Shown: piece by piece, positions 1-64,000 of the stretch
Position numbering within the stretch: the first letter of the stretch is position 1
Layout of the letters: each line of letters begins with the position of its first letter
DNA from: Macrostomum lignano
Taxonomy: Eukaryota
Direction: 5' to 3'
Assembly (NCBI GenBank): GCA_002269645.1
Contig: NIVC01001748.1
Location: forward strand, 1 to 64,000
Length of the DNA stretch: 64,000 nt
Notes under the pieces: model-generated
The model's database searches: none
What the model was told of the DNA's origin: nothing
Seen by the model: only the letters and a program-made list of their open reading frames with translations
Program-made: the position numbers and the translations under genes

Positions 1-147
1 TCCTGGCTTATCGGTGGTGTCAAAGTTCATGATGCCGCATTCTTTTCTTAGAGGAAAATCAGGCAGAGTGTCCCTCATAAATATTCCTCTAAAGTTTGGG
101 ATTTCCAGTTCGTTAGCCAAATCTTCAAGAAAGTTATTTGTTGTCAT
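1..147 (-). CDS. Adenain-like (Polinton PRO) cysteine protease, N-terminal 49 aa; runs off the window
   Basis: Not in the ORF track. Manual translation from ATG 147: MTTNNFLEDLANELEIPNFRGIFMRDTLPDFPLRKECGIMNFDTTDKPG. This matches the FRG(V/I)FMRD.LP...ECGI.N.D...G(THW) motif of Polinton proteases. The ATG overlaps the end of the PolB reading frame. Confidence 0.8.
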   Translation of the reverse strand, partial: MTTNNFLEDLANELEIPNFRGIFMRDTLPDFPLRKECGIMNFDTTDKPG

Positions 148-3100
148 TTTTTATGAGGTTTATTAAACTTTCTCTCAACCTAAACCCAATATCCACCTCT
201 AAACCTAACCTCCAATGCCCGAACGGTAGACTGTTGATATTGTCATCAAAAATGAATCTCTTGTTATCTGCACCTGACAGTCCAATCTTCTTTTGCTGAA
301 TTGTGTGAATAATATGGTTTTTAGATTGTAGCTTTGAGAACTCATGTGATGTCTTTTTGTTGCAATTCAAGGCGTCTCTGTATTCAGCTTCATTAATTTC
401 CTTCCTAACCACACGTTTCGGAATTCCCTTTGATTTTTTATTGGGTCTGACGACTCACATTTTATAAAATAGGACTTTGCTCTCAACCCAATGAATTCAG
501 TGATTATGTCACCAGCAATCTCGTCCTTCATTTTCCCAATCACTTTCTTGTTAGTGGCGTCAAACACTTGATCGCCATTCTGTGTCCTGAAAGATTCATC
601 ATACTCAGACAAGTCAAACAAATCTTTTTGCTGCAGCATGTCCTGATAAATGTCTTCTGTTTGAATGTCCATAATAAAACTGTCTGTGTCAGTGTACAAG
701 AGTTTCATTTTATCCTTGTACTGCTGCTTCATGCCATAGAAGAACTGGTACATCAGACGTTTTGATTCGTCGAGAACAGTGACACCTGTATAGATCGGCT
801 TGCGCAGCGTCACCTTGGTTTTGTAAAATATGATCACACCTAAGTAGCTATTAAAGATATGGAGTTCTTTGAATGTTGGCTTTGACAATTTGCCTGAATA
901 ACATCAGGCTCTGATGAGGTAACAAGTTTCAGGTTTGTTCTTTTCCGCTCATTCTCAAGAGTCTTGCCATAGACAGAGTTGTTGGCCAACTTAAAGAGGT
1001 TCTTGTCAAAGTCGTTGGTTGCTTTGGTCCTAAACTGGGTGTTCTTATCAATGTAGGGTTTCATCCACGCTTCCTCTGTAAATGTAAGAGCCCGGTGAAC
1101 TTGGTGACCCTGCAACCAAGTGAGATAAAATACTGAAGCAGTTTGTAATGGATTTTGTAACGTGTCTTGTTGTTTAGATTCTGTGTTAGTTTCTCTGTAT
1201 GTTCTTTTTCTGTTCCTGACAGCGCCAAGTTCCATTATCATTGGGAGTTTCGATTATTTTCGGGCACTTGATGTTCTCGGGAAGGGTGGAAAGTCAGAGA
1301 AATAGTCGTGAAGCTCTGGTGGAATGTAAACATCAACCTCATAAATGGCAGCCAATGAAAAGTCCCGTTTGAATTCTGATGAGGGTAACCATCGAAAATC
1401 TCTAACTGGAAGATCTTGACTCATCGCCCACCCGTAGAGATTATTAGCGTCCAAGTAAGTAATGTAGTTTGAGGGCTGCTCCTTATTGTAAGATTCAATG
1501 TAGGGATTGTTTGCTTTTGCATATCTATGGTGCAAATTGAGATTCCCCCTCGCTTTGACGATTCGACAAAATTGTACATGTCAATGTCTGTAAGAAGTTC
1601 AATGTACCAATCTGGATCTTGATCCCATTTCATTTTAAGCAAAGATTCCCAGCTAGTGGCAGGCAGAGACACATAATGTGCTGGATCGAGGCCATATGCT
1701 GTGTACCAGGTGATCTGAAGGTTTCAAACACATCGGCCAGCAGAAACACATCTGTGTAGAGGTAAAGCAGGTGATACTGGAAGAAGTTTTGACAATTAAA
1801 GTAATTATAGACATGCTTCGCGTGCTCATAGTCTTTGTCAGAGATTCCAGAGTCTGTTAGCTTTGAAAAGAACTTCTCCTGTGGTGGTAAACCTTCTTCA
1901 AATACGTGATACCCAGTAATATTTTCATAGGGGTAGAAGCCTTTGGTTCTCAGGAGTTTAAATGATTCATCAGTGTTGTTAATTTTACTTGCAAACATCT
2001 TTGTATATGTACATTGTTCATCTTTTAGATTCTTGCTTAGTTCGTCTAGACTGGCAGCTAGAAATTGATATGAATCCTTCAGTCTTATTTTACCTTACCC
2101 GAATTATCCTGTTTAATATCAACACACTTAAACTTCTCCTTGTTCTCTGCGATGCAATCAAGGTGTATGTCTGGAATCATGCCGATTTTTTCAACTATTA
2201 AATGCATGTCATAGTTCTTTGCGTTGTGACAAAATATCGTTAGATCATGAATGTTCGATTTTAGCTTTAGATTACAGGTGTTATGCGCTGCACCTCTAAA
2301 TTTCCCAGTAAGTGGCAGTGGTCCCTAACGGTGGGGTTTTTAATATTAGTGCAAGTTAAATGTTTCCTGCAGATGTGGCAATGAGTTGCTGATAGGAAAT
2401 TGCTTTCATCCTCCTCAGTCATCATTATTGGAACAGGTTGAAGGGTGCTAATCACTTTTTGCAACTCTAACATTCTGGCAATAAACTGCTCCACACACTG
2501 CTCTCCAAAGAAATAATTATACTCAACAAGTCCTTTTGTATTAATAAAGGCATATGCTACTGAATTGGGGACATGTTTTTGAGTTTGAGTTTGAGTTTGT
2601 TTTTGAGTTTGAGTTTGTTTTTGTGTTTCCGGCATGATTGAGCATTCGAAATCAGCATATACAACAAATGGGAGCTTCTCCATCTTGTGATAGTTCTTAA
2701 ACCGGAGATACTTCTCTTCAGCTGAAGGAAGAGAGCAGTTTGTCGGGTGATCCTCGCATGATAATTCATGCTCTGTTAGCTTTTCAAAGCGCTTCAGGTC
2801 CACTGTAATGCTTAAGGCACAAGCGGCAGATGGCAACAGCCTCGTGATGATTATTCAACTGCTTGTGAATGAGTCTTGAAAGATCTTTAATCCAAACATA
2901 GTGAGCCTCCTCTAGTAAATTACCAATCACTAGAAGATCCACTTCAGTCCGCCTTTTCCCCTCGGATCTAAAACGTCTTTGCTACATCTGACCGGTTGAA
3001 CTTTCTCAGTTTTTCACTCCACTCAAAGACTGTGATTCTAATTTTGTTATTAAACACTTCTTCTAGCTTTGGGATCTGAGAGATCGCCAAGCCTCCTTTG

Positions 3101-4034
3101 TCAAACCTGATTCCCTTCTTTTCGCATTCGATGAGATAGTAGTTGAAATAATTTTGATAATTTGAGGTTCTTTCGGGGTGGTGAGGTACACAAAAAGTGC
3201 AGAAAGAACTGCCCATAGAGCACAGCAATTGTCTTTATTTTTAACATTTATGCAAGCTTTTTTACCGGCTAGCTTATGCGGGAGCTCTATATAAGAGGAG
3301 GCTTTAAGTGGGTCATATTTCATGACCATGACAGTCGCTCTTTGAATCCCTCCCACGACCCATCCGGAACCTCTGGATGTAAACGCTTCAATTTTCTTAT
3401 TGACATCTTGAAGGAAAGGATCCAGTGTGTCTGTTGGGGTGAATGGCTTTGCCTTTGTTGTCATGTAATACTCGAGATGCTCAGTGGGTTTTGCAGGCAT
3501 ATAAAACGCAATCTTGAATGATATCTGTAGTTTAAAGGTCTTGCGTGTTTTGAGTGTGTGATCAACAACTGATTGGATGCTGTCTTTATAGTCGTAAATG
3601 TTTGCGGTGGTACCGTTGGTGCCGTTTATTGGGATTGTGTACTCTATGTAATGTTCTGTAAACTTCGTCTGTGCAAAATTAATCTCTTCAGTGGCAAGCT
3701 CCGACTCTTTTAAATGGATTAATTGCTCTAATTTCTCTTGTTCCTGCTTATTTTGTGGGTACTTTGCTTTTTCACCAGTGAGAGTTTCATATTTGTTAAC
3801 TAAGTTGCGACTCCTCTCTTGGTGTTCCTTTGCAGAATTTTTTATAGGCGCATACTGGTTTGATTCTAATTGATTGATGATTTCCAACTGTTTTTCATAG
3901 CTTCCCAGGTGACCAGGGTCGGTGTTGAACTTTTGTTTGCATGCTTCTCTTAGTGAATTACTTTTGTCTTGAAATGAGACGCCTTTTGAAAAATATTTGT
4001 TGACTAAATCTCTTGCTGGATTGGCTTTTGGCAT
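134..4034 (-). pseudogene. Protein-primed family B DNA polymerase (pPolB) with endonuclease VII-like insert; multiple frameshifts
   Basis: Consecutive ORF fragments carry SSYIELP..L..KKACINVKNKDN, LPFVVYADFEC, CHIC...VRDHCH (EndoVII-like), YLDANNLYGWAM (motif A), KLANNSVYGK (motif B), LLYTDTDS (motif C), KKVIGKMKDE and the C-terminal KRFI....SLPFGH. At least 8 frame changes. Likely ATG at 4034 (MPKANPARDL). Confidence 0.92.
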
Positions 4035-4156
4035 TTTTCTCGAAAATATAAAAAAAATTTTGAGGGTGACCACCCTGATAGAAAAGTTGAACTGTTTCTA
4101 CATCCTATCAGTAGCTTTAGGTTTATGAAGCTGGATAAAGTGGGTTTTAAACCTCA

Positions 4157-4603
4157 TCACATCCGCATTATTGTAAACCCAGCATTGTGCAGTGTCATGA
4201 TGGCTTTGACAATGTCAGACTTGCTTACAGAATTTTCATGCTCACAATCATCACGATCGGGGCAACCATCTCCTGCCTTAATTGTTATACCTTTGTCTCT
4301 TGCAATCTTTTGCAATTCTAGCTGGTGGGCTCTATCATTCCCAGCTTTAACAGCAGTTGCTACACCTCCAGCTACACCACCTGCGGCACTTACAGCGCCT
4401 GCAATGATCGGAATAAGAGCTGCTAATGGTAGGATTCCTCCTGACTTTTCATCTGTGATGCTGTGTCTTTGCTCATTACACTGAACTATTTGCTGCACGG
4501 GATCGATTTTTACTTTGGCACCTTTAATTGATATAAGACCTGGTTTCTTTGATTCAATGATTTTATTGAGTTTATTGATGGTTCTGGTTTCAATCTTTGT
4601 CAT
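4157..4603 (-). CDS. 148-aa virion core/membrane-type protein with an adenovirus pX-like GG-ILPL hydrophobic segment
   Basis: Intact ORF with AAAAATGACA start context. It contains KSGGILPLAALIPIIAGAVSAAGGVAGGVATAV, which resembles adenovirus pX ...RGGILPLLIPLIAAAIGAVPGIASVAL. Confidence 0.65.
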   Translation of the reverse strand: MTKIETRTINKLNKIIESKKPGLISIKGAKVKIDPVQQIVQCNEQRHSITDEKSGGILPLAALIPIIAGAVSAAGGVAGGVATAVKAGNDRAHQLELQKIARDKGITIKAGDGCPDRDDCEHENSVSKSDIVKAIMTLHNAGFTIMRM

Positions 4604-4618
4604 TTTTATTTTAATATT

Positions 4619-5655
4619 TTAATTAATTTCTGTGTCAGCCGGTATCACTAGGAGTTCAGCTCTAGTGAATGACCGCGTGGTGGATTTAGGGTTAAAGGCC
4701 TGAGATAAAAAGTAATAGTCACCGGAGTCGGAGGTAAAATGTCTGTCTATTTTATGTACATCAAGGCTGAAGTATGGATCTGTAGCTCTTCTTTTAGTGT
4801 CCTTCTCTAGCTCTCCAGGTAGATATAAAAAGCGTAGAAACTCAGAGTTTGTCAGTATGTATGGTGATTCAACTCCTGGAAGCTTAGGGTAGTTCGAGGT
4901 GTGTTTTGTGTTGTGCGTGTTGTGTGGGGTTGTCGTGTTGTTGTCTGTTCTATGAGATGCCTTAAGTTCGACAGTGTCTTGTTTAATTGCATGGGATGGT
5001 TTCAATCCAGTCATGCGTGTGACTTCATTGTTCAGTTGCTCTATAACAGTGGGGAGTCTTTCTGTCCACTTGGTATAGTACTGCCCCGCACTCAGTTTGA
5101 GTTCTTGCGCTGTCTGCTTAGTGAATAGTCTCTTGGCTAGAGTTAGATTGAATCTTTCCACAAAAGCCTGGTCTCTGTGCAAGTTTGTTCTGCCATAGCG
5201 AATCTCTGTGTTTTTCTTTTCCATAAGGGATTTCACTACACCCATGAATTCCTTACCCGGGTCGGTCATAAAGATTTGGGGTATGTGAGCGGAGAGTTTT
5301 TATAAATATCTTGCAGTGCGCTGGCAACAACCTCTGACTTCTTCGTCTTGAGTGGGCGAGCTTCCTTATATCTGGAAGCAATGTCAATAATTGTAAGAGC
5401 ATACTTGTAGCCTGAGTCATTGGGGAGAAACAAAAGATCTGCTTGGTGCGCTTCATTAGGTTTATAAATACTGAAATGGGGCCTTTCAAATTTTACTGGT
5501 GGGAAATAGACTTGAAAGACAGCCTGCTTAGAGAGCCATTTTTTTACTGTAGCTTTTGGTTCCTTACTCAGCTCCATGAGTTTACTAACGGCATTTTTGC
5601 CTACAAAGAAACCTTTGTCGCTGTAGTAGAGCTTTTGAAGTTTCTGATCTGTCAT
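4619..5655 (-). pseudogene. Retroviral-type (rve) DDE integrase of Polinton type, split by one frameshift near 5268
   Basis: ORFs 5266-5655 and 4619-5269 join at PKSL/MTDPGKEF (1-nt frameshift). Catalytic residues lie in HQADL, TDPGKEF and AFVERFN. YKYALTIIDIASRY is typical of this family. Confidence 0.9.
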
Positions 5656-5685
5656 TTATTTAAAAAGAAAATTTTAAATAAAATA

Positions 5686-6135
5686 ATGCAGCGCTCTGGT
5701 GGTAAAATAGATTCACATGGACTGATAGAAAAGCTTCCTCATCCAAACAAAGGCTGGACACTTCCCGGCTATAAATATTGCGGGCCTTTGAATCCACTTG
5801 AAATACAGCTGGATGGAAACAACAACCCAAATCCTGGGCATGAGCCTGTGAACGAGCTAGACTCTGTCTGCATGTGGCACGATGTTAAATATAGAGATTT
5901 TCCTGAGGAGAAGAATCGCTGGGACAAAGAAATGCTTAAGAGACTAGACAATATAGGGGCTTCAAGCGGATTTCGTGAGTCGATCGCTCGGAAGCTAGTT
6001 AAAGCTGTTATTTTTAGTAAGACAAAACTGGGGTTGGGGGTTCAAGGCGAAGGTGGGGTGGGTTTTGCATTGCACGCGCCAAGTCAAGAACTAGGAAGAC
6101 TGTTGAAAGAGCTGGGGGTTGAGAGAGCAGAATGA
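5686..6135 (+). CDS. Parvovirus VP1-type phospholipase A2 domain protein (149 aa)
   Basis: ATG at 5686 lies inside track ORF 5443-6135. Motifs TLPGYKYCGPLN (Ca-binding loop, YxGPxN) and EPVNELDSVCMWHDVKY (HDxxY catalytic dyad). Confidence 0.88.
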   Translation: MQRSGGKIDSHGLIEKLPHPNKGWTLPGYKYCGPLNPLEIQLDGNNNPNPGHEPVNELDSVCMWHDVKYRDFPEEKNRWDKEMLKRLDNIGASSGFRESIARKLVKAVIFSKTKLGLGVQGEGGVGFALHAPSQELGRLLKELGVERAE

Positions 6136-6144
6136 TTCTCTCTC

Positions 6145-6272
6145 CACTTGTGTGGAGCGAAAAGAAGCGAAGGCCAAAAGGCCAGAACGCAAAGGATTTT
6201 GGCCTCGAGTAAGGCCAAATTTTATCGCAAACTGGCCTTTTGGCCTTCGCTTCGCTTTTCTCCACACAAGTG
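6145..6272. other. ~128-nt imperfect inverted repeat (long hairpin/cruciform)
   Basis: 6145-6157 pairs with 6260-6272 (13 bp). 6164-6185 GAAGCGAAGGCCAAAAGGCCAG pairs perfectly with 6232-6253 (22 bp). There is an inner TTTGGCCT/AGGCCAAA stem around CGAGTA. Confidence 0.9.
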
Positions 6273-6539
6273 TACAGTCTTGAGCACACTGGTTTCGGCT
6301 ACAATCTCTCTTTCCACCATGCTTCTCCTTCATGCTCCTCACCTCCTCACCCTATGCTTTGTCTATAGAGAAGTCTCACCCCTCACATTCACACGCCTCA
6401 TGCTCTATCGTACACTGAGCTATATCGATTGTTTTCCCTGCTTGACTCCAAGATTGTACAGTCTGGAATTTTCTAGAATTTTCTACGGCTAGCTATATTT
6501 AAGCAAACACAGAAACACTCGGGCTGCTTCTCCCCACAT

Positions 6540-7107
6540 ATGCCCTCAACTGCTACTGATAAACGGCGACTGCAAAATCTTAAGTCAAAACTACGGACTG
6601 CACAAAATGTGACAACCGCGTTGCACGCTGATAGCGACCTCAAAACCTGTCCGCTAGAGACTATATATATAGTGTGGAATGAAAGTTCACTTCAGAGAAA
6701 TACGGAATTTTTTAAATCAGTGCAGGTAAGACTCGAAATTTGTGTTTTCTGTGTATTTCTGGGTACTTTTTTATCATTAATCATGGCATTGTTTCATTTA
6801 TTACTATTTGAAGGTGGTTAAAGACCTAAAGGAAAAGATTCAAATTAAAGAGAAGGAGTTGGAGAGCCGCGAGAGGGAAAACATCCCGCGTGGATGCGAA
6901 TGCCCAGTGTGCTACAACTGGCTTTCGCCTTCTAGGAAGCTGGACTGCCCGCATTCGTTCTGCTTGAGATGTGTCCAAACTTTGTACAATGCGGCAGAAA
7001 ATAGTATAACATGTCCAGAGTGTCGTGCGATAACATCCAAGACGATCGATCAATTGCAAACAAATGTGGCAATGGAGAGAGCGATTGAAAGTCATCGAAT
7101 AAATTAG
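6540..7107 (+). CDS. Spliced coiled-coil + C3HC4 RING finger protein (159 aa), putative viral E3 ligase; exons 6540-6725 and 6814-7107
   Basis: Track ORFs 6540-6821 and 6808-7107 join in phase 0 through an 88-nt intron, CAG|GTAAGA...TTTGAAG|GTG. RING motif CPVC...CPHSFCLRC...CPEC, preceded by a charged heptad segment. Confidence 0.78.
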
Positions 7108-7220
7108 TTTCGATTTAAGATTCTGCAGTCGTCGTTTGTTAGTAAACATAAAACACCTTTACGAAAATAAAATATAATCTTAAATCTTAAATAAAATATA
7201 ATGAGTCTTTGTTTCTTTTC

Positions 7221-7494
7221 TTTCTGTCAGGGATAATGCTCTGATTCTGTCAGGGATAATATGGATGGATTTAATGGAATTATGGAGGACGTTTTGTGAG
7301 CGAGTGCGACCCCCTTTTTTTCTGATTCTGTCAGGGATAATATGGATGGATTTAATGGGATTATGGAGGAGGTTTTTGGAGCAGGTGCGACCCCCCTTTT
7401 TTTCTGATTCTGTCAGGGATAATATGGATGGATTTAATGGGATTATGGAGGAGGTGAAAAATTTTGTCCCAGAAGCCCCCTCATGCCTTCTACT
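7221..7494. repeat. Putative terminal inverted repeat arm of the Polinton with ~82-bp subterminal tandem repeats (~2.6 copies)
   Basis: TCTGATTCTGTCAGGGATAATATGGATGGATTTAATGG... recurs at about 7241, 7321 and 7403. The sequence ends in CTACT. The partner TIR is outside the window. Confidence 0.6.
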
Positions 7495-8135
7495 TACCTG
7501 GTTGGAGGTTAATTATCTGCCAACCCATAATTGCGATGCGTGTTTTACCTGGTTGGAGGTTAATTATCTGCCAACCCATAATTGTGATACGTGTTTTACC
7601 TGGCTGCAGGTTAATTATCTGCCAACCCATAATTGCGATGCGTGTTTTACCTGGTTGGAGGTTAATTATCTGCCAACCCATAATTGTGATACGTGTTTTA
7701 CCTGGCTGTAGGTTAATTATCTGCCAACCCATAATTGTGATACGTGTTTTACCTGGCTGCAGGTTAATTATCTGCCAACCCATAATTGTGATGCGTGTTT
7801 TACCTGGCTGCAGGTTAATTATCTGCCAACCCATAATTGTGATACGTGTTTAACCTGGCTGCAGGTTAATTATCTGCCAACCCATAATTGTGATGCGTGT
7901 TTTACCTGGCTGTAGGTTAATTATCTTCCAACCCATAATTGTGATGAGTGCTTTACCTGGCTGTAGGTTAATTATCTGCCAACCCATAATTAGGATGCGT
8001 GTTTTACCTGGTTGTAAGTTAAAATTATCTGCCGACCCATAATTGTGATGCGTGTTTTACCTGGTTGTAAGTTAATTATCTGCCAAGCCATAATTATGAT
8101 GCGTGTTTCACCTGATTGCAGGTTAACTATCTGCC
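7495..8135. repeat. 51-bp minisatellite (~12 copies), intronic
   Basis: Unit GTGTTTTACCTGG(T/C)TG(G/C)AGGTTAATTATCTGCCAACCCATAATTG(C/T)GAT(G/A)C. The first unit is truncated at 7495. Confidence 0.95.
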
Positions 8136-8234
8136 AACTGTTCATGTGCCTATATTCTTTTTTATGTTTTTACCTTTTTGGCTCTAACATTATCAGCTAA
8201 TTGGCACGGATAATTAATTATAACGCAGACTCAC

Positions 8235-11200
8235 CTGTAAACACCCTAATATAGATTCTGGCGTGGTTCAAATCCTGCAGCATTGATTCGCCTCCGATTC
8301 CAATGGCTCGAATTATTCCTTCAAGCAAGTCTAGAATATCCGTCAGCAGTTTGATCCAGTAGGACACCTCTTTAATAATGCCGTAGAGCACCTGAAATTC
8401 AAGCATTGCAACTGTCGTAATCAGCGATTGATTATTGTTGTACGCAATTGCGTTGAAGGAATTGAATATTTGCAAAGACTCAGTGTTAGAGTCTGAGGGT
8501 CACAATTTAATAATTTTTAGTTGTCATTAGTATCTGCTTGTCCGTTTATGGCGGCCCTAATTAAAAAATTCCTTTTCAGATATTTTGGCTTCTTTCAAAA
8601 AGTAATTAAAGTTCATTTGGGATCATGAATTCTTTTGATATACATATGTATTACTTCTGGACTGAGCTTTATGGCCTCTTCTACATAGACCACATCATTC
8701 ATCAAGTTTGACGCATCATTCATCAAGTTTGACGAATCATTCATCAAGTTTGACGCATCATTCATCAAGTTTGACGCATCATTCATCAAGTTTGACGAAT
8801 CATTAATCAAGTTTGACGCATCATTCATCAAGTTTGACGAATCATTCATCAAGTTTGACGCATCATTCATCAAGTTTGACGCATCATTCATCAAGTTTGA
8901 CGCCTCAGTCATCAAGAATGACGCATCATTCATCAAGTTTGACGCATCATTCATCAAGTTTGACGCATCATTCATCAAGTTTGACGCATCATTCATCAAG
9001 TTTGACGCATCATTCATCAAGTTTGACGCCTCAGTCATCAAGTTTGACGCCTCAGTCATCAAGTTTGACGCATCATTCATCAAGTTTGACGCCTCAGTCA
9101 TCAAGTTTGACGCATCATTCATCAAGTTTGACGCCTCAGTCATCAAGTTTGACGCCTCAGTCATCAAGTTTGACGCATCATTCATCAAGTTTGACGGCTC
9201 ATTCATCAAGAATGACGCCTCAGTCATCAAGTTTGACGCCTCAGTCATCAAGTTTGACGCCTCAGTCATCAAGTTTGACGCATCAGTCATCAAGTTTGAC
9301 GCATCAGTCATCAAGTTTGACGCCTCAGTCATCAAGTTTGACGCCTCAGTCATCAAGTTTGACGCCTCAGTCATCAAGTTTGACGCACCATTCATCAAGT
9401 TTGACGCACCATTCATCAAGTTTGACGCATCATTCATCAAGTTTGACGCATCATTCATCAAGTTTGACGCATCATTCATCAAGTTTGACGCATCATTCAT
9501 CAAGTTTGACGCCTCATTCATCAAGTTTGACGCCTCAGTCATCAAGTTTGACGCATCATTCATCAAGTTTGACGCATCATTCATCAAGTTTGACGCCTCA
9601 GTCATCAAGTTTGACGCACCATTCATCAAGTTTGACGCATCATTCATCAAGTTTGACGCCTCAGTCATCAAGTTTGACGCCTCAGTCATCAAGTTTGACG
9701 CCTCAGTCATCAAGTTTGACGCCTCAGTCATCAAGTTTGACGCCTCAGTCATCAAGTTTGACGCATCATTCATCAAGTTTGACGCATCATTCATCAAGTT
9801 TGACGCACCATTCATCAAGTTTGACGCACCATTCATCAAGTTTGACGCACCATTCATCAAGTTTGACGCATCATTCATCAAGTTTGACGCATCATTAACC
9901 AAGTTTGACGCACCATTCATCAAGTTTGACGCATCATTCATCAAGTTTGACGCACCATTCATCAAGTTTGACGCATCATTCATCAAGTTTGACGCATCAT
10001 TAACCAAGTTTGACGCACCATTCATCAAGTTTGACGCATCATTCATCAAGTTTGACGCATCATTCATCAAGTTTGACGCATCATTAACCAAGTTTGACGC
10101 ATCATTAACCAAGTTTGACGCACCATTCATCAAGTTTGACGCATCATTCATCAAGTTTGACGCCTCAGTCATCAAGTTTGATGCATCATTCATCAAGTTT
10201 GACGCATCATTCATCAAGTTTGACGGCTCATTTATCAAGAATGACGGCTCATTCATCAAGTTTGACGCATCAGTCATCAATTTTGATGCATCAGTCATCA
10301 AGTTTGACGCCTCAGTCATCAATTTTGATGCATCAGTCATCAAGTTTGACGCATCATTAACCAAGTTTGACGCATCATTAACCAAGTTTGACGCACCATT
10401 CGTCAAGTTTGACGCATCAGTCATCAAGTTTGACGCATCAGTCATCAAGTTTGACGCATCATTCATCAAGTTTGATGCATCAGTCATCAAGTTTGACGCA
10501 TCAGTCATCAAGTTTGACGCATCAGTCATCAAGTTTGACGCATCAGTCATCAAGTTTGACGCATCATTCATTAAGTTTGATGCATCAGTCATCAAGTTTG
10601 ACGCATCAGTCATCAAGTTTGATGCATCAGTCATCAAGTTTGACGCATCAGTCATCAAGTTTGATGCATCAGTCATCAAGTTTGACGCATCAGTCATCAA
10701 GTTTGATGCATCAGTCATCAAGTTTGACGCATCAGTCATCAAGTTTGACGCATCAGTCATCAAGTTTGACGCATCAGTCATCAAGTTTGACGCATCAGTC
10801 ATCAAGTTTGATGCATCAGTCATCAAGTTTGACGCCTCGTGCGTCGAATTAATCAATTCTGGAACCATGGTCCGACGTGTCCACTCAGCGAGAATTATCC
10901 GTGAGATCAATAAGTGTGAACTCACCATATAGATCACTATGCCGACAGCAGTATAGGTGCAAATTATTCTTGGCGAATAGCGGAATCCAATTCTTCTTTG
11001 ATAGCTGATGGCTCTCAGGGCTTGCTTGAGCTTTTCTCTGACTGAATTGCTTTGAGCACTGCGTTGACAATTGAATGAAAGGTGAAGTCGGTTCGTAACC
11101 AATTGCTACAGCGTTTCAAGGTCTCGTGGAGCCACCCAAAAAGTAACTAAAAGTTATTTCTATTAATTTTCAGGGCAAACTCACCTGTCTCTACTATCTG

Positions 11201-14200
11201 TCTTGTTAATGAAAAGGTCTCGAACGTACTCCACCTGGTAGACATACTCCAGTCTGGTTACTCTCATTGAGGCATTCTTTCCTAGAATGAGTTGCACCAT
11301 TCGATAGGGGAAGATCGCTGAGAGACCGAGCATGCAGCCGATGCTTGGAAGAAATTTGATCATGATAATGATGTGCGACTCCTGCAAATTGGATGGGGGA
11401 CTTGGCTGTGGGCTTTGATTCGTCAACTTGGTGTTTTAACCTGCTTTTTTAGTTCCATCTGACTGATTTTAGGGAATATCAATGGGTATCAAGGAGCGAA
11501 GTGGTTATCAAGGAATGAGGTGGGGGTGGGTATCAATGAGTGAGGTGGATATCAAATGAGTGAGGTGGATATCAATGAGTGAGGTGGATACCATCAATGA
11601 GTGAGGTGGATATCAATGAGTGAGGTGGATATCAAGTGAGGTGGGTGAGGTGGGTATCAATGAGTGAGGTGGTTATCAATGAGTGGGGTGGATATCAAGT
11701 GAGGTGGGTGAGGTGGATATCAAATGAGTGAGGTGTTTATCAAATGAGTGAGGTGGTTATCAAATGAGTGAGGTGGTTATCAAATGAGTGAGGTGGATAT
11801 CAAATGAAGTGGATATCAAGTGAGGTGGGTGAGGTGGATATCAATGAGTGAGGTGGATATCAAATGAGTGAGGTGGATATCAATGAGTGAGGTGGTTATC
11901 AATGAGTGAGATGGATATCAAATGAGTGAGGTGGATATCAATGAGTGAGGTGGATATCAATGAGTGAGGTGGATACCATCAATGAGTGAGGTGGTTATCA
12001 ATGAGTGAGGTGGATATCAATGAGTGAGGTGGATATCAATGAGTGAGGTGGATATCAATGAGTGATGTGGATATCAATGAGTGAGGTGGATATCAATGAG
12101 TGAGGTGGATATCAAATGAGTGATGTGGATATCAATGAGTGAGGTGGATACCATCAATGAGTGAGGTGGATATCAAATGAGTGATGTGGATATCAATGAG
12201 TGATGTGGATATCAATGAGTGATGTGGATATCAATGAGTGAGGTGGATACCATCAATGAGTGAGGTGGATATCAAATGAGTGAGGTGGATATCAATGAGT
12301 GAGGTGGATATCAATGAGTGAGGTGGATATCAATGAGTGATGTGGATATCAATGAGTGAGGTGGATATCAATGAGTGAGGTGGATATCAATGAGTGAGGT
12401 GGATATCAAATGAGTGATGTGGATATCAATGAGTGATGTGGATATCAATGAGTGAGGTGGATATCAATGAGTGAGGTGGATATCAATGAGTGAGGTGGAT
12501 ATCAATGAGTGAGGTGGATATCAATGAGTGAGGTGGATATCAATGAGTGAGGTGGATATCAATGAGTGATGTGGATATCAATGAGTGATGTGGATATCAA
12601 TGAGTGAGGTGGATATCAATGAGTGAGGTGGATATCAATGAGTGAGGTGGATATCAATGAGTGAGGTGGATATCAATGAGTGATGTGGATATCAATGAGT
12701 GAGGTGGATATCAATGAGTGAGGTGGATATCAATGAGTGAGGTGGATATCAAATGAGTGAGGTGGATATCAATGAGTGAGGTGGTTATCAATGAGTGAGA
12801 CGGATATCAATGAGTGAGGTGGATATCAATGAGTGAGGTGGATATCAAGGCCAGTGTGAAGTGTGGAACGTGATAAAGAGTGAGATGAGCGGTGGAAAAT
12901 CAAAAGTGAATTTTGCATAGAGTTTTCGGCTGGATTCAATGCCAGGCAAATCATGGCAGGAATCTAATGAACTCGCAGCTTAAAAAACGTTGACCAAATC
13001 TGTACTCCTGCACCTGTATCATATTTCCTTTTTATCATTTTTTTGCTTTGATGCAAGGCATAGCAAGAGTTAATTGTAATATAAACATTTATGTAAGCTA
13101 CATTTGCTTTTGGAGAATCGGATTTAAAGAAGGCGTGCAGTGCGTGCTTTCCTAGCAGAAATTATTCCGATCCTAATTAATCTCTGCGATTTTCAAGCTT
13201 CGAGTTTGTGAACAGTGAGCGGACTTTTGGTCCTCATTAAGAAGTTCAGAGAAAGGCAGGGAAAAATCCTACTGAGTAGCTAGCTTTCTTCCAGGTAAAA
13301 AATGTTGATTTCCATTATGTATAATCCCAGGCCTCTCACCAGTGTTAGAGCAGCGCAATCCAGCCAGGCTAATCTCAGAATTGACATAATAGTCAATCCC
13401 CACATGTAGATCGTGCCCATGCCGAAGAACAATATATTTCGTTTCGTAATTGTGATGAATATCGGATACATTATCACGCAGTAGAGACAGATTTCGCTTA
13501 TTCGATACAGAACTGAAAAAAGCGAAGGATAATAAGATAATAAGCCTGATCATCGTACCGAAAAAAGCCTTGGCTGGCGAGGATTTGGTCAACTCCACAT
13601 CATTCTCTCACCCTCCTATCGTCTCTTATTGGCTGGCGAGGATTTGCCCAACTCATCCACCATTTTTTTACCCTCCTATCGTCTCTTATTGGCTGGCGAG
13701 GATTTGCCCAACTCATCCACCATTTTTTTACCCTCCTATCGTCTCTTATTGGCTGGCGAGGACTTTACCAACCATCACCATTCTCTTACCCTCCTATCGT
13801 CTCTTATTGGCTGGCGAGGACTTTTCCAACCATCACCATTCTCTTACCCTCCTATCGTCTCTTATTGGCTGGCGAGGAATTGCCCAACTTCCCCAACATT
13901 CTCTTACCCTCCTATTATCTCTTATTGACTGGTGAGGACTTCCCTAACCCTTACCATTCTCTAGGACTTGACTATGCTCTCATGAGCATGCCGTACTCAC
14001 CGTGAAGAAACTTGAACTGACCCTCAGGCCGGCTAGTGATGTACCGCTTGTAAAGATCGCTGTCTCCAAAGAGCAGATCGTGGCACAGCTGAGCGGCGAT
14101 ACCAAATGCCAAAGCGTAGGAAAATCGGAAGCTTCGATCCTCCAGAATGTTCATGGGACTATCGAATAAAAAATGGTCATTTGTATTGGTGGATGCTGTA

Positions 14201-17200
14201 CAGATTATGTTGGCCGCGCACGGGATCGAATCAAATCGAATTACGAGCTAACAAAGCGACTGGTTTCTTTAGGATTCTAAAAAATGTTTTTACTTCAAAG
14301 TACGCGCTATCCCACTAAGTTCATCAGTTACTAAAGCAAGCAGCAGAGCACTGACTCAGACTGGCTACTCACTGGGCTAGTCCAGGCCGGCCACTGAGAA
14401 AATCTGGCAGAAACCGCTTCCGTCTCATGGAGCAGCAGGCCATAATTAGCATTATTACCTGGTTTTGATGAGTAGTAGGCGGAGAGATGAAATGCATGTT
14501 AACAATCGTCAGATTTACTGACGGCTGGAAACATGGGCATATGCTTCTAAGAATACTTTGGAACTTTCAACTTTTTTATCACTCTGTCTCTGCCACTCTG
14601 TCTCTGTCACTCTGTCTCTGTCACTCTGTCTCTGTCACTCTGTCTCTGTCACTCTGTCTCTGTCACTCTGTCTCTGTCACTCTGTCCCTGTCACTGTCTC
14701 TGTCACTCTGTCACACTGTCACTCTATCTCTGTCACTCTGTCTCTATTACTCTGTCTCTGTCACTCTGTCTCTGTCACTCTGTCTCTGTCACTCTGTCTC
14801 TGTCACTCTGTCTCTGTCACTCTGTCTCTGTCACTCTGTCTCTGTCAGTCTGTCTCTGTCACTCTGTCACTGTCACTCTGTCTCTGTCACTCTGTCACTG
14901 TCACTCTGTCTCTGTCACTCTGTCTCTGTCACTCTGTCTCTGTCACTCTGTCTCTGTCACTCTGTCTCTGTCACTCTGTCTCTGTCACTCTGTCTCTGTC
15001 ACTCTGTCTCTGTCACTCTGTCTCTGTCACTCTGTCTCTGTCACTCTGTCTCTGTCACTCTGTCTCTGTCAGTCTGTCTCTGTCACTCTGTCACTGTCAC
15101 TCTGTCTCTGTCACTCTGTCTCTGTCACTCTGTCTCTGTCACTCTGTCTCTGTCAGTCTGTCTCTGTCACTCTGTCTCTGTCACTCTGTCACTGTCACTC
15201 TGTCTCTGTCACTCTGTCTCTGTCACTCTGTCTCTGTCACTCTGTCTCTGTCACTCTGTCTCTGTCACTCTGTCACTGTCACTCTGTCTCTGTCACTCTG
15301 TCTCTGTCATTTTAAACGTATCAGTCGGTCGCTATGAAAATATTGTTCAGTTAAAAAACTTTAGGGAAAATATTTCGATCCAAAAATCTTGAAGAATGCA
15401 CGAAGAAACCTCACAGAGGAGTTGAGATATCGATTGTATAAAAAATACATTCTACTAGAACATATTCCATAACTTTCTTCGTGACGCAAAAAGGAAGGGG
15501 CATGGTTCTGAATATGTTCTCTTGAAGTTTAAATTTTCCACAAGTTTTTTTCTTCTTCTATAGCTTCTTCCGCAGCAACAGCGGACAATCAAACGCCGGG
15601 CAAATATCGTTTCCGCTGCTTGTGCAGCATTGAGCACTGCTCAGTTTCCCTTTGCCATTTCCTGCAGCCGCGGCGAGGGAGGGGGCGAGGAGGCGAGGGC
15701 GGGGGGAGGGATCAGAAGCCTCCCACGTACCGTGATGACTAATTTTAGGCAGAACCAGATCGAGAGATTTTTGCCTATAAATTACTCAACTCTGATTGCA
15801 AAAATTGCGAAAAAATATTCATCTGAGTCTTTGAGAGCATAAACTCATTTCGGATGTATAATTCTAACGAGACGCACGTCATTCAGACGTGGTAATTAAT
15901 GGGCTTGTCGTCTCATCTTTGATTCTGATCAACCCTCTCCGTCTTTTATTATCTTTGTGCCGCTTTTTGATCATCCGCAATCGTTTCGTTCCTGCTAGCT
16001 GCCTCCGTCTCTGCGCATCCTGCTTCTCCCTTGCTCCCTCTCACCTCCTGCCTACCTCTAACCCTACGTCTATCTCTCTATCCGTCTCCCTCTCACCTCC
16101 TGTTTCCTTCTCTCACCAGCAGTCTACCTCCCATCTCACTCTCTTACCCTCTATCTACCTCTCTCACCCTTCGTCTCACCCCCACCCTCCGTCTCACTCT
16201 CACCCTCCGTCTCACTCTCACCTCCTGTTTCTTTCTCTCACCAGCAGTCTACCTCCCATCTCACTCCCTTACCCTCTATCTACCTCTCTCACCCTTCGTC
16301 TCACCCTCACCCTCCGTCTCACTCTCTTACCCTCTACCTACCTCTCTCACCCTTTGTCTCACCCTCACCCTCCGTCTCACTCTCTTACCCTCTATCTACC
16401 TCTCTCACCCTTCGTCTCACCCTCACCCTCCGTCTCACTCTCTTACCCTCTATCTACCTCTCTCACCCTTCGTCTCACCCTCACCCTCCGTCTCACTCTC
16501 TTACCCTCTATCTACCTCTCTCACCCTCCGTCTCACCCTCACCCTCCGTCTCACTCTCACCCTCCGTTTCACTCTCACCCTCCGTCTCACTCTCACCCTC
16601 CGTTTCACTCTCACCCTCCGTCTCACTCTCACCCTCCGTCTCACTCTCACCTTCATCCTCACTCTCACCCTCCATCTCACTCTCACCCTCCGTCTCACTC
16701 TCACCTCCTGTCTCCCTCCCTCCACCAGCAGTCTACCTCTTTCAAATCCCATCTCACTCTCACCCGTCTACCCTCTACCTCTCGCACTTCCCATCGCCCT
16801 CTCCTAGTCTCCATCTCCCTTTCTCATCCCATTTTGTACTCTCAATTCAAGTTTGTCTTGGCCACAGCACTTTTCTCGCCGATGCGTGGGAGGCAGAGCT
16901 GCATAGCAATTCCAGCTATCCGAGACTTGTTAAATCCCCCCTGTGGCCTCAGCTAACCTACCGTCTGCAGAACGGGGATAATCCTCTAATGCGCTCTACC
17001 GGTACTTAAATTTCACACTGAGGATTAAAACCATTAGCTGATGGTTTAGTAATAAGCGAACAATTACTTGTAGAGTAGAGATATTTGAGTTCACTCACGG
17101 CTGGGACCAGAGCGTACTCGTACACCAGTATGATGTTGATTTTATCCGTACAGATGTCGGTAGCGTTAAGCTTGGTTCGTTGCAGTTGCAGCTGAATTCT

Positions 17201-17269
17201 GATCATGTCCCACAGACCATTCATTGGCTCACCCGATGCCCACATCTGTTGGACTTCCGGGTCATCTGA
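8235..17269 (-). CDS. STRA6-like: STRA6-like (retinol-binding-protein receptor family) membrane protein, N-terminal ~373 aa. Exons: 17269-17099, 14458-14373, 14158-14001, 13512-13340, 11426-11185, 11058-10926, 8391-8235. Possible first exon 17893-17858 (MHETEFEEQLAR)
   Basis: All junctions are GT/AG and phase-consistent. Family motifs: C..K....YEYALVPAV, GRPGLAHPMNILEDRSFRFSYALAFG, YPIFITIT...GMGTIYMW, FLPSIGC..L..FP, YQVEYVRDL, GFRYSPRIICT. The last visible exon ends in phase 1 and no next exon is seen in the window. Confidence 0.85.
8692..10836. repeat. 21-bp minisatellite (~102 copies), stop-free on the minus strand as heptad DASNLM(N/T)
   Basis: Unit CATCA(T/G)TCATCAAGTTTGACG. It accounts for track ORF 8613-11102, and no frame-breaking indel interrupts that ORF. 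Confidence 0.97.
11530..12850. repeat. ~19-bp minisatellite, intronic
   Basis: Unit GATATCAATGAGTGAGGTG, with occasional +A and +CCAT variants. Confidence 0.95.
13570..13950. repeat. ~58-60-bp tandem repeat (~6 copies)
   Basis: TTGGCTGGCGAGGA...CCCTCCTATCGTCTCTTA is repeated. Confidence 0.9.
14580..15310. repeat. 14-bp/6-bp simple repeat (TCTCTGTCACTCTG)n
   Basis: Visible directly; generates the false SLCLCH ORFs. Confidence 0.95.
16030..16810. repeat. CT-rich degenerate tandem repeat
   Basis: CTCACCCTCCGTCTCACT-type units. Confidence 0.9.
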
Positions 17270-17299
17270 CTGAAATGCGGTGGTCACAATTTCGATTAT

Positions 17300-17715
17300 T
17301 GCAACAGTAAGAATGTGACAGACAATGGTCACAGTCACAGTAAGAATGTGACAGACAATGCCAGTAAGAACGTATCAGAATTTGACAGACAATGCCAGTA
17401 AGAACGTATCAGAATGTGACAGACAATGCCAGTAATAACGCATTAGAATGTGACAGACAATGCCAGTAATAACGCATTAGAATGTGACAGACAATGCCAG
17501 TAAGAATGTGTCAGAATGTGACAGACAATGCCATTAACAATGTGGGCAGAATGTGACAGACAATGCCATTAAGAATGTGGGCAGAATGTGACAGACAATG
17601 CCATTAAGAATGTGGGCAGAATGTGACAGACAATGCCATTAAGAATGTGGGCAGAATGTGACAGACAATGCCATTAAGAATGTGGGCAGAATGTGACAGA
17701 CAATGCCAGTAAGAA
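17300..17715. repeat. 35-bp minisatellite
   Basis: Unit CAGACAATGCCA(G/T)TAAGAATGTGGGCAGAATGTGA. Confidence 0.92.
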
Positions 17716-18459
17716 TAGGTCATAAATGACTATGAACATCGGAGAAACGAAAAAGAGCATTATTTTAAAGACAATTTTCGGAGTTTGTTACTGGTATTGC
17801 TTCAGTCTGATGTTGGCCTGGTGCAGAATGAACAGCAAATCAGAGCATTCAACTCACCCGAGCCAGCTGCTCTTCAAATTCGGTCTCATGCATCTGTTCA
17901 ATACTTGTTGATTCGTCCGTGTCAAAGCAAAAATCTTTTTGTCTACAGCAGCTGCGCGGGTTAGAAAGTGCAAAACAGACCAAGATATACTCAGTGGAGC
18001 CATTCGACTCTTTGGCTTTCGAGAATTTAGCCAAATTGCAAAAAGCTGACAAAACTGATAAAGCAAAACCAACTCACAGAGTCCAAATTTCTCTTCCGTT
18101 GCTGTCGACTTTTCAGTGTTAACTTTTCGCTGCAGACAGATAACGGATCGCGAGCGCATTTGCACGCAAGATGGGCGCGTGTGTACATTCTCTAACTGAA
18201 GTGCAGAGTTTAAAGAGCATACGGTGCTCATGACAAAACTCTGGCGCAATGCGATACACAAACTGCTATATGATCGCAGGTATTCGAGCAATAAATTTGA
18301 GTATAGTAACCAAAAGCGTAATGATGTCGTCAAAAATGAAGTCGTTTTAGAAAGGGCGTAAAACTGTCCATTTCTAAGTAGTATCTCTATTTATTCCACG
18401 CCTTGTGAAAGAATTGAACTTCAGTCTAGTCTGGAAAATCGCGTGCTTGGCGCGGCTCA

Positions 18460-18910
18460 AGGTCATTTGCATTCAAGAAGTAAACGTCACGCGATCGTCA
18501 CGTGGTGATTCAAGGTCATCTGCATTCAAGAGGCAAAAGTCACGCGATCGTCGCGTGGTGATTCAAGGTTATCTCTATTCATGAAGTAAACGTCATGCGA
18601 TCGTCGCGTGGTGATTCAAGGTCATCTGCATTCAAGAGGCAAAAGTCACGCGATCGTCGCGTGGTGATTCAAGGTCATCTGCATTCAAGAGGCAAAAGTC
18701 ACGCGATCGTCGCGTGGTGATTCAAGGTCGTCTGCATTCAAGAGGCAAAAGTCACGCGATCGTCGCGTGGTGATTCAAGGTCATCTCCATTCAAGAAGTA
18801 AACGTCACGTGATCGTCGCGTGGTGATTCAAGGTCATATGCATTCAAGAAGCAAACGTCACGTAATCGTTGCGTGGTGATTCAGGGTCATCTGCGCTCAA
18901 GAAGCAAACG
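18460..18910. repeat. 53-bp CpG-rich tandem repeat (~8 copies) with an internal palindrome
   Basis: Unit GATTCAAGGTCATCTGCATTCAAGAGGCAAAAGTCACGCGATCGTCGCGTGGT. CACGCGA/TCGCGTG forms a 7-bp stem. Confidence 0.93.
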
Positions 18911-19604
18911 TTAAATATGCGACACGTGCTATGCGCGCGACTTTTTATCTGTTTAATGTTTGCTTATTAAATGCCACGTGCAAAAGAGTTTAGAGGTAAA
19001 TATTTATCCTATGACTTCTATTCATACACTTAAAACAAAGTGATAACTGCACCTAAAAGTGGAAAAATATTAAACCTCTATTGTTTATTTCGAATCAGAT
19101 GGGTGATGGATAATGGAATGCCAGAAAGAAAAAAGAAATCAGCCTCATCGAATTGCAAATTAGCACGATCATAGCTCGGCGCCTCAGCTATTGAAGCCGC
19201 TGCTCCTCAGAACCCGTCCTACGTTCAGAAAGGATTTTTTTAGCTCAAAACCTATTTATTCCAGAAAATTTCTTAGCCCTTCATGCTCAAACCCGAGGCG
19301 GCGGCAGTTCACACCGGAGGTGCATGCAAATAGCCTATATTGGCTTCCACCGAGGGCGGAAAATCGAATATTGCGTAGGAGGACAAATCCTGTGCATTAG
19401 CTGTGTTTGTCTCACTGATACCTGCGAGAGAGGTTCGCAGTGGGTGTCTCAGCTGCCAAGGAAATGAATTGAATGTTTAGAAAAAGTTCTAACCTTTTTT
19501 TAGGAAGCATAAACTTGAATCCCTATCTGTAATTTAACGGTTGAATTCCTCGAAATGGATTTTAGGATTAGTAGTGGTAGCTTAGAATCACTTTTTGATC
19601 ACAG

Positions 19605-19965
19605 AAACCACAGCTTCCTAGAATCACTTTTAGCTTCCTGGAATCACTCTTATCTTCCTAGAATCACTCTTAGCTTCCTAGAATCACTCTTAGCTTCCTA
19701 GAATCACTCTTATCTTCCTAGAATCACTCTTAGCTTCCTAGAATCACTCTTAGCTTCCTGGAATCACTCTTATCTTCCTAGAATCACTCTTAGCTTCCTA
19801 GAATCACTCTTAGCTTCCTAGAATCACTCTTAGCTTCCTGGAATCACTCTTATCTTCCTAGAATCACTCTTAGCTTCCTAGAATCACTCTTAGCTTCCTA
19901 GAATCACTCTTAGCTTCCTGGAATCACTCTTATCTTCCTAGAATCACTCTTAGCTTCCTAGAATC
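19605..19965. repeat. 20-bp minisatellite (~18 copies)
   Basis: Unit CTTAGCTTCCTAGAATCACT. Confidence 0.95.
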
Positions 19966-20237
19966 ACCGCCACCTTGGATTGGCACGAGTTCTCTACCTA
20001 ACTTTATATCGCCAACGAAAAAGTACAAAAAATAAGTGCAAAGAAAAGTTAAAATCATTTTCAACAGTGTTCTCCATTTTAATTGCCATCGGTACAAATC
20101 GCAAACAAAAAGATATCTCCTGAATTCTGCCAACTCAACAGCAGTAAAAATCTCCCATAGGCTGCATCTGTCCCACTGCTCAAATGAAAACGCACTTCTC
20201 ACGGCTATACGAGCCTGCTATTGGTTGCTATGCAGGC

Positions 20238-20245
20238 TATAAAAG
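20238..20245 (+). promoter_or_regulatory. TATA box of the neuropeptide precursor gene; probable 5'-UTR intron at 20378-20469
   Basis: TATAAAAG at 20238-20245, with ATTGG (reverse CCAAT) ~15 nt upstream. AG|GTAAGT donor at 20378 and AACCAG acceptor at 20469, both before ATG 20515. Confidence 0.6.
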
Positions 20246-20514
20246 CTGCGCCCACACCCGCGGGGGTGGCGCCTTCCCAGTTCGCTGCTGCCGCCGCACA
20301 TCCAAGCGAGATCCCACGCCTACGCACCACCCGTGCCGGCACTTCAAATCTGCATTTGAATAGTTGGCGCTCTAGAGGTAAGTCAGCTAGGGCTTCAATA
20401 TATCATATTAATTCTCTTTAATTGATTGATTTCAAATTTCTTGAGAAAAGATTATCCAATTCAAACCAGGCAGACAATTGTTTTGTAACCGAGAGAACAG
20501 CCCAGTGACACAAT

Positions 20515-20838
20515 ATGCGCACCTGGCAAGCTCTACTAATCTGCATCCTGGTGGCAGTCGCAGCCGCCGTGCCCGCCTCTCCGGTTTTGAGCGAAGATCG
20601 TCCGGACAGTCGGGACAACCAGCAGCAGCTGCTGCTCCACCGGCGGAAACGCCAAACCGACGCTTGGAACGGTCACGAGATCTACTTCCCGTTCTTTGGG
20701 AAACGTTTCCACCAGCTGCGGGTCAAGGACGTCGAGTACAAGAAGAGCAAGGACTACGTTAGAATTGACGATTTGGACAAGTTGAAGAAGAAACGGCTGT
20801 CTGCGGCTTGGTTGAACCAACTAGACAAGTTAGACTGA
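20515..20838 (+). CDS. Secreted neuropeptide prohormone (107 aa); predicted pGlu-TDAWNGHEIYFPFF-amide
   Basis: Signal peptide MRTWQALLICILVAVAAA, acidic/Gln spacer, RRKR furin-type site, QTDAWNGHEIYFPFF-G-KR amidation signal, and a later KKKR site. Codon usage is GC-rich like the other host exons. Confidence 0.85.
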   Translation: MRTWQALLICILVAVAAAVPASPVLSEDRPDSRDNQQQLLLHRRKRQTDAWNGHEIYFPFFGKRFHQLRVKDVEYKKSKDYVRIDDLDKLKKKRLSAAWLNQLDKLD

Positions 20839-21145
20839 CTCGCCTAATCTGTTAATGGACAAGACAGCTCGAACAAAATCTGTAAAAACTGTGTCACAAT
20901 GACCAATTTGTCGTTTTCGAATATACATATGATCTGCTAATCCTAAAGCAGAGAACAGAAATCCTCGAAAAGCTATTGACTCAGACTATTGGAATTGCCG
21001 ATAGTTTTATAAAACTCAAGGCAACAATGAAATCGTTGTTCTCTGGCGATGGGATGTCAAATCGTTTCATGACTGCTTTTCTTGGTGTTGCTTTGGCCAA
21101 TCGCTGCTTACATTAATGAAGCCTGATCTTTTTCAGAGCTTTTCG

Positions 21146-21440
21146 TATATACTCAGCAACATTGAAAAGTCGCCACCCATAATTGCTCCACTGATCGCAG
21201 TGTCTTTCACCAGAGTCCATCATCTGGCCAACCATTTTGATATTCAAAAATGCTTGAAAAAATAACAATGAAAACCGGGCGGAAGCTTCAATCCATCCAA
21301 TCTTCGCCCTCCCTTCTTCCCAATTCCTTCTCACCCAGGCCAACTCTGCGTCGGTCAACTCAATAGTCAATTAACTGAGCTAGAATTTACTGCGCACTCT
21401 CAAAGCTGGCAACTCTTTTTAATGTTGTTGAGTATACGTA
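21146..21440. repeat. Dispersed repeat, CpG-intact copy; the second copy is at ~27626-27918
   Basis: Shared blocks: ACTCAGCA.CATT.AAAGT.GCCACCC, CATCTGGCCAACCAT, GAAGCTTCAATCCATC and AGCTAGAATTTA.TGC.CACTC. Confidence 0.85.
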
Positions 21441-21699
21441 TGTACATGTATGAACCAAATATAACAAATGTGACGTCTCATCGCTGGTTCCGGTACTTAA
21501 GATAGTAGGTTGAACCAATTTAATGTTTTAGGCTAAACCATTAGACCAGCAACGTAAATGTAAATAGAATTGATATTCGCAGAAGGCGCAACGACGTCGG
21601 TAACACGTCACACAACCATAGCTGTGACGGCAATTCTGCCCAATCCGCACATACAAGAGCTCCAATACTGTAGGCAGGCGCGCACATGCTGTATACACA

Positions 21700-21890
21700 C
21701 ACGCTCACACTGCAGGGTCTACCGCGGCCCTGGAAGTGACTTTCTAATCGTCAAGGTTTACACTTTCTGTGCCTGCTGGTTGGTCCTCGGGGGGTTAAAT
21801 TGCACGCAAAATCCAAATTAATTTGACCGACCGCGCACCGAATCGAACCAGGGCCCAGGTCGTGGCGCCTATCGTGGAAATACAGCTAGT
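21700..21890 (-). mobile_element. Putative tRNA-derived SINE; related copy at ~35500-35700 (+)
   Basis: B-box-like GGTTCGATTCGG on the minus strand. Both copies share ATTAATTTG, GTGCAATT.AAC, GAGGACCAACC and GGCACAG..AAGTGTA. Confidence 0.4.
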
Positions 21891-23085
21891 CTGAGTGTAA
21901 ATGTACTTTGATTAAATAAATTTGTATTGCAGCATCTGAGACTTGCATATGCAATTCGAATCAAATCTGATTAAGGGACGGAAAGGATCAAAATTAAAAA
22001 CACGGCTCGTGCAAACGATCTCACGAATCTTAATCTTCTACATGTAGTTTATGCAGGCAATTACATATCGCAACTGGAAAGAAAAAGGATAAAATTTCAG
22101 GCCACTCGTACAAGCTTAATAATATACATGCATATGAAACCTATATACACAACAGAATAGGTCGTAGATCACCGAGACCTGAAAAGTACATGCATGTTAT
22201 GCACTGTACGTGTACATGCGCACGGTAAATTACAGCTTTATATGTATACTGTACATTCATATAAAATTCTGAAACAGCTGGAACGTGTCAGAGTACATGT
22301 TTAAATAATACTTCCTGTCAATGTACCTCTATAAATATTGTACTACAGTGCACAGTAATGTACATGTACATCATTAGCCGCGTTTTAATTGGAAGATTTC
22401 AACGTCGGTTGGCGCATGTAATTTAACCCTATAGTGGTCGTAATAGGAATTTTCAATAAATCATGCAGATGAGCGCTATAATTTTATATATTGCATATTA
22501 TATTGCATTTATATTACTTAAAATGTAATTAAATACATGTACCTACTACATGTTACAGCTAAAGACCTGCATGAGTGTCGAGACATTATTGAAAGCATGC
22601 ATGCATGCAACCACTGCAGTACACAGTACATGTAAACTGAAGCAAAAATTGCGTCTAGCCACTCAAACAGTGGGGCCCAATATTAAAAAAAGCTTTTGAG
22701 TGCGCCTATTAAAATACCCCGCCACACATATGATTTGTAGCTCGATCTCTATTATAAAAAGAAACATTGCTGCATATACATGTACGTAACATGTACTGTG
22801 AATAAGCTGACCAGTGGCGGCGCAGGGGGGAGGCAAGGGGATGTGACCATCTCTTTAACAAAAAATTCTGAAAGTATGCGCAACGCCACGAGAATTTTTT
22901 TTCTCGTAGGGGTAGGGGGCAGGGGGGTGGATGACCACCCAATCACTCGCCCCCCCCCCCCCCCCCCTAACTGAAGGTGCTGCGCCGCCACTACTGATAC
23001 TGACTAGTACTGTGTGTGGTGCAGTATGGACAGGCGAAGAAAATTTTTTTCATATTAAAATCAGTAGTAGTATTTCAATTTAAAC

Positions 23086-25830
23086 TAGTAGTAGTAGTAG
23101 TAGTAGTAAGAGAATTTGGCTCAGGCAATTAGCCTGTTTGGCCAATATATTATAGAGCTATGTATTTGGAATTTTCGAATATAGAAGTTTATAAAGACGA
23201 TTTGACGACGATTTGCTGCGAAGTTATTGTAAAAGATAAAGTATTTGAAAGCGCGCCAGAATTTTTACGGTATTTTTAGACGAAAAGTGACAACGAGTAT
23301 AAATATTAATACAAAAATGAGTACAAATTACGAGGTATAGCTTTAATTGCGAGATTACTTTGGTAAGCGAGTTTGTAAAAAAAAAAAGATGTAGTATTTT
23401 TGAAAGCGCGTGATATTTCAAAGCGTGAAAAACGAACATAAACAATACTTCGAAAGAATTTTACGTTTAACGAATAACGACGATTTAAATATAGGAAATT
23501 AAAAAAGACAGTAAATGAATAAACAACTGAAAAGCGGATTTGTTACACTGCTGATGTATCTGATTCAGTTTGTTTAACTGTTTTAGCTATTCATGACTTC
23601 ATATATTTTAGCTACACCAGTGAGCTCTTTTCTGACTCTTTTTTCATTTGTAGCATATCCTATCTTGTGTATTTGATTGCTATTTAAGAGGTATTGACAG
23701 AAGTATTTTTTCCTGATCTCTTCAGTTTGTGGACATTCGGTCAAGTAGTGTAGAATGTCAGAACCATTTCGCGCTCCACACATTTTACATGGTTCTTGAG
23801 AAAAAAAGTTGGGTGTAATCTCGCATTTCAGTTTTAGGAGGGTTGTTAAGAATTTTTTGTTTCTAAATGTACATGGAAAGAAATCTGAAAGGTCGGGCCT
23901 GCAGATTTTTTTGTAGAGATAGGCGTTTTTGTAGAATTTAATATGTTGCTGATTCTCTAGCTTTTGGCTAAGTTCTCTTTCTCTGTGTATCTTGAGGTGC
24001 TTTTTCACTAGGTATTTCTCGTTATTAAAGCTTTGGGAAAGTTTATCTTCAGTTTGTGCTTTTAGGTCTATACTTTCTAGTTTCTTTAGTACATTCATTT
24101 TCCATGGATTTTTTTGGCCGTTGTTTGAGTAGAAAATTTCTAGAGTCGTTTGGCAGAGTTTTTTGTGTCTAATCTTCAGCCAGTAGATGAGGTAGGTTTT
24201 AGCGATTCGTTGAGAGATTGGAGTAAGCTCAAGTTCTGATGATACCACACTGTTGCTAGCAAATTTTGGTAGATTGAGGAGATATTTGTAGAATTTCAGC
24301 TGAATATTATCAATAGCTTTTGTATCAGACATGGTAGCCAGAGGGCCCCAGAGCTCACAACCGTAAGTGATAACGGGGGTAACAAGCGCGTCAAATAGTC
24401 TGCGAATGAGTGTGATGTCTAGGGACGTATTCTTTACCCTATGGAGTAGGGAAAACATGGCTGTATATCCCTGCTTAGTTTGGTGTTCAATACATTTTTT
24501 AAAGCTGTTTTTTGGTTCAAAAATAATTCCCAGGTATTTAAATTCATTTACTTCCTCTATTTCTTGGTTGTCGTAGTATATTTTTGTAGCAATGCTTTCT
24601 GTGTCGTTTTTTTGTCTGGTATTGCCCTGCATGAACTTTGTTTTGCTTGCGTTTACTTTCAAGTAATTTTGTTTGCAGTAATTTTCCATAGTCGTAAATG
24701 TGTCTTGAAGTTCGTCTTTGTTTTTAGCTAGAATGGCTTGATCGTCTGCAAAGAGTAGGATGAGTGGGAAAGCAGATCTCGTAAGAGAGCGCCTAGCGCT
24801 AGAGAGTTCAAGATATTCAACAATGTCGTCAATATATCGTTCAAAAAGGATGGTAGAGAGAGGGTTGCCTTGAAGAACACCTTTAGATATTGGGATTGGC
24901 TGGGTTTCATCATCATCATCATCATTTTTTAGAATGAAGCAGGCATTTTTATGCATGTTCTTGATAAGTTCCGTCATTTGACCTTTAATACCCTGGTTAT
25001 CCGTTTTGTGCCAAAGGGTTGGTTGATTTAAGCTATCGAAGGCTTTTTCATAGTCAACAAATCCAATAAAGAGTTCTTCTTTGTTGTAGATGGATTGGTT
25101 TATAATGTTGTAAAGATTAAAACATTGGTCGATTGTGCTGTGATTGGGCTTGAAACCGTATTGGTACTTTGATATAAGATTGTTTGCGTATGCTAGGTTT
25201 TCGAGTCTGGATTTAATAATTTGGCAAAAGAGCTTGCCAAGAATTGGTTGAATGCAGATTCCTCTGTAATTGTTGGGGTCGGCACTGCTGCCTTTGTTTT
25301 TATAAATCGGATGAAGTGTATTTGTTATCCAACTAGTTGGGAAGGTTCCTTGTTTGAGTGCTTCGTTGAAAAGTGAGCATAGGAGGTCAGCAAGTTCGTT
25401 CTCGAGGTATTTAAGTGTTTCTACATATACTTTATCGTGCCCAGGTGCTTTGTCGGTTTTGAGCTTTTTAATATGTTTTATAACTTCTTCTTTGGTGAAT
25501 GGGGCATTGAAATCCTCTAAATCAGCCAGAATAGGGTTGTCAAGGTGAAGATTGTATGATAGTCTAATGCTGCTGTCTTGTTCAGTTACAAGATTTTGAA
25601 AGTGTATGATAAATTTTTCATCAATTGTTACTCTGTTGTTTGAGGGATTTGGTGTTTTTAATAAGTTCCAAAGTTGTTTTGTATCGTTTTGAATAAAGGC
25701 TTGGTTGATCATGTTGTCTGCACAGAGAGTTGTTTCAAATTTCCATGAAGTGAGCTTTTTTTCGTATGCTTTTTTGAGTTGTACTTTGCTTGAGAGGTTG
25801 TTGGGTATCTAGAGTCGCGGAGTGTTCACT
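23086..25830 (-). mobile_element. 5'-truncated non-LTR retrotransposon (LINE; CR1/L2/RTEX-like, clade not resolved) with a (TAC)n tail
   Basis: The RT ORF starts without an endonuclease domain. A ~470-nt 3' UTR is followed by a (TAG)7 run at 23086-23108 on the + strand. Confidence 0.85.
23583..25712 (-). CDS. LINE reverse transcriptase (709 aa from ATG; the frame is open 32 codons further upstream)
   Basis: KAPGHD, PIYKNKG...NYRGI, QYGF, FVDYEKAFDS, GVLQG..LS, LLFADD, FKYLG, YGCELWG and a C-terminal CxxC...HxxxxC. Confidence 0.95.
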   Translation of the reverse strand: MINQAFIQNDTKQLWNLLKTPNPSNNRVTIDEKFIIHFQNLVTEQDSSIRLSYNLHLDNPILADLEDFNAPFTKEEVIKHIKKLKTDKAPGHDKVYVETLKYLENELADLLCSLFNEALKQGTFPTSWITNTLHPIYKNKGSSADPNNYRGICIQPILGKLFCQIIKSRLENLAYANNLISKYQYGFKPNHSTIDQCFNLYNIINQSIYNKEELFIGFVDYEKAFDSLNQPTLWHKTDNQGIKGQMTELIKNMHKNACFILKNDDDDDETQPIPISKGVLQGNPLSTILFERYIDDIVEYLELSSARRSLTRSAFPLILLFADDQAILAKNKDELQDTFTTMENYCKQNYLKVNASKTKFMQGNTRQKNDTESIATKIYYDNQEIEEVNEFKYLGIIFEPKNSFKKCIEHQTKQGYTAMFSLLHRVKNTSLDITLIRRLFDALVTPVITYGCELWGPLATMSDTKAIDNIQLKFYKYLLNLPKFASNSVVSSELELTPISQRIAKTYLIYWLKIRHKKLCQTTLEIFYSNNGQKNPWKMNVLKKLESIDLKAQTEDKLSQSFNNEKYLVKKHLKIHRERELSQKLENQQHIKFYKNAYLYKKICRPDLSDFFPCTFRNKKFLTTLLKLKCEITPNFFSQEPCKMCGARNGSDILHYLTECPQTEEIRKKYFCQYLLNSNQIHKIGYATNEKRVRKELTGVAKIYEVMNS

Positions 25831-28800
25831 TTTTTAACGTAAACGTATTAACAAAACATTATATATTTGATGCGCTTTAATCGTCAAAAGCTGTTAATAA
25901 CTGAAAAAATAAGTTTAATTAAGCTATTTAAATATTTGCATATAGATTTTAAGCGCAAAAATTTGTCTCACTTCTAACACATGAGTTTTCAAAGAAAAGA
26001 AGTTCAGAATCGATTTTCATGTCCTATGAGTTTTTGCTTGTAGCTATCTATGTTTAAGTGTTGAAGAATATGGTCAGAATATTGAGAAAATATAATCTTA
26101 ATCTTAAGTCAGGATTCACTACTAACTTTTTTAATTGTTATCTAATAATTTAAGTTAATTGTTGTGTCATGTTTGTGTTTAAGACTGGTTGATTTTTAAG
26201 TCTTATATCCCAAGCCAAGCATTATGAGTGTGTTTTGTGTGGCGCTTCAACAATAACAAAAAAGCAATCAATATACCATACTGTTGCATCTCTAATAGAT
26301 AATAGATAAGCCACACAACTAAGGCTAAGGATACACCATATACATGGAAAATCCATTTGTCATTTTACTTACTGTCTAGGAAATTAGTTTAATTTTCGCC
26401 ATTTTTACTTTGTTACCATCCCACTATTGTCATATTGATTGTATCTCTAGATAAAATTAGTCTTCTAAAATTCCTAAATTCTAAATAAGATTTTCATTAT
26501 TCAATTGTACTATTTGGTCTACTCAATAACTAACTATACAAATTTAATGTACAGCTATATGGCCCATTTATAAGATTCTTCCATTATGGGTATCTTGACA
26601 AACTATACATTGCAACTCAATGTCAATATATAGTAATATAATTAATTAATATATATATTAAGATGCAGAGGGAAGGCCCCTTGTGCGCACACACTCGCAG
26701 AACAGATGGGAGGGGCAGGCAACAACAGCCTAAGGCCGAGAGGTCAGCTCAAGTGCTTATAAGTTAGCAATGAAGCATATAACAGTTGGGGATATATTTG
26801 AAATCTTAATATTAAATCAATGTCTATATATTATCCTAATACTCTATAGAGATATATGTAAATGAATAGAGGACATTATATTTGTTGTTCAAATTTCTAA
26901 AATGATCACTTTTGGACTTAATATGTTAATATATTCATATATAGTCAATAAGCCAAATATTCCTATCAGTACATCCAAAATATCATTGGGGGCTAAATGA
27001 TAAAAGTTTAGAATGAAATTCTCTAACTAATCATATAGATATTGGCAAACCATTTTTAATATATAGATCTTAGTTTAGACTTATTGATTTTCATTTTGCA
27101 TATTATATGCATATTTTAGCATGATCTCCACTATTGATATAGGCCTTTAATATCATAAAAAATATACAGGATAAGCTAGAAATTCATACTGTAAATATTG
27201 CTTGGCAATAGTAAGTTTGTTTTTTCTATGATAATTCAATACCTTATAATATTAGCATTATACTAAAGATCATGTCATGTATAGGCCTATTAGAAATTTC
27301 TAGTATACATCTAGAATAATTGGCATATACATGGGTCATTGTGTACAAAATATATTAAAAAATTTTTTGCATACCATTTAAAATGTAGACATGCTATATG
27401 GCATATACATAAAATGAGGGTGCATTATTGAGCTAATACATTAAGCTAATAGACTAATGGACTAATGCATTAGTGCATTTTACCTAATGTGCTTAGTGTT
27501 TATACAAATAATAGGATAGCTTTTAATGTATATATAGAATAATCTTAATGGTGTTTAAAGTATAACTAAAATAAGAAAGTTTGGTATATATTGGCATTTT
27601 ATAATGTATTTTAAATCTATATTTATATACACTCAGCAGCATTAAAAGTTGCCACCCTTTGCCCTAGTGAGCAATGTTTTCAACTAGCATCTATCATCTG
27701 GCCAACCATGTTGATATTTGAAAAATGTTTGAAAAGCAATAAAAACTGGATAGAAGCTTCAATCCATCAAATCTTTGCCTTCTCCTCTTTTTAATCCCTT
27801 CTCACCTAGCCTAACTTTACATCACATGGCATAAGTTATATCATATAAAATTCAATACTAAGCTAGAATTTATTGCACACTCAAATTTGGCAACTTTTTA
27901 TGTTGTTAAGTATATATTCAAGATGATCTCCATGTTTCCTACATATTGAACATTAAAAAGTTTATAATAACAATTGAACTCTCAAATCATACTTAAAAAT
28001 TTATATTGCATTAAAAATTCTATGATTTTTTATTATGGCCTAGAAGTTAGGAAACAAATTAAATATTAAAGTGGTATACCAATAGATTTCAATATATATA
28101 AACCAAAACAAAGTGTATATTAAGCAGAAATAAGACAAAAATTTAACAATTGGCATTTATATAAATAGTTTAAGTCAATTTTTATATGCAATAGCTAATA
28201 AAAGACAATAAACAATTAATTATATTTTTTAGATTTTAATAGCTATTTTTTTAAATAATACTTTTTCAATTGCTATCTTGAATTATTATTTTTTTACTTT
28301 TGGTATGGTGTATTTCCATAAAAATCATTTAAATGATTGGCATACATTGGTATAAAAAGGTAGAAAATTGATTTGAATTTAATCATTGATATACTACGAG
28401 CGTAATATCATGATTTGGACTATTGAGCTCTAAACTTGTCTTAAATGCCTCTTATTAAAATTAAAATATGATTTATTTTTCTAAATTTTTCTAAATTTTC
28501 TAAAAAAATTTCTAAAAAAAAAAGAATATAGTATTCTTAGTATAAAATGAGAGTGACAAGAGTTGGAAAAAGAGGTGACCAAAAAGCTTTTAATTTCATG
28601 GCACATATTTTTAGGCTTTTTAAATTATATCTTATGCCATACCATGGTAGTTGTGACTTCTTTTAGAGAATTTTTCAATTCAAATTTCAAGTTTCAAGCA
28701 TTATTTTTTAAGATATCATATAACAACTACATAGTTTTTTTGTATTTTTAATAGTTTAAAAACATATAAGCTTAACTTATTTTTCTAGCTCTCTTTATAA

Positions 28801-28833
28801 AAAAAGTCACTGTCCCCTACCTACAGATACTAA

Positions 28834-29253
28834 AATAACTAGATGGGCCCACTCAGGCATATATACTTAGTAAAACAGCTTTCTACTTTCATTTCAGTAG
28901 CAAAGAAGAATACATAAGCTATTTTGTGAAACTAATGCCAGCTGAAATGAGTTTGATAAGTTTAGAAGCCCAAGCTTGCAGGTGAAAACAACTTGCTAAT
29001 TGGTTCAGCCACAATGTACATTGGCCAGTCCACTGAAATGTACATAACAGCTTCCGAATTCCGAGAAAGGCAATAAATATTTGGGCGGGGGGTAAGCGTG
29101 GAAAGACGCGGCTGGAGGGGGGTTTAAGCTGGTTGAGTTAAGAGCCATAAACGAGTCTTGGCTTTTAAAATACATTAAAATTCTTCTGTTTAACTTACTA
29201 CTGAACTGAAAGTAGCTTACACGCAAATGTGCTGATTGGCCCATCTAGTTATT
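28834..29253. mobile_element. MITE (~420 bp) with 16-bp TIRs, just upstream of ANKAR
   Basis: AATAACTAGATGGGCC (28834-28849) and GGCCCATCTAGTTATT (29238-29253). An inverted homolog lies at ~49198-49604. Confidence 0.8.
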
Positions 29254-29378
29254 CTAGGATCTGTGCTCCTACCTAAGATAGGAATTTCTCTTCACAAATA
29301 AGAGTGATATCTCTCACGAACAATTTAAATTCATGCAATAATCCAGCCTGTATAATTTTAATCGCTCCGCAAGCAACC

Positions 29379-32300
29379 ATGTCCTCGAAGGCGTCCGAAG
29401 GCAAAAAGTCGGACACGGCTGGCACAGCCGAGGACGATGTGGAGATGCAGGAAGCCAGCCGCATGGCAACAACATTTTTCGAACGATTGGAGCGCTACGA
29501 ACAGCAGGAGCTGCTGTGTTGGGCGAGCTCCAACTGGCTTCTGTCGCCAGAGTTTAAACTGCCAATCGAGCATCCATTGGGCATTGTGACCAGTGCTACA
29601 CTGGCAGATCCAGCACTGCATTTTGTCCTGCTGCCAGTGCCCGATATGCCGCATGCTCCGCTGGACTTTAAAGAAGTAAATTGATGAACTTTTTTGTTTT
29701 CGTTTAGTTATACATTCATTTCATGTTCGTTTCATTTCAGCAATTCCCTCATTGGCCTTGAGTCCTTGACATCTCAGCAATTCCCCCGTGAACCTTGACA
29801 TCTCAGCAATTACCCCCGTGAGCCTTGACATCTCAGCAATTCCCCCCGTGAGCCTTGACATCTCAGCAATTACCCCCGTGAGCCTTGACATTTCAGCAAT
29901 TCCCCACGTGAGCCTTGACATCTCAGCAATTCCCAATGAGCTTTGAGTCTTTGACATCTCATCATACCTCCGTGAGCCTTGACATCTCAGCAATTTGACA
30001 TATAAGCCATAGCTTATAATCTTATATGAATTCGATTGATACTTTAAATAAATAAAATTCCCATTAGATTAGTTACAGTCAGACCGTTTTTGAAGCACAC
30101 TGTCGCTACTGTAAGTAATAGTATCGGATTTTTAACGCAAAATTGGTTATACAAAATCATAGTAATATCAAATATCAATTGTCTCAATATCCTACTAAAA
30201 GTAAATCTTAAACACATTAACAATTAATCAATTTTATTCTAACAAAGGTGCATCAGATCATTCGCGAGCTCACCATTGGCATATTCGGCTGCAATCAGTG
30301 GCCACAGCTCGCCTTGGAAACTAATTACGATCAGGCCAGTTCGGTTCAACTGCCGCCAGCTTACGTTGATACAAAAATTGGCCAAACAATGCTGGCTGTT
30401 GATTGCGCTATTAAAAGCCTGTGGCACGGCTGTCATATGGTTAGAGAGAAGCGAGTAAAGTTTGCGGAGCGTTGGCGATCAACTTTGGCTGTTAACAGTG
30501 CCACGGGCAAGCCGGAGACATTGAAGGTCATTCTTAACGAGTTTGTGGCAGCTGGACTCACCGATGTCACTAAGGTTTGCTTAGCTATTTATGTTGCTGA
30601 TTGGGGTTCCTATTGATGATTGGGAATCTCTGTGTCGGGAATCCCTGGATTGGGGGAATCTCTGTGTCGGGAATCCCTGGATTTGGGGAATCTCTGTGTC
30701 GGGAATCCCTGGATTGGGGGGTCTCTCTATCGGGAATCCCTGGATTGGGGGAATCTCTGTATCGAGAATCCCTGCATTGGGGGAATCTCTGTGTCGGGAA
30801 TCCCTGGATTGGGGGAATATCTGTATCGGGAATCCCTGGATTGGGGAAATCTCTGTATCGGGAATCCCTGGATTTGGGGAATCTCTGTATCGGGAATCCC
30901 TGGATTGGGGATTTCTGTATCGGAAATCCCTGGATTGGGGGGATCTCTGTATCGGGAATCCCTGGATTGGGGGGTCTCTGCATCGGGAATCACTGGACTG
31001 GGGGATCTGTGCATTGGGAATCACTGGACTGGGGGATCTGTGTATCAGGAATCCCTGGATTGGGGATCTCTGTATCGGAAATCCCTGGATTGGGGAATCC
31101 ATTTATAGGGAATCCATGGATTGGGAATCTGTATCGGGAGTCCCTGGACTGGAAATCTCTGTGTCGAGAATCCCTGGATTAGGGGATCTCTGTCTCGGGA
31201 ATCCCTGGATTGGGGGATCTCTGCATCGGGAATCCCTGGATTGGGGATCTCTGCATCGGGAATCCCTAGCTTGGGGGATCTCTGTATCGGGAATCCCTGG
31301 ATTGGGGATCTCTGCATCGGGAATCCCTAGGTTGGGGGTCTCTGTATCGGGAATCCCTGGATTGGGATTCTCTGTATCGGGAATCCCTGGATTGGGGATC
31401 TCTGTATCGGGAATCCCTGGATTGGGGGATCTCTGTATCGGGAATCCCTGGATTGGGGATCTCTGGATTGGGAATCACTGTATTGGGTTTCCCTGGATCG
31501 GTGAATCCAATTGATTGTAGGGAATCTCTAGATTTCGGGGAACCAATTTGTTAATATTAGTAATCCTATAAACAGTGTGAATAGTAATCTACTTAATTTA
31601 CTTTAATATCTGGGAATCAGTAGGGAATCTCTTGCTATTGTGCGATGTAGCGGGGAATCTCTATTAATTTGGCCGAATGTTATTGATTTTTTATTAACTT
31701 TCTGTTGCCAGGAGGAAGGCTGGGAGTCTGTCTACGCCGATCTGCCAGTCGAGGATCCCAACGATCCGAAGCTGGCCAAGGATCGAAAGGCTTTCACAGA
31801 CTTGGCCGACTGCATGCGAATGTGCCTCACTATGAAGCAGCGCTCGGTGCTCTCATACAAAAATATGAGCTTTGTGGACGCCGATTGGACCGTGATGTCG
31901 CAGATCCTGCTCACTGAGGAAGAGATTGACGAAGAGGGGTGAGGGATTGTTGATTATTTATAACCATCTCAAACTCTTACGATTATTTGCGCTAAGAGCA
32001 CAACACTTCTTTCCATTTTCCCGAATCCCAAAATTATTCTTTTCCATTTTCCCTGACTCTACTAGTCTTCACAGATCCCACTTATTCTTTCCGGATCCCA
32101 AAACAAATCTTCCCAAATCCCCAATTGATTCTTCCCAAATCCCAAATTTATTCTTCTCAAATCCGAAATTGACTCTTCCCAAATCCCAAAATGATTCTTC
32201 CCAAATCCCAAAATGATTCTTCCCAAATCCCAAAATGATTCTTCCCAAATCCCAAAATGATTCTTCCCAAATCCCAAAATGATTCTTCCCAAATCCCAAA

Positions 32301-35300
32301 ATGATTCTTCCCAAATCCCAAATTGATTCTTCCCAAATCCTAAATTGATTCTTCCCAAACCCCAAAATGATTCTTCCCAAATCCCAAAATGATTCTTCCA
32401 AAATCCCAAAATTATTCTTCCCAAATCCCAAATTGATTCTTCCCAAATCCCAAAATGATTCTTCCCAAATCCCAAAATGATTCTTTCCAAATCCTAAATT
32501 GATTCTTCCCAAATCCCAAAATTATTCTTTCCAAATCCTAAATTGATTCTTCCCAAATCCCAAAATGATTCTTTCCAAATCCTAAATTGATTCTTCCCAC
32601 ATCCCGAAAAGATTTTTTCCAAATCCAAATTGATTCTGCCCAAATCCCAAAAAGATTCTTCCCAAATCCCAAAATGATTCTTCCCAAATCCCAAAATGAT
32701 TCTCCCCAAATCCCAAAATGATTCTTCCTATATGCCAATATTTTGAGTACATATAAAATTTTAGCTACGAGTTGCTAAACTCGCGCCTGCAGCGCCAAGC
32801 CGAGGCCATCCAAGCGCACCTGGACCGCAACGAGCACAGCCACAGGAACCTGCTGCTACTCAAACTGGCCAGCTTCCTAATCCCATTCTTCATCGGGATC
32901 AAACGCCGGATGCGAATCCCCGACCTGTCCGCGCTGCTGTCCCCCCTGATCGGAGATGACGTCAAGACCGAGCGGGAACTGCCGCCTACCATTGTCAGTC
33001 CGGAATTTTGCTGTCGAAATTTTTCATTCCCGCCAAATCAGTACTTCAGCCTGCACGGAGGGGTGTCGTTCGAAATTGAGACTCCTCAGCCGACGTCGCT
33101 AGCCGCCGACCGGGAGATCAGCCGGCCGCTATACGAGCAGATCGAACGCGAGGCAGCCGACATTCGAGCCAGGGCTGGGCCCGATGCGCCGCCGCTGGAG
33201 CACTACCCGGTTGGCACGGTGGAGATCGATATGCGCAGGTGATCAGACTGGCTAATTTGATCTCTGCCAGTGTTATTTGGGGTTAGTAGGGAACTTCGGG
33301 CCGCTATGGAATCAGGATTTGGGGATTGAGTCATTCTGACATTTAAGTACATATAATTAGGGATTTGGTCATTTGGGATTTGAGTCATAAGGGTTATGAG
33401 TCATTTGGGATTTGATTCTAGGATCTGTGTCAAAGGGTTTGAATCATTAGGAATTGAAGTCATTAGGGATATGAATCATTTGCAATTTGAGTCATAAGGG
33501 GTATGAGTCATTTGGGATTTGAGTCCTTTGGAATTTGAGTCTTTTGGGATTTGAGTCTTTAGGGATTTAAGTCATCTTGGATTTGAGTCATTAGGTCATT
33601 TCGGATTTGCATTCTAAAGGGATTAGAGTGTAATTTGAAATTCGGAATGTAAGTCATTAAATATTTGGGATCATTATAGAATCGGGATTTATAATATTAG
33701 GTTCAGGGTCATTCAGTATATAGGACAGTTATATTATTTAAAAAAACTAATTCTGAAACTGGACTAATTTGATGAAGCCAACTTCTCACCCGCCAAGGTA
33801 CTACGTGATCCCAATCCAGCTAGAGACTTTCTATCCTCAGCAGCCGCAGAAGCCCAAATGGGTTCGGGCGATGTACGAAGAAATGGCCAGGGCGATGCAG
33901 CAAAAGAAATTGCCGATGCAGGAGGCGCAGCTTTTTGATCAGTTTAAGAAGTTCTTCGGGCAGAAGAAGGCTATCAAGTGTCACAAGGTTTGTGGTGGAG
34001 TTCTCTGGCGCATCATTGAGAGTTCTCAAGCTTCGGGGAGGGATCTGAGCAGGATCTGATGTAACAGGGAGGGATCTGAAGCATTAGGGAAGCTGATATA
34101 ACAGGGAGGGATCTGAAGCATTAGGGAAGCTGATATAACAGGGAGGGATCTTAAGCATTAGTGAAGCTGATATAACAGGGAGGGATCTGAAGCATTAGGG
34201 AAGAATCTGATATAACAGGGAGGGATCTGAAGCATTAGGGAAGCTGATATAACAGGGAGGGATCTTAAGCATTAGTGAAGCTGATATAACAGGGAGGGAT
34301 CTGAAGCATTAGGGAAGCTGATATAACAGGGAGGGATCTTAAGCATTAGTGAAGCTGATATAACAGGGAGGGATCTGAAGCATTAGGGAAGGATCTGATA
34401 TAACAGGGAGGGATCTGAAGCATTAGGGAAGGAGCTGATATAACAGGGAGGGATCTGAAGCATTAGGGAAGGAGCTGATGTAACAGGGAGGGATCTGAAG
34501 CATTAGGGAAGGAGCTGATGTAACAGGGAGAGATCTGAAGCATTAGGGAAGGAGCTGATGTAACAGGGAGGGATCTGAAGCATTAGGGAAGGAGCTGATA
34601 TAACAGGGAGGGATCTGAAGCATTAGGGAAGGAGCTGATGTAACGGAGGGATTTGAAGCGTTACGCAGGATTAAGCGTTAAGTTCGATAATTATAAAAAA
34701 CTGCATGCACTTTCTCCAGAACCTACCAGGCATGAAGCTGTGCGCTCAGCGCGGTCTCCAATCCATGTTCTTCTCTCTGTATCGCAAGCACAAAAACGAG
34801 TTAAACAAGCAGGACGAAAGCGGCTTATCGTTGATTCACCACGCCGCTGTACACAATAAGCCGCATATTGTGACATTCCTGCTGCATAACTCTATGGACG
34901 TGAATGTGCGCAGGCATAATACTATTCTGTCTACTGGTAAGAACTTACTTGCTGCTTTTTAATTTATTTTTTATGTATGTTATGTACATCGGAAAATCCC
35001 AAAAAAACTAAAAACATCAGAGCATTGCAGTTGCAACGGCCTAGAAGGGATTCCAACAAAATCTAGACGAGGGTTGGACTAAGCCTTTGAACTCTTGGAC
35101 TCGGGATAGCATGCAGTCTAAAAATAGAAAACCAGCGGGTTTCCCTTGCCCCTTATGCATCTTCTCTTACCCATGGCTATTTTTAGCTCTCACTCCACGA
35201 CAAAATGTACATATAAGCTTGGCAGTGGCACCCCACATTAATCAATATTCTCTGCCACTACGTTAATGTACACTCTAGGCGCGTGGACTATAAAATCGAC

Positions 35301-36502
35301 TCCCCTTTTTAGGCACGCACGAGCCGCACCCCAAAAAATTCTCTGCCCTTCGTCACTGTACACACAATGTACAGCCTAAAGCATAAAGATCGACTACTCC
35401 CTTCCCTCTTATCCCCTACCCCCTTAACAATTTATTCGTGAAATTAAATGATTTTCTCTGCGTCTCTTGTTAATATAGACTCGACCCAGGAGGGGGGCTT
35501 CAGGAGGGCCGTTGCTCTGGCGCGGTGCTATCACGTGCCAGCGGCCCAGGCTTGATTCCAAGTGTAGTCACATTAATTTGAGGCTAAATTGGAATCTCGG
35601 CTTGGCTCTGCTCGTGCAATTAACGGCCTTAGGAGAGGACCAACCCCCAGGCCCCAAGGCACAGTGAAGTGTACATGCCTAACGAACGATAGATAAAGTT
35701 AGGGCTGCTGTACACTCCTGTGTGAGTGTGTGCCTGTGCGCACACAGCCTCCCGTCGCTAATAAAAAAACAAAAAAGTACCTTCAGTTTTCATCATTAAG
35801 AACTCAATGTTATCAAATAACAACAGTAATTGTTTTGCAGTTTTAAATTAATCATTTTAATCGCGCGTCTGTTCCTACTTTTTATGTCTACGAGTTATAT
35901 GCAGTTTTTAGTTTATTTAATCTCAAATTAAAATTTTTTGATAACCAATTTTAGGCGAAAGGAATAGAACCGGTGAGAAACATACAATATGATAGTTGAT
36001 ATTGTATAATTTTCCATATATATTTTCTTACTAGTGTATATTCTGTTCTATTGAAGTGTGTGTGCATTCGTATCTGCATCATCATCAACCCGAGATGTTG
36101 TTTAGAGTCCATTGTTGGATTCTTCACTGATGCTTCAATGCACTTTTTATGAATGAGATCCCCTACTCTTCTCCAAAAACCTGAGAATGCTTGTATTTTG
36201 AGTTGAAACACTTATTTGGATTCAGTATGCTGCTTAGCATCTTTGTCTGTAAGTTTGGATTTTTTGTTTCTGTTGCACAGAGTACTTATTTATCTATAAG
36301 CATTTATTACATTTATTTATTTAACAATTGATCTCTTCTGCTTATAGAAGCTTGCTTTATTCGCTATTGAATATATTCTTTTAATCCTTACAATCTATCA
36401 TCTATCTTATAGGCAGTTGGCCTCTTAACTTAATAAAGTTGCTTCTGTTAGTATAAAATTTTATGGTCTATCTAATGTATTGACATTTTCTGTCTATGTA
36501 TG

Positions 36503-36565
<63 letters not shown>

Positions 36566-39500
36566 GTCTGTGTCTGTCTGTCTGTGTCTGTCTGTCTGTC
36601 TGTCTGTGTCTGTCTGTCTGTCTGTCTGTGTCTGTCTGTCTGTCTGTCTGTTTGTTTGTTTGTCTGTATGTTTGTCTGTCTGTTCTGGTGTGTGCCTGTG
36701 TCTGTGTGGTGTCTAGTGTCAACTAGTAAACAGGCAAACTAGTAAATTGCATATAAGCTTAATGATTTCGCTTTCCTACTGCCTATCGAATAGACCGAGG
36801 CACAAATCCCAAACCATTGTACCGCCTCGCACAACAGTGCTTTGCTTGTTTTATGCAATCGACTTTGCATTTGTACTGCGCACATTCTCTGCTTATTTTA
36901 ACTCAAACGCAGGGTCTGAGTTGCAGCTCCGGATAGGTAACCCATTTTATCACCGTACTGAAGCTATGATTAATTTAATAGACGAAGGAACATTGATGTT
37001 AATACATGAATTCACTGCTATGTTTAAGGCTCGTGTGTTATTATATATCTTATTCCTTTGCTAAGCTACTGTCAACATAAATTTACTAAAGATTTATCAA
37101 GAAATTGTACTCTGATAATTGCCATTTCAATTATTGTCAATAATTAATTTATTTTGGCGGCTTCCTTTGATGTCCTCACAATTACCTCGGCAGCTTCCTT
37201 TGATGTCCTCACAATTACCTCGGCGGCTTCCTTTGATGTCCTCACAATTACCTCGGCAGCTTCCTTTGATGTCCTCACAATTAATTTGGCGGCTTCCTTT
37301 GATGTCCTCACAATTACTTTGGCGGCTTCCTTTGATGTCCTCATAATTACCTCGGCAGCTTCCTTTGATGTCCTCACAATTACTTTGGCGGCTTCCTTTG
37401 ATGTTCTCACAATTACCTCGGCAGCTTCATTTGATGTCCTCACAATTTACCTCGGCAGCTTCCTTTGATGTCCTCACAATTACCTCGGCGGCTTCCTTTG
37501 ATGTCCTCACAATTACCTCGGGGGCTTCCTTTGATGTCCTCACAATTACCTCGGCGGCTTCTTTTGATGTCCTCACAATTACTTTGGCGGCTTCCTTTGA
37601 TGTCCTCACAATTAATTTGGCGGCTTCCTTTGATGTCCTCACAATTACTTTGGCGGCTTCCTTTGATGTCCTCACAATTACTTTGGCGGCTTCCTTTGAT
37701 GTTCTCACAATTACCTCGGCAGCTTCATTTGATGTCCTCACAATTTACCTCGGCAGCTTCCTTTGATGTCCTCACAATTACCTCGGCGGCTTCCTTTGAT
37801 GTCCTCACAATTACCTCGGGGGCTTCCTTTGATGTCCTCACAATTACCTCGGCGGCTTCTTTTGATGTCCTCACAATTACTTTGGCGGCTTCCTTTGATG
37901 TCCTCACAATTAATTTGGCGGCTTCCTTTGATGTCCTCACAATTACTTTGGCGGCTTCCTTTGATGTCCTCACAATTACTTTGGCGGCTTCCTTTGATGT
38001 CCTCACAATTAGTGGTATCTCGGCAGCTTCCTTTGATGTTCTCATGATTAAATTTGCGACTTCTTTTGATGTTCTCAAAATCATACTGGCATGGCGGCTT
38101 CCTTTGATGTTCACAGCTTGTGTGGTCACGTATTATTTTCTTAACGGCATTTATTTTTTAAGAAAATTGATATATTAAGACAAGTCGTTCCGTAAGAGTA
38201 CCGACGGCTTCTTTTGGTGTTCATATTTATCCTAATTTCAATTTCATATCAAATGTTTCTATATTTAAATGTGGGGCAATCAAGAAGGGTTCTGCCTCAG
38301 TTTTATTACCCCGTCAAATTTGCTCTCTTATCTTTATCTTTTCATAGGCCCAACGGCATTACACCTGGCGTCAAGGTGCGGCAGCCTTGAAGTGGCCTCC
38401 TGTCTTCTTGCCAGCTACGCAAACGTGATCGTTACTGATGCCATGGGCTGGGCGGCGGTGCACCACGCGGCCTATTTCAATCACCCCAATGTTCTCAGAC
38501 TCATGATTCGGAAGCACGAAGAACTGCTGGAATTGTTGACCAAGAATTCGTGAGTCTGTCTCCCCAATCTTAGGGTTATCCTCAGTGATTGTCGCAGATT
38601 GCCCTGATAGATTATCGTAGACTACACCCAGAGTGATTATTGTGGATTATTTTTAGAGATCATCGTAGATTCCCAAGAGATCATCGTAGATTATCCTGAG
38701 AGATTATCATTTATTATCCTGAGAGATCATCTTAGATTATCATTTGTGATTACTGTAGATTAAAATCGGTGATTATCGTAGATTATCCTAAGAGATTATC
38801 ATAGATTATCCTGAGAGATTCTTGTACATTATCCTCAGTGATTATCGTAGATTATCCTCAGTGTTTATCGTAGATTATCCTCAGTGATTATCGTAGATTA
38901 TCCTCAGTGATTATCCTAGATTATCCTCAGTGATTATCGTAGATTATCCTCAGTGAGTATCGTAGATATCTATGACAATAGAGCTTTGTTAATCTCTTTT
39001 CTAAAATAGTTACTTTGATAACCAGCAAAGAGCTGTGCTCAAACTTAATTATTATCAACAATTAGCCGCATAAATTGACCCGCTCCCCTCTGCCAGTCTC
39101 CGCTCCACGCCGACTCTGCTAGCAGCAACTTCGGGCGCCCTCCAGTCTCTGCTGACGCTATTCGAACTCGGCTCAAATCGAGCCTGGCACGATGAAGAGG
39201 GTAACGGAGTGATCGAGCTGGCCACTATAAACCTGCACACCAACATCCTGGAGCAGCTCATCCAATCGCCCTACGAAGACTTGCCAGTCTGGCCAACCCT
39301 GGTGGAAATGCTTGCTAGCAACCGGCTTGAGCACATGTGCTCAGCTGTCAAATGCTTGATTTGCCTGTCTGTATCGCACGATACTCACTGGCGCTGCATC
39401 CTTGAAGCTGGCGGCGTGCCAGCTCTAGTCCGACTGTTGTCGCTTAGCTCGGAGAGTCTGGAACTGGTCCGCGACACCACATCGGTGCTGCGGAACATCT

Positions 39501-42500
39501 CCGAGCACGACAGGGTGAAAAGTGCGCTAGCCGATGCCAATGCCGCGCCAATTCTTATCCAGCTGCTGTCGTCTGGCACTGCTCAGATCCTGGCCAACAC
39601 CAGCTTGGTACTCAGCGACATGGCCTGCATCGATGAGTCCAGGGCGCTCATCTCCGAGCTTGGCGGCCTGGCGCCTCTGGTTGCTGTGCTCGACTCCCCT
39701 GCTGAGGACGTCCGGAGCAACGCTGTCAACGCGCTGCGAGTTCTGTGCACCGGCAACTCGGCCAACCAGCTGCGGGTGGCCGAGTGCGGAGCGGTGCCGC
39801 CGCTGGTGCAGTTCTTGGCTGCCGGCGCCTCGGGTGGGTGATAGCATTGTGTCTCTCGTTGCTGGGCTGCCCAATACACTAACTAGATCCTCGTTGCTGG
39901 GCTGCCCAATACACTAACTAGATCCTCGTTGCTGGGCTGCCCTATATACTATATACTAGATCCTCAGTTGCTGGGCCAGCCTCCCAGATCCTCAGTTGCT
40001 GGGCCAGCCTCCCAGATCCTCAGTTGCTGGGCCAGCCTCCCAGATCCTGTTGCTGGGCCAGCCTCCCAGATCCTGTTGCTGGGCCAGCCTCCCAGATCCT
40101 GTTTCTGGGCCAGCCTCCCAGATCCTGTTGCTGGGCCAGCCTCCCAGATCCTGTTGCTGGGCCAGCCTCCCAGATCCTGTTTCTGGGCCAGCCTCCCAGA
40201 TCCTGTTGCTGGGCCAGCCTCCCAGATCCTGTTGCTGGGCCAGCCTCCCAGATCCTGTTTCTGGGCCAGCCTCCCAGATCCTGTTGCTGGGCCAGCCTCC
40301 CAGATCCTGTTTCTGGGCCAGCCTCCCAGATCCTCAGTTGCTGGGCCAGCCTCACAGAGTGTCAGTTGCTGGGCCAGCCTCCCAGATCCTGTTGCTAGGC
40401 CAACCTCCCAGAGTGTCAGCTGCTGGGCCAGCCTCCCAGATCCTCAGTTGCTGGGCCAGCCTCCCAGATCCTCAGTTGCTGGGCCAGCCTCCCAGATCCT
40501 CAATTGCTGGGCCAGCCTCCCAGATCCTCAGTTGCTGGGCCAGCCTCCCAGATCCTCAGTTGCTGGGCCAGCCTCCCAGATCCTCAGTTGTTGGGCCAGC
40601 CTCCCAGATCCTCAGTTGCTGGGCCAGCCTCACAGAGTGTCAGTTGCTGGGCCAGCCTCCCAGATCCTGTTGCTAGGCCAACCTCCCAGAGTGTCAGCTG
40701 CTGGGCCAGCCTCCCAGATCCTGTTGCTGGGCCAGCCTCCCAGATCCTGTTGCTGGGCCAGCCTCCCAGATCCTGTTGCTGGGCCAGCCTCCCAGATCCT
40801 GTTTCTGGGCCAGCCTCCCAGATCCTGTTGCTGGGCCAGCCTCCCAGATCCTGTTGCTGGGCCAGCCTCCCAGATCCTGTTGCTGGGCCAGCCTCCCAGA
40901 TCCTGTTTCTGGGCCAGCCTCCCAGATCCTGTTGCTGGGCCAGCCTCCCAGATCCTCAGTTGCTGGGCCAGCCTCACAGAGTGTCAGTTGCTGGGCCAGC
41001 CTCCCAGATCCTGTTGCTAGGCCAACCTCCCAGAGTGTCAGCTGCTGGGCCAGCCTCCCAGATCCTCAGTTGCTGGGCCAGCCTCCCAGATCCTCAGTTG
41101 CTGGGCCAGCCTCCCAGATCCTCAATTGCTGGGCCAGCCTCCCAGATCCTCAGTTGCTGGGTCAGCCTCCCAGAGTGTCAGTTGCTGGGCCAGCCTCCCA
41201 GATCCTCAGTTGTTGGGCCAGCCTCCCAGATCCTCAGTTGCTGGGCCAGCCTCACAGAGTGTCAGTTGCTGGGCCAGCCTCCCAGATCCTGTTGCTAGGC
41301 CAACCTCCCAGAGTGTCAGCTGCTGGGCCAGCCTCCCAGATCCTGTTGCTGGGCCAGCCTCCCAGATCCTGTTGCTGGGCCAGCCTCCCAGATCCTGTTG
41401 CTGGGCCGTTAGGCATTCTCAAATCCTATTTAAATGTTTTTGAATCGTATCATCATTAATATTATTTATCATAAGCCTTTTTTAATCTCTTGAGTTGTAC
41501 GTGATGACTATTTGTTTAGTTCTATTGAATTTGCTTTTTTTACTTATCCTGATTTACTTTCATCTAAAATACGTATTTTCTTGCAGAAAAGTTCTTTTCA
41601 ATTGTTTTATAAACTCTTTGTTGCGATTTACTAAAAGACAGACTTTACTGCCTGCAAGTAGTGCAAGAGAGAATTTTGACTGATTAATCAACTGAAAACG
41701 TATATAAATTCGCAGCGCAAAGTTCGTCATCAGATTCTGCAACAGAATCAGCAGCAGCAGCAGCAGCAGCAGCAAAATCTGCAAAAGCAGATCATCCAGG
41801 ATGTGTGCACGATTATCCTCAGTGCTATCCGGTGAATCTGTTCGAATCTCTGCTAAGAAGATACTGCTTCTATAAGCAGCATTATCCGCCAGAATGTCAT
41901 GGTAGTGTAATATTTTCTTATTCATGGCAGACTATAAGCCAGTCATCGCCTTGCCTTGAGAATTTACCCCAGATTTGTTGCATTGGCGAAATGCTTTTAC
42001 TGTGTGCTTTGCGTCAGCGTTGTTGTCACGGGGGCTTGTCTTTTTAAAAGGACCACTTGATGAACTATTTAAACGTGCAGCTTCGCTTTGCAATGCATTG
42101 GCGAAATAGGAATTATTTAGCTTCCTCATGTATCCTTAATTGGCAACTTCTCATCGTAGCTAAAATTCTAATTCTCGTGCGCATATAAAGATTTTATGGA
42201 GGCCTTTCATTATCTCAAAACTTTACAACCTAGAAGCTTAAAACTTGATAAGCTCGAAGCTTCATCAAATTGAAACTGCATAAGCTCGAAGCTTCATTAA
42301 CTCAAAACTTAATAAGCTCGAAGTTTAATTAACTCAAAACTTAATAAGCTCGAAGTTTAATTAACTCAAAACTTGATAAGCTCGAAGCTTCATTAACTCA
42401 AAACTTGATAAGCCTGAAGCTTCATTAACTCAAAACTTGATAAGCTCGAAGCTTCATTAACTCAAAACTTGATTAGCTCGAAGTTTAATCAACTCAAAAC

Positions 42501-45423
42501 TTGATAAGCTCGAAGCTTCATCAACTCAAAACTTGATTAGCTCGAAGCTGCATCAACCCGAAACTTGATAAGCTTGAAGCTTCATCAACTCAAAACTTGA
42601 TAAGCTCAAAGCTTCATTAACTCAAAACTTGATTAGCTCGAAGTTTAATCAACTCAAAACTTGATAAGCTCGAAGCTTCATCAACTCAAAACTTGATTAG
42701 CTCGAAGCTGCATCAACCCGAAACTTGATAAGCTTGAAGCTTCATCAACTCAAAACTTGATTAGCTCGAAGCTTCATCAACTCAAAACTTGATAAGCTTG
42801 AAGCTTCATCAACTCAAAACTTGATAAGCTCGAAGTTTAATCAACTAAAAACTTGATTAGCTCGAAGCTTGATTAGCTCGAAGCTTCATCAACTCAAAAC
42901 TTGATTAGCTCGAAGCTTGATTAGCTCGAAGCTTCATCAAGTCGAAACTTGATTAGCTCGAAACTTTACATCATTAAAATCTCTTACTAGTCACTGGTTC
43001 AACTTAAAAAGAACAATATTGAATAAATATAGCTTGTACATTGGACTCATAGGAAAAGGTGTGATTTTGTTTATAATTACACTTTTTACAAAAAAACAAC
43101 TTTGATGAATTTGTAAAACCATCTTGCACAAGCCACATGGTGACTTTAAATAATATTTGGAAGTACATAATTCTTATATCGGTAATGCATTTCGATCGAA
43201 GCGAAAGCGAAAATAACTATTGTCGGATGCTTATTTACGCAACGGATCATTTCTGCCCGAGAAAGATTGAATGGATGTAGAGAAACTTTTTTTAATTACC
43301 TAGTATATTGACTACAGTTAAATGGATCAGAAGTAGTTTTGTTATTTTTTGTGCTATCGCTAGAGCTTGGTCTCAAAACAGTTTTGCTTAGCTTTTGTTA
43401 AAAATCATCAAATAAAAAATCTAGCGGCAGTTCAAAAAGGCTATGTTGTTCTGATAGTATGCTTGCAGTCTAAATTAAATTGAGTGTACGGACATCGTGG
43501 GTAGAGTCTGCTACACTGTACATTTAGGGGGAAGGGGATGTTTACCCGGCCGGAGTATGTACATTAGACTCTAGCCTAGCGTGTACATTAGGAGTCGGGG
43601 GGGGGGTGAGATCCGGTGGAAACGTTTTTTGTTTACTTCACGCGAACAACCTTTTAGCAGGCCTGCGCGCAATAAAAGTCAAGATTCCTGCAATCCTCAC
43701 TGCACACAACACTGTTTTATTTAAAGTTCATCCGTTCCTTTTAGACAAGAAAAAAACCTAGTCTGGCATCACTGAATGAAAAAAAGCCGTGCACTTTGAT
43801 AATAAGCGTGTAAAAAAGTTTGCATGATCTCACTTATTAACTTTTCGCGATATTGAAAAGATATCCACTGACTGTTGTCAGCAGGTAAATAGTGTAAATG
43901 TACTTTAGTAAGTATAGCAAAGTAGGTAATTAAATATACTAAATAATTTAGTTTATAACTTTTAGGCTTTTTTATATATAACAAGCTGTTGAAACCCGCG
44001 GATTTTGAACCCGGGGAATTTCAATCCCTGGAACTATTTTTGCATGTACTCGTATTCTAAAATCTGAGGTCAAACTCAAACAAAAACTCGTTAATATATA
44101 GTTAGGTTAGAATTAAACATAAAATAGAGTACATTCGTGAAAAATTAGGATTTGAGGCAAACATTTATATTGTTGGCTGGGGTGCTGCGAACAGGCAAAC
44201 TCTGGCCTCTGCCTCTCCTTATGTCCCTTGGATCCTTAAAAACTTCGACCTTCTCTTCTGTTTCCTCTCCTCTCTCTCGTCTCTGTCTCTTCTCTCTCTC
44301 CTCTATCCCCTATTCTCTCGTCTATTCTCTCTCCCTTCTATTCTTTTATCCCTCCTCTCCTCCCTCCTCTCTACTCTCTACTCTCTCCTCTCTCTCCTCT
44401 CATCTCTTCTCTTCTTTCCGCTCTCCTCTCTCCTCTCTTTTATCGTCTCTTCCCTCACCTCTCTTCTCTCTCGTCTTTGCTCTCTTATCTATCTCTTCTT
44501 TCTCCTCTTTTATCTTTTCTCTCTTCTCTCTTCTCATTCTTTCTGCATGTTCTCTCCTCTCTCTTTCCCTCTCTCTCTCTCCTCTCTTATCTATCTCTTC
44601 TTTCTCCTCTTTTATCTTTTCTCTCTTCTCTCTTCTCATTCTTTCTGCATGTTCTCTCCTCTCTCTCTCTCTCCTCTCTCTCTCCCTCTCTCTCCTCTTA
44701 TCTCTCTGCTCTCTCCTGTCCCATATCTCTTTCTCCTCTAATCTCTCCCCTGTTTCCTCTCGTCTCTCGTCCTTTCTCCTCTTTCCCCTGTCCTCTTGGT
44801 TCTCTCCCCTCCCCTCCTCTCTCCTCACTCACTTCTCTCTCCCTTTGTCTCACCTCTCATCTCTTATTTCTATCCTTTTTTCTCTCCACTCTCCCATCTC
44901 TTATCTGTTCACTCTCGTCTCTGGTCTGTCATCTCCCCTCTCTCATCTGCCATCTTTACTCTCTTATACTCGTATGTTCTCTCACCTCTCTCATCTGTAC
45001 TCTTCGATCTTTCCCCTCTTTTGACTCCTCTCTTTCCTTTCTCCTTTTCCCCTTCTCTTCTCTTCCCTCTTCTATTCTCTCCCTCTCTTGTCTTCTCTCT
45101 TCTCTCTTCACTCTCCTCTCTCCTCTCATATATCGCGTTCACTCTCATCTTTGCTCTCTACCCCCACTCTCTTCTGTCATCTTTACTCTCCACTCTCCTG
45201 TGTACTCTTCTCTTTCCCCTCTACTGAATCCTCTCTTCTTACTCCTCTTCTCTTCCCTCTTCTATACTCTCTCCCCTCTATTCTCTTCTCTTGTCTCTTT
45301 GCACTCTGCCCTCTCTTCCTTCATCTCTCATCTCTACTCTCTCATCTCCACAATCTCATCTCTTTCCTCTCTCCTCTTCTTCCCTTTACTTTATCATCTC
45401 TCCTTTCTCCTCTCTTCTTTCTC

Positions 45424-45489
<66 letters not shown>

Positions 45490-48400
45490 TCTTATCTCCT
45501 CTCTTCTCACTCCTCTCTCCCTCTCTCTCCCCTCCTATCTCCTCTCTGTTCTCTATTCTCTATTCTCTTCTCACTCTTCTCTACCCTCCTCTCTCATCGA
45601 TCCTCTGTCTCATCTCTCCCCTCTTCTCTCTTCCTCTTCTCACCTCTACTCTTTCCTCTCCCTCCTGTCTCCCCTCCTCTCGCTTCCTCCTCCCATATTC
45701 TCTGCTCTCTCCTCGTCCTCACCCCACTCGTCTCTCCTGTTATCTTATATCTTTTCTCTTACCCCCCTCTCGCCCTTCCTCTCTTTCTAATAGTCTATTC
45801 CTTTTCTTTTTCACTCTCATCTGGCCCGCAGCCATGAGCTGGATTCTTTATCTGGCCTTTGAGTTAAAAATCTACCGATCCCTGCTTCGAAAGCCAGTTT
45901 GTGGGATGTAGTACTATCATGGTTATCATTTCTCATGCTTTAATCACGTCACCTTTCTGGCCAATTAGCAGCCCTGAGAGGAATTTGTGTATCTCCAGCT
46001 CCACCACCACAGTCTGCACTCTGCAGCAGTCTTAACAACCAAGGAAATGCGCATTTCTTAGGAGTCATTTAAATTTTAAAGTTACCCTATGCGAAACTTT
46101 ATGTTAAAAGCTTCATGGTGTAACTAATTTAGTAGGATTGCATTGTAATAAGTTATTCATTAATTTTTCGCTATTTTTACAAACCATCCCGCATCGCCTT
46201 GATTTGCCTGTTTGCCATCCACTGTTAAACTGCTGCAGACTTGTCTATACAGAGGACAGTGGATTGAATCTCTCGCTGAAACTGTCCTCTCCACGCCTCT
46301 CCACTCGCGGGGGTGCAGAGAAGGCTATTAAAAGTTATTCCAAAACACTGTACGTTGCCATGTACATTCAGCCCTATCGCCTGACCCTTCGTCTGGGCTG
46401 GGGGAATGAGTGAGTGAGTGGCACAAACAACAGAAAAAGCAGACAAACTTCACATGCTTACAGTTTCCGTCCTGATTGAGATACAGAGTTGAAACTTTAC
46501 ATGTAGGCAGAGAATGAGTCAATGAAGAATTGTGTCAAGTTTAAAGTCAATCGCTTTACGTGGAGCAAACTTATGGCAGCTGAAAGTTAGTCAATTTTGA
46601 AACCCCTTTTACACATCTGGGCCCAGATCGGGATCGGGAAAGAGAGGCAGGCGGGCGGAGGTTGGGGTGGTTGCTACGCTGAAAAAAAACAGCCTAACTT
46701 TAAAAGTACACAGCGCCGTTCAGGATTAACTTAGAGATTCGAAACTTTACACGATTGTGCCAAAATAGTTGAAGATTGTCTGTGTCAAATTTGAAGAGAA
46801 TCGGTAGAAGTGGAGCGGCGCTATGGAGGATTAAGTGAAAAAATCGCGTATTTTGAGCAGTTTTTTGTACTTTTAGGTGGGAAGACTTGAGTCTAGGAAA
46901 TTTAAAGGTAGCCTAAGACATTCTCCGTAGTAAGTTTAGGGTGGGTGTAAAGTTTGGTGTCATTTGGTTGAGCGGTTTGGGAGTCCATAGCGATCAAAAT
47001 TGTCCACACACACACACACACACAGAGTTTTGATTTTTATATGTAGAGACGAGGCCAACTCCTCCTCTGGAGGAGAAAGGGGAAGAACTCCCATCACCGG
47101 AATTCCATTCCCTGAAATCCATCAGCTGAAATTCCATGACTTGAATCCCATCTTCCAAATCATCTCCAAATCCTCTGTAAAGCCTTTCAAATACCATATC
47201 TTGTTTTCCCTGTTCGCAAAAACTGACTGCCATTGTCCAGACTCAGATTCTTCTGTCTCCTCTCTTCTCTTTTCTCTCCTCTCACGTCTCTCATCTCTAC
47301 CACCTTATTTATCTCTTCTCCCTCGTCTTTCGTCTTTCTCTTCTGTCTCCTTTATCCCCTGTTTTCTCCTCTCTCCTCTCTTCTCTCCTCTCTCATCTCT
47401 CATCCCTCATGCCTCATCTCACTATTTCTTTCTCCTCTACTCTCAGCTCCTCTCTTCTCTCTCCTCTCATCTCTCCTGTCTCCCTCTGCTATCTCATATA
47501 TTCCCTCTCATCTCCTCTCTCCTCTTTTCTTCTCTCTCCCTCTTCGTTCCCGCCTTACTCCCCTCTTCTCTCCCATCTGTCATGTCTAATCTGTCCTCTC
47601 TCATCTCTACTCTCTTTTCTATAATCTCTTCTCTCTTCTCTTTTCACTCTTCTCTTTACTCTCTTTACTGACTGACTGAAGATACCAAATCCATCAAAAT
47701 CCCTCCGTGAAACAGAAATCCTCTCCGCGAAACAGAAATCCTCTCCGTGAAACTGGGCTCCATGGAAATCCTCTGAGTGAAACTGACATCCATCAAAATC
47801 GTCTCCGTAAAACAGAAATACATCTAAATTCTCTCCACGAAAAATAAATCCTCTCCGTGAAACCGAAAACCATCAGAATACTCCGTGAAACTGGACTCAA
47901 TCGAAATTTTCTCTGTCAAAAAGAACTTAACTTTCAGAATTCATTGGTTAGGGTTAGGGTTCGAGCTGCACAGAGCTGCGTGTTGAATTAATTGAATCAA
48001 TTAATTGCGCAAACCATTTCTCAGTCAGACAGTATCAGTCTTATTTAAAGTTAAATAAACAGTTGCGCAATCTAAATCAACCCTCCAATACACAGCAGCA
48101 GTGAGAAGTTGAACCCTCCCCCAACTTTATCTATTACGTCTCGCAAAACTAAGTACAATCTTTGCAGAAAGTTAAAAGTATGAAAATAGTTTTTCAAATG
48201 CTGTGCTTTTTCTTTTCATATATAAAGCAAACAACTTATATCCCCAAACTCAGCGTTGCAAGATCTTTCCAGCAATATAAGTCTCTCCTCTCAAAGTTTA
48301 AAACTCGAGGAACAGTTAGCGTTTGAAATTTACCGATTTCCCGACTGCTTGCTAGAGAAGCTCGCAAGTTTATTCATTGAATTTCACTGCCAAACTAATA

Positions 48401-51400
48401 CACAGGGCTGCCAATAATAAAACCAAATGAATCTCGACACAGTCTATCTATTTACACTGTACAACTGCTATGTACACTCAGCCCAAGCCCAACCCCCCAG
48501 TCTGGGGGAATCATTAAATTGAACTTAACCCCCAACACGCGGGGGGTTTTATTTGCATTGAACACAGAACACGCGCACCCACCACCCCTCAATACACAGC
48601 GGCCCGCGGGCGGAGGTTGGGGTGGCTATTTTTACAAACTGGCTGAAGCCCCAGGCAGAGTGACCAAAGAAGGTTATTGGGGGTTAAAAAAGCAGTTTTC
48701 TGCTTTTTTAGGGATGTTAAAATGTGAAAATTAAAAATTAAAATAGCCTAAAGCCTGCTCCGGAAAATTTGCAGTTTTCCCATATAAGTTTCGACGTTGA
48801 CTTGGCAGAATTGTAGGAGTTCACTTGCTACATACAGACAGACAGACATACAGACAGACAAACATCGCGTCGGTTTTAGTATTAGGATTTAGTAAAAGGA
48901 TGGATATTTGCAATAGTTGTCCTTCCCAGTGAGAAAGTTATTTAGTTTTAAATCTAAAATCCAACAAGCATAGTATGTCCTCATTTGTCTACTTTCAGTA
49001 GAAATATAAGCATTTTGTCATTACTAATATACATTACGGTTCTTAAAAAACCACCACAGAAATTCTGCAAACCAACGCCGCGGCCGCTTTGGCCGCCATC
49101 ACGAAACGGAATCCGGATAATCAGGAACTGGTGCTCAAGGCTAAAGCTGTTGAGTAAGTCGAAATGTTTTTTAGTATATTATACACAGAGACTAAAGTTA
49201 CTAGATGTACCACTCAGCACATTTGCGTGTAAGCTACTTTCAGTTCAGCAGTAAGTTTAACAGAAGCATTTTAATAGCCAAGGCTCATTTATTGGCTCTT
49301 ACCCCCCCCGCTTAAACCCTCCATCCGCGTCTTTTCATTATCTCCCGCCCACCCCAATTTTTATTGCCTTTCTCGGAATTCCAGCCTAAAGCTGCCATGT
49401 ACATTTCAGTGGACTGGCCAATGTACATTGTAGCTGAACCAATTAGCAAGTTGTTTACGCCTGCAAGCTTTGGCTTCTAAACTTATCAAAGTGATTTCAG
49501 CTGCCTTTATTTTATAAAATAGCTTATGTATTCTTCTTTGATACTGAACTGAAAGTAGAAAGCTGTTTTACTATGTATATGCCTGAGTGGCCCATCTAGT
49601 TATTTTTGTATTTGTGGTATATCACAATAAGGGGTATTGTAGGTGCTTACAAAAAATCTGTTTTTATTCACTCAGACCGCTGGTCAATCTGCTGAAAAGC
49701 CGCGGCAATATCAATGTGCAAGTGAAAGCCGCCAGTGCTGTTGAGGCCCTGTCCGAAGGCAACCCGATGTCGCAGAAGGCTTTCATTCGATTGGAAACTG
49801 ATAAAGCCCTGCTTAAATTGCTCAAGGTGAGAATGCCTTGGGCTTTGATTCTGTCACCAATTATTATTCTAAATCTTAGCAACCATAATTAGCGTCCGTG
49901 ACAACAGTGGCTTCATTTGATGCCATTTCTAGCGTCCTTGATTGGCAAACATTTATAGCGTCCTTGGCAACTATTCAAATGGTATCCCTAGTGACTATTT
50001 GTTGCGTCCTTGGTAACCAACCATTCAAATGGTATCCCTAGTGACTGTGGCGTCCTTGACTCTTGGTAACCATCTATTCTAATGGTCTCCCAGGTGACTT
50101 ATTTGTGGCGTCCTTGGCAACCATCATATGTAGATTTTAGTATTCCATATTTTAATGGTTTCTAATAGCCATAAATATTTTTCCATTATTATAGTTTTCT
50201 AGATGGCTAGGCTCCCTATAAAACATAATTTAAATAACAACCGGCGTCCTTAGCAACCATTTTGCACCCTTGACAACTACCTCGTCCTAGCATCTGTACC
50301 AATTGTTTTTGTTTCCTTGACAGCCTTGGCTATACTTTGGCTATTCGCACCCATGAATATTGAAATATTGCACCAATTGTTGCACCAAATGTTGTTTTTC
50401 TGAACTCCACACGCACTCTATACTACTCAGTAGTAACCGCGGCGAGCAACACAGGCAATTTACTGTTGTATATAGCATGGGAGTTATTGTATTATTAAGC
50501 GAATTAAAAATGAATGTTTCGCTAATTTCAGGGAGTCGATTTTGGTGTAAGTATTTTAGAATTGGTTTCCAAATTATTGACACAAAACTTTTTTATTAAT
50601 TAAATTTTGCATGAATTTTTTAATGCACGTTTTTATTGTTAAGTTATCTAATAAATTTGTATTTTCAAGTATTGGATTATGGAGTTGGTCGTTTATTGAA
50701 TCCATTTTCATTAAGGTGCTACAATTCCTATTTTTATATGCTTTTACTCCCAGCAAGCATGTTACACCGCTTGAAGTGCATGAATTTGGTCCATTTTTAA
50801 ATTATACGACATTGCATAGCATGTTTTGCGATAACCAAAAAATATTATTGAAGTGCATCTTTTTTAGCTAATTGTATCTATAGTAAAACAAAATTTTTAT
50901 TATGAATTTTTCACCAATTTATTCATTAGCATAAACAGATGTTTGGTACTTTCCTGTTTCGTTTAAGCGTTAGGCGCAAGATAAATTAAAGTGCTAGGAT
51001 CAATTAATATATTTCCAGGCAAATTTTAATCCCCTTGTGTATGTTAATGGTAAATAGATTTAGTTTGTGGTGTACATTGTGTACATTGGGGTAGAGAGAT
51101 TTAGTCTTGTTGTACATAGGGGTAGAGAGAATTAGTCTGTGGTGAGTACAGTGGGGCAGAGAGATTTTGTCTGTGGTGTGTACATTGGGGCAGAGAGATT
51201 TTGTCTGTGGTGTGTACATTGGGGCAGAGAGTTTTTGTCTGTGGTGTACATTGGGGCAGAGAGTTTTTGTCTGTGGTGTACATCGGGGCAGAGAGATTTT
51301 GTCTGGTGTGTACATTGGGGCAGAGAGATTTTGTCTGTGGTGTGTATCATTGGGATCAAAATCTTATTTTCATAATGACACACACTTTCTGCCACAATTT

Positions 51401-54400
51401 ATTTACAGAACGCATTAGTCTTGCTAATATTTTGAGCTTTTTTCCGAAATGAATTTTTATAGATGTTTCCGTCACTCATTCATGAAGTCAGCGTAAGTTT
51501 GTTTCGGAATCCATGTACGAACATCAAATTCAAAGCAGAATTCTGTTCAATATTTATAGCTGTCTGTGTTAGACAATTCCTGGTATTAAGTATGGACAAT
51601 GTGCACATATACTTAGCTTAGTTCAATCGGAGTATAAAAATTAGTTTAGTCGCAGGTCTAGTACGTTTAAATTCGCTTTCGCTTGCTAATTTATGAACAA
51701 AGCTCGGCTTCTCTGGAGAAAACAGGTTTTTTATGCTCTTGTTATCAGTTTCGTGTAATAAAATGCCGACCTACTTAGTGTTAATGTTACTTTTAGTAGT
51801 TTATCAGGAAGTATCGTTTTTGCTACTTTTGCTCTACTTGGAGTGGAATGATGAGATAGCGAGTGAGATGATGAGATAGCGAGTGAGATGATGGGATAGC
51901 GAGTGAGATGATGGGATTGGGAGTGAGATGATGAGAGTGAGTGAGATGATGAGATAGCGAGTGAGATGATGAGATAGCGAGTGAGATGATGGGATAGCGA
52001 GTGAGATGATGGGATTGGGAGTGAGATGATGAGAGTGAGTGAGATGATGAGATAGCGAGTGAGATGATGAGATAGCGAGTGAGATGGTAGGATTGGGAGT
52101 GAGATGATGAGAGTGAGTGAGATGATGAGATAGCGAGTGAGATGATGGGATTGGGAGTGAGATGGTGATATTAGAAGTAGACGATGAGATTGGGAGTGAG
52201 ATGATAAGATTAGGAGTGAGCTGATAAGATTGGGAGTGAGATGATAAGATTAGGAGTGAGATGATGAGATTAGGAGTGAGATGATGAGATTAGGAGTGAG
52301 ATGATGGGATTGGGAGTGAGATGATGAGATCAGGAGTAGACAATGAGATTGGGAGTAAGACAATGATATAGACAGTGAGATGATAAAGTGCGTGGATGAG
52401 AGAATGATCAACAAAGTACATTTGAGAGTCATTATGAATGAGTGAGTGAATAAATGAAATGAAATATTTTAGGCCATAGCAGCCTTTTGTATCGTGCATA
52501 CATTCAGTAAGTGCAATAGTAGCTTTACTGATTATCCATGTCGCTTCAATACTTATGTAGCTCCTGTTGAGGTATTCGAAATATTTCTCTGCTAGGTTGA
52601 TTATTAAGATTGCACAACACGCGTTTACTCCGCAGGTTTGGTCGCTGGAGGTGAAAGAGCAGGGCGCCCTGGCACTGTGGGCTCTGGCAGGTGCCACGCA
52701 TGTACAGCAGAGGGCCATAGCTGAGAGAATTGGCATCCAGCAGCTCATAGAGATACTCATGACCAAGTCTGAGAAGTTGCAGTTTGTTGGTAAGATCTGT
52801 GATTTCTAAATTCAAATTTAAATATGGGATCGCATTAGAATCGCAAGAATCGCAAGAATCAAAGAGTTGCTCCAGAGTTGCTAGAGTCACTTGTGAGTTG
52901 TTTGCAATGACTCTTTAGCAATTCTTGTCAGGGTAATGTTTTCAACGGGAATGTTTTAAGCTTCTTTAGTACAATAAGTATTTGTAGCTATTTGCCTGTA
53001 CACAATTGTACTTTTCAATTTTAAAGTTTACGTGTACTTAAATTCAACTTTGAAAAGGCATGCTAAAGTACATTTTCATCTATCATTTAAAGTTCAATTG
53101 TACTTTTAGTGTGTCTATGTGTACTTTTAAAGTACACTTGCACTTTTAAAGTACACACTTGCACTTTTAAAGTACACTTGCACTTTTAAAGTACACACTT
53201 GCACTTTTAAAGTACACTTGTACATTTTAAAAGTGAACTTGCACTTTTTAAGTAGACGCTAGATTAAAAGTACATAAAAATCTCGTGTGTATCTCCCCGA
53301 ACTCAGCGTGCGTGGCCCTGACAGCCCTGGCCCGAGACAGCGTCACCAGGCAGAACGAAGTGGCTAAGGAGGGCGGTCTGCAGCCTCTGGTTCGCATCAT
53401 GAAATCGCCCAAATCCAGTCAACGGGTTCTTCTATACGCCGTGCAATGCTTGGCCGCCCTGTGCGTCGGCGTTGCCCATAGCAACAATCCGGCAACGCAG
53501 AGCCGCCTAGCCGAGGAAGGTGCAATCGAGTTGCTAACTGAACTGTTAGCTAATTCGCCAGTGCCTGAGGTGCAAGCTGAAGCCGCCTACAGCCTGGGCT
53601 GCCTTGTGCTGCGCAATGGCGACAACCAGCTGCAACTGAAGCAGCTGCCGCAGTTCTCCTATTCTCTTCTGCTGGCACTTTTGGATGCCGAGACGCCGAA
53701 AATTCGTCTGCGAGGATGTCAAGCTTTGGCTGGTAAAACTAGTGTGACTACTGCTTTCAGTAGTGTAGTTGCAATTTCTCAGTTGCAATTTTTTGCTGGA
53801 ATAAATATGATACAAATATTCCCTAGCAAATCTTTAAATCCCCATATTTAATCTACATGTAATCATGACGGCTAAATGTCGCTCAAAGTCAAATGTCACT
53901 GACAGCCAAATGTCACTGACTGTCAAATGTCACTTTAGATGTCACTGGCCATTGTCAGTTTTACGATGCCTTAAAGTTAATTAATAAATTCGATTAGCCT
54001 ACTAGCTACTGTAAGTAGCGTGCAAGAATGTGTCAGCATTTTCAACGAAACCACCCCACCCTGCAGTGTTCGCTTTCAACAACACCCGGCAACAGTTTGC
54101 CATCCGTGAAGCTGGCGGAATCAGCATTGCAGCTCTGGAGGAGTTCCTGGCCAGCTCAGATCCCGCCGCCAGGTGTCACGCCGCTTTCCAATCCGTTGTG
54201 CTCACAAGGGACATTGTGAACGCCGATCCGGTGTCCTTGACCGCCAAGGGCATTCAAATTCTGGTCGGACTGCTGAAGGTGGGCTTGAGGACTTCGAAGA
54301 ATTAGGACTTATTCTTTCTATGTGTGGTGGAATTTCTCTAAATGGGATTTTTCTAATTGAGATTTCTGTAAATGGGATCTCTCTAAATGGGATTTCTCTA

Positions 54401-55705
54401 AATGGGATTTCTCTAAATGGGATTTTTCTAATTGAGATTTCTGTAAATGGGATCTCTCTAAATGGGATGTCTCTAAATGGGATTTCTCTAAATGGGATTT
54501 TTCTAATTGAGATTTCTGTAAATGGGATCTCTCTAAATGGGATTTCTCTAAATGGGATTTCTCTAAATGGGATTTTTCTAATTGAGATTTCTGTAAATGG
54601 GATCTCTCTAAATGGGATGTCTCTAAATGGGATTTCTCTAAATGGGATTTTTCTAATTGAGATTTCTGTAAATGGGATCTCTCTAAATGGGGTGTCTCTA
54701 AATGGGATTTCTCTGAATGGGATCTCTCTGAATGGGATCTCTCTAAATGGGATTTCTCTAAATGGGATCTCTCTAAGTGGGGTCTCTCTAAGTGGGGTCT
54801 CTCTAAATGGGATTTCTCTAAATGGGATTTTTCTAATTGAGATTTCTGTAAATGGGATCTCTCTAAATGGGATTTCTCTAAATGGGGTCTCTCTAAGTGG
54901 GGTCTCTCTAAATGGGATTTCTCTAAATGGGATTTTTCTAATTGAGATTTCTGTAAATGGGATCTCTCTAAATGGGGTCTCTCTAAGTGGGGTCTCTCTA
55001 AATGGGATTTCTCTGAATGGGATCTCTCTGAATGGGATCTCTCTAAATGGGGTGTCTCTAAATGGGATTTCTCTGAATGGGATCTCTCTGAATGGGATCT
55101 CTCTAAATGGGGTGTCTCTAAATAGGATCTTTCTAAATGGGATTTCTCTGAATGGGATCTCTCTAAATTGGATTTCTGCAGAATTTCATATAGGCATGAA
55201 TTTACCATGTATTTAGATATGCTTGATGAACCGTATTCACAGAGAGACTGGAACTTCTCAGAAAGGTTTAAAATCGAAGCATCCCTCGCCCCCAACCCTG
55301 CTTAAACAGACTCCGCGCTCATCCTCGGCACTGCCAGTGTCGCAGCAGCAGAGCGCCGCCGCCGCCGAAGAGCTGGTGGAAACCGCCTGCGCCTACCTGG
55401 CCTCCCTGGCGCACTCGCGCTCCGGCCTGAAGGACGCCATCATCACGGCTGGCGGCCTCGACCGTCTGGTCCGCCTGCTGCTGGACTCGGACAGCCGGAC
55501 AGTCCGCTCGGCTGCCTCCGTGGTGCTGGGCTACTTGACCTTCAACAGGACCGCCGCCCGCCTGCTGCTCAAAGCCTGTCGCGAGAATCCCGGCCTGTTC
55601 TACAAGCTGGAGGCCGCGCTGCCGCTGCCCGATGCCCGCATCTGCGATGAGTTCCTGGCCGACTTCCGGGCTGCCGAGAAAATCGGCCTGCCCTGCCAGT
55701 TGTGA

Positions 55706-55791
<86 letters not shown>

Positions 55792-56087
55792 GTCTGTCTG
55801 TCTGTCTGCCTGTCTGTCTGTCTGTCTGTCTGTTTGTCTCTCAGTCAGTGTCCCAGCATCCCAGCCTCGCCCGGCCCGCCACCCGCAGCATGGAGGTGAA
55901 CGGCGGCCACCCGATCCTCCCCAGTCGAGCCGCCACCGCCAAAGCTCGTCCTCGGCCGCCCACCTCTGTCGGCCAGGCCGCGGGGCCCTCGTCTTCAACC
56001 GCCAGCGCCGCCCAGCAGCAGAAGATGCTTCGCAGTAAATCGGCCCCAGCGCATCGCTTGATTCGGCCTGGCAGCAACAAGCGATAA
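29379..56087 (+). CDS. ANKAR: Ankyrin and armadillo repeat-containing protein, 1432 aa. Exons: 29379-29675, 30248-30574, 31712-31938, 32765-33238, 33798-33987, 34720-34936, 38348-38549, 39097-39833, 49060-49153, 49676-49826, 52636-52789, 53307-53732, 54067-54278, 55310-55701, 55889-56087
   Basis: All 14 introns are GT-AG and phase-consistent; total 4299 nt. ANKAR-specific [11 protein letters not shown]...NYDQ...LPPAY.DT.IGQ, ankyrin repeats ([21 protein letters not shown]), ARM repeats, and C-terminal GLP...EVNGG. Confidence 0.93.
29750..29995. repeat. 30-bp minisatellite (ANKAR intron 1)
   Basis: Unit GAGCCTTGACATCTCAGCAATTCCCCCCGT. Confidence 0.9.
30600..31500. repeat. ~29-31-bp G-rich minisatellite (intron 2)
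   Basis: Unit GGGAATCCCTGGATTGGGG(G)ATCTCTGTATC. Confidence 0.95.
32020..32730. repeat. 22-bp minisatellite (intron 3)
   Basis: Unit GATTCTTCCCAAATCCCAAAAT. Confidence 0.95.
34040..34650. repeat. 37-40-bp minisatellite (intron 5)
   Basis: Unit TGATATAACAGGGAGGGATCTGAAGCATTAGGGAAG(GAG)C. Confidence 0.95.
36500..36680. repeat. (TCTG)n microsatellite; a second one fills ANKAR intron 14 at ~55707-55840
   Basis: Visible directly. Confidence 0.97.
37150..38110. repeat. 33-bp minisatellite with a 298-bp higher-order repeat (intron 6)
   Basis: Unit CGGCAGCTTCCTTTGATGTCCTCACAATTACCT. A diagnostic variant recurs at 37447 and 37745. Confidence 0.95.
38590..38970. repeat. 23-bp degenerate minisatellite (intron 7)
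   Basis: Unit CGTAGATTATCCTCAGTGATTAT. Confidence 0.85.
39850..41410. repeat. 26-28-bp minisatellite with higher-order blocks (intron 8)
   Basis: Unit TTGCTGGGCCAGCCTCCCAGATCCT(CA)G. Confidence 0.96.
42240..42960. repeat. 32-bp minisatellite (intron 8)
   Basis: Unit CTCAAAACTTGATAAGCTCGAAGCTTCATCAA. Confidence 0.93.
44260..45830. repeat. CT-rich low-complexity tract including (CT)n; a similar tract lies at 47250-47670
   Basis: Polypyrimidine on the + strand; source of the false Ser/Leu-rich and Arg/Glu-rich ORFs. Confidence 0.95.
49198..49604 (-). mobile_element. Second, inverted copy of the 28834-29253 MITE in ANKAR intron 9
   Basis: The reverse complement aligns across the element; the right TIR GGCCCATCTAGTTATT is at 49589-49604. 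Confidence 0.8.
51130..51350. repeat. ~31-33-bp minisatellite (intron 10)
   Basis: Unit GTGTACATTGGGGCAGAGAG(A)TTTTGTCTGTG. Confidence 0.9.
51845..52350. repeat. 20-bp minisatellite (intron 10)
   Basis: Unit GATGAGATAGCGAGTGAGAT. Confidence 0.93.
54330..55180. repeat. 15-bp minisatellite with a ~75-bp higher-order unit (intron 13)
   Basis: Unit GAT(T/C)TCTCTAAATGG. Confidence 0.95.
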
Positions 56088-56859
56088 TTTTCGCTGTAAA
56101 ACTCGAAACAAATTTTAATATACTCAACTTACTACTAGATAACGGAGCTCATTTTTAATTGTTCTTTTGTTTAAATTTGATTTTTCGTTAACTTAGTTAT
56201 TTTGTGCTTTAAATTTCTTAAAAAAGAAGTACTATGTTTCTATTATTTATTTTCCGCCGCACTTTTCTCTTTTTCTCTACTTAGATGAGTAGCAAAATTA
56301 GCGTTTTTTGCTAAAAAAAGAAAATTTACACAAACCACCGTGCCTTGTTGAACAAGCGAATTTTTTCAACACAGTTTTTTTCCTCTTGTGATAGAATTAA
56401 TCCGTCCAATTTTTCTAAGATGTTCTTTCTGTGATATTAAATTATTAGATCTGAACTTCTTACACTCGCTGCCGTGTATTAATGTGATTATAGGATTTTG
56501 TGTGCAAGTTTTATTTATCTATCTATTCCTGTTTTAGATCTATAGACCTCTCTTTTTTCTTGCACTGAATTGACGAAACTTCGAATTCAAAAGAGTTAAA
56601 AGTTTTCTTTTGAAATTACTCGCTTTATTTCTTTGTTGCATATAGTTATGTAGAAAGATTATATTATATATTTTATTTTATATTATACTCAAATATATCG
56701 GTTCACGCTTTGATGCCATGCACTCGCGCTGTTCTCAGCGGAAAATTTTGTGCTTGGATTTTTTTTAGAAAGTCAGGCTTGCTGTTCGCTGGCGTTGCAT
56801 CTGTGTGCCGTCAACCCTCTGGCAAATATTGAACTTTTATGGAATTCCCCATAGATTTT

Positions 56860-57245
56860 CCTAATATACATCAAAGCACGGATTACCCAATGTACATCAT
56901 AGCAGGGATTTCCCACGGATTTCCCACGGATTTCCCTAATGTACTTCATTGCACCGATTTCCTACGGATTTCCCTAATTTACTTGATAGCAGGGATTCCC
57001 CATGGATTTCCCGAATGCACTTCATAGCAGGAATTCCCCACGGATTTCCTCAATGTATTGTAAATCATAGCAGGGATTCTCCACGGATTTCCCTAATGTA
57101 CATCATAGCAGGGATTCCCCACGATTTTCCCTTATGTCCATCATAGCAAGGGTTCCCCAGGGATCTCCCCAATTTACTTAATAGCAGGGATTCTCCTTGG
57201 ATTTTCCCAATGTGCTTCCTAGCAGGGATTCCCCACGGATTTCCT
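56860..57245. repeat. Degenerate ~45-bp repeat between ANKAR and POP1
   Basis: CATAGCAGGGATTCCCCACGGATTTCCCTAATGTA recurs ~8 times. Confidence 0.8.
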
Positions 57246-57265
57246 CATCGCTTGCTCTATTCCAG

Positions 57266-60200
57266 GATTCATCACCTCAACGACGCCAAGGAGCGGCCGC
57301 TGCGTCAGCTGACGAAATCGAAAACCCTCAGCAGGAGGGGATTCGAGTCCTGGACTTCGCCGCTGCCAGAGCCACCGAGCTGCAGCACCTGGAGTCTCAG
57401 CTGGGCCTGGTGTCCAGCGGCTTCGTCCACGGACTGCAGCGGCTTCCCCGGCGAATGCGACGACGGGCGGCCAGTCATAATCCGCGTCGGTTGCCGTTGC
57501 GACTCCGGCGCTCGACGTTCAACGAGGCCCAGGCGCTGATGGCCAAGCAGAAGCTGCGCCGGCAGCAGAAGAAACGCTTGAAGCGACTGTTCCGAAGGCG
57601 GAACCGGACTAGGCTGGGGAAAGAGCGGCCTGATTGGCTGGCCACGCACCTGTGGCACGCCAAGCGATTTCATATGGTGACCAAGTGAGTGCATTCTTGG
57701 CTGAACTAATTGCGTATGAAAACTGAACCTGTTGCTTAACAACGCATCTAACAACCCATGGGAACCGCCCCTGATAACCCTTGAGAATCGCCCCTGATAA
57801 CCCGAGCGAATCGCCCCTGATAACCCTTGAGAATCGCCCCTGATAATCCATAAGAATCGCCCCTGAAAACCCATGAAAATCGCCCCTGTTAATCCTTGAG
57901 AATCGCCCCTGAAAACCCGTGAGAATCTCCCCTGATAAGCCTTGAGAATCGCCCCTGATAACCCTTGAGAATCGCCTCTGATAACCCATGAGAATCGCCC
58001 CTGATAACCCTTGAGAATCGCCCCTGATAACCCTTGAGAGTCGCCCCTGATAACCTATGAGAATCGCCCCTGACAACCCATGAGAATCGCCCCTGACAAC
58101 CCATGGGAATCGCCCCTGACAACCCATGGGAATCGCCCCTGACAACCCATGAGAATCGCCCCTGATAACCCTTGAGAATCGCCCCTGATAACCCTTGAGA
58201 ATCGCCCCTGATAACCCTTGAGAATCGCCCCTGATAAGCCTTGAGAATCTCCCCTGACAACCCATGAGAATCGCCCCTGATAACCCATGAGAATCGCCCC
58301 TGATAACCCTTGAGAATCGCCCCTGATAACCCTTGAGAATCGCCCCTGATAACCCTTGAGAATCGCCCCTGATAAGCCTTGAGAATCTCCCCTGAAAACC
58401 CATGAGAATCGCCCCTGACAACCCATGGGAATCGCCCCTGATAACCCTTGAAAATCTCCCCTGATAACCCTTGAGAATCTTCCCTGATAACCCGGCAGAA
58501 TCGCCCCTGATACGCCCCTGATAACCCTTGAGAATCGCCCCTGACAACCCTTGAGAATCGCCCCTGATAAGCCTTGAGAATCGTCCCTGATAATCCATAA
58601 GAATCGCCCCTGATAACCCGGGACAATCGCGCCTGATAATCCATAAGAATCGCCCCTGAAAACCCATGAGAATCGCCCCTGTTAATCCTTGAGAATCGCC
58701 CCTGAAAACCCGTGAGAATCTCCCCTGATAAGCCTTGAGAATCGCCCCTGATAACCCTTGAGAATCGCCCCTGATAACCCATGAGAATCGCCCCTGATAA
58801 CCCTTGAAAATCTCCCCTGATAACCCTTGAGAATCTCCCCTGATAACCCTTGAGAATCGCCCCTGACAACCCTTGAGAATCGCCCCTGACAACCCGCAGA
58901 ATCGCCCCTGACAACCCGGCAGAATCGTCCCTGACAACCCAGCAGAATCGTCCCTGACAACCCGGCAGAATCGTCCCTGACAACCCAGCAGAATCGTCCC
59001 TGACAAACCGGCACAATCGTCCCTGACAAACCGGCAGAATCGCCCCTGACAACCCGGCAGAATCGCCCCTGACAACCCGGCAGAATCGCCCCTGACAACC
59101 CGGCAGAATCGCCCCTGACAACCCGGCAGAATCGCCCCTGATAACCCGGCAGAATCGCCCCTGACAACCCTTGAGAATCGCCCTCAATAACCAGCTAAAA
59201 CCTGAATCGCACGCCTATCGCAGGTGGGGCTACCGCCTCGCCGAGCGGCCCACCGACAAAATTCTCCGACCGTGTCTTCGCGCAGCCGCCCGCGGCGCTC
59301 TGCTTCACGACGCCTCCTACCTGCACCCCTGCCTGCTCTCAGGCCCCGCATCCAGCCTGGCCAATATCCTGGCTCGCCTATTAGACCCTGATGAAGCTGC
59401 CAGACTCCGCAGCCGCCTGCTATCTGATCGTCAATTCTCGATGAACCTGACTGTACACCGAGTGGACAGCTATCCCTTGAACTGCTTGGGACCGGTGCGG
59501 CTGGACGGTCTGGCCACCGGTACCTGCTGGCTGTGGTGTCATCCATTATTCAGCTCTCAGTTGGCTGTTGAATTGGAGACGGCTGCGAGATCTGATGGGG
59601 AATCTGAGAGCAGCGCCAATCGGGTGGCAGTTGATTGGCAACGAGGCCAGTTTTGTTGTTATCGTCTGCTTGGACCGGCCGTTGAGGATATCATGGACAA
59701 GTTCTTAACGCAACCGCCCGACGGTTGGTGTCCTAGATAATTGTTCATTTATTAGTCTAGTTTTATCCCCAAATAGCCAACACTTTTATCTCCAAATAGC
59801 CCACACTTTTATCCACAAATATCCCACACTTTTATTCACAAATATCCCACACTTTTATCCACAAATATCCTACACTTTTATTCACAAATATCCCACACTT
59901 TTATCCACAAATATCCTACACTTTTATTCACAAAATCCTACAAATTTATCCCCAAATAGCCCACACTTTTATCTCCAAATATCCCACACATTTGTCCCCA
60001 AATATCCCACATATTTATCCCCAAATATCCCACACTTTTATCCCCAAATATCCCACACTTTTATCCACAAATATCCCACACTTTTATTCACAAATATCCC
60101 ACACTTTTATCCACAAATATCCCACACTTTTATCCACAAATATCCCACACTTTTATTCACAAATATCCCACACTTTTATTCACAAATATCCCACACTTTT

Positions 60201-61954
60201 ATTCACAAATATCCCACACTTTTATCCCCAAATATCCTACACTTTTATCCACAAATATCCCACACTTTTATTCACAAATATCCCACACTTTTATTCACAA
60301 ATATCCCACACTTTTATCCACAAATATCCCATACTTTTATCCACAAATATCCCACACTTTTATTCACAAATATCCCACACTTTTATCCACAAATATCCTA
60401 CACTTTTATCCACAAATATCCCACACTTTTATTCACAAATATCCCACACTTTTATCCCCAAATATCCTACACTTTTATCCACAAATATCCCACACTTTTA
60501 TTCACAAATATCCCACACTTTTATCCACAAATATCCCACACTTTTATTCACAAATATCCTACACTTTTATTCACAAAATCCTACAAATTTATCCCCAAAT
60601 AGCCCACACTTTTATCTCCAAATATCCCACACATTTGTCCCCAAATATCCCACATATTTATCCCCAAATATCCCACACTTTTATCCACAAATATCCCACA
60701 CTTTTATTCAAAAATATCCTACACTTTTATTCACAAATATCCTACTAATTTATCTCCAAATATCCCACACTTTTATTCACAAATATCCCACACTTTAATT
60801 CACAAATATCCCACACTTTTATTCACAAATATCCCACACTTTTATTCACAAATATCCCACACTTTTATCCACAAATATCCCACACTTATTCACAAATATC
60901 CTACAAATTTATCTCCAAATATCCCACAAATTTATCCCCAAATATCCCACACATTTGTCCCCTAGTATTTTACATAATTATCCCATCATCACACACTTCT
61001 ATCCCCAAGAACTCAACTCCCATATCTGATCACACCCCAGGCCTCTCAGCCGAAGCCCAGTCCCACTGGAATCGCTGGTTGAATCGTCGAAGTCAGTCAA
61101 GCGACACTCTGCACAGTGTGCAGCTGCTGGTGTCCACCTTGCCAGATCAGCAGCAGTGCCGCGTACCTCGCGACATCGCGACTCTGCCAGCGACCTCCGC
61201 CGTTAGCGACGCTCTCGGTGTGCCGCTGACTTCTTCAACGTCAATAGCAGCGGTTGAAGCCTCTGAAGGTCAGCTGCTCCAGCTTACCCTGCTCCGCCGA
61301 GGCCGCTGTCCTCAGTCGGCGAGCTGGGACATCGTGACACCGCGGCAAGGCTCTGCGGCGTCCTCCGCTCGCCGTGTGTGGTTCTCTCTGGTGTCCCGCT
61401 GCCCCATTCAGGTCGGCGGCCTGCGGGAACTGGCCCTGGCCGAGGCGGAGCTCGAGTCCCAGTCCGCTTGGTCGTTTCCGGCCGGGTTCCCCGACTCGGT
61501 TGCTGCGCCGGCGCCGCTGGGAGACGGCCTGGATCATCTGGTTCGCGACCGGCGGCTGCTGGCGGTCTTGGACCGGCTGGTTCGAGCTCGGCTGCCGGCC
61601 GGGTCGCCAAGATTCACGTCGCACCACGCGTTGATGCTTCGGCCGAGTCTGTCAACGTCCGGAGTTCGAATCCGGATCAGACCGATCGAAGCCGGACTGC
61701 CGAGAGTTGGAGGCGAACTGCTGGCGTGGTGTCGGGATGGCGGCGGCAGCTGGGCCCGTCTGGGACGGGTGCTGGACGGCAGGCAGTCCAACCGGACCGG
61801 TCAGGCCACTGGGGAGGCAGTGGTCTCTCTAATCAGTCTGATTGAATCTGCCAATGAAGGCGGCCGAGGCTTGAACTGCGGCTGGTTCGGGTTCAGAAAT
61901 CCGCGGTCGTCTGCGGTGCGAAAGTGCCGATTGGAAGTGCCGGGGTGGGACTGA
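57266..61954 (+). CDS. POP1: RNase P/MRP protein subunit POP1. Exons 57266-57684, 59224-59723, 61041-61954 (610 codons + stop); no initiator ATG found
   Basis: VLDFAAARATE, LQRLPRRMRRRAASHNPRRLP, WLATHLWHAKRFHM, KWGYRL, LHDASY, WLWCHP, and POPLD-type WDIV...W...GGLRE...FP..FPDS. Splice phases are 2 and 1 and are consistent. Confidence 0.92.
57760..59185. repeat. 23-bp minisatellite (POP1 intron 1)
   Basis: Unit GAATCGCCCCTGATAACCCTTGA; produces the false 432-488 aa minus-strand ORFs. Confidence 0.96.
59780..60960. repeat. 23-bp minisatellite (POP1 intron 2)
   Basis: Unit AATATCCCACACTTTTAT(T/C)CACA. Confidence 0.96.
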
Positions 61955-62039
61955 TCGTTTGAGGATTCGATCTGCGATATTGAATTTCATTTAGGCAATC
62001 TTTAATCTATTACTAACTCATTGTATCATAAACTTCCCT

Positions 62040-62570
62040 AAGTATCCCTTTTCTAAATCCCATTATCCCATTGTTTGAATCCCATTCTCAAGTCCCATTA
62101 TCCCATTCCTAAATCCTATTATCCCATTTCTAAATCCCACTATCTCATTCCTCAATCCCATTATCCCATTCCCAAATCCCATCATCCCATTCCTAAATCT
62201 AATTTTCCCATTCCCAAATCCCATTATCCCATTCCCAAATCCCACCATACCATTCCCATATCTCATTATCCCATTCCTAAATACCATTATCCCATTCCCA
62301 AATCCCATTATCCCATTCCTAAATACCATTATCCCATTCCCAAATCCCATTATCCCATTCCTAAATACCATTATCCCATTCCTAAATGCCATTATCCCAT
62401 TCCTTAGTTCTTTTTTCCCATTCCCAAATCCCATTATCCCATTCCTAAATACCATTATCCCATTCCCAAATCCCATTATCCCATTCCTAAACACCATTAT
62501 CCCATTCCTAAATACCATTGTCCCATTCCTTAGTTCTATTTCCCCATTCCTAAATCCCATAAACACATCC
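62040..62570. repeat. 21-bp minisatellite downstream of POP1
   Basis: Unit ATTCC(C/T)AAAT(C/A)CCATTATCCC. Confidence 0.93.
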
Positions 62571-62999
62571 CTATATTTTCGTTTTCTGTTCCTTAGTTCC
62601 TTTTGACTGACAAGGTTGTTTAACGCAATTATTATTTCCTAATGAAAACTCAATAATGTTTCGTTAAAGCTTTTATATGCGATTGCTGGCATTTGTAATG
62701 CTTTTAATTTAGTCTGAAACGAGAATATAGTTTCAGCTTGATGCCTTTGCGCACATTGCAAATCCGTTTTTGTCGAGGAAAACCGTTTTTGGAAAAAATA
62801 TTTTGCATTTTTTCCTTTTTATCGGCACATTCTACTACATATTTCGCTATTCCTACTTGCAGTAGACTGTTTAGAAGATAGCAGAATATTGATCTCAAAC
62901 TACTGCCGAATTGCCAAATTTGCAACTACGGCTCAATGGAGATGATATCGCCTTTTTTAATATTGCCAAGATAAAAGTTGCAGGGCTGAGATTATAAAA

Positions 63000-63380
63000 A
63001 TAGGATTGAGATTAGGCATAGTCGAGATGAGATACGGATAAGATTTTATATTATACACTGGTGAGATTAGACACGATTGAGAATAGGCACTACTGAGATT
63101 AGACACTGTAGAGATTGCGCAAAAGTGAGATTAGATACTGGAGAGATGAGACACAGGTGAGATGAGAGCAAACTGAGATTAGACACTGGAGAGATTTGAC
63201 ACGAGTGAGATTAGACACTGGAGAGATTAGACACACAGGTGAGATTAGACACTGTAGAGATTAGGCAAAAGTGAGATTAGACCCTAGAGAGATTTGACAC
63301 GAGTGAGATTAGACACAAGTGAGATTAGACACTAGAGGTTAGAAACGAGTGATACAAGACAAAGCTGAGATGAGACGGGG
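63000..63380. repeat. Degenerate ~20-bp repeat
   Basis: GAGATTAGACAC core repeated. Confidence 0.8.
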
Positions 63381-64000
63381 CCAAGATTGACAAGAATATT
63401 AGTTATGCGTATGCTAAGATTCAGTTGAGAATTGGGATTACAGCATTGGGTTAAGCATATAAGTCGCAGTGCTTGTGTAGTTAAGGGCGGTTATAATTAA
63501 TGCAAACAATTCCTTAAGCAGAGAGCAGAGCATAAATTAATAAATGAAGCAACTCCGACACTCTGAAAGAGTGAATAAAATCCAACTGGTTGCGCAACGG
63601 CCAAATTTGCGATGCTCGTGAAGGCAGGGGGGGAGAGAGAAATAGTCAATTTAATACTAGTAGAATTATATTGCTAGAAACTCTTGTGCTACAGTTGAAC
63701 TTACGGATTCAGATGGATGCTTTTTGTCAATAGATTTCTTACTGCAGTACGTCTGCGATCTGTAGCGTGTAACCACGATGTGTAAGCATAGTGTGCTTTG
63801 GGCAATATTGGTAATCAGTTGATCCCTTATTGCTAGCGGGTCAAAATGCTAACTTGCAAGGGGAACTGATGTCTGGATGGGATTAGTTGGTGAAAATTTG
63901 CATGCAAGGCTTGTAGCTTTTATCTGGGATCCTGCTTGTAGATTGCTTCTTACGGCTACATGACTGGAGTGCCCAGTCTAAATGACTAAAGTGCCTAGTC

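What the first reader, a model, noticed from the sequence alone, without database searches (positions are those of the whole stretch)
1..7494. Adintovirus/Polinton-like endogenous virus with its own accessory kit, apparently inside a host gene intron
Seen: protease, pPolB with an EndoVII-like insert, pX-like protein, integrase, PLA2 and RING genes packed with almost no spacing. Known: pPolB + rve integrase + adenain-like protease define Polintons, and many also encode capsids. Inference: this is a flatworm-type lineage with virion-entry genes (PLA2, pX-like) and a host-manipulation gene (RING). The STRA6-like gene points into it and lacks its C-terminal half, so the element is probably intronic.
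Basis: partly seen in the sequence, partly recalled or inferred. Interest (0 to 1): 0.75.

Follow-up and report, generated by a model that had tools for sequence, protein, structure and literature searches.

The report
Flatworm Polinton carrying spliced RING gene
This is one half of a complete, recently multiplying virus-like element (a Polinton/Maverick) sitting in an intron of a flatworm gene; its gene set is of a known kind, but it also carries a swappable, spliced ubiquitin-ligase-like passenger gene, and its many near-identical capsid genes make this worm a good place to look for virus particles.

Summary
Window 1-7494 is the right half of a ~14.9-kb Polinton/Maverick (adintovirus type). 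The window starts at a contig end. The left half lies on G000:C3609, which overlaps the window by 4.65 kb at ~99% and holds the second 274-bp TIR, the matching 6-bp target duplication, a double jelly-roll capsid gene, an A32 ATPase, the protease and a probable penton. STRA6-like exons flank the insertion on both sides, and an empty site exists on C850, so it is intronic. The family is large and young: 464 terminal motifs, at least 98 full-length capsid genes at 98-100% identity, capsid dN/dS 0.03-0.11. PLA2, pX and a pPolB nuclease insert are published features, not a private kit. Most pPolB frameshifts in the window look like assembly noise. The new point is the RING gene: two exons (6540-6725, 6814-7107) with a conserved 88-nt GT-AG intron. 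The spliced form appears in contigs of guessed-RNA runs, the gene sits in an exchangeable slot between PLA2 and the TIR, and it changes amino acids faster than core genes. Nematode Mavericks have the same kind of intron-bearing cargo slot. Verdict: new member of a known kind with a new cargo family.

The parts
1..150 (-). 5' part of adenain-like maturation protease (runs off the contig; whole 133-aa frame on C3609)
   Evidence: L034:7211-7609 hits Peptidase_C5 E 1e-4, over cut-off
181..4034 (-). protein-primed DNA polymerase B; frameshifted into pieces in this contig, mostly by apparent assembly indels; low end approximate
   Evidence: PF03175 on pieces; 1295-codon open frame in another copy; 10 of 13 frameshifting indels not reproduced in the second assembly of the same insertion
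2255..2390 (-). Endonuclease VII/HNH-like insert inside pPolB (approximate limits)
   Evidence: PF02945 E 2e-4 at aa 546-598 of P0014, under cut-off; phrog_423 E 6e-4
4157..4603 (-). adenovirus pX-like core protein, 148 aa
   Evidence: PF05829 E 4e-7, 30.2 bits against cut-off 25
4619..5655 (-). retrovirus-like (rve) integrase, split by one frameshift in this contig; 345-aa open frame in another copy
   Evidence: L016:4651-5685 rve E 2e-8, over cut-off
5686..6135 (+). parvovirus-type phospholipase A2-like protein, 149 aa
   Evidence: PF08398 E 7e-14; dN/dS 0.07-0.29 in 13 copies compared
6145..6272 (.). long palindrome at the inner boundary of the cargo slot
   Evidence: fold z = -11, 0 of 200 shuffles; matches of most non-RING copies end at window ~6057 or ~6138
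6494..6502 (+). TATA-like box ahead of RING exon 1
   Evidence: read from sequence; function inferred
6540..6725 (+). RING gene exon 1 (62 codons, probably helical/coiled-coil)
   Evidence: public gene models P0113/P0114
6726..6813 (+). 88-nt GT-AG spliceosomal intron, phase 0
   Evidence: joint skipping 88 nt with GT..AG ends in X4; loose ends in X1 that fit the same joint; no such joint listed for X15 or X16; donor motif in 19 of 19 and acceptor in 17 of 19 other RING copies printed
6814..7107 (+). RING gene exon 2 (97 codons; C3HC4 RING like TRIM/RNF8 ligases)
   Evidence: Pfam; PDB hits TRIM69, RNF8, TRIM32, E 6e-7 to 3e-6
7222..7494 (.). terminal inverted repeat (273-274 bp) with an 81-bp tandem unit at 7240-7455; ends ...TCTACT
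   Evidence: 99.3% match, inverted, to C3609:76089-76362
7495..7500 (+). 6-bp target-site duplication TACCTG
   Evidence: same 6 bases directly before the left TIR at C3609:76083-76088; the only such junction in G000
7494..8138 (.). host 51-bp intronic minisatellite that received the insertion
   Evidence: uninterrupted array of 25 units on C850
8235..8418 (-). STRA6-like exon just 5' of the interrupted intron (aa ~308-365 of P0004; upper limit approximate); donor at 8234
10908..17158 (-). further 5' exons of the STRA6-like host gene (aa 48-322 of P0004), separated by minisatellite-rich introns
   Evidence: tblastn with P0003/P0004

Best explanation
A recent insertion of a high-copy, capsid-encoding Polinton/Maverick (adintovirus type) in a phase-1 intron of a STRA6-like gene of a macrostomid flatworm. 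SHOWN: both ends, TIRs, 6-bp duplication, the core gene set, the intronic position, an empty site, and purifying selection on capsid, ATPase, probable penton, PLA2 and integrase. INFERRED from family knowledge: the element is excised or copied as linear dsDNA, replicated by protein-primed pPolB, packaged by the A32 ATPase into double jelly-roll capsids matured by the protease (pX as core protein, PLA2 for membrane passage), and re-inserted by the rve integrase. Between PLA2 and the right TIR lies an exchangeable cargo slot; here it holds a spliced 159-aa helical-plus-RING gene. Most likely mechanism for that gene (about 0.55): an E3 ubiquitin ligase derived from a host TRIM-like RING, transcribed from its own promoter in integrated copies, that helps the element by tagging a host silencing or defence protein.
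For: Left junction and overlap. STRA6 exons on both sides. Empty sites on C850 and C399. Capsid: PF21738 E 5e-5, under cut-off; AlphaFold pLDDT 88, pTM 0.88; Foldseek to Sputnik, PBCV-1 and mavirus capsids, E 3e-18 to 5e-15. ATPase PF04665. 464 termini, 0 in the reversed control. 98 of 98 scored capsid matches near full length at 98-100%, 96 without a stop. Perfect 6-bp duplication in 11 of 15 copies with both ends read. dN/dS: capsid 0.03-0.11 in 10 of 10 copies, PLA2 0.07-0.29, integrase 0.11-0.28. RING: splice joint, conserved intron, matching public gene models, and about 20 replacement against 2 silent changes versus the C14 copy, compared with 5:17 for PLA2 and 25:48 for integrase (Fisher p about 1e-5).
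Against: No particle, free linear end or extrachromosomal copy was seen; only contigs were available. X1 and X4 are only guessed to be RNA. RING dN/dS is not significantly above 1 (p 0.19, one subfamily pair, approximate site counts), so relaxed selection fits as well. The RING tree had no supported branch, and Atlas look-alikes were giant-virus RING proteins at 0.88, a lead only, so host origin is not shown. The penton call rests on position, size and Atlas feature hits to unnamed viral clusters (0.98, with recognition 2283 under the 2300 bar); its single-sequence fold failed (pLDDT 36). 3 of 13 pPolB frameshifts are shared by both assemblies of this insertion, and two other copies share 6-7 of them, so this copy may really be defective. 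The capsid count is taken from the best-scoring candidates (98 of 665 scored) and may include allelic or duplicated contigs.
Confidence: 0.88

Rival explanations
1. The family now spreads only inside cells as a self-synthesizing transposon; capsid genes are conserved because of a recent viral past, not present use.
For: No particles or free ends seen. Many copies are truncated, nested or lack capsid genes (C70, C105, C744, C67). Copies 98-100% alike have had little time to decay.
Against: Capsid dN/dS stays at 0.03-0.11 even among close copies (dS about 0.1), lower than pPolB (0.13-0.46) in the same set. PMC8097293 reads such a pattern as reinfection through particles.
Confidence: 0.3
2. The RING gene is a neutral passenger: a captured host fragment with a promoter, copied along with the element and of no use to it.
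For: Only about 10 close copies among roughly 230 elements. dN/dS near or above 1 in the recent comparison. Other copies carry unrelated genes or nothing in the slot.
Against: Frame, zinc ligands and intron are kept across subfamilies only 44-52% identical, with saturated dS and dN about 0.4. A second, unrelated Polinton family nested at C67 also carries a RING gene.
Confidence: 0.25
3. The RING gene is a selfish cargo (toxin or drive-like) or a superinfection-exclusion gene acting on other Polintons, like nematode Maverick cargo.
For: Same slot position and intron-bearing nature as the nematode wasp/krma cargo, one of which became a toxin (10.1101/2022.07.12.499685). Several co-resident lineages recombine gene by gene.
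Against: No linked antidote, no cross-species near-identical copy (one search returned one cluster only) and no phenotype data.
Confidence: 0.15
4. The junction to the STRA6 intron is a misassembly of a repetitive element.
For: The contig breaks inside the element, the flank is a minisatellite, and the two contigs differ by 31 indel events and 9 substitutions over 4.67 kb.
Against: Both junctions, on two contigs, carry the same 6-bp duplication and continue the exon order and reading phase of the STRA6 gene; C850 shows the same flanks joined without the element.
Confidence: 0.03

Closest known systems
Adintoviruses / animal Polintons-Mavericks (PMC8502044; PMC8097293)
   Same: pPolB, rve integrase, adenain, FtsK/A32 ATPase, double jelly-roll capsid, probable penton, TIRs, 6-bp duplication, PLA2 and pX-like proteins, purifying selection on core genes.
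   Different: PLA2 and pX are separate genes on either side of the integrase rather than one PLA2X fusion (Pfam finds pX only in 4157-4603). One gene has a spliceosomal intron, whereas intact vertebrate Mavericks are reported as intronless. The capsid is at most about 31% identical to most clusters outside a small 43-78% group. The word RING does not occur in the main text of either paper.
Nematode Mavericks with wasp/krma cargo (10.1101/2022.07.12.499685)
   Same: A variable region between a TIR and the integrase that holds intron-bearing cargo genes, exchanged by recombination.
   Different: Cargo here is a helical-plus-RING ligase-like gene or unrelated helical proteins, not proteases or kinases; the slot is about 1 kb in this copy; no fusogen was detected among the frames scanned; no cross-species transfer shown.
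pPolB with inserted nuclease domains (10.1101/2023.08.22.554363; PMC11161782)
   Same: HNH-type nuclease inside pPolB.
   Different: Membership of the pPolB1/pPolB2 or Alpha/Beta classes was not determined; no tree with named references was possible.
RING genes of protist virophages and PLVs (10.64898/2026.07.28.741278)
   Same: RING finger proteins occur in integrated relatives of Polintons.
   Different: Protist hosts; no splicing or cargo slot mentioned in the passages seen; no homology tested.
TRIM-type and RNF8 C3HC4 ubiquitin ligases
   Same: RING sequence; the RNF8 match also covers the helical segment before the RING (aa 59-145).
   Different: Only 159 aa, no B-box or substrate domain detected; encoded by a mobile element.

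Membership tests
Polinton/Maverick (adintovirus type) | protein-primed family B polymerase | tested here: met
   PF03175 E 6e-16 on an open copy and weaker on window pieces
Polinton/Maverick (adintovirus type) | retrovirus-like rve integrase | tested here: met
   PF00665
Polinton/Maverick (adintovirus type) | [quoted passage not shown] | tested here: met
   274-bp TIR and TACCTG on both sides; perfect duplication in 11 of 15 copies
Polinton/Maverick (adintovirus type) | double jelly-roll major capsid protein | tested here: met
   model pLDDT 88; Foldseek E 3e-18 to Sputnik capsid 3j26; PF21738 weak
Polinton/Maverick (adintovirus type) | packaging ATPase (FtsK/A32) | tested here: met
   PF04665 E 4e-6, over cut-off
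Polinton/Maverick (adintovirus type) | adenain-like protease | tested here: met
   PF00770 E 1e-4, over cut-off
Polinton/Maverick (adintovirus type) | single jelly-roll penton | tested here: inconclusive
   287-aa gene next to the capsid gene; no Pfam or PHROG hit; fold failed; Atlas hits to unnamed viral clusters
Adintovirus pPolB | N-terminal OTU-like protease domain | not tested
   a Cys- and a His-bearing segment are visible ahead of the exonuclease region in P0014, but no fold or profile test was run; the motif reading is recalled
Adintovirus Alpha versus Beta class | pPolB class and PLA2X versus GasderminX/Cupiennin accessory set | not testable with these tools
   PLA2 present (Alpha-type module), but no named reference sequences could be retrieved; the supplement held gave no hits
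Active endogenous virus | virions or free linear genomes | not testable with these tools
   only assembled contigs were offered
Maverick cargo gene (nematode type) | intron-bearing gene in a variable region between TIR and integrase | tested here: met
Maverick cargo gene (nematode type) | horizontal exchange between host species | tested here: inconclusive
   one search at near lengths found only the same-species cluster among 2 candidates
C3HC4 RING E3 ligase | eight zinc ligands in C3HC4 spacing | tested here: met
   PF15227, PF00097 and PF13445 at or over cut-off
C3HC4 RING E3 ligase | E2-dependent ubiquitin transfer | not testable with these tools
   needs a bench assay

The most novel reading that the evidence does not exclude
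The spliced RING gene is a latency-expressed viral gene: a minority of integrated copies transcribe it from its own promoter while the core genes stay quiet, and its E3 ligase acts in trans on host silencing or defence for the whole ~230-copy family, which still spreads through particles. The cargo slot (RING and at least two unrelated helical protein families) would then be a fast-turnover arms-race locus of an animal Polinton, open to RNAi in a laboratory flatworm.
Probability: 0.25. Interest if true: 0.78.

Novelty: new member of a known kind. Interest (0 to 1): 0.5.

Why it matters
Whether animal Polintons really make virions and what their accessory genes do is open: the papers read infer particles from gene content and selection. 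Here a family with at least 98 near-identical full-length capsid genes under strong purifying selection sits in a flatworm for which RNAi and piRNA-pathway knockdowns are published (PMC4604429). The RING gene gives a concrete, apparently spliced handle on host interaction. Public databases list it as a host 'hypothetical protein' in several copies, so it can mislead host gene-family and expression studies. The insertion also marks a presence/absence difference 142 nt from a splice acceptor of a STRA6-like gene.

Tried and rejected
No RNA holder listed: the run search found 20 holders in 8 studies, none on record as RNA; this is no evidence on expression. Contig depth peaks over the RING gene in X1 (about 16,000-32,000 against about 20-220 over core genes) and X4 (about 500-900 against about 13-90), while X15 and X16 are lowest there; the tool states that contig depth cannot rank genes, so this is kept as a hint only and not used as evidence. 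X4 had no cover at 6097-6604, also not used. IMG/VR scan with the capsid protein: 12 pattern matches, none confirmed. PDB sequence searches with the capsid, single and as a 43-row profile: nothing meaningful. Penton fold without an alignment: pLDDT 36, not searched further. RING tree of 12 rows (the second-family RING was dropped because the motif pattern did not match): no supported branch. Other cargo frames (225, 271, 303 aa): no Pfam hit better than E 0.008 and no PHROG hit. A bacterial promoter scan is irrelevant to this host. Earlier scan findings: none by place, words or sequence. Paper searches: Macrostomum+Polinton 1 paper, Macrostomum+Maverick 2, neither on this topic by title and abstract; Polinton+RING finger+intron 8 (6 listed); Maverick+cargo+E3 ubiquitin ligase+Polinton 0; the three gene ids 0; Maverick+Polinton+spliced+accessory genes 1. 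A pPolB phylogeny was not built because no named references were in hand. No complex prediction was sent.
Full report
OBSERVATION. The window is bases 1-64000 of contig C1748 of G000, so nothing lies to its left in that contig. pPolB and the integrase are frameshifted in this contig. An uninterrupted 1295-codon pPolB frame in another copy carries a weak Endonuclease VII match at aa 546-598.

THE MISSING HALF. A search for the expected left junction gave exactly one place, C3609:76083-76100. C3609 runs from there to its end at 88114 and overlaps window 1-4653 at 99.3% and 98.8%. By arithmetic the insertion is about 14.87 kb. It has 273-274-bp TIRs and the same 6 bases on both sides. Its left half holds a 428-aa capsid protein, a 266-aa A32 ATPase, the 133-aa adenain, a 287-aa probable penton and five unannotated frames. 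The capsid model from a 43-row alignment has pLDDT 88 and pTM 0.88. It matches the Sputnik, PBCV-1, iridovirus and mavirus double jelly-roll capsids (E 3e-18 to 5e-15), and MELD-virus and adintovirus entries in BFVD. The penton is not proven.

HOST GENE. PF14752 finds 3' STRA6 exons on C3609, C850 and C399. With named STRA6 proteins (66% identical over one exon, labelled Macrostomum lignano), tblastn places aa 48-365 on the window's minus strand and aa 368-693 on C3609 left of the element. The donor at window 8234 and the acceptor before C3609:75946 are GT and AG in phase 1. The element therefore lies 740 nt from the donor and 142 nt from the acceptor, inside a 51-bp minisatellite. C850 has both flanks joined by an uninterrupted array of 25 units. 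The insertion is intronic and absent from two other versions of the locus.

FAMILY. A 27-base terminal motif occurs 464 times (238 +, 226 -; reversed control 0). Among the first 100 listed, 30 inverted pairs lie within 40 kb (median 16.5 kb, range 3.8-31.9 kb). All 98 capsid matches scored (of 665 candidates) are near full length at 98-100% identity, and 96 have no stop; these are the best-scoring ones, and some may be allelic contigs. Of 15 copies with both ends read, 11 have a perfect 6-bp duplication, one has 5 of 6, and three have none. Pairwise Nei-Gojobori dN/dS against natural frames: capsid 0.03-0.11 (10 copies), probable penton 0.04-0.29 (9 of 10 computable), ATPase at most 0.14 where computable (6 of 10), integrase 0.11-0.28 (11), PLA2 0.07-0.29 (13), pPolB 0.13-0.46 (11), pX 0-0.68 (11), protease 0.05-0.58 (10 of 11 computable). 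These pairs share one reference and are not independent. Lineages recombine gene by gene. The nearest outside capsids are 70-78% identical and come from unnamed assemblies; then there is a 43-45% group, then about 30%. The lineage is distinct, but its host range is unknown.

ARE THE FRAMESHIFTS REAL? The two assemblies of this one insertion differ by 31 indel events and 9 substitutions over 4.67 kb. Of 13 frameshifting indels in the window's pPolB, 10 are not reproduced on C3609. Of the 12 small indel places listed (18 more not shown), 9 are seen in all four public runs. Most are therefore likely assembly noise. Three are shared by both assemblies, and two other copies share 6 and 7 of the 13, so a truly defective copy or systematic read error cannot be excluded.

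THE RING GENE. Its frame has no upstream Met. A contig of run X4 skips 88 nt with GT..AG ends at this place. Loose ends in run X1 at 6727 and 6812 carry the letters of the other exon. Contigs of X15 and X16 run through the intron, and no such joint is listed for them. X1 and X4 come from different studies but are only guessed to be RNA. Exon 1 is 6540-6725 (62 codons), exon 2 is 6814-7107 (97 codons), phase 0, with a TATA-like box upstream and AATAAA signals downstream. Public 159- and 168-aa gene models labelled M. lignano have this same join and are named as hypothetical or RING-type host proteins. The donor motif is present in 19 of 19 and the acceptor in 17 of 19 other copies printed, down to 44-52% protein identity, and 16 of 19 have integrase and PLA2 within 1.5 kb. 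The remaining 19 of the 39 matches were not in that script. Sixteen loci from among them were read later: two more lie in elements (C716, C1098), three are relics or solo copies with exon 1, and the others look like host TRIM-type genes without exon 1. Only 10 copies are 90% or more identical. Other elements carry unrelated genes or nothing between PLA2 and the TIR, and similarity to the window ends at or just before a strong palindrome at 6145-6272. The slot is thus exchangeable. Against the C14 copy the RING gene has about 20 replacement and 2 silent changes, unlike PLA2 (5:17), integrase (25:48) or capsid (7:28) (p about 1e-5 or less; pX p 0.02), but it is not significantly above neutrality (p 0.19). 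Its best solved relatives are TRIM69, RNF8 and TRIM32. Its origin is unresolved.

MECHANISM. Shown: anatomy, insertion, copy number, selection, and a spliced form in contigs. Inferred from family knowledge: protein-primed replication, packaging, protease maturation, PLA2-assisted entry and integrase-driven reinsertion. Inferred for the cargo: an E3 ligase transcribed from integrated copies that acts on a host silencing or defence factor (about 0.55), against a neutral passenger (0.25) or a selfish or exclusion role (0.15).

COMPARISON WITH PRINT. PMC8502044 (sections 3.1 and 3.2 read whole, plus passages; the one supplement held gave no hits, and supplementary figures with gene maps were not visible and may show RING genes) describes PLA2 and pX-like domains as adintovirus genes. 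10.1101/2023.08.22.554363 (passages and one section) and PMC11161782 (passages) describe nuclease inserts in pPolB. PMC8097293 (passages) reports intronless intact vertebrate Mavericks, 6-bp duplications and purifying selection. 10.1101/2022.07.12.499685 (passages and one section) describes a variable cargo region between TIR and integrase with intron-bearing genes, the closest precedent. 10.64898/2026.07.28.741278 (passages) lists RING proteins in protist virophages and PLVs. 10.1101/2025.04.19.649669 (passages; supplements not seen) reports Orthopolintovirales insertions in Rhabditophora without naming Macrostomum in the main text. PMC4604429 (passages) has no mention of Maverick or Polinton. 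10.64898/2026.10.13.758929 (passages) had nothing on point. Searches found no description of this family or its RING cargo; the library lacks most subscription papers and Repbase.

VERDICT. A real, complete, intronic Polinton of a known kind. The added value is a young, very high-copy, capsid-constrained family in a tractable flatworm, and a spliced RING cargo in an exchangeable slot. Novelty: new member of a known kind. Interest 0.5; 0.78 if the latency-ligase reading (probability 0.25) holds.

Noticed in passing
G000:C67, L022:~5665 to L103:~3910: A second, unrelated Polinton family is nested inside a copy of this one. It has its own pPolB with EndoVII, PriCT-2/D5_N and Prim-Pol frames, a RING gene, capsid (PF21738), ATPase, integrase and PLA2.
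   Followed up: partly
L069:6354-7028, L080:1219-2127, L077:6354-7166: Other copies carry unannotated 225-, 303- and 271-aa proteins in the same slot. The first two are related (E 5e-11), and the 225-aa gene occurs at 99-100% in 5 loci held, in one of them at the capsid end. A resemblance of their C-termini to DUF3102-type helices is recalled, not tested.
   Followed up: partly
C66, C298, C658, C782, C1304 copies against C3609: Gene-by-gene mosaics: C66 has an ATPase almost identical to C3609 (dS 0.01) but a capsid at dS 1.5, while C782 has a close capsid (dS 0.09) and a saturated ATPase.
   Followed up: partly
G000:C399 near 210,650: This version of the STRA6-like locus lacks about 1.2 kb that holds the exons for aa ~368-517 found on C3609 and C850; a real deletion or an assembly gap.
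   Followed up: no
window 7240-7455; C3826:56322-59596; C5003:1-2350: The TIR holds an 81-bp tandem unit that expands from about 3 copies to about 3 kb in some elements; in other copies the TIRs reach inward to 0.4-1.1 kb and duplicate a 79-aa frame at both ends.
   Followed up: no
G000:C277 ~27,870; C3262, C1178, C293, C2014, C1541: RING cargo copies with exon 1 but few or no core genes within the stretch read: relics or escaped cargo.
   Followed up: partly
window 8613-10928 (-): A 771-codon open frame is only the 21-bp intronic minisatellite read through from a STRA6 exon; nearly every intron in the window carries its own tandem array.
   Followed up: no
window 28861-29265 and 49184-49580: About 400 bp of inverted repeat 20 kb apart (88-91%), probably two copies of a small host repeat.
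   Followed up: no
G000:C5003 and C3826; C1604: C5003 and C3826 share the same 14 flank bases at one end, so some counted copies may be allelic or duplicated contigs; C1604 has two same-strand termini 14.6 kb apart, suggesting tandem copies.
   Followed up: no

What the first reader, a model, noticed from the sequence alone, without database searches (positions are those of the whole stretch)
57240..57684. POP1 has no start codon: a phase-0 acceptor fits initiation from a spliced-leader AUG
Seen: the reading frame opens after a good acceptor, CTTGCTCTATTCCAG|GAT TCA (57266). There is an in-frame TAG at 57182, and the first in-frame ATG falls inside the conserved RRMRRR motif. I found no ATG-bearing exon with a strong phase-0 donor in the 1.18 kb back to the ANKAR stop. 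Known: flatworm spliced leaders end in a conserved AUG, shown in schistosomes to act as initiator Met. Inference: SL trans-splicing gives M-DSSPQRRQ..., so an essential RNase P/MRP subunit would depend on trans-splicing for its start codon.
Basis: partly seen in the sequence, partly recalled or inferred. Interest (0 to 1): 0.7.

Follow-up and report, generated by a model that had tools for sequence, protein, structure and literature searches.

The report
POP1 start codon from spliced leader
In the flatworm Macrostomum lignano the gene for the RNase P/MRP protein POP1 has no start codon of its own and most likely borrows the AUG at the end of the trans-spliced leader, a mechanism already known in flatworms, so this is a clean but ordinary example.

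Summary
The window is Macrostomum lignano contig NIVC01001748.1, bases 1-64000. The POP1 reading frame opens at 57266, directly after CTCTATTCCAG. An in-frame TAG lies at 57182. The first in-frame genomic ATG (57455) encodes Met64, inside the invariant LPRxMRRRAxSH motif. The 36 residues before Met64 are homologous to schistosome, human and yeast POP1, so translation must start upstream of it. No ATG-bearing exon with a GTRAG donor lies in the 1178 bases back to the ANKAR stop.

- M. lignano has one 35-nt spliced leader, and it ends in ATG.
- The acceptor fits the published trans-splice motif [T/C]TNCAG.
- The RNA-seq-based GenBank model PAA64465.1 (610 aa, "partial") starts its CDS exactly at 57266. 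That annotation pipeline cuts transcripts at peaks of leader-containing reads.
- Two further copies of the gene in the assembly have the same start.

I could not reach the reads themselves.

Supply of the initiator Met by the flatworm leader AUG was shown in schistosomes in 2006, and Macrostomum genome papers mention it. This is a new member of a known kind and of low interest.

The parts
56085..56087 (+). Stop codon (TAA) of the upstream ANKAR-like gene (ankyrin plus armadillo repeats, 1447 aa)
   Evidence: Sequence. Called gene and Pfam families.
56088..57265 (+). Intergenic stretch of 1178 bases: ANKAR 3' UTR plus the presumed POP1 outron. It holds no ATG exon with a GTRAG donor.
   Evidence: The stretch is about 97-98% identical in the two other genomic copies, apart from repeat copy number.
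56863..57244 (.). Tandem array (about 38-bp unit, roughly 8-10 copies) ending 21 bases before the acceptor AG. Copy number differs between the three gene copies.
   Evidence: The acceptor segment itself is not derived from the repeat (799 of 2000 shuffles score as well).
57182..57184 (+). In-frame TAG that closes the frame upstream
57240..57265 (+). Pyrimidine tract and 3' splice acceptor TTCCAG, the presumed spliced-leader trans-splice acceptor
   Evidence: It fits the published trans-splice motif [T/C]TNCAG. It is the only AG in 57150-57340 that does so, with 16 of 20 pyrimidines. It is invariant in all three copies.
57266..57684 (+). POP1 coding exon 1 (DSSPQRRQ...RFHMVTK), phase 0 at its 5' end, donor AA|GTGAGT
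   Evidence: The spliced model equals PAA64465.1 exactly.
57455..57457 (+). First in-frame genomic ATG. It encodes Met64, an internal residue of the invariant LPRxMRRRAxSH motif.
   Evidence: It aligns with the internal Met of human POP1 PRHMRRRAMSHN.
57685..59223 (+). Intron 1, almost entirely a 23-bp tandem array (57753-59183)
59224..59723 (+). POP1 exon 2 (acceptor cgcag|G, donor G|GTTGGT)
59724..61040 (+). Intron 2, containing a 23-bp tandem array (59761-60962)
61041..61954 (+). POP1 exon 3, including the stop TGA at 61952-61954

Best explanation
Base 57266 is a spliced-leader trans-splice acceptor of the Macrostomum lignano POP1 gene. The pre-mRNA upstream of it (the outron, which includes a 38-bp tandem array) is discarded. 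The 35-nt leader ...UUAUUGCAUG is joined to GAUUCAUCA.... The leader's terminal AUG is then the first AUG of the mature mRNA and is in frame with the POP1 ORF. Scanning ribosomes would start there and make a 611-aa protein, M-DSSPQRRQ....

Shown here: the gene structure, the absence of a genomic start codon, homology upstream of the first ATG, the fit to the trans-splice motif, and the coincidence with the annotated 5' end.

Inferred: that the leader is really joined at this base, and that its AUG is the codon used.
For: - The organism is M. lignano and the window is NIVC01001748.1 bases 1-64000.
- The published leader ends in ATG (PMC8629364; PMC5173321).
- The published trans-splice acceptor motif is [T/C]TNCAG. 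Here it is TTCCAG, with 16 of 20 pyrimidines, the only such site in the open stretch.
- The GenBank CDS PAA64465.1 is flagged 'partial' and begins at exactly 57266.
- The annotation pipeline places 5' ends at peaks of leader-containing reads (PMC5730564).
- The two other genomic copies (PAA83870.1 and PAA76012.1) have the same 610-aa 'partial' models and an identical acceptor.
- An independent older annotation (UniProt A0A1I8H8X0 and A0A1I8I792) also lacks a Met and starts at LFQDSSPQ.
- Residues 28-63 match S. rodhaini POP1 residues 22-57 (44% identity, E = 1e-7).
- The alignment to human POP1 (6AHR) starts at residue 24 and to yeast Pop1 (6AGB) at residue 26. The first genomic ATG therefore lies inside conserved sequence.
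- With M added at 57266 the N-terminus is about as long as in schistosomes: 27 against 21 residues before the conserved V.
- No GTRAG-donor ATG exon lies upstream.
- All three copies keep intact ORFs, with pN/pS about 0.41. Only 17 differences underlie this, so power is low.
- The flatworm leader AUG is a documented initiator (Cheng et al. 2006, as cited). Macrostomum genome authors note it as the start codon (PMC10468722).
Against: - I saw no leader-junction read, cDNA, Ribo-seq or peptide.
- Searches for the junction sequence and for an M-prefixed protein found nothing, but the collections searched are not suited to this.
- The three copies are about 98-99% identical and were annotated by one pipeline, so they are not independent evidence.
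- The first 63 residues alone give no Pfam hit.
- A weak phase-0 mini-exon exists in the repeat (ATG 57015-57059|GTAAAT).
- Position -3 of the leader AUG is U, a poor Kozak context by vertebrate rules.
Confidence: 0.8

Rival explanations
1. A cis-spliced 5' exon carrying a genomic ATG exists and was missed by the annotation. It could be the weak mini-exon ATG 57015-57059|GTAAAT inside the tandem array, or an exon further upstream. It would splice to the same acceptor at 57265.
For: - One phase-0 ATG...GT candidate exists.
- Repeats hamper read mapping and transcript assembly (noted in PMC8629364).
- Parasitic flatworms often share acceptors between cis- and trans-splicing (PMC12582326).
Against: - The candidate donor GTAAAT lacks both the +5 G and the exonic AG. 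It scores 4.5 of 9 against 7.5 for the real donor, and no GTRAG donor is present.
- The RNA-seq-guided model has no such exon in any of the three copies.
- The N-terminus already matches schistosome POP1 in length.
Confidence: 0.06
2. The mRNA is trans-spliced at 57266, but translation starts elsewhere. It could start at Met64 or a later AUG, giving an N-terminally truncated POP1. Alternatively these copies are decaying duplicates and a functional POP1 lies elsewhere in the genome.
For: - The leader AUG has U at -3.
- The genome is partly duplicated, with three near-identical copies.
- Pfam detects only POP1_N and not the POPLD or C-terminal domains.
Against: - The leader AUG would be the first AUG and is in frame, so leaky scanning past it would be needed.
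- Residues 24-63 are conserved with human, yeast and schistosome POP1.
- All three copies keep 610-codon ORFs, with pN/pS below 1.
- The protein search found no other M. lignano POP1.
Confidence: 0.06
3. The transcript is not trans-spliced. Translation starts at a near-cognate codon in the 81-base open stretch upstream (for example TTG 57197 or GTG 57212). The annotated 5' end at 57266 would then be an artefact of poor read mapping in the repeat.
For: - The frame is open from 57185, with in-frame TTG and GTG codons.
- The repeat ends only about 21 bases upstream.
Against: - A mapping artefact would place the end at the repeat boundary (about 57245), not on the base after a YTNCAG acceptor. That motif is expected by chance at about 1 in 512 positions.
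- The upstream stretch is repeat sequence with no homology to POP1.
Confidence: 0.03

Closest known systems
[quoted passage not shown]
   Same: - The flatworm leader ends in AUG.
- The acceptor is in phase 0 with the ORF.
- There is no usable genomic AUG, so the leader supplies the Met.
- As quoted, the leader AUG is in frame in 28% of S. mansoni trans-spliced transcripts, and more than 40 cDNAs need it.
   Different: - The species is a free-living macrostomid.
- The gene is POP1.
- Nothing has been shown experimentally for this gene. The schistosome work included translation assays.
slORFs: ORFs created by start codons within spliced leaders (slORFfinder, PMC9851317)
   Same: The start codon is donated in trans by the leader. 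Standard genome annotation misses it or flags the CDS as partial.
   Different: slORFfinder was applied to nematodes, Oikopleura and trypanosomes, with near-cognate NUG codons and Ribo-seq support. It reported no flatworm Ribo-seq data.
M. lignano trans-spliced gene set and operons (Wudarski et al. 2017, PMC5730564; Ustyantsev and Berezikov 2021, PMC8629364)
   Same: - The acceptor motif [T/C]TNCAG fits.
- POP1 is an evolutionarily conserved gene, the class those authors found over-represented among trans-spliced genes.
- The upstream gene is on the same strand. The repeat-adjusted distance is about 796 bases (1178 minus 382), under their 1-kb operon threshold.
   Different: - In the locus tag, POP1 is gene 'g1' of its own transcriptional unit (naming convention), so no ANKAR-POP1 operon is annotated.
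- Those papers do not discuss leader-AUG initiation gene by gene.

Membership tests
Flatworm mRNAs initiated at the spliced-leader AUG | The organism has a spliced-leader RNA whose exon ends in AUG | tested here: met
   Checked in the literature. The M. lignano leader is CGGTCTCTTACTGCGAAGACTCAATTTATTGCATG. No leader gene lies in the window itself.
Flatworm mRNAs initiated at the spliced-leader AUG | The first coding exon begins at a 3' splice acceptor with no cis donor upstream to pair with | tested here: met
   TTCCAG|G at 57260-57266 fits [T/C]TNCAG, with 16 of 20 pyrimidines. No GTRAG donor follows an ATG in the 1178 bases upstream.
Flatworm mRNAs initiated at the spliced-leader AUG | cDNA or RNA-seq reads show the leader joined at that acceptor | not testable with these tools
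   Indirect only. The GenBank CDS starts at exactly 57266 and is flagged partial. The pipeline sets such ends from leader-read peaks. The junction search in the available collections was empty and uninformative.
Flatworm mRNAs initiated at the spliced-leader AUG | The leader AUG is in frame with the ORF, with no intervening stop | tested here: met
   ATG plus 57266... reads MDSSPQRRQ... through the whole 610-codon ORF.
Flatworm mRNAs initiated at the spliced-leader AUG | No genomic in-frame AUG lies upstream of conserved protein sequence, so the leader AUG is required | tested here: met
   The frame has a stop at 57182 and no ATG until 57455 (Met64). Residues 24/28-63 are homologous to schistosome, human and yeast POP1.
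Flatworm mRNAs initiated at the spliced-leader AUG | Translation demonstrably starts at the leader AUG (reporter, Ribo-seq or N-terminal peptide) | not testable with these tools
   No such data can be reached here.
POP1 (RNase P/MRP protein subunit) | POP1 N-terminal domain (PF06978) with the RRRAxSH and WHAKRF motifs | tested here: met
   PF06978 E = 5.8e-29. Human POP1 6AHR E = 1.2e-34 and yeast 6AGB E = 1e-12. Invariant columns.
POP1 (RNase P/MRP protein subunit) | POPLD (PF08170) and POP1 C-terminal (PF22770) domains | tested here: inconclusive
   Neither is reported by Pfam for this 610-aa protein. The GGLRE...FP block aligns with orthologues and weakly with human residues 614-668 (domain 2, not significant).
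Downstream gene of an M. lignano operon | Upstream gene on the same strand within 1 kb after subtracting repeats, and the downstream gene trans-spliced | tested here: inconclusive
   1178 minus 382 repeat bases gives about 796 bases. Trans-splicing is known only indirectly. The locus tag suffix g1 means POP1 is the first gene of its annotated transcriptional unit. Polycistronic RNA cannot be tested here.

The most novel reading that the evidence does not exclude
POP1's loss of its own start codon might be a conserved, selected arrangement in Macrostomum or more widely in flatworms, not a neutral accident. It would make production of RNase P/MRP, and hence tRNA and rRNA maturation, strictly dependent on spliced-leader supply. 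That would couple translational capacity to trans-splicing activity in neoblasts, where trans-spliced genes are enriched.
Probability: 0.1. Interest if true: 0.5.

Novelty: new member of a known kind. Interest (0 to 1): 0.25.

Why it matters
The practical value is for annotation. In M. lignano, GenBank proteins flagged "partial" that begin on the base after a YTNCAG acceptor may in fact be complete once the leader's Met is added. PAA64465.1, PAA83870.1 and PAA76012.1 would then be full-length 611-aa POP1 proteins.

Biologically it adds a core housekeeping gene from a free-living flatworm to the class of mRNAs that cannot be translated correctly without trans-splicing. That fits the view of trans-splicing as a ratchet: once the leader supplies an AUG, the genomic one can be lost. 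It opens no new question. The mechanism has been known since 2006, and Macrostomum genome papers mention it.

Tried and rejected
- **Junction in DNA collections.** An exact search for TTGCATG+GATTCATCACCTCAACG in the metagenome contig collection gave 0 hits. That collection is not expected to hold M. lignano transcripts, so this is uninformative.
- **Junction in protein collections.** A protein search with M prefixed to exons 1-2, meant to catch transcript-derived ORFs, returned only one distant ENA protein. It did not even return the self hit. Uninformative.
- **Per-gene trans-splicing tables.** Supplements of PMC5816591, PMC12582326 and PMC5730564 had no entries for Mlig033392, Mlig015767, Mlig015158 or POP1. 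Cheng et al. 2006 is not held in the library.
- **Acceptor born from the repeat.** I tested whether the acceptor and first codons are a diverged copy of the upstream 38-bp repeat. Rejected: the local alignment score is no better than 799 of 2000 shuffles.
- **Comparison of the three copies.** They are too similar to give independent evidence on the acceptor (about 1% CDS and about 2-3% intergenic divergence).
- **Leader gene in the window.** None found.
- **Non-coding RNAs in 54000-64000.** There was one sub-threshold IRES_Bip hit. ARAGORN called a 91-nt 'tRNA-Ala' inside GC-rich exon 3. I take both as false positives.
- **Pfam on the first 63 residues alone.** No hit. Homology there rests on pairwise and PDB alignments.

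Full report
**Identity of the window.** A spliced model of the three coding blocks downstream of the finding gives a 610-aa protein. The blocks are 57266-57684, 59224-59723 and 61041-61954. The protein is 100% identical over its full length to GenBank PAA64465.1, 'hypothetical protein BOX15_Mlig033392g1, partial [Macrostomum lignano]'. That protein is encoded on NIVC01001748.1 of assembly GCA_002269645.1 (Mlig_3_7). Its gene range is 57266-61954 in record coordinates, so the window is bases 1-64000 of that contig. Pfam assigns POP1_N (PF06978, E = 5.8e-29). The best solved-structure relatives are human POP1 (6AHR chain B, E = 1.2e-34) and yeast Pop1 (6AGB). The upstream gene encodes a 1447-aa ankyrin plus armadillo-repeat protein. 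It ends at TAA 56085-56087.

**The observation.**
- The sequence reads gcttgctctattccag|GATTCATCACCT, with the AG at 57264-57265.
- Translating from 57182 gives *QGFSLDFPNVLPSRDSPRISSSLALFQ-DSSPQRRQ.... There is an in-frame TAG at 57182 and no ATG in the 27 codons before 57266.
- The first in-frame genomic ATG is 57455-57457. It encodes Met64, in ...GLQRLPRRMRRRAASHNPRRLP....
- In a nine-species alignment Q58, P61, R65-R67, A68, S70 and H71 are invariant.
- Human POP1 has a Met at the homologous position (PRHMRRRAMSHN). This ATG therefore encodes an internal residue of the most conserved motif of the family.

**Coding sequence extends upstream of that ATG.**
- Residues 28-63 match Schistosoma rodhaini POP1 residues 22-57 (16 of 36 identical, E = 1e-7 for the pair).
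- The HMMER alignment to human POP1 starts at residue 24, and to yeast Pop1 at residue 26.
- The first 63 residues alone give no Pfam hit, so this rests on pairwise and PDB alignments.
- Schistosome POP1 proteins begin with Met 21 residues before the conserved block. The M. lignano frame opens 27 residues before it. A Met placed at the acceptor gives an N-terminus of the expected length, and no conserved sequence is missing.

**Search for a conventional first exon.** I enumerated every ATG in 56088-57265 together with every downstream GT reachable without a stop. This gave 25 combinations, and none has the GT[A/G]AG donor typical of the species (donor consensus). The only phase-0 candidate of any quality is ATG 57015...57059|GTAAAT, inside a repeat unit. 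It scores 4.5 of 9 on a simple consensus scale, against 7.5 for the genuine exon-1 donor.

Among all AG dinucleotides from 57150 to 57340, only the one giving exon start 57266 fits the published trans-splice acceptor motif [T/C]TNCAG. It also has the best pyrimidine tract, 16 of 20. The AGs inside the repeat units (ATAGCAG|G) do not fit, and two of the four put the leader AUG out of frame.

**What the literature says about the organism.**
- M. lignano has a single 35-nt spliced leader, CGGTCTCTTACTGCGAAGACTCAATTTATTGCATG. It is found on about 30% of genes, and the top acceptor motif is [T/C]TNCAG (PMC8629364).
- The eLife transcriptome paper gives a longer 44-nt consensus that ends in the same 35 nt and notes it matches the previously published leader (PMC5173321).
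- The Mlig_3_7 annotation was built by trimming the leader from leader-containing RNA-seq reads and mapping them. Transcriptional units were then cut at the resulting peaks (the TBONE pipeline), and ORFs were called with TransDecoder (PMC5730564).
- A transcript that starts at a trans-splice site in phase 0 with no ATG would come out of that pipeline as a 5'-partial CDS beginning at transcript base 1. That is exactly what GenBank holds here.
- The chance that an arbitrary assembly end falls on the base after a YTNCAG motif is about 1 in 512 per position.
- An older, independent annotation also has no Met. UniProt A0A1I8H8X0 and A0A1I8I792 start at LFQDSSPQ, nine bases upstream of the acceptor.

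**Other copies.** The assembly holds two more copies, PAA83870.1 on NIVC01000399.1 and PAA76012.1 on NIVC01000850.1. Both are 610 aa, 'partial', begin DSSPQ, and have ANKAR upstream. The intergenic regions align at about 97-98% identity. The acceptor is invariant, and only the number of 38-bp repeat units differs. All three ORFs are intact. Between the window copy and the others there are 8 synonymous and 9 non-synonymous differences, giving pN/pS of 0.41. These are recent duplicates processed by one pipeline. They show that the missing ATG is not an assembly error, but they are not independent evidence for trans-splicing.

**Mechanism.** The most likely course is as follows.
1. Transcription starts either from an unmapped promoter in the intergenic region or by read-through from ANKAR.
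2. The outron is removed by trans-splicing of the leader to 57266.
3. The mature mRNA begins with a 32-nt leader 5' UTR, then AUG-GAU-UCA....
4. That AUG is the first in the mRNA and is in frame, so it initiates a 611-aa POP1.

The structural parts are shown. The junction and the initiation site are inferred. I put this at about 0.8.

Operon status is open. The distance after subtracting the 382-bp tandem array is about 796 bases, under the 1-kb criterion of PMC8629364. However, the locus tag suffix g1 marks POP1 as the first gene of its annotated transcriptional unit (naming convention). Those authors also note that units often break in repeat-rich spacers.

**Comparison with what is known.** This is the situation described for Schistosoma mansoni by Cheng et al. 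(J Biol Chem 2006). As summarised in PMC9851317, the leader AUG is in frame in 28% of trans-spliced transcripts, and more than 40 cDNAs need it to initiate translation. Papers on tapeworms and parasitic flatworms treat the terminal ATG as a conserved flatworm feature that can supply the start codon. [quoted passage not shown] I found no paper that names POP1 or these locus tags.

The finding is therefore a correct reading of the sequence and a new example of a known mechanism. It mainly explains why three GenBank entries are labelled partial.

**What I could not do.** I could not see reads, cDNAs, ribosome footprints or peptides. The junction search in metagenome contigs was empty, and so was the M-prefixed protein search, apart from one distant hit. 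Neither collection is suited to the question.

**Scores.** Interest is 0.25. A flatworm specialist would not be surprised, and the value lies in annotation. Novelty is 'new member of a known kind'.

Noticed in passing
window 367-6135, both strands: There is a cluster of virus- or Maverick/Polinton-like ORFs. A protein-primed B-family DNA polymerase (PF03175) appears to be split over several minus-strand ORFs (367-4073). One ORF has an adenovirus protein-X-like motif (4157-4603, PF05829). One plus-strand ORF has a parvovirus-type phospholipase A2-like domain (5443-6135, PF08398, E = 1.7e-13). It looks like a degraded endogenous element.
   Followed up: partly
window 23583-25712, minus strand: A 709-aa ORF carries a reverse-transcriptase domain (PF00078, E = 8.6e-32). 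It is a non-LTR retrotransposon-like insertion upstream of, or within, the ANKAR region.
   Followed up: partly
window 57753-59183, 59761-60962 and 62079-62560; also 54173-55216, 55706-55839 and 8613-11102: Both POP1 introns and many ANKAR introns are filled almost entirely by long tandem arrays of 15-23-bp units. Intron 1 of POP1 is 1539 bases, of which 1431 are a 23-bp repeat. The copies of the gene differ in intron length mainly through these arrays. The gene spans 4689, 3394 and 4933 bases in the three copies.
   Followed up: partly
UniProt A0A1I8FP40 (P0002), which corresponds to window ~55250-61954: The older ML2-assembly gene model fuses the ANKAR C-terminus to POP1 through a spurious 'exon' in the 38-bp repeat, and it contains frameshifted stretches. 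This is an annotation artefact. It probably arose because no start codon could be found for POP1.
   Followed up: yes
window 59224 (exon 2 acceptor), compared with L002:8847 and L003:10294: The first base of exon 2 is G in the window copy and A in the other two copies. The split codon is AAG in one and AAA in the others, and both encode Lys.
   Followed up: yes
POP1 protein, residues ~300-610 (window 61041-61954): M. lignano POP1 is short: 610 aa, against 780-1040 in other species. Pfam reports no POPLD or POP1 C-terminal domain, although the GGLRE...FP block aligns. The C-terminal half is unusually diverged or reduced.
   Followed up: partly
window 61510-61600, plus strand: ARAGORN calls a 91-nt tRNA-Ala(CGC) inside GC-rich POP1 exon 3. 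Rfam gives no tRNA hit there, so this is probably a false positive.
   Followed up: partly
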